Source: Marsupella aquatica (Eukaryota; Plantae; Marchantiophyta). Taken from it: DNA of 64,000 bases. A program made the position numbers and the translations under genes. The notes beneath the pieces are model-generated. The model saw only the letters and a list, made by a program, of their open reading frames with translations. It made no database searches and was not told the DNA's origin. Position 1 is the first letter of the stretch. Every line of letters starts with the position of its first letter. Shown here piece by piece: positions 1 through 64,000 of the stretch. The stretch lies in the NCBI GenBank assembly GCA_973895155.1, contig OZ316891.1, forward strand, positions 18,687,048 through 18,751,047. Reading direction: 5' to 3'.

Positions 1-1842
1 GTTACCAATCTGATTCTTAAATTGGGCTTTCCACTCCTTAAAAGTGGCAAAAATATCAGACTTGTTGTGGAGAAAGTAGATCCACACATACCTTGAGTAA
101 TCGTCTATGAACGTGATATAGTATAACCGTCCAGAGTGTGAGGGAGTAGGGGCTGGTCCCCACACATCACTATGTACATACTCAAATACCTCCTTGCTAG
201 TGTGAGTTCCAACTCCGAAGGGTTTCCTGTACTGCTTCCCAAGCATACAATGCTCACAGAAATCTAACTTCTAGACTGCAAATTAGAAATCAAACCTCTT
301 TTCAGAAGTATAGCCAAACCTTTTTCACTCATGTGACCTAGCCAAAAGTGCCACAGCCGGGCTGTTTCCTCATGAGATAAGGTTACATTGGCTTCATCAC
401 ATACTACTCTGCCCTCCAAAATATATAAATTTTTGTGCCTCTTTCCCTTCAACACAACCTTAGTACCGGTTGAAACCTGAATGACACCATTAGCAGAACT
501 CCACTGATGGCCACTTGCTTCTAACATTCCAAGTGAAATGAGATTTTTCATCATGCCAAGAATATGTCTCACATTCTGCACTGTTCTTACAACACCATCA
601 AACATTTGTAATCTCACAGATCCAAGTCCAACTACTTGGCATGGGATTCCATTTCCCATCAACACTGAACCGTTGGAAACCTTGTAAGAACTGAAAAACT
701 CTTTCCTATAGCAAATGTGAAAGGTACAAGCACTATCTAGTATCCAACCATCATCTTCCTGATGTGATACTACGTTGAGGGCAAAGTAATGGCATCATAA
801 AATGTCATCATCGAGTAAATCTACCTCATGTGCGTTGGATGCCGCATTAGCTGATGGGGTAGAGTCCTTTACTCGACAATCTCTCTTCATGTGGCCTGGC
901 TTGCCACATTTCCAACATGCGAGAGGCTTCCTCTCTTGCGATTTTCTTTTGGATTTAGATCTCCCCCATGTTGTAGATGTAAATCTGTTCTACCCATTCA
1001 TGCACTGCGCTGGTCTTCCATGATTCACGTTCAACGCAGTACCAGAAAAAGATGTTGTCTATGCTAGACCTAGCTTCTTCTGAGCATCATCAGACAATAG
1101 AGAGCTCACCACCTCATCGTACAAAATGGACTTCAGATTTCTGTACAAGAGCACTTGTTTCAAGCTAGCCTTGATAAGATGGCGGTAAGGACCTTAGCAG
1201 AAGCAAGGCCTTATCCTCATCTTCAACTCCCTTACCCAGGTTTGATAGATCCACCGCCAGGCTGTCAAACTCATCCAGGTGCTCCTGCAACTTGCTCCCT
1301 TCTTTGAGCCTGAGGCTCATCAAGAGAGACTTCTTGTACAGCCGGTTTGATGCATCTTCCCGGTAGTACTTCTCTCTGAGGGCCTTGAAGAGTGATGCAC
1401 AATCCGCATAATCATCCAGCTTCTTGATGATATGCAGCTTGAGGTAAAGCATCACCGCATTGACAACAATCACCTGCTCCTGTCTCCACTGCTTCATAGA
1501 AATATTCTCCTCTCCATCATACTGCTCTCGCATAGAGAGCAGATGATCTAAGCCCATGGCACGAAGAATACCCTTTACTTGCTTCTCCCATAGCAAGTAA
1601 TCAGTACGGCCGTCGTACTTCTCCACCTCAAACTTCACTCCTCCAAATCTTGCCATCTCTCTCTTCTTCCCAACTACCGACAGCTCTGGTAGTAGAACAA
1701 CTTCCTCCACTGCATGCCGCACCGGTGATGGTACCGGTGATACTTGTTCCTCCTCAGACTCTCCGTCTGACCATCGTGAACCTGAAGCTCCATCGACGTC
1801 GATTCTTCCAGTATTCTCCAGGGTATTCTCCAAGTCACTCAT
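1..1842 (-). mobile_element. Degenerate Ty1/copia LTR retrotransposon gag-pol (gag, zinc knuckle, protease, GAG-pre-integrase, start of integrase); continues beyond the window start
   Basis: gag KFEVEKYDGRTDYLLW...LLLLRSLPPSY (1165-1842); CWKCGKPGHMKRDC knuckle ~875-920; protease WILDSACTFH ~715-750; LWHFWLGHMSEKG; integrase VHSDVWGP...FIDDYSRYVW at 60-190. Internal stops and frameshifts. Confidence 0.95.
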
Positions 1843-1854
1843 ATGAGAAAATCA

Positions 1855-1876
1855 ATCACTATATTCATTAAAACTG
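1855..1876 (+). repeat. Left TIR (22 bp)
   Basis: Perfect inverted match to 17953-17974, with imperfect extension for ~12 more bp. Confidence 0.92.
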
Positions 1877-2324
1877 TACTTTTAAAAGTCCATAAGATGA
1901 ACCCTAAAGTTATTTTTTTTCAGGCCAAATTTCTATTAAAGCATTCCCAAAAGCTAATTTTTTTCAGCCCAAATATACACTTTTGAACGCCCAAAATTTT
2001 GTTTTTTTCACCCAAATGTTTAATAATAACTTAAATCATATATTCTAATTAATTTAAAAATTAGAGTAAATTTAATTTAGTCCAAAAATCAGAGGCCAAT
2101 ACCACTCAGACCATCTATAAATTCAAAAATATAGATGGTCATAAATCAAGGGTCAAAATGAGATTGACCCACTATATAATTATTAAATTGTCCAGTCCAG
2201 TGAGAGAGCCTCACACTAAGCATATATCCTAATTATTTACTTTATCCTACATGTTCAAAACATATCCTTTCAAGACATAATATGAATGTACAATTCAGGG
2301 TAGGCACTAGAGCAACCCTATCTC

Positions 2325-3380
2325 CTAATGATCAAGACAAAACTCATTTGAACAAGAAAGTCTGCTTCCTGATTTATCATAGCGGATGTCACGGTTGCAA
2401 GTATCTATCGCATGGTGGTTCTTAAACTTATTGGTGAGATCCCTAGTTCTGAGAACTTTCCAAATAAAATGCCTTCTATTTTGTGTATGAGGACCAGAAT
2501 AGTTGTCTCCAAGTATTACGTTTGCAGTTTCTTTGATCTCATCTGTGGCCAACGTCTCCAGTGGTGGGTAATGCTGCACCTCGTTCTTTCTGTCCCAAGG
2601 AATCTCTTCAGGAGTCACATCCAAGATGGTTCCAAACTCCCTATGGATACAACGACAATCTCCCCACTTCTGTTCCAAAAGAGCATAGATGGCAGCATGA
2701 TCCTCCTTGCTTGTTAATAAATTGAAAACAGACCACTTTGGATTGTTGACAGTGATATAATGTTGAACGCAGTAAGCCTTTCTCAATTTGCAAAGATACG
2801 GCCATAATATCTCGGGCAAAAAAGTGTCATTTGAAGTTGTGTGAGTAAATGGATTTGGAAACAATCCATTCACGTCATAATTCAAAAATGCCTTCAATGG
2901 AGAATCATCAATAAGAACTGTATTAGAAGCATCATATTTTTCTGGAAAACGGTCCCAAATGGTTTGCAAATTCTTCAGAAGTAAATTGGCCTTCCCATCT
3001 GTTATATCTGGCCTTTGGATGCAACTATCAAAGGTATCTTCTTGAGTAAAGACAAACTTGAACTTCTGTCGCTCCTCCTCAGTGAAAATCAACTCCATTA
3101 AGTCCATTGTTTTTGGCCTCCTTGCACAGGTCCAAATTGCGACGTCAAAAACCATGAAAGCTGCATATAGAAATTCGTGGAGGTATGGGCGCTCCACATA
3201 CATGAAATTAAACCCTCCACGTCTCCCCCAGTGCACACCACGTAAACTTGTCTGATTTCGCCATGGTCCTGAGCTTCTGGTCTTAATGCAATCCCAACAA
3301 ATCTTGTTAAGGTCAAGAACCAAGAGCTTTCGCCGGATCGGAGAGTGTAGTATTGGAGTGAATTCTGGAAACATTAACAT
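2325..3380 (-). CDS. FCP1/NIF-like HAD-superfamily phosphatase (transposon cargo)
   Basis: Intact 351-aa ORF; KLLVLDLN motif I, RPYLHEFL, VAIWT, LLKNLQTIW, NTVLIDDSPLK. Confidence 0.8.
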   Translation of the reverse strand: MLMFPEFTPILHSPIRRKLLVLDLNKICWDCIKTRSSGPWRNQTSLRGVHWGRRGGFNFMYVERPYLHEFLYAAFMVFDVAIWTCARRPKTMDLMELIFTEEERQKFKFVFTQEDTFDSCIQRPDITDGKANLLLKNLQTIWDRFPEKYDASNTVLIDDSPLKAFLNYDVNGLFPNPFTHTTSNDTFLPEILWPYLCKLRKAYCVQHYITVNNPKWSVFNLLTSKEDHAAIYALLEQKWGDCRCIHREFGTILDVTPEEIPWDRKNEVQHYPPLETLATDEIKETANVILGDNYSGPHTQNRRHFIWKVLRTRDLTNKFKNHHAIDTCNRDIRYDKSGSRLSCSNEFCLDH

Positions 3381-6367
3381 AAGCCCTTAGTCAATGCGAC
3401 TCAAAGTTTAAATTAGTTCGTGGACCCCCACCCTGTTTTTATTGGATTGAGATTGAAAGTGGATTGAGATTGAAAGTGGATAGTTATTGATACAAATAAA
3501 AAATGTGTTAAAAAGTAGACAGTTATTGATATAGATAAATATGTTTCCGACAATGGGTATCTTTATTGGGACTTGTCATTTATTTTTGCATGATAGAACA
3601 CATTGTTCTGAAATTGTTCAAGGGGTTCGACAGGATTGCAGCTCCTGTGAGGGAAATAGCATTGTTGGGGGCACTGGTGACTTTCGATTGGCTCAAGGGT
3701 GGGCAGACATCACCACTTACTCCTTGATTGACGTCGCCAATGCAAATCTATGTGTTTAACCACATATGTAGTACAGCATAAGAAAGTAGAAAATACAGAC
3801 GTGGCTATTGTTTGCATGGAGGAAGTGGAGACAAATAGTCCTCGTAGTTTGTCTTCGCGACACTGTTGTTTAAGACATTTTTATCGACTCAGACCCCACT
3901 CATTCCCATGTCAGTCTGGTATTCTCATTTTAGGCAACTCCAAGGTCAACTACTACTTGCCTGGTCGGTGTGTTCTTTGCGGACCAGAACTCCCCACATG
4001 AAACCAATTTCAATTAATGTATGAACCAAACGCAGCATAAACGAAATTTCTTTTATTTTAAGAAATAGTTCAGTTTGCCTGGCCTAGGAAACTTTGTGAC
4101 GGTCTAGTATCAGTACTCTGTGTCCCGGGTTGCAGTTCACCTATTGCTTCTGCCCTAGTCACTTCTTTTAAGAAAGCTTATAACAGAGACCAATTTCAAT
4201 TTTGACGAGTGTAAGAAGCGAAAAGAACATTCCCGACTCTGACAGGAGCAGTAGAGGGGGTTGATCTGGTTCCAAAAGTCCAAACTATTCAGAGGAAACT
4301 GAAGCGAATAAGCATCTCCAAAATGAAAATGGTGAGATGGCCACTGATTCCTCTATTGAAAAATCTGATAAGGTCGAGGTTTAGATTGTCTCTGCAACCG
4401 AGCAAGATAAAGCCGAAGAAGCGTGAATAATTTTGATGCCTAGAAACTACGGCCATCTCAAATAAGATTGCCCTCCCTGTTCAGAGCTTGAGCTGGATGC
4501 CCAAGAGCACAGTCAAGCCCTTAAGCAGAACAACTTGAGAACCAACATCCGAAGCACAGGCTACTCGACCAGCGCTAGGAGGTTCGTAAATTCCTAAATC
4601 CGTATAGCTATGAAGCCAAATCTGGAACATCTGATGATACCTCATAAATTCTCAATTAGAGGTCCAAGAAGCTCACGGCAGAAACCTAAAGCCTGAAACA
4701 TCTTGCGCACTGTGGAGGAACCCTCCCAGAATCTTTCAAAATCTCTCATCCATATTCGGACATAGAGTTAGTATTTGCTACTGGCTCCAGAACTCTGAAT
4801 CCTTAACGCTGACAGCGCTACGATCTCGGCTACGATCATATCCGGAAGCAACTGTCTGAGGGATCAAAAATTGAAGAAATGAAACAGAGGGGAAGCAATC
4901 TCTGGGAGCCGAAAGGAAAACATAAAGACAACCAGAAAAAGGAAGAAGCAAGGAAGAAGCAAAATGAGCGCCCGTGAAGGGCATTGGTGTCCGACATTCG
5001 ATCGAGAATCAAAAGAGAGACATCAAAATCAGAAGGATTCAGCAATGAAAGTTGACCTTGTTTGATCGAACTGCTTTTGCCTTTTTCTTCTGATCAGGTC
5101 GCTGCCTTTCCGCTCTTCTCTGCCCCAATCGTGTTTCTACAGCATTTTATATCTTCTTGTTCAATCCTTAATTTTCTCTTTAAATTTTCTGTTGTTCTCT
5201 GGATCCTCAGGGCGTTGTGTTAGTCTCTCTTTACACTTTCACTTCGCCATGGCCTCTTTTGATCTTTGTTTTGATTTCAGGTTCAAATCGCAGTCCTTCT
5301 CTTCCTGATTCGATCGTTTCGTTCTTCAGTTTCTTCTTATCAATTCTGTTTGCGATCATTGCTTTTCCTGCTTTTGGTCCTTATGAAATGAACTCTCTTC
5401 TGGTTTCTTTGTTATCGAATCTTCGATCGGGCAGCTTCTTTCTCACCTTCTCGTTTCTCTCAACATTGCGTGTGCACACATTCACCGCACCATCACCATC
5501 AAAATCAACAACGAGAATTCGTGCAGAGGTTGTGGCGCGGAGGAGCGCTCATTTTACAGTTTGGATTGCGGGCGGGATGGATTGTAGTGGACGTTAATTA
5601 CTTAACTGTTTCTAGTGACAAGTGCTTACTTTCGATTACACATTTAATTTTTTTATTACTTAATGGTTATTATTATTATTTAATGTTGTGCATTCCATTA
5701 TTTAGGGGTTGAAAAAACGGTTATTGTCTATCTCAACTTCAATACTTTGTTATCTAAAGGTAAATAATACGGTTAATTGTAAAAGAAGTTTACATGAATT
5801 TTTACGGCATGGCGTCCCTAGTTTTACCAAAATTCCGTCGCAAACACGAATGTGGGCATAATTTCATTGTGGAGACCAATTCGTTCCTGTTTGTTCCGGT
5901 TGTTGTTGACGTGGCATGCTATGGTGCCAGGAATTTTGGAAGGGACCTCTAGTGGGGTCCGTAACAATTACTACGGAAGAAAACTCTCAAAATTTGAAAT
6001 CAAACAAACTTTGTTATAGCATTTGAAGTAGAGAGGAACGACCCTGGAGTGACCCTCCTAGAAAAACATTAATTACATTCAATTGCCATTTTTTAGATCC
6101 AAAGTATACGTGGGTCAAACCCTTCCTCCATAGCAACGCTTTCCGAGGGAATGCCAACAAAATCCTTTGAGGAAGGAGATTCTACGACGGAACTTTGGTC
6201 TGTAAAAAAGTATATTATTACAAAGATAAAGCTTAGATTGTCATTAAAATACCAAGAACCAAAGAAAGGGCTAATAATTTCCAATGCTAAAATGCCCAAA
6301 TTCATCTATTGTTTGATCACCTAGAACACTCTGTATCTCGGAATTGATACCACTGGGAAGTTGCTCT

Positions 6368-9300
6368 TCAAAGGATGGGGGTGCAAAAACTGGGCTCAGT
6401 CTCAAGTTCAGTTTTTTGTAATCTGATTTTGCCATTATCTTTGGAGCATCGTCTAGTGATTCTATCATTCCAACCTTTGGTCCATTTCTCCATATAAAAT
6501 GAGTTGCAGGACGGGCTGTTTTCATATATCCAGTCCTGCCGATCTCGGATCCAGAATTTTGTGAAAATGAATACTACGGGGCTTCCTGTAGAAGCACTTG
6601 TAAAAACCAATTTAGTCTCTGATGAGCAATATAGAGGAGACAGGGGAGGATTTGAAGCACCTGCCTTCTCTTCTTCATTTGCAGCGGTCTCAGGTACTTG
6701 ACGATCATCCTCCTTTGCAAGCGCAATGTCTGACATTTCTCCCAATTCTACTGCGTCAATATTGCCTAGACCATCTGCGGTTGCCTTCCAATGTGCGTCC
6801 GATGTGGACGATGTAAGATCTGGGTCCGATTGGTGCATCCAATTCTCTACACCGACAAAGGGATTTCTTGGTGGGTCGCCCTCAGGTCGACCCACAACAT
6901 CAGCCAACCCCACACCAAAGTAGGGAATACCTACCACTTGTGTTCCACGTTCATTCAAATTTCGGGTGACCCTGTCGTCTGTGTCGTGACCCAATTCTCC
7001 TTTCTCAATATCATCTTCGCCCTGGTCTACGCCTTCTTTGGCACCAACATGCTCGGAAACCCCATCGCGGGCTCTACCAAATTTGGAACCGCCCATCCAG
7101 TCACTCATTATGGAAGGAACTTTCTTGCAGAGAACCCTTCCATATGCCTGAGTGAAATCATATTCATCCTCAGTGTCTGAATATGCAAAGCATTCTCTGA
7201 AACACAACAATGACACCTTCATAACCTGTCCTCCCGAGAAAAAGTCAAGTATAGTCTCCCCTTCAGCTGAAAAAAATTCAATAATACTCTGCAGCATACA
7301 TTTTGGCTTAGCGTGAATATTCACAAAGCCACCTCTACTTCCCACCATCTCAAACATGGGAGCCTTTCGTAAGAAATCTCCAATGTGAAATGCCGAAGTT
7401 GACTCAGTCTCTGTCTCCTTACTTGTCTTACTCTTATTCTTATCTCGCTTCTCCGTCTTGTCTTCCACTTGGAAATCAGGGTCGATCGCCGAATTGTAAG
7501 AAAATTGGCAATTAAATCCAGGCCTGAACACTTGCTTCCAATCAAATTTCTCCTCAGTGGTGATTCCTGCAAAGATTATCTCCTCCATACCACAACTGAA
7601 AAGTAAGCCCTCTGGAACTGGTGTATCACTCCATCGATAGCTCCCGTAGTCGACGTGGATGTCCATTCCCTTTTCATGTTGCAATTTCCTAAGGGCACTC
7701 AAAATGTTTGCAGCAAGTGGCCCCGGATGCACAGTCATGACAACAACAATTGTTGGATTTCTTGGAAGATCCACAATGTATTGCAGTAATGCAATAATTT
7801 CAGCATCGGTCCAAACATGTTGTCGGAGCCTACTGAAGTCAACAATGGCAAGAGGACACAAAGGCGAAGGCTCTTGTAGCATTTCCGGCACGGTCGTCTT
7901 CATCAAATTCTCACTAAAAAATGTCAAGAAAGGCTCCATGCGAGAACGACCAATCCCACCAAATTCTTTACAATACAACCCATCTAGTCTGACCATCAGA
8001 CTTTGTGGGAAACTCTCCTTGACCACATTCTTCTTCAATGAATTATTGAGGTAAACCTCACCCGCTGCTCTCCTCAATTTTGTCATCTCAAGCTCAGATT
8101 TCAAGGAAGGCAACAATATCACCAGAGACTCCCAAGATGTGCCAATAGGAAACTTCTCACGATACTTTTCCACGAAATAGCCAATAATGATTGTTCTCAA
8201 TTTGGACATTATCTTGATTGTAAGGGCCAAGTCTCCCATTGCGACAAGCTCTGATTTGTTGGTGATATCCTTCTTCAGCAAGACAAGCTCCTCTTCAACG
8301 TCCTTCAAGATCTCAATTATCTGTTTGCTACTAATCTCTCCTTCAAAGCATCGAAAGGTACCGGGAGTGATCAATTTTGGGGGTCTTGGCCCTCCATACC
8401 CACCAGCCCCGTCTTGGAGCTTCCCACTCAACCATTTTGCACACACGTTCCGCCATAATTCAAAGAGCTCATCTTTGGCAAAAAGTAACCAATAAATGCT
8501 CTTTAGGCTTGACTTCCCCATTGTAACCTTTGCCAGGGCAAACCAATCCTGCATATCCAATGGACTTGACATTAGTTTTAGTGTACAATGCATATGTTAG
8601 AAAATTTATACCTATGTTTGAAACAGGCTAAGCCGCCTCGCCCCAAGGGCGTGGCGAACCTCTACATCTAACCGCAATTGACTGAAACGGAACTAGGGAA
8701 TTATTCTTAGAGAGACTAGTCTAGGTTGCCTCGCCCTGAGGGCGAGGCAAATATTTGCTTTAATCTTCTAACCAAGGAAAACAAGAAAAGGCAGCCTCGC
8801 CCTTGGGGCGAGGCAAACCTCTACCATTGACAATCTTTAAACAAAGCGGATCAAGAATAGTTTGCGTTGCTCCAACATGTACCTGATAGTTTTTCCTGTC
8901 TGTATTTTGATTGGTCCCAACCCCTGGACGCGGCGGTTTCCCGCACTCCTCAAACTGCCTTCGTGCATGAACAATAGTCTCTAAAAAACAAGACTTAAAT
9001 TGCATAGTATCATTGACAACATTCGATAAACTTGAATGCTCAACCAAAATTGTCTTCGGAGTGAGGTCAGATAGGATCCTTGCTTTCCTATACTTTAGTT
9101 TGTTGGCAAGATCTGTCAGCTTGGCGTCAGTCTCGGCCCACCCTTGGATCCATTGGGCAGCTCTTGCAGAATGCTGGCCACTGATGGCAAGGAATTGGAT
9201 CTCATGCTTCTTCACACCAATCAAAAACTCTTTCCTATCCTGAGGTGTGTTGTCATAATGAAGCAACTGTTTAGTGCTCTCCCGATACAGAATCAAATTA

Positions 9301-11343
9301 GCAACTTGTGGTTCCTGTCCAAGGTTTTTCATCATAGACTTTGATATCTCCATTGCATGCGAAAGATTGAACATTCGATATACGAAAACGGCTGATGGCG
9401 GATTAATACTTTTTACAGGAATATCAAAAACTTCGCGGATGCCAAAAGTATAATACTGCTCAATATTACGCAAAACCTCTTGGCCTTTGAGCACATCATC
9501 TTCTTTGGGTCCTTCTGTCGGACACATATCATCCTCTGGATGCAAGACAAAGTTTGAAGTTGACCCTGACATTGGTTTTGATTTTGCAACCTTTGCCTTC
9601 TTTGTCTGCTTCTTTTGGGGGCCCTCATCATCTTCATTTTTTTAGCCATCTTCTTACGGCGTGAACTCCCAGATTGTTTCTCTTGTTGAACAACCGGCTC
9701 TTGAAGCTTTCGTTTCTTCTCTGTCTTTGATTGCGCACTTCTTTCCACTATCTTCTTTCTCTCCTTTGCCTTATGCTTGCTTCTTTTTTCTTCATCTCTG
9801 AAATCCACGTCCGGCACGCGGCCTCTTGAAACTCTGGACAAAAAATGAAACTCTTGTCGATTGCTTGCTCGTATGAAAAATGTGCCTTATCAATCATCCT
9901 TTGAACTATCCAAGTAGACGGAGGGTCCACACTGTCCGCATTGTCATGCATGTGCTTCTTTACGTAGAGAAATCCAAACACTAGGTCAACTCCACTTATT
10001 TGAGAACGCATCTTCTCAAACATCTGATCAATTGTTACTCCATCTGGGAAGAATCCCATATCAACTACACTTATCTCCAATCGAGCCATCCACTCAACAT
10101 TCAGTAAAATTGAGTAGAGTTTTATTGGCACTAGAAGTCTCATCCACTGAGATTTCTCATTGGACTCAACAATAATCGTTGCATTGCGGTTGTTGTCCAT
10201 GTTCACAAGGACGACTGGACCTAGAGTAACAATTGTCTTGCGGTCATTCAATTGACTTGTGAGGCCCTTGAAACAAATCAAGAGACTGCCTTCCGCCGAC
10301 ACCCCAACTTCTAGTGCCCATCTAAATCCTGGAGTATCTTGGTCAGGGAAAACAAAGTCCTTGATATCCTCGTCCATAATATTTAACTCCGGCTTCTCAA
10401 GATTTTTTCCTGGTAAGAAACATTGAAAAAAAATGGTCAGCATCATATTTTTAACATTGACATGTGGAAAACTTTCAAGGTGCCTCGCCCTTGGGGCGAG
10501 GCGACAAATAGAAGATTGCAAAATCTTCTTTGCTCCTAGTGCAATTAGCCCTGCCACCTCATCCAAGCAATCAAACATTATTTAGGAATGCAGACGACAT
10601 CGCCTCGCCCCAAGGGCGAGGCAACTTCTAGGAAAGCAAACAACATTTAGGAATGCAGACAACATCGCCTCGCCCCAAGGGCGAGGCAACTTCTGGAAAG
10701 CAGACAACATTTAGGAATGCAGAGGACATCGCCTCGCCCTTGGGGCGAGGCAACTTCTGGAAAGCAGACAACATTTAGGAATGCAGAGGACATCGCCTCG
10801 CCCCAAGGGCGAGGCAACTTCTGGGAAAGCAGACAACATTTAGGAATGTAGAGGACATCGCCTCGCCCCAAGGGCGAGGCAACTTCTGGGAATGCAGACT
10901 ACATTTGAGGAATGCAAACGACATCGCCTCGCCCCAAGAGCGAGGCAAAAAATAGAATATAGCTAAAGATCCTTTATTAATGTAAGATACAAGGTCCAAT
11001 ACGCCTTTGGAGCAACAAGAAATCTAGAATGAAGTAGACGTCGCCTCGACCTTGGGGCGAGGCGACTGCAAAGGAATATAGAAATTTTCCTAATAAGAAG
11101 TTTGAAATCCAAATTAAAGTAAAGTTGCCTCGCCCTTAGGGCAAGGCAAGAAGTTGAAGCAGGTGGTGCCTTACGTGGAAAAGTTAACTGGGCTTTCTTT
11201 GACGCCTCCAACGCATTGTTAACCAATTTTTGGACATCCGGGTCTTCAGGGTCATATTCATACACAGAGTTATAATTGAAGTTCAATGACTCTTGAGAAC
11301 TGGCGGAGGTGGTGGAAGCTTCAGAACTGGAGGAAGTAGACAT
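6368..11343 (-). CDS. Multi-exon cargo gene: ParB/Srx-like domain plus N4C/N6A (beta-class) DNA methyltransferase-like domain; probably disrupted by one or two frame changes
   Basis: Predicted ATG 11343; phase-consistent GT-AG introns 10410-11174 and 8549-8882; FLAISGQHSARAA (ParB/DGQHR-like); HAKPKCMLQSIIEFFSAEGETILDFFSGG...RECFAY (N6_N4_Mtase C-terminal, motif I-like). Frame changes near 9840 (possibly an intron) and the T7 run at 9637-9643. 3' end uncertain, may extend to ~6093. Confidence 0.65.
10581..10948. repeat. Tandem array, six ~64-65-bp units, each with palindrome GCCTCGCCC-NNN-GGGCGAGGC
   Basis: Units start at 10581, 10646, 10710, 10774, 10839, 10904; dispersed palindrome copies at 8635, 8728, 8794, 10482, 11043, 11127. 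Confidence 0.95.
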
Positions 11344-12508
11344 TGTAAGGGGCGAGTGAGATTTAAGATGACACGTGGCAGCAATGGAGAATGCCATAGG
11401 CTGCAAGAGGGCACTAACAGGCAAACAATGATCGAGGGAGCGACCCAAAAGGGAAGGGAGCAAGGCAGAAATAAAAGCCTTAGAGCGAGGCGGAAAACAA
11501 ATCCCAAGAGCGAGGCAAAAACAAAAGCCCTAGAGCGAGGCAAGAGGGAGGCAAGGAGTGAGGAGACGAGAGAGGAGGCAAGAGGGAGGCAAGGAAATGA
11601 GGCCTCAAGCGCAAGGCCTGCCTTCCTATACCCCCTACGAGCGAGGAGTCCGAGGAGGCAAGGATCCGAGAGGGTACGGAGGCATCAATGCGCGCCAATG
11701 ATGGAGACCCACCTCGGTGCATGTGATCGTGAGTCACCGATGGTGTGACCACTCACGACCACTCGCGACTCACCTACCAATTTTAAACTTCCGAGCTGTC
11801 AGCGGTGTGTGCTCGCAACTCACCTATCACTCGTGAGTGATTGGCTGACACCCTATCCGATGTCTACTTGTGTGCTGGGTGCGTGCCTCATCCACCCATG
11901 CCCGATCTGGTGGTGTCCACTCGTGTGCTGGGTAATGTGTGGGCTTTTTGCCTCTCAAACTGAGTATAGACCTCCCACAATCCATTTTTTGGTTCATTGT
12001 CATTTAGACAGTGATTGGTACGATCACTGACTCTCCTCTGTCCGAGTGCCTTGTTTAGGTCCGCATGGTTGAATGCAAGGTTTAGTAAGGGCACTAGTGA
12101 GCACTGTGGTGCCAAGAGTTACAATGTTGGCATCCAAGGTACCCATTTAGCTTGTACAAGGGTGGACAGAGAGATATATTGTGGAGCAGGTTAGTGATTT
12201 TATTTATTTATCTTAGAAGTACTAGCTCAACTACATCTAATTCAATACCTTTAAGCCAAACCTAGATTAAGATTTACACATTAGGTTCTAGATCATATAT
12301 TTTACTCATTCTAGACCTTTATCCACAGTCTAGCATGTGTAGAACTTACTGTACCCCTTTATGTGATTACTAACATAGTTTCTAGAAGTGGGTCGGAATT
12401 ATTTCGTGCCGACCTGACTATGTCATCTTAACTAGCATTTTAAACTGGTATATAAAAGCATAAGCAAGATAGTTTCACAAATAGTTTTGACATAATTTCA
12501 ACTTAATA

Positions 12509-12835
12509 GTTGGAGTAGGGTCGAAATAATTCCGACCCAACTTATCAATGTTTAGTCAATTAAATCATTTTAAGACATATTGTTGGAGGAGGGTCGAAAT
12601 AATTCCGACCCGACTTGTAAATGTTTAGTCAATTCAATCATTTTAAGACATATTGTTGGAAGAGGGTCAAAATAATTCCGACCCAACTTGTAAATGTTTA
12701 GTCAATTCAATCATTTCAAGACATATTGTTGGAGGAGGGTCGAAATAATTCCGACCCGACTTGTAAATGTTTAGTCAATTCAATCATTTCAAGACATAAT
12801 GTTGGAGGAGGGTCGAAATAATTCCGACCCGGCTT
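12509..12835. repeat. Tandem array, 73-bp period, five copies of quasi-palindrome GGGTCGAAATAATTCCGACCC
   Basis: Palindromes start at 12518, 12591, 12664, 12737, 12810; one inverted degenerate copy at 12390. Confidence 0.95.
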
Positions 12836-12962
12836 GAATGTATTTAGGGTTTTGAGTGATTTTACAATATTTTTTGGAGGAGAGTCCAGATTTTGAAACA
12901 TGATTGTAACATGGGGAACTTAACAATTTCTAACTTTATTTGAATACAGATAGTCCGCTATC

Positions 12963-15900
12963 ATGATCAATTTTACACGAGGGGATGAAGTGTCATTGGT
13001 GATCGATGGATTTGAAACGGCAATTGGGATAGTTCAAAAGGTTGACCCCCAGGATACTATACAGAACATTTGTCTAGGGGACAATCGAATTGGGGTATTG
13101 ATCGAAAAGTGTTTTGATGGATCGCGTCAACTTCCATTTCCTTCGCCCAAATTTTCTACATTGGCTGAGGCAATTGACTCCTGCGTGATTTGGGATTGTG
13201 CATTGGCATACTTGAGGTCATCAACTCAGCACCGAAGAATCAATGTCGATGATTTCTCTTTGGCTGGAGATGCTGGAAATGATAAATCCAAAATTGATGC
13301 AAGGGTTGAAGAGGACGTGTTCAAGGAAGGAGATGAAGTTCAGATGTTCATTTTTGATCGATCAGTTGGTTGCAAATGGAGTCGTTTTCAAGACAAATCC
13401 GATGGATATTTGTCATACTGAAACACTCGGGGTTGGTCGCATCAGTATAAGAATATCTGATATTGTTAAGGGAAATCAAAAATTGCCATACTCGCACCCT
13501 GGTGCTGATACAATAGAAGAGGCCTTGCATACCTGGGTTATCTGGGATGTTGCCCATGTTTCTAGAAAGGGCACTCTACGAGATTTTGGCGTGTTTGGTA
13601 GTTCAAATATTTTCAATGATCTTCCATTAAAAGATTTTACACTACGTTCCAACTGGATGGCGAAGGAGGTTGATTTGTATGACGCTTCTCGTTGTCGAAA
13701 GGTTGCAACAGGTGTTATCACGGTCACATTTGAAACAGGTGCCGTTGACGATGAACTTCTTGGTGCAGATCATGTTGGTGTTGCTGTTGTGAATATCAAT
13801 GAACCCGGATTATTTCCAAATATCCGTGTTGGTACCCCTGGCTTGGTGAGGTGGGAAATCAAATCCCTTCTATTGATTTCGTCTCAAAGGTTTCTTGGGG
13901 ATATCCTTGAGGAAGTTTCAGAGAAGTGGATGGAGTCGGGTCAAACTAAGGGCGATCCGGATTCAGATGGTGATGGTAAACCTACAAAAAGACCATACAA
14001 TTTCATTAGGAGGACAAAAGTTGATCTTGAGGAGAGGAAGAAAAGGCATTTGGAGTCGAGGGCACTTTTGAAAATTAACGAGGAGTCCATTGATTCCATC
14101 CAAAGAGAAGGTTGTTGCAAGCTGAAGTGTTGCTTGAACATGCCCAGGGAGGACTTAGAGGCAATGAGGAGGGAATACCATGGAATGTCAAGTGACAACA
14201 AAACAAGTCACATCTTTAGTCTCTTTGGGTGTAGAGAGGAGCAAGTCAAGAGAAAGGGATTTTTTGTTCTAAAGGGACGTGTGGTTTGTAAAGATGCATT
14301 TATTAAAATGCATGGGTTCAGTACAACAAAGTACTATGACTACAAAAATCAATACGAAGCTGGTTGCACAATTGGTTTCCATGGAAATCAGGGACAACGG
14401 AAGACACGATCAAGCACTTTGCACGCTCGCGCTTTGTTGGAGTCCATTTTAATCCAAAATGGGGAACCAATGCCACATCTTCCCTATGGTGGGTCCAACG
14501 GCACTGACACTATTGAATATCGGCTCCCATCTTGTTTTACTAAGAAGGAGATTTTCCAAGAGGTGTTTACCAAGATGGAATTAGATGGGTTTGCTAAGGT
14601 TACTGAAGTTACTATGTACAACATCTGGAAAAACTCATTTGATAATTTTGACTTTCACAAGGGAAGTGCATTTGCCAAGTGCACATTTTGCACTAAGTTC
14701 AAAGATCAATTGATGCGGGAGAAGAGAAAAAAAGAGCGTGCAGAGATTGAAGAGAAAAGAGCGCGACATCTTCGTGAACAAATGTCAAGAAGATATGTTT
14801 ACTATGCTCATAGGGTTCTTGCAAAGAAGGATCCTCAAAACTATCTTTGCATTATTCACGATAAGATGGATCAAGCCAAGACTTGGATCCCCAGGTTGGT
14901 CCCCACTCCAAAATCCCTCTCTGGTAGTGGTCAGCCTTTGCCTATTGCCCCTGGGCCCTAAGTGTTACTAATACAGGGAGGACGTGCGAACATCGCAAGG
15001 GTGTTTTTAATGTAATGCAAACTAATTTTTATAATAGTTTTTAAAGTAGGCAACATCCCTGTATATATATTCAGCACAATATTAGTAATAAGGCTCTTAT
15101 CAAATACATGTCAGATTAATCTTATGCAAGGGTACCCAAAATGCCAAGTACACATGTCACTATATGGTTGGCACACATGTCATCACTTTACTTGCGCACA
15201 TGTTCATATAGTAAATCAGATATTTAATTATTTGTCGTCATAAGGCAAGTTTGGTTTCGTGGGCTTTAGGAACACTGAGAGGATAGTGCAGCCATGCTTG
15301 TCTGTATACTACAGGAAGAACTATAATTCTCTAGTACTAATTTTGTTTAACTATATAAAATATGTACCCTAAACAAAGGCGTAACATACAAGTCCCCTAT
15401 GCAAAATAAAGTCTTATCTATTTCAGTATGATATTTGCAATTTTAAAAATTCAAGGATGTTTTCAATTCCTTGAAAAACTATATTATAATTTACAAAAGG
15501 ATAAAATTTAATAGGAAAAGTTAATATTTTTACATTAACAAGGGGATTTTTTTTGTGAACAAAAATATTAAGAAGGGGTACATGGGGGGTGTCTGTTCTC
15601 AGGGGGGTTCACTTTATATAGTAAGAGTGAGGGCCCAGGGCCTATTGCTCTTACTGGGATGTTAACCCATGGAAGAGATCCTGGAGTGTATGCACATTTC
15701 AGTTTGACTGGACTTTGGCCTAGAGATGCAGACTTTACCGTGACATCTTTGGCCAAATGCCTCCGAGATTTGGAAGATTACACAGGAGACAAAACTGGAG
15801 ACCTTCTTGAGGGATTGAATTGGAATGCAACTAGGCCAATATTTCAGTCCCTTCTAGACTTTGAAGCATTTCTGGCCGGTTACTTGGAACCCAAAAATGT

Positions 15901-17382
15901 TTCAATTGTTCGATTTCAAGGCATTGAAGATGGTCAGGAGACTAAAAAGTCAAGCACAGTGGATGTTGGTTCTAAGGATGATCCTGAGACTACTAGGGGC
16001 TCTTTCAAGCCCTTACCAAGGCACCTAACGTTGCAGATGGACAATTCAGGGAAAGATAACAAAAATCAATATGTGATGACATTTTGCACTGAGCTTGTTA
16101 GCAGGGGGTGTTTGAAACTGTGCAAATGTCATTCCTCATGGTTGGCCACACCCATGAAGACGTGGATGCATTATTTTCTCAAGTATCCAAACAGGTCAGA
16201 TACAAAGAGGTTGCTACCCTCTTGGGGTTGATGGCTGAGGTTTGGGAGTGTGAAAGCATTCATCGTGTACCACGATTGATTCAAGAGGTTGCATCTTACA
16301 AGGAGTATTCGAAAACTTTCCAGGTGAAAGAGATAGAAGGTCACTCAAAACCAGTGGCATTTCTTTTCTCCATGAGGGATAATGTGCCAGTGTATCAATA
16401 TAAAGCACATGTCAAGCAACCTTGGCTTCCGGCAATGGGGAGGTCCATTTGGAGAACTGATCCCATCACAAATGCGCTCATTTTACCGGAAGGCCAACCA
16501 TTTGCAAAACCTATATCTGGGGATGTACAAAAGAAGGCTGGAGAAATCATCCCATTCCTTAATCGCTATATTGATTTCTTGAAGAAAAGTTCTAAGGATG
16601 AGACCTCTGCAGCATATAAAGAGAGATTTCCTCTGGTCAAATATTGGGAGAATCTTGTGCAAGCACTGTCCGAGGAACTTACAATAGAAGGGGAGGGGGA
16701 AAGACATTTGCCATTGACAACTGATTTTTGGCCAAAGACTAACCATGGTACAGGTTACAAGATGATTTTGGGGACATCTCAGCCGTCAAGTGAACCTTCT
16801 CAAAATCCAGAGATGATGGACCTTCAAAATGAGTACATGGAAGAGATGGAAGATCAAGCTGCACCCTTTGTTGGTGCACGACAAGAGCGAGAACCTGCAC
16901 GTTGGATTCCTCTACAAGATATTCAAGAAGGTCACTTTGTATTTTTACGTCCAGAGGATGAATGGGAACAGGAAAATGGCAAAGGGCGTTTCTGGTTGGT
17001 TCGAGCTTTGGGTGGTGTGGATCCAAACCATGAGGTTCCCTCAACAGATTTGCAACATATTGAAGGGTCTTCTTCAACGTCTGTTGAGAGCATTTCTCTT
17101 AGGAATGCTCCTATGTTCCAAGTACAATGGTGGAGGCCTAAACATGGTAAGCATGATGCAAAGGATGATGTTCGATATGAACGTTGCTTTCAAACCACTA
17201 AGACTTGGGAGCTGGATCCTGGGTTTGACAATGTTACTCAAAGTTGGCAGTTTGCAAATTCTGCAATGTATGGGTTTAAGTCAGGTGCTAAAGAACAAAA
17301 TATTATGGATAGAGGTTTGACAATTCCTAAGAATGTTTTGAAAACTCTCAAAATTTACATGGAAGGTATAATTGATGAGTAG
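12963..17382 (+). pseudogene. Sola1-like/DUF7869-type DDD transposase, ~1238 aa when repaired
   Basis: IIHDKMDQAK, LQMDNSGKDNKN, FLMVGHTHEDVDALFS; Cys motifs CCKLKCC and KCTFC..H. Removing a GATC duplication (13356-13363) and the MITE plus one TSD copy (700 bp), and adding one G at 16104-16108, gives one 3717-bp frame. Confidence 0.85.
14949..15640. mobile_element. 692-bp non-autonomous TIR element (MITE), 8-bp TSD, inserted in the transposase
   Basis: CCTATTGC at 14941-14948 and 15641-15648; imperfect ~22-bp TIR starting CCCTGGGCCCT; AT-rich non-coding interior; removal restores PLPIALTGMLTHG. Confidence 0.93.
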
Positions 17383-17952
17383 ATTGATAGAACTCGTAGG
17401 TTACAAGTCTCCACTCAAATGACTTGTGATTAAGAGGGTCGAGTTGATTTCCATGCGTTGGTCTAAAGTGAGAGAACAAGACAATCAAATTAATACTCTA
17501 TGATCTCTCAAAGCTATTGAATGGACTTTCTTATAATTATTATTTTATTTGTCTTAGTATATTTTAATTCTAGAAAATGATGCCATTTCATTCCTTCTAG
17601 TAGGTTGGATATCATCCTAGTTAACTTTGTCTAGACACTATAGTCATTCCATTGTATTGGTGCTTAGTTAGATATCTTACTCAAGCTAAATGTTTTGAAT
17701 ATAGATGCTATCCAAGCTTATATGTTATTACTAGATTCTATCTATTTTCCAACCAAATGAACACTTTTATCACCCAAATGTTTTTTAATATCATCCAATT
17801 TAATATTTTACTTTCCCAAAATTTCATTTTTTTGTCCCCAAATTTACATTTAATGATGCTTGAATTTTCATTTTTCATCTTCCAAATTTACAATTTTCAT
17901 GCCTAAAACTATGTTTTTAAATCGCCAAATTTCCCTATATCCTTTATAATTT

Positions 17953-17974
17953 CAGTTTTAATGAATATAGTGAT
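17953..17974 (-). repeat. Right TIR (22 bp)
   Basis: CAGTTTTAATGAATATAGTGAT is the reverse complement of the left TIR. Confidence 0.92.
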
Positions 17975-19350
17975 ATCACAAAAATTTGTCTTTTCTCAAA
18001 ACTTCTCATAAAACTCAGAACTCAACACCGCCGCGTAGCCCACGTAGCTAGGAGTCCAAAACTGAAAACAAAATTGAAAATAAACTTTGACAAAAAAGTT
18101 ATTCAGATTTCGGTCGGTGTGGGTAAAACCATGGAAAACTCCCTCGTTTTGACCACCTCCAAGAATCTCCGAAATGTGAATGGGCAATCGATGTCAAAAT
18201 TGCCAATGGAGTGCTGTACCGCATAGCTAACTCGAATAGCTACCACCTTTCCGAAAACAACTAGAAAAAGTTACCATTTTCTGGTACGAATTTTTGTCGT
18301 ACGGCCGAAAACACGCTCTCTGGTTTTTGAGAGTATTCTCCGCGCAGTACAGCAGGGCTCACAGGGGGCTGTTCCCCCTGTCGAAGCGGTTAAAACGGAG
18401 GGTCACAAGGCCTGGGATGCGGCACAACCAATGAGGAGGAGAGAAAAAAATGAGAAAAAAAGGCACTTTAAAGGGGTCTTAAAGCCCCTGGAAAAAATGC
18501 GCAAATTCGCGCGTATTCGTGGCCAAAAACGCGTATAAAGGCCAAAAAAAGGGTTTAAATGCACGTATTTTTGTGTATTCGGGCCGTACAAGGGCATTTT
18601 TTGCCGTATTTGCGCCAAAAAATGCACGTTTTCGCGCTTAAAGGGGTGTGGGGGGCCGGGGCGTATGGCGAAGCTGGTTTGTCGGGGTGTGAAGGTATAC
18701 GGGCCGTATGGGGGCAAAACAATGCCCTAAACTAACCTAAAAATGTGCCAAAAAATGACACAAAGGTCGTGTTACAAATCTCAGCCGCCTCCGCTTCGGT
18801 TTCCAATGAGAAAAGTGATGACCGCCGACATGAAAATGTTGTCAAATTGCACCGACACGTTTGCAGCTCCACCAGAGAAGAAAACCTCCGCCGCGTCACA
18901 CTCTCTCCGCGTCAAGAGCCTACCCCAAACTCAAAACAATCACCTTACCACGATCTCTCTGTTGAGCCTCAGCACTTCAAGTTTCCTCCATCGAATTGAA
19001 CGCAACGATGAGAAACCTCGTTCAGGCAAAAACAAACTCCATAGCTTGCCAAAAAACCAGAAAACAACTTTCACTCGTCATGAATCACTTGGTCCACGTT
19101 CAGGAGCAAGTCAGTTACCGAAATGATCAGCTCGTCTCAATCTACAAGTGGAGCAACACCATGTGACGCCTCGTGCACCGCAAAGCTCACACCAACGAGA
19201 AAACGAACTCTGGTCCCTCCACCAAAAAACCGTCGAACACGAAACTCCACGAAAAAATGATTTCCCCGATCACTTCTCACTCATAAATCCGATCGATGAT
19301 TTCTAACCGCCATTAGAAAGCCCTCACAACGATCTATCCGATGAGTCCCC
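17975..19350 (-). mobile_element. Probable 5' leader region of the interrupted copia element
   Basis: Contiguous with the gag ATG once the TSD-bounded insertion is removed; non-coding with GC-rich patches. No LTR or PBS identified, so the far boundary is a guess. Confidence 0.4.
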
Positions 19351-20158
19351 CTCAAACAAGTAAGTGCTTTTGATCCAGACCTCTGTTTCAAGTTTGAGTT
19401 CAAGGAGTGTCATATTGTTATTGGTTCCTTGATATGACCAAAGAGCAAAAACTTCTTATGGTCAGTATTGTTCAATTTTGCAGGAGGATATTGAGGTGAG
19501 TAAATTGACAACGATGATGAACCCCCCCATTTGGTGCAATGTTGGTAACTCTGTATCCCCGCAAGCAGATTGGTCTAGCTTGGATGGTGGATAGGGATGA
19601 GGAGGAATCTTGGTTGATGACCAGCCAGGCAATTCTTAAATCTATTTTGTTGAGATTGGAAAGTGGGGTTCATTCATGCTCTGACTTTAAAACTCAAAGA
19701 AAATGTAAAGGGTAGGGCAGCATGCACAAGCGGGCAGCTATGTACTCGAGACTCTTAATTAATTATTAAGCCTCGAGATTGATTCTTGTGTTGAATGATG
19801 ATGAAGCTATATCCAAATCATGCACATTCACTACTTCATTTTCAGCCCTTTTTCAGTACTTCATCAGCCCTTTCCAGACAGACGAAAGACCCAATTCTAT
19901 AAATAATTCAGTATTGTAATTATGCTAGGACTTTTTCAGGGACAATCATGAGTATTGACCATCCCACGAAAACTTCTGTAAGGTGAAATAAACATAAATT
20001 ACCTGAGAGACAAACAGCCAGTCCGATCACTCTCAGTCAGACTCTATATAAGGCTGTTCCATTGATAGTGAACGCAAGTGTTTTCTCTTGCTACCATTTT
20101 CGAATGTGAAAGGCAAATCGAGCTTCAACTCGAGCTCAACTCATTCACGCTACACGCA

Positions 20159-21788
20159 ATGGCTAATAACACTGCGGTTTGTAAGCCTCTGTTGCGAACA
20201 TATGTCGATCGAGATAACGGCCAAATCTGCACCTTTTTTACCGATCTGGGAGCCCCGGGTCATCCTGCAGCCGTGAGAATTCAAATCACACTTGGAACCC
20301 ACTGGCTTGGAGGATATAGATCATTGGTTCACTGAATGACTGTACTTGTGAGAAATGTTGTTCTACGGAAGTTCAAGAGACGCCTAAGTAATCTATATTT
20401 CCAGTCAAGGCTTTTCCTTCGATTTCAAATTGCATAACCATATTGTGGGTGCTGCAGATCGTCGACCCAGTTGCCGGCCTATTAGAGACACCTACGCAGA
20501 TGCTAAGGGAGATGGGGCTCAAGTTGGAGTACATCCTGCAGACTCATGTCCCGATTGACTACAAGTCTGGAGCTGCAGAGCTCAAGGTAGGCATTTCAGA
20601 CCTCAGGCTCGGTTCTACTGTGAAGTGTGAGTATTGTATGTTGGCTCCTCAAGCTCAAAACTAGCTGCGACCTCGCTTCTTGAAACTTGCAAGTTATGCT
20701 TACTAGCACGTACAGACGGATTTTTAAAAACATTCGGTTGTCGTGCATTTGCTTTAGCTAGAATGTTGGAGAGATCAACCAACCTTACCGTGGAATTTTC
20801 ACCCGTGTTAAACTATTTGCTGTGCAGAAGCTATTTCCAGAAGCGGCTACGGTGGCGTCCAAAGCAAGTGGAGCCCAAGCTGATATTTCGGTAGAGGGAG
20901 GGGACACACTTAAACTTGGAAACGTCGTTATTAAGGTCAGCTGTGCAGAAAATTTGCGTTTGTACCTACTCTTTCGAACACTGCTGATTAATAGTTTGTG
21001 ATGGATAGACATTTTGAGGATAAGGTAAATGGCCTTTGATGGTTCTAAACATTACTTGTTTGATCGATGCAGATTTTGGCGACTCCTGGGTATACAAAAG
21101 GCTGTGTCACGTACGTGACAGGCGATGGGCCCGGTCAAATCTATCCCCCATATGCCTTTACCGGTCTTTCTCTTCTTGTCAGAGGAAAAGGCAACACTGA
21201 CCATGAGGTAATTTAACAAGTCTACAGTCAGCCAGACCCAGAAATGTAAGAAGTCTTAGGATCAAATTTTCATAGGTACTCTGGAAATCAAAACACAGAT
21301 GTCGATTCGGACGTCAGAACTTCAGATTTCAACATATGTTATCGTACGTTGTAGGAGGAGATGCAGAGGAGCTCGCCAAGTCGGTGCACACACAGGTCAG
21401 AATTTGCAGTTTTGCTTCTCTGTGTATGGCTATATGTGGGTTCTGACGGTGGGCGCCTTCAGAATAATTTGATCTTTTCATTACTAAAAGGTGGTTGAAC
21501 TAATATGACAGATCTTCAAGCTTCACCGGAACACGCATCTTATACCAAGCCTCGTCAACGGCAGATCTGGCTACGTTGTGAGAAAACATTACTTGAAAAC
21601 TGTATCAAATTCATTTGACTCCAACAGTTTTAATAGGATCAGTACTTCACAGAACTATTTCATTCTAGGTAACCGTAACCCATATAACACGGAGTCTCAT
21701 GTTGTGAATGGTAATTGGCATGACATTTGTGCAGTCAACGACTGTTCGGGAAGAAATGGCGTTCAATCCATATTTCCGGACGAACTGA
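20159..21788 (+). CDS. ETHE1/GLX2-3-like metallo-beta-lactamase-fold protein (7 exons) lacking canonical metal ligands
   Basis: Exons: MANNTAVCKP..HPAA | IVDPV..LKLEYILQTHVPIDYKSG | KLFP..SKASGAQADI..GDTLKLG | ILATPGYTKGCVTYVTGDGPGQ..AFTGLSLLVRG | GGDAEELAKSVHTQ | IFKL..IPS | STTVREEMAFNPYF. GT-AG introns. Confidence 0.8.
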
Positions 21789-24569
21789 GCCTGCTGATCG
21801 TTGTACTGCATGAAAATACATCTTTGTCGCTACATAGATGCCTCGGGACGAAATGTCATACTATGAATATTTTCAGAATAAGTGAACTTCTTGATTGGTG
21901 TAGTGCTAGCTTGAACATACATCTTTGTGGCTACACAGAGCTAATTCCCTACAAGGAGACGAATGTTAGAGTTTTCAATCGTTCTACAGGAAATGATCTC
22001 TCTGTTGCAGCCCATCACAGAGATGTTTGCGAAAGTGAGCATTCGAAATGCGTAACTAGTGGGTTGCATTCATTTTACTTTACTGTTCATGATCAACAAT
22101 GAGTACAAAAGTTCTGATTTTTACATTTGCAACTGTGTCAAAGTGCGAACATAAGCTGAGCTGCTCATGAAATGCACTCTCATATATTTCTTGGAACGGT
22201 CCTGACCACCACCATGCTGTTCCACTGTTCTCTTTTGCTCCGCCTCGATGCGTCGTTCTCATTTGTTGTAGAGTACACAAATTTGACCACATTCTCTTAA
22301 GCGGAAGCAATACATGTGGGAGCAGGTCACACTGGGAGCAGGTCACTGTCCGCTCAGCTATACAGCCAATATGTACCCCTTGGTAATAACTCCAGAATCA
22401 CAAGAATTTTAAGCCGGCCATCATTCATAGAACATCTGTCACAAAAGTATTCCGTGGGCATTCATGGCTTACTTCTTGTTTAGACTGGTCATGATTTTGC
22501 AAACTTGGAGACTTTCTCTTCTCAAAAGCCTCTTAGAAACTCGTGTCCCCTGACAGGTAACAACCTCACAGTGTGACAACCACCTATGAAAGGGTTCAGT
22601 CAGCGACAATCCCCACTCAAAGAGGGAAAGGACGGCCAGAATGTGAGCCTGGTACAGCAGATACGAAAACAGTGTTCGCTCGAGGATCATTGTCTGCGTG
22701 CAAGAACAGAGTATTGAAGTCATTTGTGGTCAGACCATTGAAATATGCTTGGAATTCAGTATCCTGGACCAACGCCTCTCTCAATTTCTCAAACCATGAG
22801 AGCTGTAATGATGATCGCGTTAGGACCCGAAGACTTGCGGAGATCTGCCGCCACCATTGGGCTTCCTTCAGAGGAAAGAGTCACTCACTTGAGCCGTTCA
22901 GTGAGAACTAACGGCTACATTTGCTGGACTGCTGAGCTCAGTTTCTCTCCCTCCTCAAGTCCTCAGCCATGGTTGTGATACTCGTGCACGCCCTGTGTTT
23001 GTTTTATTTGACGACACCTTGGTGCACACGAATGCGCTCGAAAAGAGTTACACTTTCATAATAACACTAGCCCCACTACCCCCTTCTTTGACTAACGGAA
23101 AGTATAATAAAAGTGTTCCCAAATTATATTCTTTATTCATATTATTTTACCATTAATAAAATAATTTCAAAATTCATTATTTTAATAATTATTAATATAT
23201 CATTTTCTATCCACATTTTTCTTTCTATGCACAGATGTTCTGGTGGGACTATAGTGTCCATTTTTAAAATATTTAGAAATTATCACAAAAAATTTGTACC
23301 AATTGACATACATCATAGTCATGAGGTTTTCCCATGCACATGATGACCATGGAGTTACAGTCTAGAGTCTCTTCAAAGTAGACTTCAGTTGATGCTTTTC
23401 TAAGTGATTGGGCATTTAAGTGCGCATAAACAAAAATTATATAAAATAAATTTAGGTCAATCTCCTCTTGTGCTAATAGATGCGGCTCACTACACTTCCT
23501 AGCTCAATATTAATTTGTACAAGACAGAAAAACACAAATCACTATGGGCCACAGAAAGAGTTGATTTGCATCAACGGGCATCCATCAGACAATCTCAGAT
23601 TCCAGCCAAATCATACTGCAATTGCTGTACAAATTAGGAAGGGGTGTCCTGGCTTGCCCAATTACTCAATGAATGCAAAAATCATGATAATTTTCCTTCT
23701 GACTTCAACATGACCAAATCTTGTCTCTACTGACATGATTTGTGGGGGACAGTTGGTATGACTATTTTTACAAGAGTCCCTTCTTTGAAACTTTTCACTG
23801 ATGGATTGTTCCATGATCTGATGATGGCTTTAATTCATATGGCCATAAAGATCTATGTTTACTTATTTTTGTTGTATTGAAAGTCTGATGTGCACAGTCT
23901 TTACTTTGTATTGAGAGTTCAATGCTTTCCATAGGATGCTTGGTTCACATTTCCTAATGCTGTCCCTTGAGGACTAAATGCAATCTAGAGCCAAGCACAT
24001 CACCCTCCAAACATGGTTGTTCTCCCTTTACAGAGCTATTGAATGTCATTGAGTCTAATGAATGCAGCCTGCTGAGTCCTTGACTGAGTCTTTTTTATGT
24101 TGTGTGTTGTAATTCTCCAAGTGCAAAATTCAACTATGACTAGAGCATCTCAATTAGTGCAACTAAAAGTGTGACCTCATGTGAACTGTAATTAGAATGA
24201 TGCCAGAAATAATGTGACACACTATTTTATGTGAGAAGGAACATTTTAAGAGCTACGCAATTAGTGTGACTAACACTAGTTGCAGTGGGACAAGGCACCG
24301 CTTGAGCTGGCAAATCTTTTGAGACTGATTTTTATCCTTGGTGCCAATCCGCTTAGGCAGCTTACCAGTGAAAATTTCCTCTGCGTATATTACTCTCCCA
24401 TTTCAGCATCTAATCCAGTTTTCTCAAAACTTCCACATTTGGTCTTGACAATAACCGAAGCCATAACCTTTGGAGGTGGTCTCAGAGCAACCCTACCAGT
24501 TGAGCTATTTGGATGAATGGTGAGTTAGCTGGCAGGCCAAGTCAAAAAGAAACTAAGCGCGTGGAGGAC

Positions 24570-24772
24570 AGCCCCACCAGTTGATACTATCTGACTTTGG
24601 GAGAAAGACCACCATGGTCAGACAACACACTGTTTAGCTGCCTCCGTACTAGGGAATCTCAAACTTGCTCAAGCCCCACCAGTTGATACTATCTGACTTT
24701 GGGAGAAAGACCACCATGGTCAGACAACACACTGTTTAGCTGCCTCCTTACTAGGGAATCTCAAACTTGCTC
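24570..24772. repeat. Near-perfect tandem duplication, 2 x 102 bp
   Basis: AGCCCCACCAGTTGATACTATC...CTCAAACTTGCTC repeated at 24570 and 24672. Confidence 0.9.
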
Positions 24773-25249
24773 TCTCCCATTGTTATCAGGTCAGCCATTC
24801 TTAGAAACCATTCTTAGAAATCTATGTCTGTGACCTAGACCAAAACCAACTTTTGGGCCAAATTTAATCTTGAGGGTTTCAGGTTTGAGATGGGTTTCAA
24901 CACTCTCCCCGAGTTATTGACGGTTACCTTTTTGCAGTAATTGTATATTTACGGTCCTCGACTCGGCCTGCAACATTTCCGTCACAAGAAACCTCCTGGA
25001 ATGAGCTGGTTTGAGATACCCTACTGAGGGCCTCCCTTCTAACTTGGTGCAGGCTCCACCTGTGGACCTCCAGTCTCCCTTCGGTGTTGTCCCCATTTTG
25101 CAGGCCACCCTATTGTATGTTGTGTCTTTGAATGGACTTTTTTTTATCCAAAGCAGGCCCATCCAACATAGGATAGTTGTTGTGCTCAGATCCTACAGGG
25201 ACCTAGACCATGAGTGAGAGAGTATTAAACCAGAGCCCCAAAGCAGGCC

Positions 25250-25380
25250 AGACAGGGGCATGAGTAAATAATCAACACTCCCACCACTGGACCATTCACA
25301 CACAAACTGTACACACCCCTTGAGTGTGAAGGGAGGATTGAACTCTGGCTCTAGGGCCGGCCAAGTGACCAAAGCTAGGC
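25250..25380 (-). mobile_element. Diverged tRNA-derived SINE fragment
   Basis: Minus-strand B-box-like GAGTTCAATCC; body similar to 30460-30600 (GAGTA.ATAATCA..ACTC.CA.CCACT). Confidence 0.45.
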
Positions 25381-26426
25381 AAAAAAAAAACAGTCTCTCT
25401 CTGCCTCTTCTCTTCTTCGGACGGTACTAAGGGCCAGGTTCCATGGGCCAGGGGTAGGGAGTACGGACACTCCCTCTGACATTAAGTAGGGCCCAAATAC
25501 ACCATATGCCAAGGTGTATACAGTATTTTAAAAGTATAAATTTTGACTCAGGAGCCAATGAGAATGCCTTGTACTGTTTTTATATAGGGGCAGGGGGTAC
25601 CCCTGAAGTTTAAGAGGGAGTGTGAGGGAAAATCATACTCCTTGATACAGTATTTGTACACCCCTCAGTCCCTGGAAAAGCTGCAATCTTATTGGCTTAA
25701 AAATTCTGACAGCATCCATACTCCTTACTCCCAGCCCCATCCCCATGGAACCTAACCCTAAACGTCTCGACAGGCGTTTCTTGCCTCTTTTCTCTTGTGC
25801 GACGTTTCTATTTGTTTCGACGAAATTCAGCGGCGAAAGGAAGGTGCAAGGCATTCAACGACGAGATCGAATGGAATCGTTCAACTGAAGTCAGGTACGA
25901 TGCTTGCCTTTCACGTTTGCTTCCTTAGACTCTCGACTCTCTACTCTCCGCAATGGACGTCCGCACGGCAAGTACGCAGGCTGTGTGGAGCAGGTGACCG
26001 TTGGCTTGTCTAGGGCGGGGTGATGTAGGGTAAATGCTCACGCTGAGTGATTGAGGACTGGAGGTTTGCGCTCCGGGCCGTCAGGTTGACGCGGTATTGC
26101 ATTAATTTGTTGCCTTCAGAAAGAAAGTGCGATAAAAACTCGATAGATTTTATGAAAGCATGATTCCGGGATAGAGCTTGCGTGATCGCTTTTTCGTTGA
26201 AGGCTAATAGTAGGGTTACGGACGTTTTGGAAAGCAGAATGCAGAGTTAGGAGGTGAAGGAGACAGACCGTGCGGATGAAGCTTGTGCGAGTAGGGCGTG
26301 TTTGATCGAAGGGATTGAAGGGGAGCGAAACTTGCTTTGGCTGGCGGAGATTAGGGCTGCAACGAGGAGGAGACTTGATCGATCGATTGATTGGTTGATT
26401 GAATTGTGGCCGCAGTAAGCGAAGAG

Positions 26427-26936
26427 ATGAGCGGGTTCATAGGGAGCGTCGGCAGTTACCTTTTCACTTCCAGCGCCAAGAGAGGGATCGATTCCGTCAG
26501 CACCGATGTCGATTCAGTGGGGACGGCGGTCGGGAACTTCTTCAGCAGAATGAAAGGGAAGACTCAGAAAGCTCTGCCAGATCTCCTTTTTGAGTACGAT
26601 CTTCCACGAGGGCTGTTTCCCAAGAACGCACTGAACTACGAATTTGACGAGACCACCGGCCAGCTCGTCGTCTACCTCCCCTTCGCAAGCGAGGTCGGAT
26701 ACAGAGACCAGTCCATTTTGAGGTTCTCCAAAAAGGTTACCGCCATTCTTAGACCAGGGAGCCTCACGGACATTGAAGGGCTCAAAACAAAGATCATCTT
26801 CTGGGTCAAAGTCACTGTTGTATCCGGGGAAGACAAAGCAGCGAACAAACTCTATTTCCTCACCACCATAAAAAAAACGAGGCCGTTCGACGTCTACAAC
26901 TATCTCCGAGATGGATTCGAAATCGACGCATATTGA
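26427..26936 (+). CDS. DUF538 family protein
   Basis: KMKGKTQKALPDLLFEYDLPRGLFPKN..YEFDE..G.L.VYLP..EVGYRDQSILRF..LTDIEGLKTK; first ATG at 26427. Confidence 0.9.
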   Translation: MSGFIGSVGSYLFTSSAKRGIDSVSTDVDSVGTAVGNFFSRMKGKTQKALPDLLFEYDLPRGLFPKNALNYEFDETTGQLVVYLPFASEVGYRDQSILRFSKKVTAILRPGSLTDIEGLKTKIIFWVKVTVVSGEDKAANKLYFLTTIKKTRPFDVYNYLRDGFEIDAY

Positions 26937-27726
26937 GTTTGAGATGAGCTCAGGGTTGGATCTCACAGCTCTAAATCTTAGAACTAAGGCGCTTTAAATT
27001 TCAAGGTGCTTAAGCAAGATTGAGACAGGACTCAAGATTCCGTTGAGTTCAGTCCGTAGGTTTGTGTGTGTTTGTGCTTCTGAGTGAAATCCCACCCTTC
27101 TTCTATGAGAATGAACTAGACTGAAACAGGCACATTAGTTAAGAATGCTGAGATTGGAACTGTGATTCTCTACAGCTTATTTTAATTCAAACAGTTTACA
27201 GAGTTATGTCTCTCGCCTTCAGCTAACTCCCTTACCACTTTCAGGGCACCTTCGATACATGTGTCGTGTCACCCACTTCTAGAGAAGTATTATTTTTTAT
27301 TTTTTAAATATATTTTAAAAGATGGGCAGAGGCCAGCGATAGAGTAGTTGATTTTACGAGTATATTGGTGCTCCTTCCTTGATCCTGAGACGGCCTGTTT
27401 TGGGTAGCACGAAGGTACTTTTGTTCTTAGCTCAGAATTTGAAGTGATACAGGTCGAACTTTCTACGGTCGCTTCTAGGGTCGGAGTGTCGTGTCATAGC
27501 TTCTGAGGTATATCTGCCCGAGGAAATAGAAATCGGTGGCATTACCTGCGGTTTAAGTGAAGAAGCGAAGCAGACCTTTCAGCATCGGTGTATCCCCAGC
27601 AAGACGTGTGCCACTTGTAAGCATTAACGATTCGGAGTCCGTGATCAGGAGGTGTGAACTCGGGGTCCTGCCTGGAAGGCTTTCGGCAGTAGGTCTTCGC
27701 TGAAGGGTTTCAATTCGGTAGAAATA

Positions 27727-28917
27727 ATGGGAGGTATTGAAGGCAGCAGCACCTGTGGCCACCTGCTGGATCCAAGCACACTCGACCCATTCGCTTTGGA
27801 TGAGCTCAAGAGACGTGGGCCGAAGTATGGTATAACTTTACCGCTGAATTACGCTTCTTCCATACTTTCCCGTTTAGGGGAGAAAGAGCTCGAGAGCTAC
27901 AAGGTATCGTCCCTGGGTTACAATAATCGCATCTACTTTGTGAGAGCCAAATCAGGTGCTGAATATGTGATCAAGATATGCGGGCGGTACTGGAAGAGAG
28001 TCAAGACCGAGACAGAGGTTGTGGGTCTCTTCCTTGCCAGCACACTGTCGTCCGTCCCTGCGCCAAGGATTCTGGCGTGGGATTCTAAGGGAGAGGAATT
28101 CGGTGTGGAATACACCGTGATGAGGAAGCTCGAAGGCGTACGACTAGAGGATGTGTGGAATGATATGTCCTTCGACAAGAGGTGGAGTGTAGTGGGCCAG
28201 CTTGCTGAACTTGTTGTCTCGTACAGGTCTCAGACGGGACGCTTAGCAGCCTCTATGCCGGAAGGCAAGATTGGCAATTTCGTGATTCGCGGAGGAGATG
28301 GATGCCGATTAGGGGAGATGGAGTCTGTGGATTTTGAAGTTGGACCTACTTTGGAAGGGCTGGGGCCATGGTCGAGCTATACAGCTTATCTGAAATCGCA
28401 ACTTGAAGTGAAAATTGAGAGTGTGCGGAAAGATCCGAGGATGGAAGCTATGAAGGTCTTGCTGCCGATAGTGGAGGCTCTCTTGGAAACTCTGGATACA
28501 GGGGAAGAGATCCCAGATTCGCGGCAGTTCGTATTCACTCATGGGGACCTCAATATTCAAAACCTGCTTATCACTTTCATCGACGATCTTCCCAAGATCA
28601 CTGCTGTATTGGATTGGGAGTGGTCAGGTATGTTCCCAGCAGAAGAGGAGTTTTTTTGCTCGTTTGAATTCATTCTCGACAATTCAGGAGACGGCACCAA
28701 CGAGCGTGACCAACTGCAAGCGCACTTTTTTGACATCCTCGAAGATGGAGGTGCAGACACACCTCGCACTCTGCCGTACTACTGGCAGCGTAAGTACCTC
28801 TATGATCTGAGAGAAAACCTCTTCCCATGGCACATTCGAGATTGCGACGATGTTGACAAAACTATCGAGCAGGCTGTAGTAGACGTGCAGCAACTCCTTC
28901 GGAATTTGAGGACTTAG
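27727..28917 (+). CDS. Aminoglycoside phosphotransferase (APH)/choline-kinase-like protein, intronless
   Basis: GYNNRIY, YVIK, VPAPRILAWD, FTHGDLNIQNLLI, ITAVLDWEWSG. Confidence 0.88.
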   Translation: MGGIEGSSTCGHLLDPSTLDPFALDELKRRGPKYGITLPLNYASSILSRLGEKELESYKVSSLGYNNRIYFVRAKSGAEYVIKICGRYWKRVKTETEVVGLFLASTLSSVPAPRILAWDSKGEEFGVEYTVMRKLEGVRLEDVWNDMSFDKRWSVVGQLAELVVSYRSQTGRLAASMPEGKIGNFVIRGGDGCRLGEMESVDFEVGPTLEGLGPWSSYTAYLKSQLEVKIESVRKDPRMEAMKVLLPIVEALLETLDTGEEIPDSRQFVFTHGDLNIQNLLITFIDDLPKITAVLDWEWSGMFPAEEEFFCSFEFILDNSGDGTNERDQLQAHFFDILEDGGADTPRTLPYYWQRKYLYDLRENLFPWHIRDCDDVDKTIEQAVVDVQQLLRNLRT

Positions 28918-30238
28918 TGTACTCTCGAGCATTACGACACTTAGTGTACTCTCGAGCATTACGAGCATGTACGAAATAATGGGAGGTGCATGTTTAAACA
29001 GGTGTAAGGTGGGAAGGTTTGGTGGCAGTGGGACTTTGGAACCTTACACCGTGGGAAATGGTTCGAGAATACATAGGAACTTTCAGGCCAGGAGATGTCT
29101 TCACTTGTACACCTAATACCCGGACATTTGTATTCAAGCAATGCTCAAAAGGACTCCCCACTGGGTAAGAATGTACCCCTGGGGACATCTGGATTGGGCG
29201 ATCCATTTGGCCCGGTTCCCTCGACGACTTTCGAAACTGATAGCAGCTATTAATGCAATGTGTTTAGATTCTTCGACTCGCAAGGGCTCGAGCATTTTCA
29301 CCTGCCCGGTGGCTTTGAATACCAGCGTGCACACAACCACATTGCTTCTGGTTAACCGGATTGATTTTGCGCTCGATTATTGATCGCATTCAGTCAGAAA
29401 GAATTTCGGGCAAAATTTTCCTGCTCGGCTCGCCTTTTCGATAAGAAAGATACTTTTTCGAAAATCAAGAGTGCCAATTCGTTTCGAAGGTGTCATTCTC
29501 TCCAGGAAACTTGTTTTCTCGGCTCGTTCTTTCGATAGAAAGATACTCGTTCGAAAATGTAGAGTGCCAATTTGCTTGAAGGTGTTATTCTCTCCAGGAA
29601 AATAACTCGATAAAAAACTTACAGCAGCCTGTTGAAACTGTGTGGCGAATATGTGGAAGTGAATTGGATGGAGGCTGTCATGATTACTGGCATCATTCTC
29701 TCTAACAATCATGTTGTCAGATTTTTTCTCTTTAACCAAAGCAGACACTTGCTCCTTGACTCCGACTCCTTCCAAGGATCATCCATTGCCACAGAAGGAA
29801 ATCAATCATTGTGACGTCTGTCTCTGAGGCTTGTGACTTCTCTACAACATCCAATGTCCCTCTCACTGAAACGAGCTTGAGCTTAGCTTTCGGAGGGATT
29901 TGTCATACTTGTGGACGGATATCATTCTCAGAAACATCCTCGGGTATTATTCATTCCCCGGAGAAAAAGAGCAATGCGAACACGATCTTGGATTGGATGC
30001 TCAATACCCAAACCTGTATCCAAGATGCTCAATACCCAAACCTGTGTTTCTCAATTATCCATTATCACGTTGCAAGATGTTGGATCTAACAATATCCAAT
30101 GCTCACTTTCCACGATCTACCGTCTACAGTAGAGTGGACAGCATGACATCGATCTGGACAACATTCTTTTAGCACCTACCGTACTGGACTGCACAAACTG
30201 CCGTAGTTAGCTTGGGTTTGCTATTAAGTGGCTTTGTT

Positions 30239-30607
30239 TTTTTGTTGTTGTCTGAAAGGGAAATGGGGACAAACACTGAGTAGTCTCTCCCCACCCCAAT
30301 AGTGACACATATTCATTGTCGGGAACCCATTTCAGGGTGAGCTATTCATTGTCGGGACTCATTTCAGGGTGAGCCCCCATTTCAGGGTGAGCCCCCATGG
30401 ATCCGACATGACTTGCACCAGGAGAGAGAGAGGATTAAAGTAGGGTCACAAAGTGGACAACAGGGGTGAGTAGATAATCAGAACTCTCATCCACTACCCA
30501 TCCCACCCACACACATATACCCTGTGTGTGGAGGGGCCATTGAACCTAGGACCTGTCAGATTCAGGCTCACCCCCTAGCCAACTGACCTAAGCCAGTTGG
30601 TTGGAAC
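30239..30607 (-). mobile_element. tRNA-derived SINE with A-rich tail and 10-bp TSD
   Basis: Minus strand A-box-like TAGGTCAGTTGG and B-box-like GGTTCAAT; 3' (ACA)n/A tail near 30239-30252; TGGCTTTGTT at 30229-30238 and 30608-30617. Confidence 0.6.
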
Positions 30608-31343
30608 TGGCTTTGTTGTTGTCCTTTGATTTGATAGGCGCATTGAAACAGCCTCAAAGCGAATTGGCCCTCTAAAGTAAAGCCCGGTCAAAGGAATTGG
30701 TGAAGTTGGACATGACTAATAGAGCTTTAGTTAGTGGGTTAAGTCAATACCCACTTAAAGTAAAAAGGCTCATAAGTGTTTTCAGTAAGCGATAGAGCAT
30801 TCCCACCTGTCCAGTTGCGGGGATGCCTGCCTGGGACAACTTTAGCAGAAACCAGTTTTAGATCCCCACCCAGCCCTGCAAAATTTTAATCCTGGAGCCT
30901 GGCTTGCCAGAAGTTGTCTCCCATACCCCGGAACTGGCATCCTTGGGCACACAAGAGGGTTGCCTGCCAGTTGGTTGGAACTGGCTTTGTTGTTGTCCTT
31001 TGATTTGATAGGCGCATTGAAACAGCCTCAAAGCGAATTGGCCCTCTAAAGTAAAGCCCGGTCAAAGGAATTGGTGAAGTTGGACATGACTAATAGAGCT
31101 TTAGTTAGTGGGTTAAGTCAATACCCACTTAAAGTAAAAAGGCTCATAAGTGTTTTCAGTAAGCGATAGAGCATTCCCACCTGTCCAGTTGCGGGGATGC
31201 CTGCCTGGGACAACTTTAGCAGAAACCAGTTTTAGATCCCCACCCAGCCCTGCAAAATTTTAATCCTGGAGCCTGGCTTGCCAGAAGTTGTCTCCCATAC
31301 CCCGGAACTGGCATCCTTGGGCACACAAGAGGGTTGCCTGCCA
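30592..31343. repeat. Apparently perfect tandem duplication, 2 x 374 bp, with GCCA microhomology
   Basis: Copies start at 30592 and 30966; GCCA occurs at the start, junction and end. Confidence 0.92.
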
Positions 31344-32689
31344 ACCTGCCAAACAATGTGGAAGGCACAGACCGACCCATTGCAAAAGACCTGGACAGAG
31401 GCCTGGATGACAACAGCATGAATGGAATAAACAGAAGACCATCAGAGTACATTCCACATTGCACATGATTGGTGCATAAGCAAGACGGTATACGCACCAG
31501 TAATCGCAATTTACTCGGATTTTCGGGCTTACGACTGCAATTATTTTGCTGGCTGATTGAGGCCAAATATGAAAAGTCCCCCATGAATTTGATAATAGTA
31601 AAATGAAAGAACAACACCTGTAGGGCAGGTTCGAAGATTTAAAAATAATATTTATTTATTCCTGCGGCCTTCATTCGCATCATATCGGTGATAATCCTAA
31701 TCAAGTTGGGTGGGGTTGCTGACCACCCTGATGTAGGGTGCAGTTGGCGGTGCAATCTGTCACCAATGAGCCAGTCTGTCATTCAAGCTGCTACTCACAG
31801 ATTTACCGAGTTGTTAGTGGTGCAACAGATGGGAATGCTCTAAAGTGGGAGGGTTCCGTCAACACACAGTTAGAGTGAGGAGTTTTGACGAGGGATGGTA
31901 ATTTTTGAAGGGTGGTCTGGATGCCACTGGAACTCCCTTTTGCTTCAGCCAGAAGCGTTTGAACTTGGCAGAACTAGGGCAGGTGTCAACACAGCTTCAA
32001 GTATAATTAAGTACACCAAAAAAATGTGTAGTGTTCACTTCACATTGAGTACAATCATGTATTTCTGAGTATTAGTGTCATCTCGTTAGTTCACGACAGT
32101 GGGTGACCTTTTGCAAAACATTGCAACTATAAATAGTACATGATTTTTTGAAATTAACCTAAAAACATGTTTTTGGGTACAAGGTTCCTGAGATTGTATG
32201 TGTGTGAAAGCCTGAATGCATGCAGGTCTTTTGTTCACCTAGCCTAGGCAGCCAAATAAAACAGTCAGGTGGCCAGTTAGAGACCCTTCATAGTGCCAAC
32301 TGTGATTTAACACAACAGCGCAAATGCCTTTTCTTCAAAGCAAATGCTCCATAATTATGCTTGTGCTGAGTTTGCTCATGTAACTCTGCCAGCAACTCCA
32401 CTTGATTGCAATGAATTGTGCAAGTTGTCATTCCAAACCAGCTACAGTCCTGCACTCCATGTCATGTACAAGAGACTACATTTAGCTCAAGATAAGTGTA
32501 AACCTAACTAATTGTAAGGCATCCCCTTCTTCCCTTTTGGGGGGGGGGGGCTATTAGAGGGCCCATTGCACGTCAAGGCAAGCTTATGAGTTGTCCAAGA
32601 CTGCACTTAAGATGTAGTGCAAACCCTAGTTGAGTGCACTTTGGATCCTACTTTTGGGAGAGTGTGCACTTAGTTAGCTAGAACTGGCT

Positions 32690-34330
32690 GTACTAGGCTT
32701 GGTTCCCACTCAAGGAACTGAACCTGATAGCGGGAACCCGGGTTCCTGCCATGATTTTTGGCCCTCAATGAAAAGCCTTATTTATTGCTGTTTTGAGTGC
32801 CAAAAAACAGAAGTTATCCACCAAGATTTGAAGAGACTCAGACAAGCACTCAGGTTACTGTGAGTGAGAAGCAGTCAATCAAAACTCCTCAAGATGCTAT
32901 GGGAGCTCGGAAGCCAAGGCATCCAAAGAAAACTGTGCCACCTCTAGCTAGCCAAAATTTGATCATGACATTTTTCCCTGGAGGTTTCATATCAAGGTAT
33001 AGATGTTTAGCCATAATTATGTTTAAATAGGAATTCAGAGAAGGCTTAGTGAGTAATTTCAAAGTTTCAGATTAATTTTGATATACATTCAGAATTAAAA
33101 CTCTGCATTGAAATATAATGCTGCACAGAAATATTGCACCAAACCTTCTTCTTTATTAGCATCAAGAGGATCAATACAACACTCATTGCTTAAATGAAAA
33201 GACTCAGTTCAATCTACTTGAAATGTGCACAAGCTTGCTGTGACTTTGCTCATTCCCACTCCCCCATTGAAGTCCAGGGACATGGTGCCTTGGTGAGCAA
33301 GGCCTCCTGCTCCAGTTCCTTCCATATTAATGTTTGAGGAAAGTTGTCCTTGAGGCAGAAAACACCCCTATTTCTCTTCTGCCGTGATAGATGCTTCAAT
33401 CCAGAAGTATGAAACAATCTGCAACTCCCATTGCATACATGCCCAATCTTCTCCACGAACAGATAATCTGTGAGATATTGTTGGAGAGATCCACTCATAG
33501 TGTGAAGAGATCCACTTGTATTGTTGGAGGGATCCACTGAGAAAATTCTCAGGAAGCTAGGATATGCTTCACAGGAAATAGACCTTTGACAAATGACAAG
33601 TGTCGTATTCGTGTAAACCCAAGGGTAATTGTGTGCAGCATGAACGAATGATCAGGAAATTTCCAAAATTGGTTTGTTCACTTTTATTGGTGATTGAAAC
33701 CTGATTGGATCACTCTTTGAGTTTCTGTTTGGAAGCTAGCTCGTCAATAACAGACCCAGCCTGGTTAGATGGGAGGGTCTCTTGCACACTTCTGCAGTTA
33801 TTCAAAGATCTATGGTGGTCACCAAGCAATGATTGAGGGCAAAGTCTTCCTGTGCATGCATGCCCAAGAAGCTATGGCAGAACCTTGCTGCTGGAGAAGC
33901 TTTGGCTGTAGCCATCTGCTGGAGTTCTGGAGCTCTGCTGATCCAGATCCCCTCTGCTGGGGCTGCTATGGCATTCGTTCTCTTTGGAAATGCTATGGCG
34001 GAGACCCTTTGAAAAATCAGCTGCCAGTCTCCAAGCTCAGACAGTCGAGAGGCAAAATGTCAAGCTTAGAAAATCATCGAGGCAGTTTACTCAGAAAAAC
34101 ATCGAGGCTGAAGCAAAAAAACATGTCAGCAGAAGCCGAGAAAAAACGACAGCCACAATGTGTGCTACTGGAGCTCAAAAACAAACCAAAAGTGCCATTT
34201 TGGATAAAATAGGGTGCCGCCCTCACCCTTTTTGTCCCCCCTCCCCTGTAATTGTTGTGGCTAGCTTCAGGTTCCAATGGGAACTTGGGTTCTGCTAATA
34301 GGTTCAACTGCTGCTGCTTCCTGGCTAGTT
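32690..34330. mobile_element. Possible old DNA-transposon relic (hAT-like)
   Basis: Degenerate inverted similarity between 32711-32750 and 34277-34315 (GGAAC..GGGTTC.GCTA..AGGTTCA); a decayed minus-strand frame contains GLKHLSRQKRNR, loosely like hAT C-termini. Confidence 0.25.
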
Positions 34331-36308
34331 CCTACCACACCAATTTGCACAGATTCAAAGTGTTAGACTGAACTGATGAATGGTGATTTGCTCTCAGCTT
34401 TATAATTATGTTGGTGATTTGTGTATTAGTTGCATGACCAGCTCGCTCAATCGCTCATGGTAAGCTGTTATATTCCACCCCACAGAAAAAGTCATAGCCA
34501 CTTTTGGTCAGAATTGCCTACTTTTTCTTGCTTCCATTGGCTAGATTCCCACCTAGCCACACACCCCTTTAAGCAGATGGTTATCCTTACATGTAGGGGA
34601 GATCTAGTCGTCCATAATGAGAAAAACATTAAATAAAGCTTAGCATCTTGTCCTTCCTCTTCACAAGGTGCATTAGAATTTTATTTTTTCCATAAATTGG
34701 CTATTTTAGTTTCCACCGAGTCAGATTTATCCTTAAATCTTATTAGTGAAGAGCAATGCAAAGCTACTTTCAAGGGCTACAGTCTAGAGTGAAATCTTTA
34801 GACCATATCTTTCAATAGGAAAAAAAAATGAAAAGTGAAGGTGGACGGGAGCAAATATTTAAAAATCTGACATTGACTCTAAATAAGGACAGAACTAAGA
34901 GTGACTCTCACTAAAGACAAATAGAAGTGAGAGTGAAAAAAAGAGGGATGGACGCAATGATGAACAACAACATTGTTTTGCATTTATTTATTTTCTCTTA
35001 TCTCTACTTACATTCAAAGAAACAATGAGATAATCACCTACTCTAGAGAAATCTAACCTAATGTTCATAAAGTAGACAAGGAACATTTTCAGCAACATCG
35101 TTCACGTTCACACGAAAGCTGCAATGGGCCACCCTGGCCAAAAAGTCAAAAACCTTACAAATTTAATTAAGTAAGTCAGAATTTCATTTTTTCCATTCGC
35201 TATAATAGTTCCCACCTACTCACACTTATCCTTAAATCTAGATAAATTGAATCTAATGTTCATAAAGTAGACAAGGAACATTCAAAGCAACTTCCCCTTC
35301 ACAAAAGGTGCAATAGACACCCTGGCAAGAAAGTTCAAAACCCTACAAATTTTATAAGGCACCAATCACAAGCTAGAGTTGGGGCCTAGAGTGAAGACTC
35401 TAGACCATAAGTCCATGATTTATCATGTGGATGAGAAAACTTAATATCAAATGAGAATCATATATATTTTTTGTCATAATTTTTATTTATATTAAAAAAT
35501 GAGTTCTATGATCCCACCATAAATTATATACATAAAAAATAATATGATATGTTATATATAATTATTATAATAATAACATGTATAATAATTTTTTAATTAT
35601 TTCATTAATCTTATATTTTGGTGACATTTTTATTGTCTTTTACACCATTCACATTCCATCTTTCCCTTGGAAAAAGAAGGGGTAATCGAGGCTAGTTAAT
35701 AAATCATGAATTGGACATCACCACTGCTTAAACAATTCCTTTGGAATGACGTTCCAGTGACGTCCAGAGGGTAGAATCGGCGATCTGATCTGAAGGAGGA
35801 CGTGATTGACACGGGTCCCGTTCCCTCAGACGTGTCGGTAGGTCGGGTATCGAGAAGGCAGCTCGATTTCCTCTCCCGGGCTGACAGGTGGACATGCTCG
35901 AATGAGTGCGTGCCTATTGTCCTCCGTCTTCTTTCCACTCAATTGATCGGTGGCGAAAACGCGGCCTTCGTTGCATTCCTGCTCAAGCAAATCGTCTCAC
36001 AGCTCTCGGGACTCGGGGTGCCGTCGGCCGCGTGAAGTGTGGTGAGACTTCTTGTTGCGCACATCATCTCCTCGATGAATTGCTTTTAAGAGTTCCCTCT
36101 GCGTCGTGGCATTGCATTTGCGCTTCCATCGGTTCATTTCTCGACTGGTCTGGATTTCGTTTCGTGTACTTCGGTCTGTATTTCAATCGATTCGATTGGC
36201 TCCATCGTTTCTTCCTTATAGAGCTTGGTGTGGATCCGCATTCGACCTGGTTTGTTTGTCATCTTAGTTGAAGCTAGCTCTCGGCTCCGAAGGAGCGTGT
36301 CCGTCGCT

Positions 36309-36922
36309 ATGGAGAAAGATCAGGATAGAGGTTTCAATTATCCGTATCCCGCCCAAGGTGGTTATCCTCCGCAAGGGTATCCTCCGCAACAACAATATGG
36401 GTATCCTCCTCAAGGTATGTGAAGCTTTCATTCGCGACGGACTTGCGTTGCTGATTGCTTTTGGTGCATGTAAGCTTGCTTGGGCCTTGTTGTTATCCGG
36501 CGTGCATGGGTTGATCGTTGTTGGATCAATGGCGTCATGTGCATATTAGGTCAAGTTGTTTGCATTCCTTCTCGCTCTCATCTTTTATGAAAATTTTCGC
36601 TCGTCGCAGGGTACCCGCCACAACAGCAATTCTATCAGCAGGGGCCTGTGATGGCACCACCTCAATATAATCAGCGGCCCCCTCCCCGACGGGGTTTCCT
36701 CGAGGGATGGTATGTATTTCAATTCCTTTCTTGACCGTCCTTCTCTGTGTTGTGAGCTATGTCTATTTCGGCTTACATCTTGTGGAAGTGATGCTTTTGT
36801 GAAAATTGTTCCATTCGAAACTGACGTTCGCTTAATATTTGCGACTGTGCAGCCTCGCCGCACTCTGCTGCTGTTGCCTTCTGGACGAGTGTTGCTGCGA
36901 TCCTACCATCTTTCTTAATTAA
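36309..36922 (+). CDS. CYSTM (cysteine-rich transmembrane module) protein, 3 coding exons
   Basis: MEKDQDRGFNYPYPAQGGYPPQGYPPQ | GYPPQQQ...RRGFLEG | CLAALCCCCLLDECCCDPTIFLN*. Confidence 0.9.
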
Positions 36923-39401
36923 GTTTTTCAACGGAGGGAAGCGGAAGTAAGCCAGCTATACAGAATTAAACTGGTACGAAAGGAAGCAGTACCAATTTTG
37001 GATGTTGGAGTATGATGGGATCGACGAAAGGAGTATTCGCCACTTCCTTTATTGTCATGAAGCTGCTGCCTCTGCCAGAGACGTTCATGAGAAGTTGACA
37101 TGACATACACTGTGCAAATACTTCGTCGCTACTGAGGGAGAGTGCCGAAGATGGAGACATGCGCGCACCGAATATAAATGAAGTTCTCGAAAGACGATTT
37201 CATGTGAAAAACTCTCTTTCCGGAATTTCAACTCGTAGTCACCAACTTCGATGAACTCTGTACCACTAAGATACTCGATTATTTAGAGTAGATTATAGCA
37301 TTTTCTCACTATACCCGACGTTTGCCATTATAGGGTGTACATTCTATTTGAAATGAAATGTTTCAACCAAGGTTCGCGTGATCATTACGTGCTATTCGAG
37401 GTTGCTGGCAGTAATGGGCTATGCTTTGTACATTGAACTGAGTAGATGAAATGGATCAATGCTGCTTTGTTGGTGCGTGTTGCTTCCGCAATTAGTCTGA
37501 CCTTCGGAAGGTCCAAGTCAAGAGTGATGAATTTTCACTGTGTCGAACAGTGATTTGGTGGTTATGGTGGTTTGCCTGTCGCTCTGCGCTGTCCCTACTC
37601 CATTGCCTTCCCCTGGTCCATGAAAGGAATTACCCGGCTTGCAAGGAGGTGTTGGGATCTGCTTGGATATGCATTGGTCTTTACTTGAGAATATGGTTCC
37701 GGCTGATTTGCAACTGACATGTGCTTAAAGAATTTTGACATATCCTCTGGATAGAAATTGCCCGTGCATCAGTGATGCTTTTGAAATATCGCAATCTGAA
37801 TCGAAGTGACACAGCATGGACCTGAATATGAATGTACCGCACTTCTGAATACTAATTTCACAACTTAGTGATTGGAATCGACTTGACACTAGAGCGTTGG
37901 CAATAGATAAGCTGAGTACAGGACAGTTCCATCTATATTATTCAGAAAAAAATCATCAATCTTGAATTGAACCCGTTTAAACAGTGCGAGTAAACCACAA
38001 TCTATTCCCATGAACCACTCGCACACCAACCCAGATGAAATATCGGTTTATCTCAATTTCAAGGAACACGAAGCACTAGGCAAAGAAACTGCATCTTGCT
38101 CACAAATTCTATGAAAAGTTTGTTTCATGTCTCACTCGAATGTAATTTTATATAATTGAGTTCCCTGTTAATGTGCTTGTTTCATTGTTTGGCAAGAGTT
38201 TACTGGTGACTGGAAAGAATCTCGAGTAGAGTGGAATTGCCCATTACATATTTCGAGGTCCGAAGACCTCAACCTGCGGTACTTTTGCTTAATTGAAATG
38301 ACCAGTCGAGACCAAGTTCTGGAGCAATTTCACGGGTTATTAGGACCTAAAGGTGTGGAGAAAGTGCGTGGACTAGGATCTCTTTCATACCTCGAGAGCC
38401 ATATGTTGGAGGAGATGCAGGCAAAGTTACTTGGTTCCGTGATTTCACTTCGTATCTAATCTCATCCAAATTGAATTATTTCTATCTTTGACTAAGCAAT
38501 GAAAGAGAATGAGTATTGTCTTTGAGAATAGAGCTCATATATTCCCTCGTGCTGGTGGCAGATTAGTACACAGAGATCTTGTGTCTGAGTTTCAGCCTGT
38601 GGGTCATTTCTAACCTTTGTTCCTAGCTGCTGTTCTGACCTGCCGAATTCTTACATTAGTGTTGCAATCGGGGTCACGATTGGGTGGAGAAATGCCCAAT
38701 CATTCCAAGGCATGACTGTTGGTATCATGGACAGTAATGATTAGGTTCATCACAATACTGTTCATTCAACAACATCTATTGAGTTCAGTGTGAGAACATC
38801 ATCATGGACCGGTGTCTTGTCTCCTATGTTATCATGCTTCTTGTCTCCTACTTCAGTTGAAGTTTCATTGATGACGTTGATGCGTTTTGATGTTTCCCGA
38901 ATTCGGCCAGATTGTAAGACCTACACTCAGCTTAGTCGATCAGAGGAATTGCTCATTGGTGATTGAAGTCATTTGGTGTGAGGTTTAACTCATTACTGAA
39001 ATCTTAGTTGGTTTAAATGCACTCACACATGGGCAGGGCTGCCTGGGAAAGCCCCTAAAATCAACTATCAAAACATATGTTTCAGATCGAGGATTCAGTC
39101 TAAGCCTGATTGCTTAACGCCTTCAATTCCCTGAAATTTTCCCCTCAAAGTAATCATTGTAGATTTTTCTCTCTGCAGAGAATGTCCACTAAAATTCTAC
39201 TTCCCAGGCTGAGAGACCAAATTTCAACACTACCATATCGAGGTAGTGGGGGATCTGCGGCTACTAAACTGCTTTCCTCCCTACTCAACTTAATCTGCTC
39301 GACTGTTTTCACCCTAAGCCTTTCTACGAGAACAGTGAAACTAGTGGAATACAAAGAAGGTTTATATCCGTGTAGAGTAGATCGAGTAGTCTGTAAAGTA
39401 C

Positions 39402-42400
39402 TCATTGGGGACTTGGTTTTCGACCGTTGGCTGCTGAGACTCGAGAACCCCACTCCAGCAGCTCTCTGCTTGTATCGTCTTTGTGGCAAATTACCTCAAT
39501 GAAGCAAAGTGAGTCCTCATGTGGACCCATTGCCTCTTTAATAGCGCTTACAAGCTCCATCTCAGTTTGGACCTGCATCACGGTGCACATAGTTATTACT
39601 AGAACAAAACATGGGATTCAACTACGTATCATCCCACTACTAATGTACGCATGTACACAATAGTTTAAGTAGCCTCTAGATAATGTTCCACAATCAGGTT
39701 TATACAGGATTAAGGATATTGCCAAAGAAGGTCACAAGGATAATGCACTGAAACTTAAAACTCATGATATGGATCTGCACTTTAGCCTCTCCTTTCGCCA
39801 AACCAGTTACATCACGAACAGGATAAATTGGACCTTAGGGATGAACGTCAGAATCATTAGCTCAACAGGAGCTATGGAGAACACCCTAACCAACAGGATC
39901 AGGCTGGCCAAGCTCTGCCCACACAAAGTGTTCGACTATTCTGAGATCGGCGTTGGGAATTTCGTTGTAGTCTACCGCCCCTGGATAACTGCAGCTAGCT
40001 TCTAAGGTGGGCAAAAGAACTTGGGGTCTGAATTAACCAAAAAACGTTTTACCCCACGAAGTATATACACACTTTTTACAGAAAGGGACCAAATAGAGTA
40101 CAAAAGAACAAACAAAAGAGGGTCCAAAGTGTGTTCTCTCGCAAGTCATGCGTAGTAAAAAAAAGAATAACAAGAAGCTAGAATAGTGGTCACCCTTTTT
40201 GTCCAGACTCTCCCTTGCCCATTGTGCATGGCATTTATTACTCCACAATAGTCCCAATTCTTGATGACGTTGTATGGTCCATCATGAATCTCGACTTCAA
40301 TCGTGTATCCTCCATTGTTGATAAGAAAAATGATGGGGTTAAGTTCTTGCCGTATCATTGTTGACACATCTTGACAAGTCACCTGCAAAGATTATAATTT
40401 GCAAATCAAATGGTAAACTTAGGCAGGGAACCCTAATTGATGGCTATATGTCTATTTGCACAAGATCCAAACAGATCGAGGACATACATAGTGCGAGCCC
40501 TTCCAACCGTACACAAACAATTGTCTATCAGAGTTAGATATCCATTGCAAATATGCATAACATGGACCGCTAGAAGGCTGGGAAAACTGATGAAAGAGAT
40601 GCAAAGCTAAACAACAGAAGAAAAAGAAGATTGCCGTTTTCAGGAAGCATCTTGCATTACCTAGGTCTCAAGATAACCGCTCTTTTACCTGGAAACTTCC
40701 GTCCCCAATGCATGAAATAACACGTTGAGGCGCTGTTGCCTGTGCATAACCCAGGGTGGCTCCAACAGCCCAGCCAATAGATCCATATTGCATTTGAAAC
40801 TCATAACTGCAATACAATTGAAGTACTCTCGTGAATCAAGCCAAGGACTAGTTCCAGGTTCGATGAAACACTTGGGAATTATGAGGGATTACTCGTCACA
40901 CAAGCAATTCTTGAGCTTTCGGATGTCCCTGGTAGATGTCCCTCAGATTGCTAAGCGAAATGCTATACTGAATTGATTCATTCACCAAAATAGCGAATGG
41001 CATATAATAGGTGATTTGGGTATGAAAGCATGGCTGTGAGCTTCTTTGGTGCTCAACTCTCTATATTTGAATGGATTGATTAAATGCAAAGAGCAATCCA
41101 GTAAGGGCGAAAGGTTTTATGAGACGAACTCAGTGAAAAACTTCTAAAAGAACCCAAATGGAACGAATTCACTTACCCACATCCTTCAGGAAGCTTCAAC
41201 TTTTGACAATTAAACCATGAGTCTCCCGTCTCAGCAATCACCGCAGTGTCTTTACTTAGCATGTTCTGCCAATTATATAATTATGCAGATGAGTTAGTGT
41301 GTACAAGCTTGTATCATAGGCGTGTATGCAGAAAAAGAGTAAGATTTGACCATCCTCTCAATGTGAAAACATCCACTGCTTGTATACCAAACACATTGTG
41401 AGGACAGTACCCGGCCTAATTTGAGCCATTCCAGCCTGTACGTTTAAAAAACTTAAACCTGAAACGTGAAACGTCTATGACTGGGTTTAAGGAACTTTAA
41501 TGTACCTGAATGTGAAGGAAGAGTTGGTTCACTTTAATAGGCTCTGAGCCTCTAGACGAATCAGGAATCCCAGGAGGCACCCAAATCCGTTTGTAGTTCT
41601 CCCAAGCATTTTCATTCTTCTTTATCCGCTTGGCAAGGGCGGGGAGGAAGTCCTTCATTAAGCAGCACCCGAAGGAAAGTCCATTACAAATGATCACACG
41701 GTCGGGCTGAACGTTTATCATCTTCTCATTCTTTATGAGCAAAGAGTATCCGACTGAGCTGTAATCGTTGAAGATAGGCCCCACAAAAACATAGGCATCT
41801 GAAGATTCCACAATCTCAACAGCAAAAGGAGAGCTCACAGCACCCCAATAAGTGCCAATGAATTTTGGATGATTCTCGGGAAACTGGCCCTTGGCAGATG
41901 GCATGATTGCAACTGGATATCCGCATGCATTGGCAAACTCCACTAAAGCGGCTTTTGCATTAGCCACTCTTAGTTTTGGACCTACAACCACGACGGGTTT
42001 AGCACTTTTATTGAGGAAGTTGGCCGCTGCCGTCACCGCTGATTCCAAGCTAGAAGGATTGCTCATTCTGCTCACCGGAAGTGACAGACGAGCACGTCAA
42101 GTTAGAGATAAATCCTACTGTGAGACAATTTTAGTTGAATACAACTAAATAAAACACTTCATGTAATATCCGGTGCATACTGTTTCAATGTCTCTAGAAG
42201 GCAAAGAGAGTCGTAACATGCAGCAAACCATTTACAGGTTACTGGAATTAGAAACTGACAGAGACATTTGATGACACCATTTCTCTCACATTCCATCTTC
42301 GCAGGCAAAATCATTCATGTTGGGTACTCTTCGTGTGAGTATCATGCCGTTTATCTCCTCTTTGTTTCAGAGAAGCCTTTCCTCTTCGTAATTGCTCTCT

Positions 42401-43907
42401 AGTTCAACCTCTTTGGTTTTCATTCAACTGGACCCTTCTAGTCTATTCCCTTAGTTAATTGTTCCTCTCCCGTGCTGGAAACTTTGATTCGTTCTCTTTC
42501 TTGGACACCTAAACTCCACTGAACTTGACTCAAGTCAAAATTGCTGCCTTCCTATCTATCCAAGGAGGCAGTGGATTCAGACGTTGCAGTAGAAATGTCC
42601 TGCTCTTTTCTTACGTTCACTCATTCTCCCAATCTAATCCTCATCCATCTACAGTGATGTTTCGAGGCGGATGCTTGGTATTACCGTCATTCTCTCCACC
42701 TCTATCACGATCAGGACAACTTTGCAAAATTTCAAGATGCAAGCGGACCAGTGTAGAAGAGAATTGTCCTAATATCACCCCCACGCCGGATGAAAAGTAT
42801 CTAGGGATGGACACTCACATGAAGGTCGGGTGACAGGAATCCTAAAGTTAACGGAACTCGTACTTACAATACGGAGGTTGGGGATTGGAAAGATGAATGA
42901 ATGATTCATGCATGACAGGAAAGCACCTCTTGGCAATAGCGAAGGGAATAGGAGTCGGGACAAAACTCGAATGATGAATGCCGGGAAGATTGCAACTGAT
43001 GCTCAGATATACCGGTTTGCTCTCCTTTAGGCAAGTCGAGATGGCGAAGTCTACCATCTCGTAAGCAATTTCCAAGTGTTTCACAACGACCTGTCATAGG
43101 TCCACTCTGGTAAGGACTTACAAGAAATTTTTGCAATCTTACCGTTTTAATTCTGTGGAATTGTTAGAGGCACTCGCTTAGGAATTCGTACTCCAGCAAT
43201 TCTATCACCCGTTCTATCATTCAAAAAATATTCATGTTTGTGAGTACAAAGATTGGTGCAGAGGGTTTCTGTTCAACTTCTGCTTCTCTGTCCTTCTCCA
43301 CGCTATCGAACTAAAGGCAATCAACTTTCTCGTCCCTCATGGGATTCAGAAAACACTACCATTCCCTTGTAACAATATGGATTATCTAGTGAAGGGCAAT
43401 AAAGTATCGCAAATTTTGAATTGTCTCTGTAGACGGGATTCATGCACTTACCTGGCAACACGTCACTGCTTCAAAGCAGCGAAGCTCTTGACTGAAATCC
43501 GGTATACCAATTGTATGATGAAGAATGCGATCGGTGCCATAGTCATTGGAGTTCGGTCCTCCTACAAGACAAATCACTGGAAGATTTTCACTGTATGCTC
43601 CTGCAATAGCATTGATCACGCTTAGTCCTCCCACAGTGAAAGTCACCACGACGGCTCCAACTCCTTTGCATCTTGCATATCCGTCGGCAGCATATCCCGC
43701 ATTGAGCTCATTGCAACAACCAACCATATTGAGCCCCGGTTCTGCTAGGAGATGGTCCAAAAGAATGAGGTTGAAATCACCCGGGACGTGGAAAACGTCC
43801 TTCACTCCAATTTCTACCAGGCGCCGCGATATATGCCTCCCCAACGTCTGTGAATGTTGGCCCGGTAAGTGATACTTTTCAATGTCGGACTGTCTCTCCG
43901 CATGCAT
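39402..43907 (-). CDS. PDC: Pyruvate decarboxylase (multi-exon)
   Basis: [38 protein letters not shown]; [15 protein letters not shown]; IGDGSFQ | [29 protein letters not shown]; [20 protein letters not shown]. Start codon tentative. Confidence 0.96.
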
Positions 43908-45972
43908 CTTAGCAATGCGGTCTGTCGGCGCGTGGTGTTTGGAAGCTGCTAGCAATATACACGGGAGGGGTGAGAACAAAAACCTTCGTATATTGTCGAC
44001 GCGGGACTGACACGGACACAAAACAAGATAGACTTGATCAAATAGACAAACAAAATACTCATCCTACTCTGAAAAGAATTCTCATTAGCATCATGTTCCG
44101 CTTCCACAGTGCATGTAGTTTCAAAGTCTTGAATTGGCAAAATACTTTTCCTCAATTATTGCCCAAGCATCACCGATACCATGACTTATAATCCTCTTCA
44201 GTTGCATTCCGAACATTCCACACAAGATTCAGATACAGTACTAGATTACTTGCCCCTCCCACCCTAGGCCCCATACTGTGAAACAACTCTCTGATCTGTG
44301 AATTCTGTCTTCTGCTTCTCGCTTACTAACACAGCCTAGATTCATCACCCATTAGCTCCGTTTCAAATTGTTTCAGCAGGAGCTGGCAGACTGTACGTGA
44401 CTATTGCTCTTTAAATTAATTTGTCTCAGAGAAAAAGTGCACAAGCTGGAAAAACGATTCCTGACTTCTGTGAAGAAGCAAGTTTTTGTTACAGTGTTCA
44501 GCACGACTAATAGCAGGTGCTGAAAAATGTGTTCGAGGTTATTTAAGGGCAACAGATCAGAGAGACGACGAAGGAGAGTGACGAGACCAGACTTGGAAAT
44601 GAGAACAGTCAAAAGCACTTTTGGTAGATGAAGATTTTGCAAAAGCGAAGTGCGTGTGGGCAAATTAAAGGGTGGCTGGTTGTAATGGTTTTGTACCGCT
44701 TGATGGAGATGACTCCGCCATCTTTCTTCAATTTCGCTCTCCTTTTTATTTTCTCTGCCTCTCTCTTCCTTCGCGCTTTGTAACTATCGAGCATGATTGA
44801 ATATCGAATTAATTGTCATTTTGCAACGAAGATCAACGTGGGAGAACGTAGCATTTCTGTCTGTCTGGTAGAACAAGATTCCTTCGTGTATGCTGATAGG
44901 AAAAGAATGCTCAATTTGAGTCTTCCATTGGCAGAAGGGCAGTTTTTGTATTTGTCCTTTGATAGAGAAGGAATCCATTGCGCAATGGGCATGCTGCTCA
45001 CTGACATAGAATCCATTGTTATGCGCATTCAATACACATTCACCCAAGAGAAGCAACAAATTGAGCCTCTTGGAAAATGAGTCTCTCCTTTAGTTACAAA
45101 CATTAAACGTTTCTCATTGCCTGTGTACGTTGTGTCGTCGACAACGAATCCATTTCTGACATTGCATCGATGATAAGTCCATTGTTCACATTTATCAAAC
45201 TAATTCCACTGACCTTAATACAACAAGAATTCCTTTGTTCCATCTCGAGCAATTCTATTGTTCACATTCATCAGAATTCATTCTACAGGGAGTACATTGT
45301 CTTGGTGCATTAAACTTACCTCAGAAGAATCCATATGCTCTTCTGACGCATGAAAGCTCAATCCGGTCGTTAATTCCGCCGGTTCATCCATTATGCCAGT
45401 ACCTGCATTCATCAAATTCCACCCAAGTACAAGAACTTCATCGTCTTGCGCATCCAGGGTTACCCCTCGACGAACCGATCTACTCGTCTGAAGCATGAAA
45501 CTTCAACGCGGCTGTTGATGTTGTTCTTACAATCAATCATAAGTTCAATATAATTCCGGTAGGTTTTGTTCCCATGACATTATTTCTCATGAGTCTGTTT
45601 TCGTGGTGAGGGGGGGGACGAGGAGCACAAAAAGTAGGTGATCAAAAGAGTTGTGAGTGAGCTCCTAGTGAACAGGTGTGATTGTTCATGAAGTACTCTT
45701 CGTGAGGTTCGTTGATATATTTCACTTCTTCGGAAGTAGAACCACTCAACAGCCCCCAGGAGGGAGAGCATTCCAAGAAATATCGTCCACCGTCGAATTG
45801 TCGATTCAATAAATTACACTTCAACTTATCCAATAAATTGTACAGTCGTCGGCTCTGTCTAAGCGCGCACACTCCGTAAGTGCATTACCTCACCTAGTTC
45901 CATTACCTGGTTAAGTGCAGGGCATCCGATTCTTCTCTTTTATTTTACACTGAATAAGAGCTTTTTAAGCTA

Positions 45973-46082
45973 ATTTTCTAAGCGCAAACAGGCCTGAATT
46001 CAATTAGTTTTCTAAGCGCACACAGGCCTGAATTCAATTAGTTTTCTAAGCGCACACAGGCCTGAATTCAGTTTGCTAAGCG
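45973..46082. repeat. ~34-bp tandem repeat, three copies
   Basis: TTTTCTAAGCGCACACAGGCCTGAATTCAATTAG units. Confidence 0.85.
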
Positions 46083-47146
46083 CTTACCCATAGTACAGAA
46101 GCATCTATGATCACTTATTGATGAATGCTCAAGCCCATAAAATTGCATTTATTAATAGATGTATGCCTATTCTTAGAAGAGCTTAGAGAGTTTGGACACG
46201 GAATTTTGGGCAGGCATCCGAGGTGATCGCTTATAAAGTTACACATTAAATGTGTAATGGGCCATAATACAAATTTAGAGGGAGGGGGCCATTACGCATT
46301 TAACAAACTTCAAGGGATGTAAATCATGTAAACTTATCGATAAGTGCAATTTTATAGGGGGTGTGCACTTATAATGGAGTGCAACAACTGGTTTAGTGCA
46401 AGCTGTGCCGAAGAATGCACTGAAGAAACATACAAAGTGCAAAAACACAAAGGGCATCAAATGGCGTCGAGTAGTGTGGTCCGACTGGACTATGGTGGAG
46501 CAGTAGTCGCAGGAGCTCTGTTTTCTTTGGCTCGAGGTGTTGGATTTCGGAAGCACTGAAGTGTTGGAGGCCGACCGGATTCACCTCTTGCTCAAGCTCG
46601 AATGCGGTCTAGAAATGCGGCTGTGCAGAGAGCAGCGGTGCTCGCTGATTTTACTGATATAGCTGCGATCGAAGTGCAATCGAACGAAAAGGCGGGTCGA
46701 AGGAACGGCCTCCTCGAGTGATGTGGTTAAGTCGATTTTGGACAGAAAGCATAGATCGAGTCGAAGCCTTTCTGGATCGGACTCGAAAGGCGGCTTCGTC
46801 GTCCACCTGGAGACGGGCTTCGACAGAGATTGAAAGGAATTATGGAGTTTCGGTGGGAATCGCGGTGAGACAGAGGATGCAAGGATCGGTCGAGTCGTAG
46901 GTTGTGACAGAGCGTAATTACAATCAGCGGGAAGGGGGCGTAGAAGCATACGTCTTAATAGAAGTGAGGTCGGTAGGCATAGCGGGATGATGTCTTACGG
47001 AAGCGGCTGCAGTAGTAGGTGTAGACAACTCATGACGTTCTCAAGCGATGGAGGATTGGAACAGAAGTTGAGGAGTTGTTGCAATTGATGTACGAGCTAA
47101 GAGGATTTTAAGACAAGTAGTTGTAAGCGAGTAGATTTTTTTAGAT

Positions 47147-49304
47147 ATGTCAGCGATGCTGGCGTACATGAGCGTGCCGGACGCTTATGGTGTGGTGGAA
47201 CCTGGAGTTTACAGAGCGAAGGCAGCAGCTGCGCCGAATTTGCCATTCCTTTTACATTTGCGACTACGCACATTGCTCTACCTATCTCCGGATCCTCTGC
47301 TTCCTTCCGTTTCCGCCTTCCTTGATAAATGCGCCACCCGATTCGTACGTATCTCCAGCTTCTCAAGATCCTGTCTCACGTCACCTCACGTCGCGGACTT
47401 AACCTTTTCAATTTACTCGCAGATGATAAATTCCAGTTCGTACTCAACGAGAGTGGGAATGATCTTAGTCGTTTGGCGCTCTTTCGAAACAGAAGAAGAG
47501 AACTTGGCAAAATTGCTGTACTTGTTGCCTCTGCCTGTTTTTTGCTGTGCTGCTTTCTTTATGGCGTTGTGAACAGAAGACTCAAAAGTGTACTGAGGGA
47601 ATACATCGATTCTTCTGCTTGCAGATTCACTTAGGATTGAGAGTATGGAAGCCGTATATAACATGGAAGCCGGTGAGCGAGGAGCTCATCAAGGATGCGC
47701 TGGAGATCGTCTTGGATGTGAATACTCATCCGATTATGGTCATGTGCTCGTTAGTGTTTAATCGTTCTTCTCGCTAACTCACTTCCATCTGCCCGTTTCT
47801 ATTTGATGTATTGAGCTGAGCGTTGGTTGTCGTTGCGTATCAGCTAATCCACTGCCTACACCTCAATGTTACGAACACCAATTACCGCAACTGTTTTGCC
47901 GACTCATGGGCTCTCGATGAGTTTAACAAGTTGTTTCTCCCGGTCTTAGTCATATTTCAGTATTTGTAGGGCAGAATTTTAATTATGAACCTGTAATGAC
48001 TAGAAACCACTTGAATTTATAGAGGCACCGAGCTACAGAATTGATAGATTTACAGGAGCAGATTCTGAGGTTGCTAATCTAAAATAATGGCTAGTACCTG
48101 TAAAAGAAGGTAGCTCCCCTTGTGATCCATTGCTGATTCAGTGCTACGAAATACATGGAGTTCATTAATTTCTTCTCCGGATTTTTGCAGATCAGGAATC
48201 CACCAGACAGGAACAGTAGTTGGATGTTTGAGACGGCTACAAAAGTGGAATTTAACTTCACTTCTAGAGGAGGTTTGTCCAAACTTCCAAATTTTTTAAG
48301 CTGTTTCTTGTAGTTTTTGCGAAGACTTCAGGAACTTTCTTTTAGGAAGATGATTCAATGGGACAGAAGTAATGATTTCCTGTAGTTTAATTCAAGTTTG
48401 GATGATTTTGAAGGCTGACTTGCAAAGTGTATGGATACGACGATGAATAGAGATTGAATCGTAGAAGAGCTTGAAGGACATACCGGTCCTCAATAACGGA
48501 TGATAAAGAGTAATGATTTTAATGATTGGACATGGATGGCCAGTATCGGCGCTATGCTGGGAGCAAAGCTCGTTATGCTAATGAGCAATTCATGGAGCTT
48601 TTTGACGAGGATTTGGTCACATTACCCAAAGACCTGCCAGCGTGGTTCATCGATCAGAGAAGAATGATGGTACTTGATACATCACAACCATGAAAATACT
48701 TTCTTGATCTTTTCAAATTCAGCCCCTTCCTGTTTACATTTCTCATGTATATCTCCTACCTGAAAATGGCACTATTTTTGTGATCGATTTCTACTTAAGT
48801 TTCCATGTATCTGGGCCTCTAAATACTATCTTGATTTTCCCTCAATTAGTATATATATCGAAAGATAGCTAAAGTTATCTGTTTTCCTTGTTCAAAATAT
48901 GACGCATTCAGGAAGAAGAGGAAGCAGAGTTTCAAAAGTTGTTAGAGTCATCCAAGGACGAGCTCGATGAGGCCCCTTGTACATCATTGTCTGTTGCATC
49001 ACCCGATTTACCTGTAAGTTCGTCCATTTTCCTCTGCGTGGGCTGTTAATCATTGGAAAATAAGTCATTTGATGGGGTGAATCCAAGTGCTACATATAAG
49101 CTCTCACATGAAGACGCCAATTTTCTTAACTTTGAATAGATGCAGGGCATCCAAGACGCAAAATCGAAGCAATTATCTGTCGAAGCATCAGGAGGGAATG
49201 GTGTTGTTGAGCGCAACTTTTGGAGTGTTTACTATTTGCGAAGCAGCCCTTTGACTACGGAGAGTCGATCATACAAACGAAAAATTATTGGCAAGGTGGA
49301 GTAG
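47147..49304 (+). CDS. PFA-DSP/OCA-family tyrosine-phosphatase-like protein (OCA4-like), 6 exons
   Basis: [31 protein letters not shown] | [26 protein letters not shown] | [27 protein letters not shown] | [25 protein letters not shown]. Confidence 0.85.
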
Positions 49305-50774
49305 TTTGCACATTAGGTCTTCGAAGCACAACTACGTCAAAGGAGTCTCCTGCTTGCCAACATGGTGGGGTCTAGGATGAGTATTGGCAATTGTTATGAT
49401 GGTGTGTTGTGTACGGCACAAAATGAAACCAACAAGCAGTTGACTGATCTCTTCCGTCTACTCAACTCCGGATGATGTATTCTTCGGTAAGATTATATTG
49501 TATATATAAATTGGTTAATGCAGTGTAAAATCGGTATACAGGTTGACCGATATATACAAGTTGTCCACATATATATCTATCTGGGTTGTTGGCGTACATG
49601 GGTTTCCAGCATTCTTTCATAGTCATTGTCCTCATCTATCTTGGGATGAAGAGGCAATTCGTGAGATTCAGAGACTCATGGATTCGAGCAGTCCGTTGGA
49701 ATAGTAACCTGGCCTGTAACACGTACATACCATGAGTAACCACTTGAGATTCTCTCGGCAACTTATCAAGGCTCCCAGTGTCTTCATATGACTCCCTGTG
49801 TTGGACACACGTTTGTGAATTACAGTCTGACCGGGTTGGATGGACTGTTTCGCTACTGCAAAAACTTTAGATTTCATGCGATATCGTACTGAAATTTTTA
49901 CTCGGTGATTTTGAAATTAGCACCACATTGCTCACGATGCGAGCTTTATGAATTTTCAGTTTGCCAAATTCATGAATGGTTGCGTTGAGTCTGTCATCCT
50001 GGTCACCGAACAAGTGCAGTAAATTCTGATAAGCAATCTATGACTTAATATTGGTCGAACACTGCAGAATGATAGGAAAATGTTTCTCACGTTAAGTTCT
50101 GAATGGGCGTGAGGGCAATGCTTCCGGGCCAATCCTATAGATACATCATTCTAGCAAAGAATTCACCCGTCCAGCTCATACTAGATCAGCTTTGGTATGA
50201 AAATTTTGCGACAAAGTTTTGTCCACTTACTTTTCGCGATTGGTGACCCAATTGATTAAAGGTGATAGGATGAGTCTTTCGGGTCGAGTCTAGGTATTCA
50301 ATCATGAAGCTTTTGGGTCAGGCCTTTCTTTCCAGCTATTCATAAGAGTTTCCAGGACAATGACATATTTGCTTAACCAGAGGTGAGGCAGAAAAGTCCA
50401 GCTCAAGGTACATTCCTGACAGTCCATTGTGAAGTCCAACAGAGACCGCATGAGGGTGTCGCCAAGCCCTCGCCACCAACCAGCACATTTGAGAGCACGA
50501 AGCGCATGGAATTGACAAGCATGTTTCAATGACAGGATTTAGTCTAGTTGGTTTTCATTCCAGCCTTGCGCAGCTGGAAAAGTATCATCAACAGCCCTTC
50601 AACAGGAGGCCCTGCTGGCAGAGCAAATCATATCTTGACAAAATTGCCATACTAATGTCCCTCAGATCTCACAAAGCGACTCTGTCCAGTCTGGCAACTA
50701 AAATGTCGGTGGTGGCATCCATCTAATGGCTAGGTACATATTCTCTACAAATTGTCTAGAAGCAATACAGAACA

Positions 50775-51965
50775 TTACGCAGAGCTTTGGGCAGGTGACT
50801 TGAGGAGGGCTTTCAGCATCGCCATAGCTCCCACCAAGTTCACTGCTCCGACCAGAAGAAGAGGAGTAGGAACGGCACCCGTCAGAACGAGCCACGAAAA
50901 GCTCAAGAACAGGAAGGTTCGCCCCACTACTGTCGAGAGGTAGAAAGCCTCTGCTCCATTCATGCCTCTCATGTCGCCAACAGCTGTGCCAATATAATAC
51001 ACGCCGAAGACTACTGCCAAAATTGCTCCAATTCGAACCCATCCCAGTTTCACACCTTCCAGGTCGAATAGAACCCCAAATAAGACCCTAGGGAACCCTA
51101 GCAAGGCAATGCCTGCAACCGAGATGTAGATCCCCGTGATCAGCGCAACTGTGGCAGGTCTTTTATTTCTATGACCCTCAGTTTGAGGAAACTGGGCATC
51201 AGGAGACATTCCTCCACTACTCAGAATTACACGCTGCTTTTCTACTGCTTCCTTAACTGCTGGGAAGATCTTAATGCTGCCATCAGTTGCGAGAGCAGCC
51301 ATTTTGGGAACACGGGTGTGGTCGTCCTCTGGACAAGAGAGTAGACTGTCACAGATTCGAATTTCTTTGAACTCCATGGATGTGGCGAAAATCCTTGACG
51401 TGGCATCTCCTGCTCTCCCTGCTTGAACGTGCCCTTGAAGGCGGCCCAGTATGACCACATCCCCATCAGCTACCACTTGAGCTCCGGGCTCGACATCTCC
51501 AAGGATTATGATGGTGCCTGCATTCTCTAGAACCTCTCCGCTGTGGATTGTTCTCTTCAAGTACAAGCAGTTTGATTTGCTTCCCCCGTCCACCCCTCCG
51601 ACTGCTTCTTCAGCTGTTTCTCCTGCTCCTGATCTGATCCGAGATCTCCTCGTACTTGTGCTGCAGCTGACGTTCTCCCTCAAACCGGGGGGCTGTAGTG
51701 TCGGAAGAGGTCTGGATGCGAATGCGCATTGGGCTCTTTCCTTGCCATGTGAATGTAGAAAGCCAATTGGGCGTGAGAAACGGGCTCGCTGGGAGAATTC
51801 CTGGCGGGTGGAGCAAGTCGGTGGTGAACTGAGCAGAAAACTTGATGATCGTAGTTCGGAAGGAGTAACAGCTGCGAGTGGAGATTGTCTGGAGGTTTTG
51901 GAACGCCTTGATGTTTTCGATAAACCTCCACTGAGGCAACAATCATAGACGTTTGTGACAGACAT
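50775..51965 (-). CDS. MinC C-terminal-domain protein with putative plastid transit peptide and C-terminal multi-TM domain, intronless
   Basis: LYLKRTIHSGEVLENAGTIIILGDVEPGAQVVADGDVVILGRLQGHVQAG..GDATSRIFA matches the MinC_C beta-helix pattern; Ser/Arg-rich N-terminus; ~4 hydrophobic helices. First in-frame ATG at 51965. Confidence 0.82.
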   Translation of the reverse strand: MSVTNVYDCCLSGGLSKTSRRSKTSRQSPLAAVTPSELRSSSFLLSSPPTCSTRQEFSQRARFSRPIGFLHSHGKERAQCAFASRPLPTLQPPGLRENVSCSTSTRRSRIRSGAGETAEEAVGGVDGGSKSNCLYLKRTIHSGEVLENAGTIIILGDVEPGAQVVADGDVVILGRLQGHVQAGRAGDATSRIFATSMEFKEIRICDSLLSCPEDDHTRVPKMAALATDGSIKIFPAVKEAVEKQRVILSSGGMSPDAQFPQTEGHRNKRPATVALITGIYISVAGIALLGFPRVLFGVLFDLEGVKLGWVRIGAILAVVFGVYYIGTAVGDMRGMNGAEAFYLSTVVGRTFLFLSFSWLVLTGAVPTPLLLVGAVNLVGAMAMLKALLKSPAQSSA

Positions 51966-52119
51966 TGCATCAGAAGGGAACACTCGTGCAACTCTAAAGA
52001 GACTAGACTCCAAACGATCACGCTTCCTTGCACATCATGGTCCTGAATGAACCTTCCATTGTATATTGCACTACCAAAGGACAGAATTCTCCTAATACCT
52101 CTGGAAGTTCTCTCTTTGG

Positions 52120-52290
52120 ATAGTTATGAGCCATAAGCCTGGCCGTGGGTTATGAGATTTTTGGCCATCAAGAGCCATAAACCACCCTGCCAGCCTGGCC
52201 CAGGCATTATGAGATTTTGGCCCTGGCTAGCCCAACTGGAGGGTTATCCAATTTCAGAAGCAAATTTCAGGTAACAAATAGAGCCCAAAG
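52120..52290. repeat. Dispersed diverged repeat, related copy at ~56720-56845
   Basis: Shared GGGTTATGAGA..TGGCCA...GAGGGTT.TC.AATTT...GCAA.TTTCAGGT segments. Confidence 0.45.
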
Positions 52291-54455
52291 GTATTCAAAG
52301 CAAGGGTGTGAAACAAATTTCTCCTTTGGACCATGTTACCACGCCTTCCCCTTGAACCATGTTGCCTTGGCTACAGCATACACCTTCTCCTTGGACAAGG
52401 TTACGAGGCCTTGGCCACAGCATATACCTATACAATCATGAATATTATTTGCAACATGGCTACCACCAATAGGATCTACAATGACCACATCCCTATAGCA
52501 TAAACTCTTAGTACTCTAAAAAAGACAAAATATGTTTGTTGCCTGTTAGGAGCACCATCCTTGGGAGGAAGTGAAGGTAGATGCACGTGTAGTTGCTCTA
52601 TTTTGCAACATACTATCCTGAGTTTTGGGCAATGGAGTTATGGGCAATGGCTGCCACAGTATCCCATATGTCATTGTGTGTCAGGGTCCCCTAACTCCTG
52701 TGGCCACACCTGAGTAGATGAATAAACTGTCTCTGGGTCCAGCGACGCCTCACAAACACAAGTGGGTTGGACAAGGAGGCAAAGGTGGGTCGACCAAGTC
52801 AAAGGTATATGCATCTACACGGTGTGACCACTTATCCAGAGAAAAATACTATTTGAGTTTAGGGTTCTATGTCTTCCATTAGAAGGGTTTCTGATCAAGC
52901 TGCAGACCCCATATGCCAGAATCTAATGGTCGTCCTTAAATTTAGGAAAATTAGACAGGACATCACACAAAGTGACATTGGCCACACTAGCTAAACAAAA
53001 AAACCACAAGGCCACATTTTCCATACTTGCTAAAAAGGAAAAAAAAACACAAGGTGAACTTAGCCACACTAGCCAAACAGACCAAACCACAAGATCACAA
53101 TAGCTACACTTGCTAAAAAGACAAACCACTGGAGAATAGGCTCGCTGTTGGCCATCCTTGTTGACTCCAATTGCTCATTAGGGTAACTCTACATATATTC
53201 TCGGAAATTGTGCAGGACAATGTAACCGAGGACAAAACAAATCGGACAGCATGCTCTCGCATCCTGATTGGATATGGTATTCCAGACGGTATTGGCACAG
53301 TCGTGCATTGAACAATGGCACCCATATGTTCCGAATGTTTTTATCTTTCACAAGTTTAGAAGATATTTCAGATTAAGGCAGCCATGTCCAAGCCATGTCC
53401 AACGGTGTCCAATTGCAGCACTAGGTTGCCTACCGCTACCCGACCCTGGCCTGCACGAATATGTACCTTCAGAGACTGGATAGTCTGCCCAAATTTCCAC
53501 GGGGAAGTGTAACAATGGGACACAGGTGAATACACTATTACCCTAAACTGAAATATCTTCTAAGCTTGTGACAAAGAAATATATTCTCAACAAGAGAGAC
53601 TCTGTCAATACCTTGTCCTTCATCATTTTGATGTGCATCGCCGTGGCCTCTGTCAATAACCTGTCCTTCATCAATTATGTGCAGGGGTGTCCCATGCAAT
53701 GTCTTGTGGCGAGGTGTTGCGAGAGCCATAGTTTCTGAGGAAATTGTAGCTCAATTTCGTGATGGACCGTAGAAAATTGTGACCTGCGCTGTGGTATAAG
53801 GGATGCTTATTGTGACGAGGTCTTGCAGGAGCACGGTTTTCGATAGTATTGTAGCTCAATTTCATGATGCACTCGTAGAAAATCGTGTCCTGCCCTGTGG
53901 AAGAAGCGCTGCTCCATAATCGTCCCAGAGAATCCCTCGGACTGGACGCAAGCCATGCTTCAGCTCTCTATGGAGCCAGATGGAATGAAGTAGAGAGTCG
54001 ACGAGTTGCAGAGTTCGTGTGATTCATGACAACTTCTGACTAAGGAAGACTGACCCGTACCTATATTAACACACTGCTCTAACAAGGGGAAAACACAGGA
54101 AGATCAAAGAGTCAAAAAGCTCGAGAGTCCCAATGACCGGCAAAGGAATTAAAGCTCTACTGAGCAACAAACTGAAAGATCTGGAGTAATTTGTCTCGAA
54201 GGCGTCCGAAAACTAATGAAGCCTGAGACCTGAATATATAAATGAAGGACAATGAGAACTACAAAAACACTTCTATAAGTAATACGAGAAAAAGGTCTGA
54301 AAGGGCAGCTCTAGTCTTCACGAAACTTTCAAAGTGACGCATAGGACGATCGACGATAAAGGAAGGTGACATAACATAGCTTCATAATCGTACTATAAAC
54401 GGTGAGCTCTTACATCGACCCAATTTTCTTCTGCCGAATCTTATTCTACTTTAGT

Positions 54456-54753
54456 GACGATAGGCTTACGTCCGGAACCAGGGAGAAGACGTAGTGACGA
54501 AGCGAAGTGATTCGATGTGATGTGATGTGATGTGATCATATCGAGGAAAGTCATCACCCGCGGAGTAGTTTCCTGATTCCACTTTGTTTGACAATATGCG
54601 ACCATTCGAGACGATAGGCTTACGTCCGGAACCAGGGAGAAGACGTAGTGACGAAGCGAAGTGATTCGATGTGATGTGGTCATATCGAGGAAAGTCATCC
54701 ACCCGCGGGGTAGTTTCCTGATTCCACGTTGTTTGACAATATCCGACCATTCG
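54456..54753. repeat. Tandem duplication, ~2 x 150 bp, upstream of the second CYSTM gene
   Basis: GACGATAGGCTTACGTCCGGAACCAGGGAGAAGACG... at 54456 and 54610. Confidence 0.88.
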
Positions 54754-54985
54754 AGTCCGTTTTGCTGCTCTTTCCAAGTTGGTCACAAAACTATAGATCG
54801 TTGGCGTCAGAGGTGTGCCTTCCATCATCTGAACATTGCTTCCGACGAATAACCTTACGGACGCTAGCTGCAACTCTCTGTCGCTGGTTCTCGTCACCAC
54901 ATCGACTCCGGACTCCAGTGAGTTGCAAAATTTGACACTCTTCTGCTCGTTTCTCCTTCCCTCGAGTCTCTTGGGCTCTTACACT

Positions 54986-55872
54986 ATGGAGAAAGGTCCG
55001 GAGAAAGGCTTTGGATATCAGTATCCCAATCAAGGCGTTTATCCTTCGCAGCAGGAGGTTGCTGATGGCTACCCGGCTCAAGGTTCGTAATCGTTCTCGC
55101 TACGAAAAAGAATGAAAGTGTTGATTAGCTAATTAAATTACTACTGATGATTCAAGAGTAGTCGGTCAGGAGCTATTGTTTTGATTATGGACAACCCCGT
55201 GCACATGCAGCATACAAATAGGACTGTTAATGCTTTTTCCAATCTCCTACGGCATCTGAGCTTTCTAACCCTCCGAAAGAAGATTGAATGTCTCCCTAAG
55301 GCCACATGGAAAGTATAGACAGTTTTGAGAACTGATTCCATTCTCTACACTCGCCGCTGTATTGAAAGAAATGTGGAAACTCTCGATTCATACCTGCCCC
55401 CATGATTTCTATGAGGTTTTTTAACATTGCATTCGTTCGTTGCAGCGTATCCACCGCCCTTCGTTGCAGCTTATCCACAGCCACAACTGTACAGTCAGCA
55501 GCAACGGCCGGCAGTGTCCCCGCCTGAAGACAAGCAACCTCTACACCATGCTCCATATTATCAACGAGCTCCTTCTCGACGCACAAGTTTGCTGCGCGGA
55601 TTATATTTGTACAGCATACCTGGATATTTTCCTTTCTTCTCGTTAGTTGCACTCTTTCAATCCTGCAAACGAAAATCATGTTTGGGAGTGTTATCTTACT
55701 TTATGCTTGAATTTGTGAACAATGCAGCATCGCTTCTCTCTGCTGCTGCGGTCGCTGCGGTTGCTGTGGTTGCTGCGGTCGCTGCGGGTGCTGTGGTTGC
55801 TGTGGTTGCTGTGGTTGCTGCGGCGGGGATCGCTGCTGTTGTGACCCGGTTTGTGACAATGAACAGGAATAA
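54986..55872 (+). CDS. CYSTM-like paralog with expanded Cys-Gly C-terminus
   Basis: MEKGPEKGFGYQYPNQG parallels the gene at 36309; last exon IASLCCCGRCGCCGCCGRCGCCGCCGCCGCCGGDRCCCDPVCDNEQE*. The donor of the last intron is uncertain. Confidence 0.7.
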
Positions 55873-57943
55873 AGTTTATCTGGAAGCAGGCTGGGGCAGT
55901 GTTGTGAACTTGCATCCTTCGTTTCGATGGGAACAGGTCGTAACTCTGTATTAAACAGCAAACATGGAAAGCTCAATAGTCCTGTGAGCTTCAAATCATT
56001 ATCATGAAACTTCGACAATGGGGACCAGCAGCATCATGCCAAGCGATTGTACATACCTTACGGTTCTGGGATATGTGAACTTCGAAATTCCTGCTATTTG
56101 TCAAGTGGGATCTCGAAGTTTTGCTTCGCTTGATTTCAATTTCGTTTAGCTAGTGAAGATTTTCGTTTTGGTTGAGCTAGTGATGAATCTCCTTCCAGTT
56201 GACAGTTCGAAAGTTTAGTTGACAACTCTTTCTAGTGGATAATTCAAAATCATGGGGAGTACACGGTTCTCCCCGCTCCCGTAAATTATTGAATGCTTCA
56301 GGACAATTCTTCATTCTCCTCGTCCTTAAATCACCACTAGCCATGACAAAACCTTGATCCAGGAGGTTATCCATTTGTTGAGCTTCAGGAAATTCATCAT
56401 GCTCCTCGTCCTTAAATCACTACTAGCCATGACAAAACCTGGATCCTTGAGGTTATGCATTTGTTGAGCATTTGAATCTGTGCATTTGTTGAGCATTTGA
56501 ATCTGTTGAGCAATATGGCACAGGAGAGGAGAAGAATGAAAAAGGGAGAAGTCTTGGACACTTTCCCTTTTATATAGCTAAAGAGAGGAGAATAATGTCT
56601 TTTTATATAGCTAAGGAGAGGAGAAGAATGTGAATGTGAAAAAGGGAGAAGTATTGGTCACTTCCCCCTTTTATATAACTAGTGGCTGTTTGAATCTCTC
56701 TTGTATTTTTTTGCTATAGGTAATCATGAGCCAATACCCTGAGCCACTGCCCCCGTGGCCTGGGGTTATGAGACTTGGGCCACTTTGGCTAGGACCCCTA
56801 GAGGGTTGTCTAATTTTTGGTGCAATTTTCAGGTCATAGATAGAATAAACTAGGACAGATCATAGATAGAGTAAAACTGCACAAGGGGCTTAATCTTGTT
56901 AATCCATGGGCACTTGGGGGCCATGGCTGTGACACCCTCAGGCTTACAGCCCTAGGGAATCATGCAGATCATAATGGAGTAAAACTGCACTAGGAGCTTA
57001 AGCTTGTTAATCCATAACCATTTGGTGGCCATGGTTGTGAACCCCTTAGGCTTACCACCCTAGGGCATTACTTCCCACAATCCCCTTGGGCCCATGGGTT
57101 ACCTTACACATCTCTCACTCGTGTGTGGGATCTGTGGACATGCTAACCTCAATTTGGTGAGTCAACAAATCAGGGGAGTTGGTTTTGGTGAGTTCACAGC
57201 TCTCTGGAAGTTTGTAGGTTATTGGGATTATGTCACCAGAGTTTTCTGAGTTTCACTTTTTACGTTTAATAATAACTCTAATATAGCGTCTCAAAGCTTC
57301 ATAGATGAGGAGGATGTCATTTGGCCATATGTTTCACACGGTTAAATAAAAGTGTTTTTTTTTTGGGTGGGCGGTTCACCGGCCGCTACACTGACTTGTG
57401 GTCCTCTACACTGACTTGTGGTTGCAAAAAGTAATGGATCATGAATTTGGTGGTGGCAAAAAGTAATGGATCCTGAATATGGTGGTGTATGTCATTTTGT
57501 GTCCTTAAGTAACCTTAACTTAGTAGTTAAGGTCCATCAAATTTCCAGGTTTGAGACCCCATGATGAAGATATACTTCTTTGCAAGTCATTGTCAGATCT
57601 TGTACCTGCACCAACACTCTTAGATGCTCCATACCTACATTAGTTCAAGTTACAGGTTTGATCCACTTTTTAGGCAGGAACTTCTGTCACAAAAATTCAG
57701 CATCACAATTGTTTATTACATTCAAACTTCACAAGGATACGGTATAGGAGAACGGCCATTTGGTCTGGGGTGCTACCAGTCAGCTTTCTGAGCTTTCTGG
57801 TCACAGGGTTCGACTGCCCAGACCTCCTTTATAGTGTGTAATAACTTTATAGTGTGTAATAACTGTGCAAGAGATGTTTCACACTAATAAGACTCATTGT
57901 GTCCTTTACCTCGTCTTTCTGCCTGTGGGATCTCTGTCTTTTT

Positions 57944-58058
57944 ATCATATAGCATCTTGGAACATGCCTCTCTTTTCTTTTTTTGTCATATAGCATCTTG
58001 GAACATGCCTCTTTTTCTTTGTTTTGCCATATAGCATCTTGGAACATGCCTCTTCTTT
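57944..58058. repeat. ~41-bp tandem repeat, three copies
   Basis: CATATAGCATCTTGGAACATGCCTCT core repeated three times. Confidence 0.85.
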
Positions 58059-60807
58059 TTGTCTTAGTGATATGTAATTCATCTAATTTATTTCGGACCC
58101 CATGAGAGGTCCCTTCCAAAATTCCTGGCACTAGAGTGTGCCACGTCAACAGCAACCGCAACAAACAAGACTTGTCAGTTTTGTGAATCGAACTTATAGT
58201 TTTCATTTGTGTTTGCGTCAATTTGGGTGTCAATTTTGGGACGCCATGCCGTAAAAAGAAATGTAAAAAAATTAGAAATGCAAAGAGCGAGACAGGTAAA
58301 ATTGTCACTATGTAACCGTTTTAGTTACGCATCCATTTTTAAAAATTTGATTCAAAGATGTAAAAAGTATTTTTCATATAATAAACAATGATGAATAACT
58401 AACTTGATAGCTTCTTTGTTAATGGGTAATTGGCACATGGAGTAAGATTTTAGGCCTTCTGCAATTAAGGCAAACTGTCGGCTATGGTTGGATCTTGAAG
58501 TCAATAAACTGATACAATTCATTTGATCAAACATTGATGTGATTTCAACTGGACTTGCCACCGATTGAATATTGACTCTCTTAGCTTGAGAATTTGGTTA
58601 CGTGTAGCAAAAAGGCCTGATTTTGACATCTGTTTATGATAACCACGCTGTCAACTTTGGCCTGCAAACCAAAGTATTCATGTGCCAGTTGAAAAAATGC
58701 CAAACTGCTCAGGCCGTCGCTGAATGGGTCCACAATGATTTCGTGACAAACTGTAATCTAAGCAATGCAAACTGTAAAATCTATCCTACTCGTCCAGCAC
58801 AACATGAGGACCACCTTCCCTTCCTAATCAAACTTCTCTCTTCTTAAAGCTTAAGCTTTGCCCTTCTCCATTTGGTGAATAGTTAAGTCAATGTCATGGG
58901 GCTATTAACCTCTAATTCAAAATTTGCCAAAGTCAAACTTCAGTGAAATCTCCAGAATTCTCCAAAGTCAATCTTCAGTGAAAGTACATTGACAAATGGG
59001 GCAACAAATATTCTTGGCTAGTAGAAAGGTTAGGGTTCCTTGTTGAGAAAAGCAGATTTCTCAATTGATCTTGAGAAAGTAGTCTTCTCAAGTCAAAATT
59101 GAGTGCCCATGGCACTTTAGTTGTCTAATATACAGTCATCTAATTCCCAAATCTAACTTAAGTAAAAAAAACTGTGCCTTGGGTTTATTAATGTTCTAAA
59201 ATTAGATAAAATATTTCATAGATCTTAAGTGTTTTAATGTCTCCAAGCAATATGGACCTCATTAGCCTCTCAAATGTCAAGCTAAAAGCCTTTATTTTCC
59301 TTGTCATTATGAAGAAGATTGTAAAATGGATGAGGTAATTCTCTTATACTTTCACTAAAATTTGTAAAACTATCTCATCATAATAATATGTGATGCCAGA
59401 GCATTTTGGACCATAATAGCTTCTCACAAGTTGAGTTAAAGCTAATATTACATACACTATTTTTTACTCCAAACAAGGCCTAAAAAATATATCCAGGGGG
59501 TACACAAACTAGTTTTATGATAAGAGAAGAAGGTAAATGTAAAGTATTTGCCAATTAATTAATATATGTTCAGGAGATGTTTCACTGCAAACGTCGGGAA
59601 TTAGAAGCCACAGACGATCGATGAAGGTAACAACAAATTCGGAAGTTATTTTCCGGCAATCAGAAGTGTTGGGTCGATCCGAACTGGCGGGATGATTTCT
59701 TCATGCCCTGGGGAAAAACAAATCTGGCGCGCGATGTGAAATGGAAGAATTTGTCTGCTTCTTGTATCGCTTTCGTGCTTCTCTTCACTCCTCATCGTCG
59801 GTGAATCGCTTCATTTTTCATCAGCAATCACTGATGTTAGTGGTTCTGCAACTCAACGGGATTGGAAAGCCTCTAGAGAATCTCCTCGGTCAATCGATAG
59901 AGTAAATGTGTGACAACAGAGCAGAACGGAGCACTGAACAGAAGGCCGGGCTCTCAATTATGCCGATCTAGGTTTTTGTTACTGGGCACACATCCTTTAC
60001 AAAGATTGGGTAACCTTCTCGATTGAAATTGGGATACTGCAGTACTATTCAATACATTATTGAAGAGGCTATACCCAATCTAAATACATTATTGAAGAGG
60101 CTCAGTTGGAGAGACGTACTCAGCTCCCCAAACTTGAATTAGAGATGGCAGACAGGGAGTCCAAATACTTTTGGCTTCGAAGTATATGAGAGCGATTCCA
60201 GTACATGAACATTCATAGTTTACAAATTAGGTAGATTCGTAGATAGGTCCGAATAGAACTGGGCATCTGGGATACCAATGTTGTCTACTTTGCAACACCT
60301 CAGTGAGTGGCAATAAACTTCGCTACACACTTCATTTCTCTTTGAGCTCGCCCGATTGCTCTTCATCACCTTCCTGTCTTTGTAAAAGTGCAGTCAACCA
60401 TCTGGCACAACCATCATGCGTGTAAATAATACCAATCCCTCGTTAGCCTTGTTTTTTTTCGAATGAAGAAGTAAGTTTTTAAACAACCATGGAACTAATT
60501 CGGCTTCAGTCGGTCTGGACTAAAGACAACCCGGTTATGTGTCCCCCGTTATTGGCAGTGCCATCCAACGTTGACGATTTACATTACGTCATCTTCAGCC
60601 CCATCGAGCAGGTCAATTCGGTAAGCTTCTGACTGTGTACAATCTCCGCCGTGTTCCTGTATGCTCCCAGTCTTCCATTTAACGATTCCTTTCTCTCCGT
60701 AAGAGTCAGAGATCCGCCGAAGCACGTTATCTGAGCAACTAAAGCATCTCGTGGAAAGGTCATCTTCTCGAGAATCAGGTTTCGGATTGAAATTTGAGTC
60801 ACAAGAC

Positions 60808-62103
60808 TCATGACAAAGCCTTGAAAAACCTGACAGGCAGAGGCAGAGGGCTACCAGGCCTAAGCAGCGGATATGACCAAAATGGAGTTTGCCAAGAAAG
60901 GAAAAATGCCACCCAAGCGAATCCTAGCACCCTCAGCCATAATGACGGCCTATCATGGCGCGATCCAGCGGATCCTTTCTCAGCAAACATGCCGAAAACA
61001 TACTGCACCGCATCTTCCACCATGATCCCAAGAGCCTGGACCGAGAAGAAGTACACCGCAGAACTTTCCGCGATCGGCACTTGCATGAACCTGTCATTCT
61101 GGACGTGGATTAAACCAGACAGAACGAACGCGCAGAGAAGATTCGCATATCGTCCGAAGAGAGATTTTTTCGGTATACGGAGAATCTGATGCACGATGGC
61201 TGAGGAGTTGGACGTCAGGCTTTGTTGCAGTTCTTGGTGCCAGAAAGTGCTGCCACATATATGCCCCCACATCAGTTTCGGTAACTTTCGATACTTTTCC
61301 AAAGACAAAACGTTCGAACTAGTCTACAGTCAATCACGATTCTGCTTTGCTTACCCCCAAAACCGCCTGATCGTGTATGCGTCGGAGATTGACCCGAAAC
61401 GAGGTGGCCAGTCTGCGGGATTGCTAAGCAAAGATCCCACGGCGATAATTGAGAAGAGATCATACAATCCGGTTTGGACAGCATAAGACATGAACGAGAA
61501 TATTCCTGTCAGGATCAATCTCTCCACAAACTCCTCAACTGTGATCTGTCCCGCAGCCACCCTGCCTAGTAGCGGTTCTTTCCTTTTGTTAAATATCTCC
61601 TGCAGGTCCTGGGCTGGCGTGCTTGTGAGCAAGTCCAGCAAAAGATACGTCAACATAAAGCGTGTGGAGCGGAATAGCAAGAAATGCACCCGAGTAGGTA
61701 CATAGTCAGGGCGTCTCGAGTCGAAATGCGGCACGTTTCTGACTTGGCGCGGCGTGCCTATCTTTCTCTTGTTGCTGATCGAATCCGCAGTCCACCGAAT
61801 AACAGTCAGAAGCCCGGCATTGCCGTCCTCTGAGGATTTCTTGCTATCATAATGCAATCGAGACAAACAAACGTGGTCGATGGCTTCTAGAGATAAGAGC
61901 ACCCCGGAGTACATCCCGATAAAGCAATTCCACGAAGAATTTGTGCTGGCGCTAGGCGCAGTCAAGGTTGTCATGGCGCCAGAAGCGAGAATGAGGGAGA
62001 CCATGAACGGTCGCAGGGGAGAGAGCGGCTGAAGAGATGCCAAGGTCCATCCGAGTAGAAGAAAGGTAGCCAGTCCCCACAGATATGGAGTGAGAGAGGC
62101 CAT
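60808..62103 (-). CDS. MBOAT/wax-synthase-domain O-acyltransferase, fungal Tri7-like, one intron (~61250-61354)
   Basis: Multi-TM; RKIGTPRQVRNVPHF, DWPPRFGSISDAYTIRRFWG | TFWHQ, AFVLSGLIH, FFSVQALGIMVED. Confidence 0.85.
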
Positions 62104-62689
62104 CGTTGCGACCTCGCGTTGAGCAAACTAGCCTTAACATCAACACCTTGAAGAACCTCACCATAATCGGCGTTACTAGGGAGCAGGATGCGAAGAAGAG
62201 TCTATGAGATCCTCATGCTTGATCGGTGCTGTCCACAGCTCTTTTTTAAAGTCTTCTCGGAGTCTTCTTTCATACTTTTGAGAGGAGTGTGCCACAAGTC
62301 ACATAAAGGCACTATTTTATTCAAAACAATGGAACTCTGTGTGGAAAACGACGGGACGTCGAGTGACGCGGAACGGACCTCTTCTTCCAACCCTGCCTGC
62401 CGTGTACTTCAAAATCATCACCGACTATGGAACGCGTAAGCCACGGTTGTGCAATATTGCATCACTATGCAATTTCCCAACATCTCTTTGCAGCAAGCTC
62501 TGCTTGGAATTGTACTTCGACTCCACCCTAGGACCCCAAAGAAACTCTGCTGCACCTCGAGTGAATCTGCCATGATTGTTCCCGGCAACTTATGATTATT
62601 TCACGGGTCCTGCGCACCTCTGGTGTACCAGTTATCGTGCCAAGCCTGGACATGGCGAATCAGTGCTGGCATTTTAATCTTCTTGAGAC

Positions 62690-63472
62690 GTTAGATCGTA
62701 TCCATCGAACTGAAAGAAGCAGTGTATGTAACTCATCCAAAACGACTTCCGTCTCAATAGCAGTAACTTCTGGAAATGCTTCATGACAGTGAAACAATGC
62801 GAGGATTCTGAAGTTGCATCCAAAATGCCCCATGTGCTTGAACAGACCAAAGCATCAAATTTGTCCGGTCAAAGAAACACAAGGTTATTGTACTACTGAC
62901 GAAATGCGAGCTAGCACCAGCCAGCTGCATTTGCACTACGAGGATCAAATTGAAAGAGAGAGTGCATGAAACTCATCAAAAAAACTTCCGTCTCATAAGC
63001 AGTAACTTTTGAAAATGCTTTACGAGGGTGAAGCAAAGACAGGATTATGCAGTTGCATCCAAAATGCCCCATGTGCAGGGTGGTCATTACAACTAACCAA
63101 AAGCATAAAATTTCTCCGGTCAAAGCAACTCAAGGTTATTGTACTAATGAAAAAATGAGAGCTAGCATCAGCCAGCTGCATTTGCAAGCCTACAAGGATC
63201 TACAATCATATCGATCTAACTGAAAGACTATGTATGAAAAGCCTCATCGAACAGCCTTCCGCCTCACTAGCAGTAACTTGCTTTACGAGGGTGAAGCAAA
63301 GAGAGGATTCTGCAGTTTCCATCCAAAATGCCCCATGTGCTTGGGGGGTCATTACAACTAACCAAAAGCATAAAAATTCTCCGGTAAAAGCAACACACGG
63401 TTATTGTACTGCTGAAAAAATGAGAGCTAGTATCGGGCAGCTGCTTTTGCAAGCTTACAAGGATCTACAATA
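62690..63472. repeat. Diverged tandem repeat, ~240-270-bp unit, about three copies
   Basis: CTTCCG.CTCA..AGCAGTAACTT...CATCCAAAATGCCCCATGTGC...GGTTATTGTACT recurs near 62747, 62985 and 63256. Confidence 0.8.
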
Positions 63473-63719
63473 AAGTTGGATCTACATTACTTACAAGGCC
63501 GATGACCCATCTATGGCCAAAAACCCAAGCCTGTTACAGCTTGTACTACTACTAACCCACATGAATGCTATCAAAGAATGAATAGAAGACGTTATTTCCT
63601 TCTATCGACATGTTTTCCCTCGATTGAGATCTATGGAAGAGCTTGTGATTGTACAGATTGAAATTAGATACCTAATGTGACGGCTACCAACTGACTGCCA
63701 ATGTCTTACTTGTCAAAAT

Positions 63720-64000
63720 CTAGACTATATCCTTCCCCGTCAAAATCTTGTTGACATTTAGACCCCTGCTGAAAGCTTCGTTGAACAGTATCCTAGTCTG
63801 CATTGCCTGGAACCCTGGCAGCCATGAGAGAATCGCAACTGGAGTCATAACAAAAATGCCCATCGCCAACTCGTAAAGTCGTGCCACGGCGACCACGACT
63901 GGCCACACTGGAGTATTTTCCAAGAACGGCTTCCTCAGAACTTGACAAATCTGAAGCAGTCCCCATCCAGTAGGAATGAACGCTAGCATGCTGGTGAATA
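63720..64000 (-). CDS. Callose synthase (GSL/CalS), C-terminal end, partial
   Basis: LAFIPTGWGLLQI..VARLYE..ILSWLPGFQAMQTRILFNEAFSRGL. Confidence 0.95.
   Translation of the reverse strand, partial: FTSMLAFIPTGWGLLQICQVLRKPFLENTPVWPVVVAVARLYELAMGIFVMTPVAILSWLPGFQAMQTRILFNEAFSRGLNVNKILTGKDIV

Follow-up and report, generated by a model that had tools for sequence, protein, structure and literature searches.

According to the accessible text of a review of plant transposable elements (PMC10741241), Sola elements have 4-bp target site duplications (TSDs) and terminal inverted repeats (TIRs) of 11-1124 bp, and some of them exceed 15 kb; those of Physcomitrella are bryophyte elements with a DDD transposase and a 4-bp TSD, as is the locus described here. 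In the accessible part of its report (PMC12477816), Sola1-1_Ec32 of the brown alga Ectocarpus is a 21.5-kb element whose best blastp match is Sola1-1_PPa and which carries on the opposite strand a 1104-aa fusion gene of a ParB-like part and an N4C/N6A methyltransferase (MTase); nested insertions are common, and self-binding and self-modification are proposed. Plavaka elements (EnSpm) of Bostrychia, as outlined in the accessible part of a preprint (bioRxiv 10.1101/2025.02.11.637652), are 17-19 kb long, with PAG1-3 and a ParB-like gene by inverted-repeat arrays. We analysed a window of 64,000 nucleotides from the liverwort Marsupella aquatica (contig OZ316891.1), which holds a transposon resembling Sola1-1_Ec32, as described in those passages, in being a giant Sola with a 4-bp TSD biased to a final A, an opposite-strand ParB-like/MTase fusion and nested insertions. 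The two differ in host and in their ends (AACCG termini with a 282-bp imperfect TIR in the alga, ATCAC with 22-32 bp in the liverwort); the accessible text on the algal element makes no mention of a NIF/HAD gene or of intronic palindromes, and the proteins are set side by side by description only. Plavaka elements, too, are DDE transposons with several accessory genes, among them a PF01555 methylase and a ParB-like gene, whose suggested binding sites are tandem inverted repeats. In the preprint text accessible, their transposase is of EnSpm type, a 2OG oxygenase is the fusion partner of ParB, the methylase is joined, in another gene, to SET, and the repeats adjoin the gene instead of sitting in introns as the window's palindrome A does. 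The earlier note had recognised no such architecture among described plant transposons. On the accessible texts it is published for Sola1-1_Ec32, with ParB and inverted-repeat arrays also in Plavaka; for plant elements the claim stands as far as searched, our literature search having returned no report of such a layout in land plants. New here are the land-plant host, the phosphatase-like gene, the presence of palindromes in introns and a degenerate active site, and Physcomitrella Sola entries in Repbase may already have this layout.

The transposon occupies positions 1855-17974. Its left TIR (1855..1886, + strand) is perfect over 22 bp and 91% identical over 32 bp, and the right TIR lies at 17943..17974 (- strand); the perfect 22-bp pair, 1855-1876 and 17953-17974, stands 16.1 kb apart as first described, and about 2e-4 pairs of such quality are expected by chance in 64 kb. 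A contig of public run X5 begins exactly at 1855 and one of run X2 terminates exactly at 17974. Both flanks carry ATCA on the + strand (1851..1854 and 17975..17978), and A/T-rich subterminal repeats spaced by 44 bp (1902..2030; repeat families D9 and D15) have similar counterparts at 17819-17895. The interrupted host is a minus-strand copia element (264..1850; gag, Pol_BBD and gag_pre-integrase) whose 5' part resumes past 17978. Its gag ATG is at 1842-1840 on the minus strand (Retrotran_gag_2 match, E 3.6e-18), which bears out the insertion upstream of this ATG described in the earlier note. The comparison with uninterrupted copia copies that the earlier note had proposed yielded joints 1854->17989/17999 and 1525->18457 in public-run contigs; at the empty sites the stretch that separates 1854 from 17999/17989 is 20, 21 or 10 letters long and equal to the sequence from 17979 on, with ATCA once per joint, the joints having short sides (21-27 letters) and coming from diverged copia copies. 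These lengths are compatible with a 4-bp duplication only, and 1855-17974 is one cut-and-paste element inserted just upstream of the copia gag ATG.

On the plus strand (12963..17382) the element encodes a Sola-like DDD transposase of about 1240 aa, split by a MITE and with frameshifts near 13356 and 16105. It consists of three N-terminal TNP1-like modules, a Cys-rich region, a DUF7869 core and a C-terminal extension; DUF7869 was matched in 16 of 17 aligned rows, and we take this domain to be linked to Sola. The motifs HD-K-D, D-N-S and H-T-H-E-D are conserved, and three acidic motifs recur in all full-length alignment rows and in the window pieces, with the triad residues assigned by analogy. 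Together with the TIRs and the 4-bp TSD, these DDD triad motifs are Sola traits, and we regard the identity as a cargo-bearing Sola-like family as very probable, in line with the original reading. The divergent arrangement also held, with the transposase on the plus strand and the cargo on the minus strand around a central region at 11343-12963. The target ATCA differs from the AWWT preference of Sola1 in insects (PMC3845634) and agrees with the leaning of Ectocarpus Sola1-1 towards a final A (n=1 site). It could be argued that the locus is instead a CACTA/EnSpm transposon at 1857-17972 (CACTA...TAGTG, AT being duplicated as a 2-bp TSD), or that nested elements have piled up by chance within a short TIR pair, since CACTA and TAGTG do occur 2 bp inside the element ends and the TNP1-like modules matched Transposase_23 in 1/17 rows (E 0.097). 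However, under a 2-bp duplication the empty-site joints should measure 26 and 16 letters, against the 20/21 and 10 observed, and because of these lengths a CACTA-type TSD was rejected; the contig limits at 1855 and 17974 contradict CACTA ends, DUF7869 forms the catalytic core, neither the window ORFs nor the 17 aligned rows matched Transposase_21 (TnpD), and depth is even over the element parts, unlike in a true nested insertion. Both versions are thus highly improbable and already largely refuted.

The larger accessory gene, cargo 1, lies on the minus strand and, in a gene model built from splice signals, is one three-exon gene with a product of about 1320 aa. A predicted exon 1 (11175..11343) would be joined by an in-frame GT-AG splice over intron 1 (10410..11174, 765 bp) to exon 2 (8883..10409; frameshifts near 9776 and 9638), which encodes an N-terminal beta domain, a basic linker and a ParB/DUF3723-like domain; GT-AG intron 2 (8549..8882, 334 bp) separates it from exon 3 (6271..8548; frameshift at 6569), with a helical region, a beta-class N6A/N4C MTase fold, an acidic linker and a conserved C-terminal domain. 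The intron 2 junction agrees with P0002 of Calypogeia fissa, where the fusion of both parts was found again; in this species the two cargo loci lie on different chromosomes and neither could be linked to a transposase by accession adjacency. The family is a long conserved ORF with 30-73% identity (43-73% for the exon 2 homologues P0007-P0010) and conserved exon ends. The beta domain is weakly PH-like, its Z of 5-6.4 against PH-superfamily folds being under the noise level of the tool (VIA-align). For the ParB-like part, Atlas ranked DUF3723 (0.96) ahead of ParB_N (0.90) on a cargo 1 homologue and assigned the window's own piece to no informative family; searches of Pfam, PHROGs, NCBIfam and PADLOC returned no match to the region, nor did Foldseek with a model of pLDDT under 50. 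The arginine patch by which ParB/Srx proteins handle CTP is GxxRxxA; at its position all seven rows covering the domain have an invariant S-G-Q-H-S, with no Arg. The ParB/DUF3723-like identity, suggested by a language model and by motif order, is therefore a lead only. Of the ParB-methyltransferase fusion put forward earlier, the in-frame GT-AG join, as in C. fissa P0002, and the MTase fold stood, and the ParB half found no HMM or structure match. A hunt for relatives with genomic context yielded 1 of 135 pattern matches among metagenome contigs, on a 1.8-kb contig without neighbours, and none among viral contigs (0/40 and 0/250) or prokaryotic genomes (0/34).

The MTase domain matches M.RsrI (E 8.6e-6) and, in Foldseek, MboIIA, PvuII and CcrM (E<1e-3). 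It has the permuted Rossmann fold of the beta class, the C-terminal end of which carries motifs X and I; the SAM-side loop is kept, and DFFSGGQ is invariant in 7/7 sequences. Cargo 1 resembles M.RsrI, M.MboIIA, M.PvuII and CcrM in its fold, in the order of its motifs and in motifs X and I; it differs from them in having no DPPY/SPPY, in being fused to ParB-like and other domains and in being a eukaryotic gene with introns. The catalytic motif IV, [DNS]PP[YFW] (DPPY-type), occurs in none of the seven sequences, and D-[FL]-x-R stands at its likely position in a register read manually, the automatic alignments not being confident. The "DNA-modification machinery" of the earlier note is doubtful because motif IV is missing from every homologue examined.

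Cargo 2, also on the minus strand, has a main exon at 2325..3364 with a NIF/UBLCP1-like HAD domain and a predicted first coding exon of 22 nt at 6110..6131, which on splice signals would open a 353-aa frame free of internal stops. Pfam NIF is matched at E 9e-17 (61.7 bits against a cut-off of 21.8), TIGR02245 at E 2.5e-14, short of that model's cut-off, and UBLCP1 in PDB 3shq at E 1.7e-9, in agreement with the HAD gene proposed as cargo. Motif I of NIF/FCP1-like HAD phosphatases is DxDx(T/V); the window copy reads D-L-N-K, keeping the first Asp and having Asn for the second, and phosphatase activity, as judged from sequence, is uncertain. Inspected by eye, the sequence offered no suitable donor for splicing cargo 1 onto the NIF exon.

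Two different palindromes mark the element. Palindrome A (21 bp, GC-rich) has 12 sites, all within the element (0 in 100 shuffles), and all in cargo 1 introns, nine in intron 1, six of these in a 65-bp tandem array, and three in intron 2. Repeats of 25 bp and 11 bp with palindrome A half-sites lie immediately upstream of cargo 1 (11458..11595). Palindrome B (9-3-9 bp) has six sites upstream of the transposase (12390..12836), in a 73-bp tandem array of 4.5 copies and one outlier. The arrays had been placed between the divergent genes; this is true of the 73-bp array alone. Towards the left end, a degenerate palindrome B copy (2150..2170) is weak, found with a loose pattern only and not at 3 mismatches. 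Intron 1 RNA is far more stably folded than shuffled sequence (z -15), which is to be expected of any palindrome array, and Rfam returned no matches. Either palindrome could be a transposase site.

We consider it likely, with some reserve, that the locus is a defective member of a multi-copy family, a 16.1-kb Sola-like cut-and-paste transposon with two travelling accessory genes, whose ParB-like/MTase-fold protein probably binds its own palindrome arrays for activity or for shielding from silencing; on the self-binding helper role taken by itself our judgement is evenly balanced. In intact copies the DDD transposase would bind the TIRs and mobilise the whole unit, about 12.9 kb without both nested insertions, and cargo 1 would be transcribed divergently from the central region shared with the transposase. 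By analogy with ParB on parS, its product may sit as a dimer on palindromes of the 9-3-9-bp type, where the MTase fold would be more likely to grip or flip bases than to write 6mA or 4mC, since the SAM-side loop is kept and DPPY is lost; the NIF/UBLCP1-like domain might, speculatively, bind or dephosphorylate a nuclear phosphoprotein, e.g. the Pol II tail. We think it unlikely that cargo 1 is instead a working amino-methyltransferase whose active site is non-canonical and which, once targeted in ParB fashion to its own element, writes 6mA or 4mC there, the role suggested for Ectocarpus Sola1-1_Ec32. The complete beta-class fold order, the strong conservation of motifs X and I, the D-x-x-R invariant at the motif IV strand end in 7/7 aligned sequences plus L001, and the use of a bacterial-type 4mC writer in Marchantia speak for such an enzyme, but the Marchantia enzymes have TSPPY at the motif which all seven sequences lack, the acidic residue after motif I of three phage enzymes aligns near S/A in cargo 1, and the MTases of DIRS1 retrotransposons are a precedent for likely inactive transposon-borne domains. 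Somewhat less probable still are cargo genes that travel as passengers without a life-cycle role, with palindromes that are bound by the transposase, are tiny inserted repeats or form pre-mRNA hairpins. The folding of intron 1, the position of palindrome B upstream of the transposase and its degenerate copy near the left end would fit such passengers; however, cargo 1 belongs to a family of long, conserved ORFs that keep their exon ends and is no mosaic of host fragments, Sola1 is partnered by the same gene type in a brown alga, and other copies, in public-run contigs, are without the frameshifts at 6569 and 9776. Returning to the self-binding helper, its boldest form, that bryophyte Sola elements have their own parS/ParB-like self-recognition, in which a clamp on palindromes in their own introns, a rewired MTase fold (D-F-x-R for DPPY) and a CTD-phosphatase-like domain might shield them from 5mC silencing, seems to us doubtful.

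If true, this would give plants a second anti-silencing system, independent of VANDAL and common also to algae and other eukaryotes. In VANDAL elements, anti-silencing MULEs of eudicots, the function of VANC has been demonstrated; the likeness lies in the binding of an element's own motif arrays by its accessory protein, putative in the window, and the difference in another superfamily and an unrelated protein. The self-binding and marking proposals, put forward without tests in the accessible text of the algal papers, become testable near the genetic model Marchantia, because the family is young and its candidate sites are sharply defined. The liverwort setting combines strong 5mC silencing with a known bacterial-type 4mC writer, and the family-wide loss of motif IV bears on whether such proteins write a mark or only read DNA and protect it.

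The window copy itself is probably dead because of two nested insertions and five frameshifts (6569, near 9776 and near 9638 in cargo 1; near 13356 and near 16105 in the transposase). An insertion of 2550 bp (3416..5965), with a 5-bp AATTA duplication and short inverted ends, lies in the predicted NIF intron, and a 691-bp MITE (14949..15639), Mutator-like by the length of its 9-bp duplication, splits the transposase. Both are missing from other copies: joints 3410->5963 and 14939->15640 were each found in 4/4 runs, the former together with a depth drop. The earlier layout as one unit holds for a multi-gene, multi-copy TIR element and not for this copy as an intact one. The cargo genes appear to move along with the transposon family, since the transposase and both cargo genes have similar contig depth in run X1 (NIF 515, MTase 480, ParB 474, exon 1 421, transposase 509), depth not being copy number. 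Near-complete coverage of the element came from three organism labels (A, B and C; 3 studies). The eight runs listed included no RNA run with the element, which carries no information on expression. Among public-run contigs, none of which spans the whole element, there was no full-length second copy with its own TSD. Contigs of run X1 differ from the window at 46 of 5214 bases, and the family is young, with ~1% divergence among copies. Of the CpGs in the palindromes 23/24 are intact, which we do not count as evidence of protection because the copy is young. In ORFs of the element the CpG o/e is 0.31-0.62 and in two host ORFs close by 0.79-1.05, a difference that fits long-term 5mC.

At 1855-17974 of the window lies a Sola-like unit whose insertion produced a 4-bp duplication. 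The terminal inverted repeats (TIRs) that the earlier note placed at 1855 and 17974 are real: by sequence comparison they are perfect over 22 bp and 91% identical over 32 bp, with ~2e-4 such pairs expected by chance in the 64-kb window. Both ends are flanked by ATCA, and the left flank is a minus-strand copia gag-pol whose ATG lies 8 bases from the duplication, in agreement with the proposed insertion beside a gag start codon. The termini can also be read as CACTA...TAGTG with a 2-bp AT duplication, i.e. as a CACTA transposon, and contigs of four public sequencing runs (X1, X2, X3, X5) decide between the two readings. Contigs linking the flanks directly, as in copia copies without the element, join 1854 to 17999 through 20 letters (X2) or, among contigs listed, 21 (X3), and 1854 to 17989 through 10 letters (X3); in the window, 20 and 10 letters separate the right ATCA from these positions, which supports the 4-bp target-site duplication (TSD) suggested previously, whereas a CACTA element would give 26 and 16. 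Because the sides of these joints are short (21-27 letters) and stem from diverged copia copies, it is their length that counts and not their letters. Contig edges also coincide with the element edges, one X5 contig starting at 1855 and one X2 contig stopping at 17974, and a CACTA transposon or a chance pile is very improbable.

The plus-strand transposase of the Sola-like unit (~1240 aa, ATG at 12963) matches DUF7869 in both 3' ORFs, as do 16 of the 17 aligned rows, and three conserved acidic motifs in the alignment give the DDD triad. Transposase_23 was matched in one of the 17 rows (E 0.097), and PF26133 is precomputed for 7 of the 15 longer homologues, four of which are named Riccia sorocarpa and two Branchiostoma. 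Three mutually similar modules, probably TNP1-like, form the N-terminus. The C-terminus (16900-17380) holds a conserved aromatic-rich beta domain, by eye like BAH/Tudor readers and absent from the Branchiostoma homologues.

On the minus strand, the three exons of cargo 1 are separated by GT-AG introns and join in frame into about 1320 aa. The second junction is that of the annotated Calypogeia fissa protein P0002 (which begins within the ParB-like tail and continues into the methyltransferase) and the same exon border is the end point of four homologues, so the fusion of ParB-like and methyltransferase parts is not unique to the window copy. The methyltransferase part matches M.RsrI (E 8.6e-6); a model of this part, with a mean pLDDT of 49 and better values in the N-terminal half, has structural matches to MboIIA, PvuII and CcrM. 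All seven sequences share an unvarying DFFSGGQ (motif I) and K-P (motif X), and none has (D/N/S)PP(Y/F/W); the strand expected to bear this last motif appears to end D-[FL]-x-R in a register read manually, since alignment to three phage enzymes by hhalign and by MAFFT did not fix it. A 32%-identical relative lies on a 1.8-kb metagenome contig (L001, 211-1644), with D-F-x-R and DFFSGGQ kept and one internal stop. For the ParB-like part neither an HMM nor a structure match was obtained; it has an invariant S-G-Q-H-S motif and the ParB arginine is missing. Atlas returned DUF3723 clusters (0.96, 193/256 features common) and ParB_N (0.90) for the homologue P0010, and nothing useful for the window's own ParB-like piece. 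DUF3723, which is presumably ParB-like, is commonly included in Starship cargo. The first domain bears a weak likeness to PH folds (Z up to 6.4).

Cargo 2 encodes a NIF domain (E 9e-17) with UBLCP1 as closest PDB match and D-L-N as motif I, and a predicted 22-nt first exon, upstream of a nested insertion, would give it a 353-aa stop-free frame. The window copy is damaged. The predicted NIF intron holds a 2550-bp insertion (3416-5965) that has short inverted ends, no long ORF and a flanking 5-bp AATTA duplication, and a 691-bp MITE (14949-15639), with a 9-bp duplication and 10-11-bp inverted ends and Mutator-like judging by TSD length, splits the transposase. Joints bypass both insertions in all four runs, and the unit minus both measures about 12.9 kb. 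Frameshifts were located near 6569, 9638, 9776, 13356 and 16105, three of the five in or adjoining single-base runs; among the matches listed, other copies differ from the window at 6569, 9776 and 13356 in 4/4 runs and at 9638 in 1/4. The three at single-base runs could be assembly errors. The 5966-side end of the 2550-bp insertion is a high-copy repeat: X1 shows 50 diverse loose ends there (at 5964), and the window has a further, 76% copy at 58088-58267.

The cargo genes are part of the transposon family and were amplified together with it. In the longest X1 contigs, depth over NIF, methyltransferase, ParB-like exon, exon 1 and transposase was 515, 480, 474, 421 and 509, with 46 of 5214 bases different from the window. 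Contig depth is not itself copy number, and scattered X1 contigs have depth 12-21; if this represents single-copy sequence, a few tens of copies would be present. In X5, which has another organism label, depth was 21-56 and divergence 2.5-8% over the element (among contigs listed). The comparison covers four of the 8 listed runs, which come from 3 studies with 3 organism labels between them and of which one may be the window's own source; because no contig of these runs spans the whole element, they show no second complete copy flanked by a TSD of its own.

Palindrome A, GCCTCGCCC-N3-GGGCGAGGC, has 12 copies in the window, all within the element (0 in 100 shuffles), nine in intron 1 and three in intron 2 of cargo 1, with half-sites upstream of the gene. 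Palindrome B shares the 9-3-9 spacing, has TCG...CGA at its core and occupies 6 sites upstream of the transposase. Much of this number of sites comes from tandem amplification; palindrome A is also present in unrelated contexts within both introns, a scatter as would suit a candidate protein-binding site. Intact copies probably move by cut-and-paste, and a cargo 1 dimer would dock on the palindromes and keep the element transcribable or shielded from 5mC. The methyltransferase fold would more likely bind SAM or DNA than methylate, for which DIRS1 domains offer a precedent (PMC4738411). That cargo 1 is instead an active non-canonical methyl writer seems unlikely, and we give slightly less credence still to cargo genes that are passive.

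The earlier note did not recognise the architecture among described plant transposons; a published counterpart is Sola1-1_Ec32 of the brown alga Ectocarpus (21.5 kb), which carries an opposite-strand 1104-aa gene with ParB-like and N4C/N6A methyltransferase parts, for which self-binding and self-modification were proposed, and the supplement gives a 4-bp TSD, ending preferentially in A, and names Sola1-1_PPa as the best hit (PMC12477816). The window element resembles it in the opposite-strand fusion gene and the 4-bp TSD. Tandem inverted repeats adjoin ParB-like genes in giant Bostrychia Plavaka elements (bioRxiv 10.1101/2025.02.11.637652), and Sola elements exceed 15 kb in some cases and are present in Physcomitrella (PMC10741241). 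The feature is real and of a kind already known; its land-plant form is new as far as the literature was searched, where no report of a land-plant element with such cargo was found (a search that did not reach Bao 2009, Iyer 2011 or the reports in Repbase). Apparent additions in the window element are the NIF gene, the intronic palindromes and a putatively degenerate active site across the family.

Elsewhere in the window, a DUF538-like ORF (26403-26936, plus strand) and pyruvate-decarboxylase-like exons (41497-44063, minus strand) look by eye like ordinary plant genes, and a 419-aa intronless ORF (27658-28917, plus strand) resembles, also by eye, an aminoglycoside-phosphotransferase-type kinase. 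On the minus strand, inspection by eye suggests a plastid-division-type MinC C-terminal domain in the middle of an ORF at 50775-52034, followed by membrane helices, and two ORFs at 60808-62127 that resemble a fungal-type membrane-bound O-acyltransferase, for which horizontal transfer is possible.

Follow-up and report, generated by a model that had tools for sequence, protein, structure and literature searches.

To our knowledge, the eukaryotic beta-class DNA methyltransferases (MTases) described so far are host enzymes. ParB–N6N4-MTase fusions show enrichment in phages and prophages, most ParB/Srx proteins of eukaryotes are sulfiredoxin, and the box-II arginine of ParB is required for NTP binding (PMC12704722). 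The replacement of SPPY by APPA abolishes the activity of the rotifer beta-class enzyme N4CMT (PMC8885841), and the N6A-MTase domain carried by DIRS1 elements has also been judged inactive (PMC4738411). Among the accessory proteins of plant transposons, VANC21 binds arrays in non-coding parts of its own element, introns among them (PMC5735166).

This report describes a gene with predicted ParB/Srx and beta-class MTase folds that is carried by a transposon of the liverwort Marsupella aquatica, within a window of 64,000 nucleotides (the whole stretch of DNA that was analysed). No description of the family was found in the literature searched; Repbase Reports and the Lanisha figure of PMC8245031, which lay outside that search, may mention the gene.

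The element and its cargo

The gene had been described as transposon-borne, and it does lie inside an element of 16.1 kb bounded by perfect 20-bp terminal inverted repeats (TIRs), together with a DUF7869 transposase and a NIF-type phosphatase:

1857..1876, plus strand: left TIR, 20 bp, starting CACTA, with AT just before it
2325..3386, minus strand: NIF/FCP1-like HAD phosphatase gene (PF03031, E 9e-17), with DLNKI in place of DxDxT
3411..5962: nested insertion, probably the remnant of an LTR, with the joint 3410-5963 in 4/4 runs; missing from most sister copies
12954..17382, plus strand: DUF7869 transposase (PF25273, E 3e-20 and 4e-15), with frameshifts near 13356 and 16129
14949..15640: MITE-like insertion in the transposase, with an 11-bp TIR and an 8-bp duplication; missing from most sister copies
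17953..17972, minus strand: right TIR, a 20/20 match to the left TIR, with AT just after it

Copies of the flank that are free of the element have joints at 1852-17990 and 1854-17999 in aligned sequence, and the end of the nested insertion matches 58088-58267 at 76%. The NIF domain is located after the MTase-like part in 3 of the 16 homologue models scanned.

The CACTA...TAGTG ends, TIRs shorter than 50 bp and size above 10 kb are those of plant-type CACTA/EnSpm elements, but the flanking duplication, in the one copy examined, is 2 bp (AT) and not the 3 bp of that type (the 3-bp flanks, AAT and ATA, differ), nor is the 4-bp duplication of Sola-type elements found in this copy. The transposase has DN...NKN and GH motifs, which may resemble those of Sola, and a CxxC (the CMCT signature being C(2)C and H(3-4)H between the second D and E). 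The CMCT clade (EnSpm/CACTA, ESTA, Plavaka and Lanisha, the last a moss element, MT647524) shares with this element the CA..TG ends, short TIR, 2-5-bp duplication and large size; the element differs in its 2-bp, not 3-bp, duplication and in a transposase for which Pfam gives DUF7869 only.

The copy in the window is disabled by frameshifts as well as by the MITE that interrupts the transposase; three of the frameshifts lie in the ParB–MTase gene near 9776, 9638 and 6569 (the last a 2-nt deletion in exon 3). The insertions are missing from most sister copies, and three of the breaks were seen restored. That all frameshifts are assembly errors was rejected, since homopolymer slippage does not account for a deletion of 2 nt or a duplication of 4 nt; the exception is two breaks in A runs, which could still be such errors.

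Gene structure

The ParB–MTase-like gene is predicted to comprise three exons on the minus strand, from 11343 to 6271, and to encode about 1,325 aa:

11175..11343, minus strand: predicted exon 1, ATG at 11343; the least certain exon
10410..11174, minus strand: intron 1, 765 nt, GT-AG, with nine palindromes, most of which belong to a 64-65-bp tandem array
8883..10409, minus strand: exon 2, with an N-terminal domain (about 9781-10407), a lysine-rich linker holding two frameshifts, and the ParB/Srx domain
9003..9434, minus strand: predicted ParB/Srx fold, box II SGQHS at 9168-9182, arginine missing
8549..8882, minus strand: intron 2, 334 nt, GT-AG, phase 0, with three palindromes GCCTCGCCC-N3-GGGCGAGGC
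6271..8548, minus strand: exon 3, with the helical domain, MTase fold, acidic linker and C-terminal domain, and the 2-nt deletion near 6569
7949..8548, minus strand: conserved all-helical domain of about 200 aa, a candidate DNA-binding region
7091..7936, minus strand: predicted beta-class amino-MTase fold, with motif IV (DFSR) at 7829-7840 and motif I (DFFSGG) at 7229-7246
6271..6658, minus strand: conserved C-terminal domain, found by tblastn of homologues into frame -2 and split by a frameshift

Both motifs on which the preliminary description was built occur in minus-strand ORFs, IPVKSI...YRMFNLSHAMEISKSM...ISGQHSARAA in the ORF 8760-9641 and KPKCMLQSIIEFFSAEGETILDFFSGG...RECFAY in the ORF 6368-8596. 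The gene limit that it had set at 6368 is replaced by 6271, where the true C-terminus ends in another frame (tblastn); the frameshifts, the N-terminal, helical and C-terminal domains and the loss of the ParB box-II arginine are additions to it. The C-terminal domain has no Pfam match, and the helical domain, examined within a larger model, gave no identifiable HTH and no clear fold match, the best Z being 5.2 to an unrelated protein. An N-terminal extension in a Calypogeia model (P0023) is similar in length to predicted exon 1.

Judged by comparison among homologues, the ParB–MTase fusion is real, because a homologue of 33% identity (L001) has intron 2 at the same position and another homologue (P0180) has both domains in a single ORF of 1,009 aa, which bears out the earlier placement of both on one transcript. 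Eight further A1-type proteins also match the ParB-part profile, and these observations together led to rejection of two separate genes. Extra small introns in the linker were likewise rejected, as homologues read straight through it.

Predicted ParB/Srx and methyltransferase-like folds

The ParB part was undetected by sequence searches of Pfam, PHROGs, NCBIfam and PDB; the proposed fold is recovered from the structural model. Foldseek matched the model to Noc with an E of 9.6e-4, the first 27 rows listed being of ParB/Noc/Srx/SbnI/KorB type, and VIA, computed on the Foldseek matches only, gave a Z of 8.1 (rmsd 2.7, 94 aligned), its first 29 rows all belonging to the ParB/Srx superfamily. The box-II (GxxR) arginine expected of a ParB CTPase is a serine in 9/9 proteins (SGQHS) and in further members. 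Language-model features of this part match fungal DUF3723 (0.95, 179-184 of 256 shared), a lead only, with no alignment behind it.

For the MTase-like part, the suggested N4C/N6A beta-class fold agrees with the model (Foldseek E 7.8e-8; VIA Z 16.3 to CcrM, rmsd 4.2, 211 aligned), in which the permuted Rossmann fold of PF01555, with motif IV before motif I, is predicted. Pfam N6_N4_Mtase matches the window weakly and below cut-off (E 0.0032), and matches 9/9 homologues at E 1e-6 to 1e-3, above cut-off in 1/9.

The absence of DPPY/SPPY had been noted, with AIVDFSR as best candidate, and strand order does place AIVDFSR at the motif-IV position. This assignment is based on strand order and alignment ranges; a low-confidence profile-profile alignment of the motif-IV half slipped to another strand. 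Paralogs keeping (D/S/N)PP(Y/F), which the preliminary description had proposed to look for, did not appear: (D/N/S)PP(Y/F/W) occurs in 0/53 aligned rows, and [DNS]PP[YFW] in 0/179 proteins. Motif I is one residue short, and S/A/V stands in place of the motif-II glutamate, often with an acidic residue one place later; KP and DFFSGG are conserved. In the phage MTases compared, D-PY/PPY, GxG and G-x-E are invariant (8/8). Self-marking by 4mC or 6mA is thus unlikely, as no aligned member keeps the catalytic motif. Of the earlier wording, "divergent or inactive", an inactive fold serving DNA binding or anti-silencing fits these data, and active self-marking is disfavoured; the analogy to rotifer N4CMT and Marchantia DN4MT1 likewise holds for fold and likely origin, not for activity.

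A dimer is also predicted (0.43 against 0.00 for the best control; contacts agreeing at 87%; pLDDT at least 63), a result that could stem from similarity to beta-class dimers of solved structure and was calibrated without ligand.

Family, selection and origin

The family comprises 237 clusters and includes named members from Calypogeia, Riccia and Ceratopteris. It is under purifying selection: the 40 variants listed include 24 synonymous, 16 non-synonymous and 0 stop changes (pN/pS about 0.25, p 1e-5; 40 of 47 variants were taken in, many of them private to this copy). A pattern search of prokaryotic genomes gave no relative and no prokaryotic sister group, viral contigs gave none except a motif-I match to type III Mod, phages gave none beyond the motif-I region and no close one, and a search for proteins above 1,578 aa found none. 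Because no prokaryotic sister group was found, we infer descent from a phage-type ParB–MTase fusion from the fold only.

Palindrome arrays

The palindromes in the two introns are 21 bp long, and further repeats lie outside the introns:

11483..11541: three palindrome half-sites upstream of the gene, 25 bp apart
12392..12870: second array, built of 73-bp tandem repeats that each hold an imperfect palindrome differing in sequence

Of 29 half-sites, 27 lie in the two introns or upstream of the gene and 0 in exons, and the palindrome CpG is intact in 23/24. Repeat arrays thus occupy non-coding parts of the element, as in VANC-type systems. The one homologous intron seen, intron 2 of L001, is about 110 nt long and without a palindrome array. 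The arrays fold strongly as RNA (z -14.9), so that their effect, or merely their origin, may lie at another level. The CpG ratio by region, at 0.31 to 0.97, is too noisy to be informative.

Proposed role and alternatives

The reading that we favour, and that we regard as about evenly poised, is that this CACTA-transposon accessory gene, with predicted ParB/Srx and beta-class MTase folds and no catalytic signatures, encodes a non-catalytic dimer that sits on its own palindrome arrays and shields the element from silencing. The helical domain, together with the MTase scaffold, would make contact with DNA, the dimer would load at the element's own palindromes, perhaps followed by ParB-like spreading, and the host 5mC machinery would be excluded, as by VANC and TnpA. 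A CTP-clamp version of this scheme is weakened by the loss of the box-II arginine.

TnpA is a second DNA-binding protein employed by CACTA elements, and the dimer could instead be a transposition cofactor that aids synapsis, excision or target choice from internal or subterminal sites and leaves silencing unaffected. The cargo between the TIRs is constant, at about equal depth in run X1, a dimer is predicted, and the ParB part resembles fungal DUF3723 proteins, conserved Starship accessories; the arrays, however, are internal and not subterminal, and retention of a methylase fold is left unexplained, so that we consider this role possible but rather unlikely. An active MTase with a non-canonical D-F-x-R site, marking the element by 4mC or 6mA, would account for the motif-IV aspartate in 49/53 rows, the nearly invariant DFFSGG and the C-terminal half of the fold being the most conserved segment (0.65), but it is improbable given the losses in motifs IV, I and II and the further decay of motif I in divergent members (ELYCRG, DAYSGG).

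Slightly more doubtful still is a scaffold or decoy, either a partner by which an active host amino-MTase (DN4MT1, for example) would be guided or blocked, or a reader of modified bases. METTL14 is a beta-fold pseudo-enzyme serving as partner (PMC4738411), a beta-class 4mC enzyme is present in liverworts and a dimer interface is predicted, but a fern member exists and the homodimer model is enough. Action on RNA, or as a selfish toxin or drive factor with the palindromes as unrelated hairpin debris, would suit the strong RNA hairpins and the many uses of ParB/Srx folds; with both catalytic signatures gone and nothing to suggest an antidote, we hold it very improbable.

The favoured shielding role can be extended to a phage-derived ParB-methylase rebuilt by plant transposons, in which a parS/ParB-like clamp would load on own-intron palindromes and spread, a dead methylase fold would flip or shield cytosines, and Starship DUF3723 proteins would join it in one wider class of accessory proteins with a ParB fold, borne by large transposons of eukaryotes; this extension is speculative and, taken whole, unlikely.

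Comparison with known systems

Both folds occur in one selected gene, apparently as pseudo-enzymes, and the transposons that carry it are found in the two main classes of liverworts and in a fern. The family offers a candidate system for anti-silencing or DNA loading, possibly with sequence specificity, in a group of plants that can be transformed; candidate sites adjoin the gene. It also gives a lead on the Starship DUF3723 proteins, and it cautions that PF01555 matches in bryophyte genomes need not be 4mC writers.

The gene resembles phage and prophage ParB-N6_N4_Mtase fusions (PMC12704722; ParB-terminase loci, PMC4738411) in that a mobile element carries a ParB/Srx domain followed by a beta-class amino-MTase fold, but it is eukaryotic, spliced and about 1,300 aa long, with three extra domains, and has lost motif IV and the box-II arginine. 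With CcrM, MboIIA, RsrI, PvuII, rotifer N4CMT and Marchantia DN4MT1a/b it shares the fold, the motif order IV...I and the predicted dimer; unlike them, the family is without (D/S/N)PP(Y/F), has a ParB fusion instead of a chromodomain or no extra domain, and is carried by transposons and not used by the host against them. Fungal TET/JBP (PMC12730594) and the inactive DIRS1 N6A-MTase (PMC4738411) are also DNA-modification folds as transposon cargo, whereas the MTase class, the element class and the ParB fusion differ here. Starship DUF3723 proteins are likewise accessories of large elements, linked to the ParB part by the language-model lead, but reside on fungal tyrosine-recombinase elements. 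VANC of VANDAL (Mutator) and TnpA of En/Spm are, like this gene, accessory genes of plant TIR transposons with repeat arrays in the introns and intergenic parts of the element; no sequence relationship to them was seen by Pfam, which gave no match, and the predicted folds here are of bacterial type.

Structure of the fusion gene

The ParB–methyltransferase (MTase) fusion gene comprises three exons; its introns, 765 and 334 nt long, both have GT-AG borders, and its product is of about 1,325 aa:

11343-11175, minus strand: predicted exon 1
10409-8883, minus strand: exon 2
8548-6271, minus strand: exon 3

The span 6368..11343 of the preliminary description keeps its start at 11343, while the C-terminus runs to 6271 in another frame. 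Homologues show exon 2 as a single frame and place the C-terminus in a different frame ending at 6271; the window copy therefore has three frameshifts. Among the indels listed, sister copies in contigs of four sequencing runs carry +T at 9776 (4/4 runs; 474/474 depth in X1), +AT at 6569 (4/4 runs) and +C at 9638 (X2 only).

Judged from sequence, the fusion is a genuine single gene, as initially proposed, because in homologue L001 (33% identical) a canonical intron of ~110 nt matches the window gene's intron in position and phase, homologue P0180 carries the ParB motif, the helical domain, the MTase fold and the C-terminal domain together in a single reading frame of 1,009 aa, and both ParB-part and MTase-part profiles match 8 further proteins. 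The family comprises 237 clusters at E 0.001 and 147 at 1e-10 (HMMER); 12 of 20 clusters looked up carry species names (10 Riccia sorocarpa, 1 Calypogeia fissa, 1 Ceratopteris richardii), and earlier homologue matches were C. fissa; the window itself probably comes from a liverwort host. In another homologue, P0139, the MTase fold is followed by a weak match to SH3_2 (E 2e-4).

The transposon and its cargo

1857..17972: element, bounded by a 20-bp inverted repeat that matches perfectly and begins CACTA, with AT flanking each end
2325-3386, minus strand: NIF phosphatase gene, with DLNKI in place of canonical DxDxT
3411-5962: nested 2.55-kb insertion, skipped by joints in 4/4 runs
14949-15640: high-copy 0.7-kb MITE in the transposase (11-bp TIR, 8-bp duplication), skipped by joints in 4/4 runs
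Plus strand, opposite to the NIF and fusion genes: DUF7869 transposase gene, element cargo

The element is located directly 5' to a copia gag-pol remnant, and its flanks are joined without it in contigs of X2 and X3. Depth in X1, which is not copy number, is ~430-800 throughout, apart from the nested insertions and the 3' half of the transposase. Since read contigs >1 kb differ by ~1% from the window element, a young multicopy family is suggested. Sister copies show -4 at 13356 in the transposase (read contigs, among indels listed). Over 1500-18500, A>G and T>C account for most of what separates this copy from its sisters, A/T here being G/C elsewhere, as expected from cytosine-methylation decay.

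With DLNKI replacing DxDxT in NIF, two of the element's genes, the NIF/HAD phosphatase gene and the fusion gene, may encode pseudo-enzymes. The two are found together in Riccia gene models as well, and in 3 of the 16 homologue models scanned the MTase-like part is followed by NIF, which argues that the pair is old.

In the transposase N-terminus (12954-13850) a 70-aa domain is repeated in tandem two or three times; the copies are 37% identical, have no Pfam match and presumably resemble TNP1/En-Spm-type domains. An LTR-like end occurs in two diverged copies, 5789-5967 (nested in the element) and 58088-58267. Elsewhere in the window, an intronless 419-aa ORF (27658-28917) with kinase-like motifs HGDL and DWE, which we take to be of aminoglycoside-phosphotransferase type, was possibly acquired horizontally; the ORF at 50775-52034 has a C-terminal segment that is presumably MinC-like, and the ORFs at 60808-62127 look fungal and are assumed to be of membrane-bound acyltransferase type.

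Predicted folds and loss of catalytic motifs

Fold models predict both proposed domains, a ParB-like one and an N4C/N6A-type MTase. For exon 3, the model (mean pLDDT 55.6, with most of the ordered part at 70-90) matches the beta-class amino-MTase CcrM (E 7.8e-8; Z 16.3, rmsd 4.2, 211 aligned); PvuII and rotifer N4CMT each score Z 14. The exon-2 model (pLDDT 68.5) matches Noc, ParB, PadC, SerK and sulfiredoxin (E 9.6e-4 to 0.4; Z 8.1, rmsd 2.7, 94 aligned); Z 8 alone is modest, and the predicted ParB/Srx fold is assigned because the first 29 rows all belong to this superfamily. Dimer prediction for the MTase domain gave 0.43 vs 0.00 for the best control, possibly through memory of solved dimers; the dimer mark is reached by 21/30 solved pairs and 0/23 single chains.

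The catalytic motif had been described as not evident, and its absence holds family-wide: PP(Y/F/W) occurs at motif IV in 0/53 rows and [DNS]PP[YFW] in 0/179 family proteins. Motif IV reads D-F/L/V/A/T-x-x (D in 49/53 rows, some near-duplicates), its position being placed by strand order and alignment ranges, as sequence profiles aligned that half unreliably. In 8 phage MTases D-PY/PPY, GxG and G-x-E are invariant; here motif I is one residue shorter and the motif-II glutamate is substituted. N4CMT requires SPPY (PMC8885841) and DN4MT1 carries TSPPY (bioRxiv 2021.02.12.428880). ParB box II is SGQHS, with no arginine, in 9/9 homologues; the GxxR arginine is needed for NTP binding (PMC12704722). 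MTase-domain variants (40 of 47 considered) comprise 24 synonymous, 16 non-synonymous and 0 stop (pN/pS 0.25, p 1e-5). The MTase fold is likely retained for a non-catalytic role; of the earlier proposal of a divergent or inactive enzyme, the loss of catalytic motifs stands and a function in marking DNA is disfavored.

Candidate sites and proposed role

The two introns hold twelve 21-bp palindromes. Of the 29 half-site matches across the 64-kb window, 27 fall within introns or just upstream and none within exons; CpG is intact in 23/24 within palindromes. A second palindrome type occupies an array of 73-bp repeats that separates the divergent genes. Against reading these as DNA sites, the array is missing from the one homologous intron (L001), the RNA of intron 1 has a strong tendency to fold (z -14.9) and no HTH was identified in the helical domain.

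The preferred reading, whose chances we consider evenly balanced, is that of a dimeric, non-catalytic candidate DNA binder that would recognize its own element at the palindrome arrays and keep it active. The protein could instead be a transposition cofactor, a rather unlikely reading; CACTA elements do employ TnpA as a second DNA-binding protein. An active enzyme with a non-canonical site is improbable, given the altered motifs I, II and IV; a scaffold or decoy is slightly less probable still, and other roles are very improbable.

Comparison with known systems

The element ends agree with the CA..TG and 2-5-bp duplication of the CMCT clade (PMC12730594), whereas its 2-bp duplication departs from the rules of 3 bp for plant CACTA and 4 bp for Sola (PMC10741241). 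Lanisha is mentioned by name only in the accessible portions of PMC8245031 and its preprint. ParB-N6N4-MTase fusions are common in phages, as the preliminary description stated and excerpts of PMC12704722 agree, and some proteins that activate phage DNA-modifying enzymes have a ParB fold (PMC13229309). The accessible text of PMC4738411 reports a haptophyte clade that arose from ParB-terminase loci, a Dam family fused to ParB-HTH, inactive DIRS1 MTases and few N6A-MTases in land plants, with no description of the present family; none was found in the literature searched. By language-model features the window ParB part is similar to fungal clusters annotated as hypothetical or DUF3723 proteins, which serves as a lead only; DUF3723 proteins, whose function is unknown, are accessories of Starship elements (bioRxiv 2021.12.13.472469; bioRxiv 2025.02.28.640899). 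The family is real, well-defined and apparently undescribed, a transposon accessory protein of phage-type architecture whose function we infer; among plant accessory proteins, VANC21 binds non-coding arrays including introns and lowers methylation (PMC5735166).

Follow-up and report, generated by a model that had tools for sequence, protein, structure and literature searches.

Clade-specific palindrome clusters inside a CACTA-ended liverwort transposon: candidate docking sites for its transposase

Two sets of 21-bp palindromes lie on either side of a presumed divergent promoter in the stretch of the Marsupella aquatica genome analysed here (64,000 nucleotides, hereafter the window). The question that this locus raises is which factor, if any, reads them. 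Sequence-specific anti-silencing by transposons has been documented mainly in maize and Arabidopsis. If the reading proposed below is correct, the strategy would extend to another transposase class (DUF7869) and probably to bryophytes, with a target motif that can be read straight from the sequence.

The palindromes belong to a whole DNA transposon of 16,116 bp (1857-17972), delimited by its termini and by sister contigs that join 1854 to 17989 or 17999. The element begins with CACTA and ends with TAGTG, within exactly matching 20-bp terminal inverted repeats (TIRs) at 1857-1876 (plus strand) and 17953-17972 (minus strand). Such termini, with TIRs shorter than 50 bp, define CACTA/En-Spm elements (PMC10741241). 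The flanks carry a 2-bp direct repeat, AT, and the insertion point is 14 bp upstream of the start of a Copia gag, Copia domains being recognizable there. Two further insertions interrupt the element. One of about 2.55 kb at 3411-5965, its ends uncertain by a few bases, is missing from sister contigs, which join 3410 to 5963. The other, a 692-bp non-autonomous insertion in the transposase gene at 14949-15640 (sister-contig joint 14939-15640), has inverted ends of 11 bp and an 8-bp duplication of its target. Sister-contig depth over the palindrome arrays was not above that over the genes, depth being no measure of copy number here.

Family A comprises 12 matches to GCCTCGCCC-NNN-GGGCGAGGC with at most three mismatches between 8635 and 11147, whereas shuffled sequences averaged 0.01 matches and none of 100 reached 12. 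This agrees with the preliminary description, as does the tandem array of six copies at spacings of 65, 64, 64, 65, and 66 bp; the 21-mer quoted there, in either orientation, represents 7 of the 12. The arms are perfect in eight copies and carry one mismatch in four, the loop varies (CAA, TTG, TGA, or TTA), and TCG..CGA is unbroken in 10. Family B, quasi-palindromic (9 of 10 pairs), has five copies at an exact 73-bp period between 12518 and 12830 (four exact, one with CG changed to CA), as had been described. A sixth copy at 12390, inverted and with two mismatches, had been missed. Near the ends, a single decayed family-B-like palindrome, which has lost both CpGs (TCA..TGA), lies at 2150-2170, 293 bp from the left end; the terminal 470 bp on the left and 590 bp on the right contain no repeated motif. 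Three family A half-sites, GCGAGGC, lie at 11485, 11510, and 11535 (25-bp period) in the presumed promoter. TCG-N9-CGA occurs 20 times in the window against 5.4 expected, 15 of them within the element, and all 18 matches to the pattern shared by A and B are inside it, with none in the other 48 kb. Taken alone, the shared spacing of A and B noted earlier is weak evidence (chance of 0.04-0.06), and it is the extra single copies that make it significant.

The two families had been called unrelated, which hybrid copies contradict. At 6873-6893, in coding sequence, a family-A-like centre, CCCTCAGG, sits inside family B outer arms (GGGTCG..CGACCC). Hybrids occur also in sister contigs, where GGG precedes the TCG of the 10926 copy (loose ends at 10929 in contig groups X3, X5, and X6). 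A weak near-hybrid in the transposase coding sequence (13938-13958) combines a B-like left arm with an A-like right half. Of the spacers from 3 to 15, only spacer 9 separates further B-type outer arms outside the arrays, in two places (0 of 400 shuffles). In an alignment of 17 copies, both-side changes occur at positions 2, 3, 8, and 9 but never at G1, T4, or C5. We infer that A and B are variants of one motif with a shared core or half-site, G-S-S-T-C-G.

Sister copies differ in spacers and copy number but seem to keep the arms. The arms make up 24.5% of the bases in the X5 contigs, yet take 2 of the 38 listed substitutions (9.3 expected, P 0.002). These 38 are drawn from about 46 differences, the signal would vanish if all eight unseen ones were in arms, and the alignments anchor on the palindromes. 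Gain and loss by tandem repeat formation are seen in the X5 and X6 contigs, which exit the 65-bp array after the 10602 copy into another spacer. In some sister contigs an 84-bp skip deletes the copy at 8794.

The copies do lie on either side of the divergent promoter, as first described, and their position can be given more precisely: all 18 array copies (12 A and 6 B) fall within three predicted introns. The presumed promoter with its 5' leaders occupies 11344-12189. Leftward, on the minus strand, runs a cargo gene with predicted exon 1 at 11175-11343 (ATG at 11343). Its predicted intron 1 (10410-11174) holds nine family A copies (10482, 10602, 10667, 10731, 10795, 10860, 10926, 11043, and 11127), six of which form the tandem array; 26 of the 30 CpGs in this intron are in or touch palindromes. 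Exon 2 (8883-10409) encodes an N-terminal domain of unknown type, a basic linker, and a ParB/Srx-like domain (AISGQHS), and has two one-base frameshifts in the present copy, near 9636 and 9776. Predicted intron 2 (8549-8882) holds the family A copies at 8635, 8728, and 8794, and exon 3 (6368-8548) encodes a helical domain and a beta-class amino-methyltransferase fold. Both introns are GT..AG and in frame. Rightward, on the plus strand, the predicted 5' intron of the transposase gene (12190-12949, placed from GT..AG only) holds the family B copies at 12390 (inverted), 12518, 12591, 12664, 12737, and 12810. The splice sites are predictions, with protein-level support for one of the three introns: the intron 2 junction is identical in the annotated protein P0015 and in P0047.

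The transposase gene (12963-17382, plus strand) encodes TNP1/DUF8039-like N-terminal repeats and a DUF7869 core. The protein is about 1300 aa long in intact relatives; frameshifts and the insertion break the copy in the window. The TNP1/TnpA-type domain (PF03017) was found at E 2e-8 in the relative P0179 and at E 0.057 in the window, PF26133 is precomputed for 6 of 11 homologs, and the window's TNP1/DUF8039-like profile is matched by 21 of the 80 loci compared below. Pfam searches of the window ORFs and two full-length relatives gave DUF7869 only, with no Transposase_21/tnp2 match. A further ORF at 2325-3386 (minus strand) has an NIF/FCP1-like phosphatase fold (PF03031, E 9e-17) and reads DLN at the position of DxDxT, the usual motif of this fold; it was the only one named by NCBIfam, as HAD/FCP1-like. 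In a Riccia relative (P0075) the FCP1-like domain is fused to the methyltransferase-fold protein. We found no description of a ParB/Srx-like, methyltransferase-fold, and FCP1-like fusion in the literature searched; it is conserved here in a lineage that adopted bacterial 4mC enzymes.

Related transposase loci allowed us to ask which of these features recur. In the comparison set of 80 loci, 41 are distant, non-redundant relatives whose upstream DNA extends for 400 bp or more, and in 11 of these 3-12 copies of the locus's own palindrome precede the transposase (controls: 0 of 82 shuffles, 0 of 18 host blocks). Fewer than three copies were found in the other 30, which counts against docking of the transposase. 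The relatives' motifs are ACG-N10-CGT, ACG-N8-CGT, or lack a CpG. TCG-N9-CGA, once taken as a conserved feature, is by this comparison of sequences lineage-specific; the difference in spacing between sisters that was to speak against binding sites exists at the level of the superfamily and not within close sisters. Nor is a period of seven helical turns conserved: array periods of 6.95, 6.15, 6.98, 5.05, 4.48, 13.6, 14.5, 9.1, 9.3, and 4.4 turns, none constant, led us to reject helical phasing. Transposase clade and motif type go together, a match that does not show co-evolution because the tree was quick, 19 loci were left out, and kin share labels. Weak FCP1-like matches were found in L050 and L052, and weak matches to the helical N-terminal part of the cargo protein in L053 and L055 (E 1e-5) and L068 (E 7e-4). 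TIR searches in the 80 loci gave no convincing complete element; a 17-bp inverted repeat in L014 was dropped, since it sits in an apparent LINE insertion. Scans for the DNA context of the cargo gene confirmed none of 136 pattern matches in metagenome contigs (query A1) and none of 45 in viral and 57 in genome contigs (query A2), which left no genuine sister, complete with cargo and introns, readable as DNA.

We propose, and give it an even chance, that the palindromes form clusters, particular to each clade, at which the transposase or a TnpA-like isoform binds, comparable to the targets of Spm TnpA and VANDAL VANC but placed internally. The protein would dock at the sites flanking the divergent promoter and keep host silencing from shutting down this promoter and its CpGs. 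The sites would have multiplied by tandem duplication, specificity would come from their density and not from a fixed helical phase, and the cargo would be an accessory partner and not the primary reader. Docking by an element-encoded protein is likely, and an anti-silencing outcome probable. Precedents exist: clusters of family-specific motifs are the binding sites of TnpA and of the AtMu1 transposase, both of which bring about hypomethylation, and the Spm1 motif reads YCCTCGCAA (bioRxiv 10.64898/2026.08.24.746577). VANC motifs, located in introns and also upstream of the transposase, multiply as tandem repeats (PMC5735166). Likewise, the present motif is family-specific, clustered in non-coding parts, and absent elsewhere. 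CCTCGC is common to the family A arm and the Spm1 motif, a six-base match that may be chance. Two observations argue against a transposase reader: all 12 family A copies are in introns of the cargo gene, which suits autoregulation by the cargo protein, and known Spm TnpA sites are terminal, whereas the ends here hold one decayed copy. With two candidate readers and three site variants (A, B, and hybrid), the matter reduces to a simple binding question.

The second candidate reader is the cargo protein, which might act as a dimer, binding the palindromes or loading at them as ParB does at parS, and shield or spread over the promoter without methylating it. We consider this possible but unlikely, despite the intronic confinement of family A, the dimeric action of beta-class methyltransferases (PMC10406627), and the retention of the ParB/Srx-like and methyltransferase-fold fusion in Calypogeia and Riccia proteins. 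The ParB assignment is weak. The domain model has a mean pLDDT of 44; with this low-confidence model the top Foldseek rows include Noc, ParB, KorB, sulfiredoxin, and SbnI (best E 0.55), none matching at E 0.001, and a VIA search gave an unrelated best match (Z 4.7). No ParBc Pfam match was found in the cargo protein, and PDB sequence searches with queries A1 and A5 yielded no useful match. In favour of the cargo protein as reader are one weak DndB match (E 0.052) and a match of Atlas features to fungal DUF3723 clusters at 0.95. ParB CTPases carry a GxxR arginine motif for CTP, where SGQHS stands in 10 of 10 aligned sequences. No helix-turn-helix has been demonstrated, and no ParA-like gene was found among the element's ORFs. 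Moreover, none of the 80 loci has a ParB or methyltransferase-core match, and four of them (L014, L035, L061, and L062) have clusters and about 10 kb of upstream sequence. The absence of the cargo gene is itself weak evidence because the metagenome loci are short or decayed, and the contig of L023 may stop short of a divergent gene, its palindromes being at the far left edge. These results weaken the earlier parS and methyltransferase-target readings; what stands of the proposed sites for an element-encoded dimer is that they are putative binding-site clusters, confined to the element, with arms that appear conserved in sisters and analogous clusters in relatives. Somewhat less probable still is that the cargo forms a bacterial-style partition-and-modification module of plasmid and phage parts (ParB/Srx-like clamp, methyltransferase fold, FCP1-like domain), which would load at the intronic parS-like palindromes, spread over or chemically mark the CpGs of the divergent promoter, and counter silencing in a way unrelated to VANC or TnpA. 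The methyltransferase-like cargo domain has the full fold and motif order (IV before I) of the beta class, with matches to CcrM (E 6e-8) and, by sequence, to M.RsrI (E 2e-5), and a Z of 17.9 in comparison of the structure model (rmsd 3.5, 217 aligned). Its SAM-binding motif is nearly invariant (DFFSGG, retained here, in 36 of 64 aligned rows). We nevertheless hold it least probable of all that the domain is catalytically active in a non-canonical way, depositing 4mC or 6mA at the CpG-containing palindromes and so blocking 5mC silencing. In liverworts, 4mC enzymes of bacterial type do act at CG sites (bioRxiv 10.1101/2021.02.12.428880), but SPPY is kept in MpDN4MT1 and rotifer N4CMT (PMC10406627; bioRxiv 10.1101/2021.02.12.428880), whereas DPPY, SPPY, or NPPY occurs in 0 of 48 aligned relatives at the motif IV position, as placed by the order of strands in the model and not by a residue-level structural alignment. 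This position is variable (DFSR in 13, DFGR in 8, DFTR in 4), with DFSR in the window in place of the catalytic motif.

The palindromes might instead have no reader. They could be structural elements (pre-mRNA hairpins or cruciforms), or neutral products left by template switching and multiplied by slippage in introns that tolerate them; we judge this about as improbable as the partition module. Family A forms strong hairpins (-12 kcal/mol as DNA, z -5.8), but B folds weakly (z -2.1), and an Rfam search gave four matches of miRNA-hairpin type, all far below the gathering score. The loop of the 10731 copy, inverted within an otherwise direct tandem unit, is a sign of hairpin-mediated micro-inversion; changes on both sides between the families and the two spacer lengths mixed in L018 also fit, and selection on coding sequence alone would place the copies in introns. 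Template switching, however, preserves symmetry and not sequence, and the 12 family A copies show no both-side change although their flanks are unrelated. The same placement upstream of the transposase also recurs in independent clades. It is very unlikely, finally, that the arrays are what remains of the subterminal repeats of two formerly separate elements in a head-to-head junction, or that they belong to a minisatellite or MITE family of their own. CACTA subterminal repeats do form palindromes and vary by subfamily (PMC2613891), A and B differ across the promoter, and in L026 copies flank the transposase ORF. Yet between the arrays no TIR remnant was found (at five mismatches, the only other TIR-like match is at 10093), no copy lies outside the element in 48 kb, hybrids connect A and B, and in L023 a similar region is flanked on either side by a single motif.

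The element resembles En/Spm (maize En/Spm, Arabidopsis Spm1, soybean Tgm) in its CACTA termini, short TIRs, TNP1-type domain, and motif, which is specific to the family, contains CG, and occurs in clusters and inverted pairs. It differs in that the clusters are internal and intronic and not subterminal, the TNP1-like domains are within the transposase gene, the core is DUF7869, and the cargo is of bacterial type; the 3-bp target duplication of plant CACTA/En-Spm is replaced by 2 bp (flanks AAT and ATA, one insertion examined). DUF7869-type cores presumably resemble Sola transposases. Sola elements have been reported in moss and have 4-bp target duplications; no such duplication flanks the present element (CAAT versus ATAT). 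Like VANDAL elements of Arabidopsis (Mutator-like), it has tandem-amplified, family-specific short motifs in introns and upstream of the transposase, with rapid gain and loss between copies. VANC motifs, however, are 9 bp, non-palindromic, and in a single orientation, the transposase class differs, and no VANC-like gene was detected in the element. ParB-parS, Noc-NBS, and KorB systems share repeated palindromes near a gene with, here, a weak ParB/Srx-like signal, but this is a eukaryotic transposon. The cargo has the beta-class amino-methyltransferase fold of Marchantia MpDN4MT1 and rotifer N4CMT; unlike these it is fused to ParB/Srx-like and FCP1-like parts and borne by a cut-and-paste element. 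DIRS1 provides a precedent for inactive methyltransferase domains carried by transposons (PMC4738411).

The two 21-bp palindrome families of the element, a 16.1-kb DNA transposon at 1857-17972, are a real feature of the sequence. For family A, 12 copies lie at 8635-11147, a number reached in none of 100 shuffles, and six of them form a tandem array with 64-66-bp spacing; family B has 5 copies with a 73-bp period, in agreement with the preliminary description, plus a sixth, inverted copy at 12390. The 9-bp arms of family A are perfect in 8 copies and have one mismatch in 4. TCG-N9-CGA occurs 20 times in the window versus 5.4 expected, and the spacing common to both families, taken alone, has a chance probability of 0.04-0.06. 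All 18 array copies are intronic by prediction: the cargo gene has family A in its predicted introns 1 and 2, and the transposase gene has family B in its predicted 5' intron. Together these three introns account for 1853 of the 4397 bases of that stretch. Within intron 1, 26 of the 30 CpGs are in or touch palindromes. One tandem copy (10731-10751) has a TTG loop among CAA loops while its flanks are direct, which suggests a hairpin-mediated micro-inversion.

Counted inside and outside the element, the shared pattern G-S-S-T-Y-R-N9-Y-R-A-S-S-C, which was built post hoc with the data already seen, matches 18 times in the window, every time within the element. Two of these matches are off the arrays: a decayed family B copy (2150) and a hybrid (6873) in which an A-like center sits between B outer arms. 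With the arrays masked, B-type arms were found twice at spacer 9 and never at the other spacers from 3 to 15 (0 of 400 shuffles). When 17 copies are aligned, no two-sided change affects the outer G or the core TC, while four flanking pairs do show such changes. From the hybrid, the spacer-9 arms, and the lack of two-sided changes at the outer G and TC, we infer that A and B are variants of one motif, and not unrelated as had been proposed. An inverted repeat near the left end of the element (2119-2150; 10-bp arms GACCATCTAT, 12-base spacer) directly precedes the decayed family B copy.

The element ends, 1857 and 17972, are marked by an exact 20-bp inverted repeat starting with CACTA, with AT flanks on both sides. 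In two runs, contigs connect the two flanks across the element. Four runs, from organisms coded A, B, and C, have contigs that cover almost the whole element and show many variants; the insertions at 3411-5965 and 14949-15640 are missing from these sister contigs, which also show one-base insertion differences at each of the two exon 2 frameshifts. The window copy is a defective member of a multi-copy family. The insertion within the transposase (14949-15640) is a non-autonomous element of 692 bp; it has inverted ends of 11 bp and duplicated 8 bp of target sequence. That at 3411-5965 (2.55 kb) has short imperfect inverted ends, AATTA flanks, and a CT-rich leader-like stretch. Sister-copy contigs X5 and X6 depart from the 65-bp array past the 10602 copy, reaching the next palindrome via a different spacer; loose ends in X3, X5, and X6 give this palindrome a B-type arm, with GGG before TCG. 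Of the 38 substitutions listed for four X5 contigs, 2 fall in palindrome arms, which hold 24.5% of the bases (9.3 expected, P 0.002), but the conservation of the arms is suggestive only, because the listing covers 38 of the ~46 differences in these contigs and the alignments anchor on palindromes.

Of 400 candidates from a transposase scan, 236 were confirmed and the best 80 of these were taken, leaving 57 loci after duplicate removal; upstream palindromes were counted in the 41 non-redundant loci whose match has 400 bp or more of upstream DNA. Among these relatives (from the best 80 of 236), 11 of 41 have their own palindrome in 3-12 copies upstream and 30 have fewer than 3 copies; no cluster was found in 82 shuffles or in 18 host blocks from the window. 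The motifs vary by clade (quick tree, 45 rows, 19 loci left out). ACG-N10-CGT is common to L017, L023, and L026, with different centers, L018 has both N8 and N10 spacers, a GCTCAAAC-type motif is common to L002, L003, L006, and L007, and L004 and L014 have palindromes of other kinds. Cluster periods lie between 4.4 and 14.5 helical turns. Neither retention of TCG-N9-CGA in related elements, the check named in the preliminary description, nor a constant period of ~7 turns is borne out. Since motifs and spacings are clade-specific, we infer that what is conserved is not TCG-N9-CGA but the presence, upstream of the transposase, of clustered palindromes of 20-26 bp. L023 (1-1300, 4720-5420) is laid out like the window, with palindromes followed by left-pointing A-rich and GA-rich leader-like stretches; a 53-bp palindrome array precedes its transposase, and a single motif serves both sides. 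In L026 (47-691, 2817-2977) palindromes flank the transposase ORF on both sides. A GGTGGCCACC-centered palindrome is scattered up- and downstream in L035, L048, L050, L059, L061, L063, L073, and others, a clade with decayed, AT-rich transposases.

The named homologs of the element proteins belong to two liverworts, Calypogeia fissa and Riccia sorocarpa, which points to a liverwort host. The plus-strand transposase has a DUF7869 core, presumably akin to that of Sola transposases, and N-terminal repeats of a TNP1/En-Spm-like kind: PF03017 (TNP1-type) gives E 2e-8 in the related protein P0179 and 0.057 in the window, and 6 of 11 homologs have a precomputed PF26133 match. The minus-strand cargo gene (exon 3, 6368-8548; exon 1 from 11343) has three exons; its two predicted junctions have GT..AG ends and keep the reading frame, the second agreeing with the annotated Calypogeia protein P0015. 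Exon 2 encodes a weakly ParB/Srx-like domain, whose model (pLDDT 44) gave nothing informative in a structure search. The confident exon 3 model (pLDDT 89) has a beta-class amino-methyltransferase fold, with a match to CcrM at E 6e-8 and an alignment at Z 17.9 (rmsd 3.5, 217 aligned); the SAM-binding motif is conserved. An FCP1-like ORF lies next, and in Riccia P0075 it forms one protein with the methyltransferase fold. ParB proteins have a GxxR motif and FCP1-type enzymes DxDxT; the three enzyme-like cargo domains (GQHS, DFSR, DLN) appear to be without the usual catalytic motif. The liverwort cargo (6368-11343, 2325-3386) is conserved, with 227 representatives at E 0.001 or better. No ParB or methyltransferase-core match was found in the best 80 loci, a weak absence because there are many decayed or short loci and none was delimited as a complete element; weak cargo-like matches were to FCP1 (L050, L052) and to the helical N-terminal part (L053, L055, L068).

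TnpA, the En/Spm DNA-binding protein, and the AtMu1 transposase bind terminal clustered family-specific motifs, leading to hypomethylation (bioRxiv 10.64898/2026.08.24.746577); VANC (anti-silencing protein of VANDAL elements) motifs build up through tandem repetition, both within introns and in the region upstream of the transposase (PMC5735166); and subterminal repeats of CACTA elements form palindromes that vary by subfamily (PMC2613891). The Spm1 motif YCCTCGCAA of the same preprint has six bases in common with the family A arm. The best reading of the clusters is that of a new variant of such self-binding clusters, internal and palindromic, which would work like TnpA or VANC targets: by analogy, an element protein would bind them, and bound clusters could then act in anti-silencing. 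The earlier proposal of binding sites for an element protein survives in this form; its ParB and active-methyltransferase versions are weakened, as the element fails on the tested motifs of both. By the CACTA and Sola definitions used here (PMC10741241), the element deviates from CACTA in two membership tests; at 1855-1856 and 17973-17974 it combines CACTA ends with a 2-bp, not 3-bp, duplication, and it has a DUF7869 core.

We rank the transposase or a TnpA-like isoform first as reader of the palindromes, with about an even chance, since a transposase accompanies the clusters in every locus, in part a result of how the loci were found. Reading by the cargo protein, with its ParB/Srx-like domain, ranks behind and is unlikely, and a structural or neutral origin of the palindromes is rather doubtful. 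That they are fused or independent repeats is improbable. An active methyltransferase, which the fold and SAM-binding motif would suit, is the least probable of all, since DPPY/SPPY stands at the inferred catalytic position in 0 of 48 aligned relatives. SPPY/DPPY motifs, methyltransferase dimers, and 4mC at CG in Marchantia have been described (PMC10406627, bioRxiv 10.1101/2021.02.12.428880), as have ParB-HTH methylase fusions in algae and inactive methylases in DIRS1 (PMC4738411, whose passages on these do not name the cargo family). The literature searched lists no description of the element type that bears the clusters, with its unusual bacterial-style cargo; related proteins or motifs could be given in the supplements of PMC4738411 or of the 2026 preprint.

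The host site (1-1851 and from 17973) is a Copia retrotransposon broken 14 bp before its gag start, for which no standard primer-binding site was found within the window. The window is plant DNA, as seen from its Copia genes, a plastid MinC gene, and short introns; the MinC-domain gene (50775-52013; PF03775, E 1e-23), in host sequence, is of the plastid-division type.
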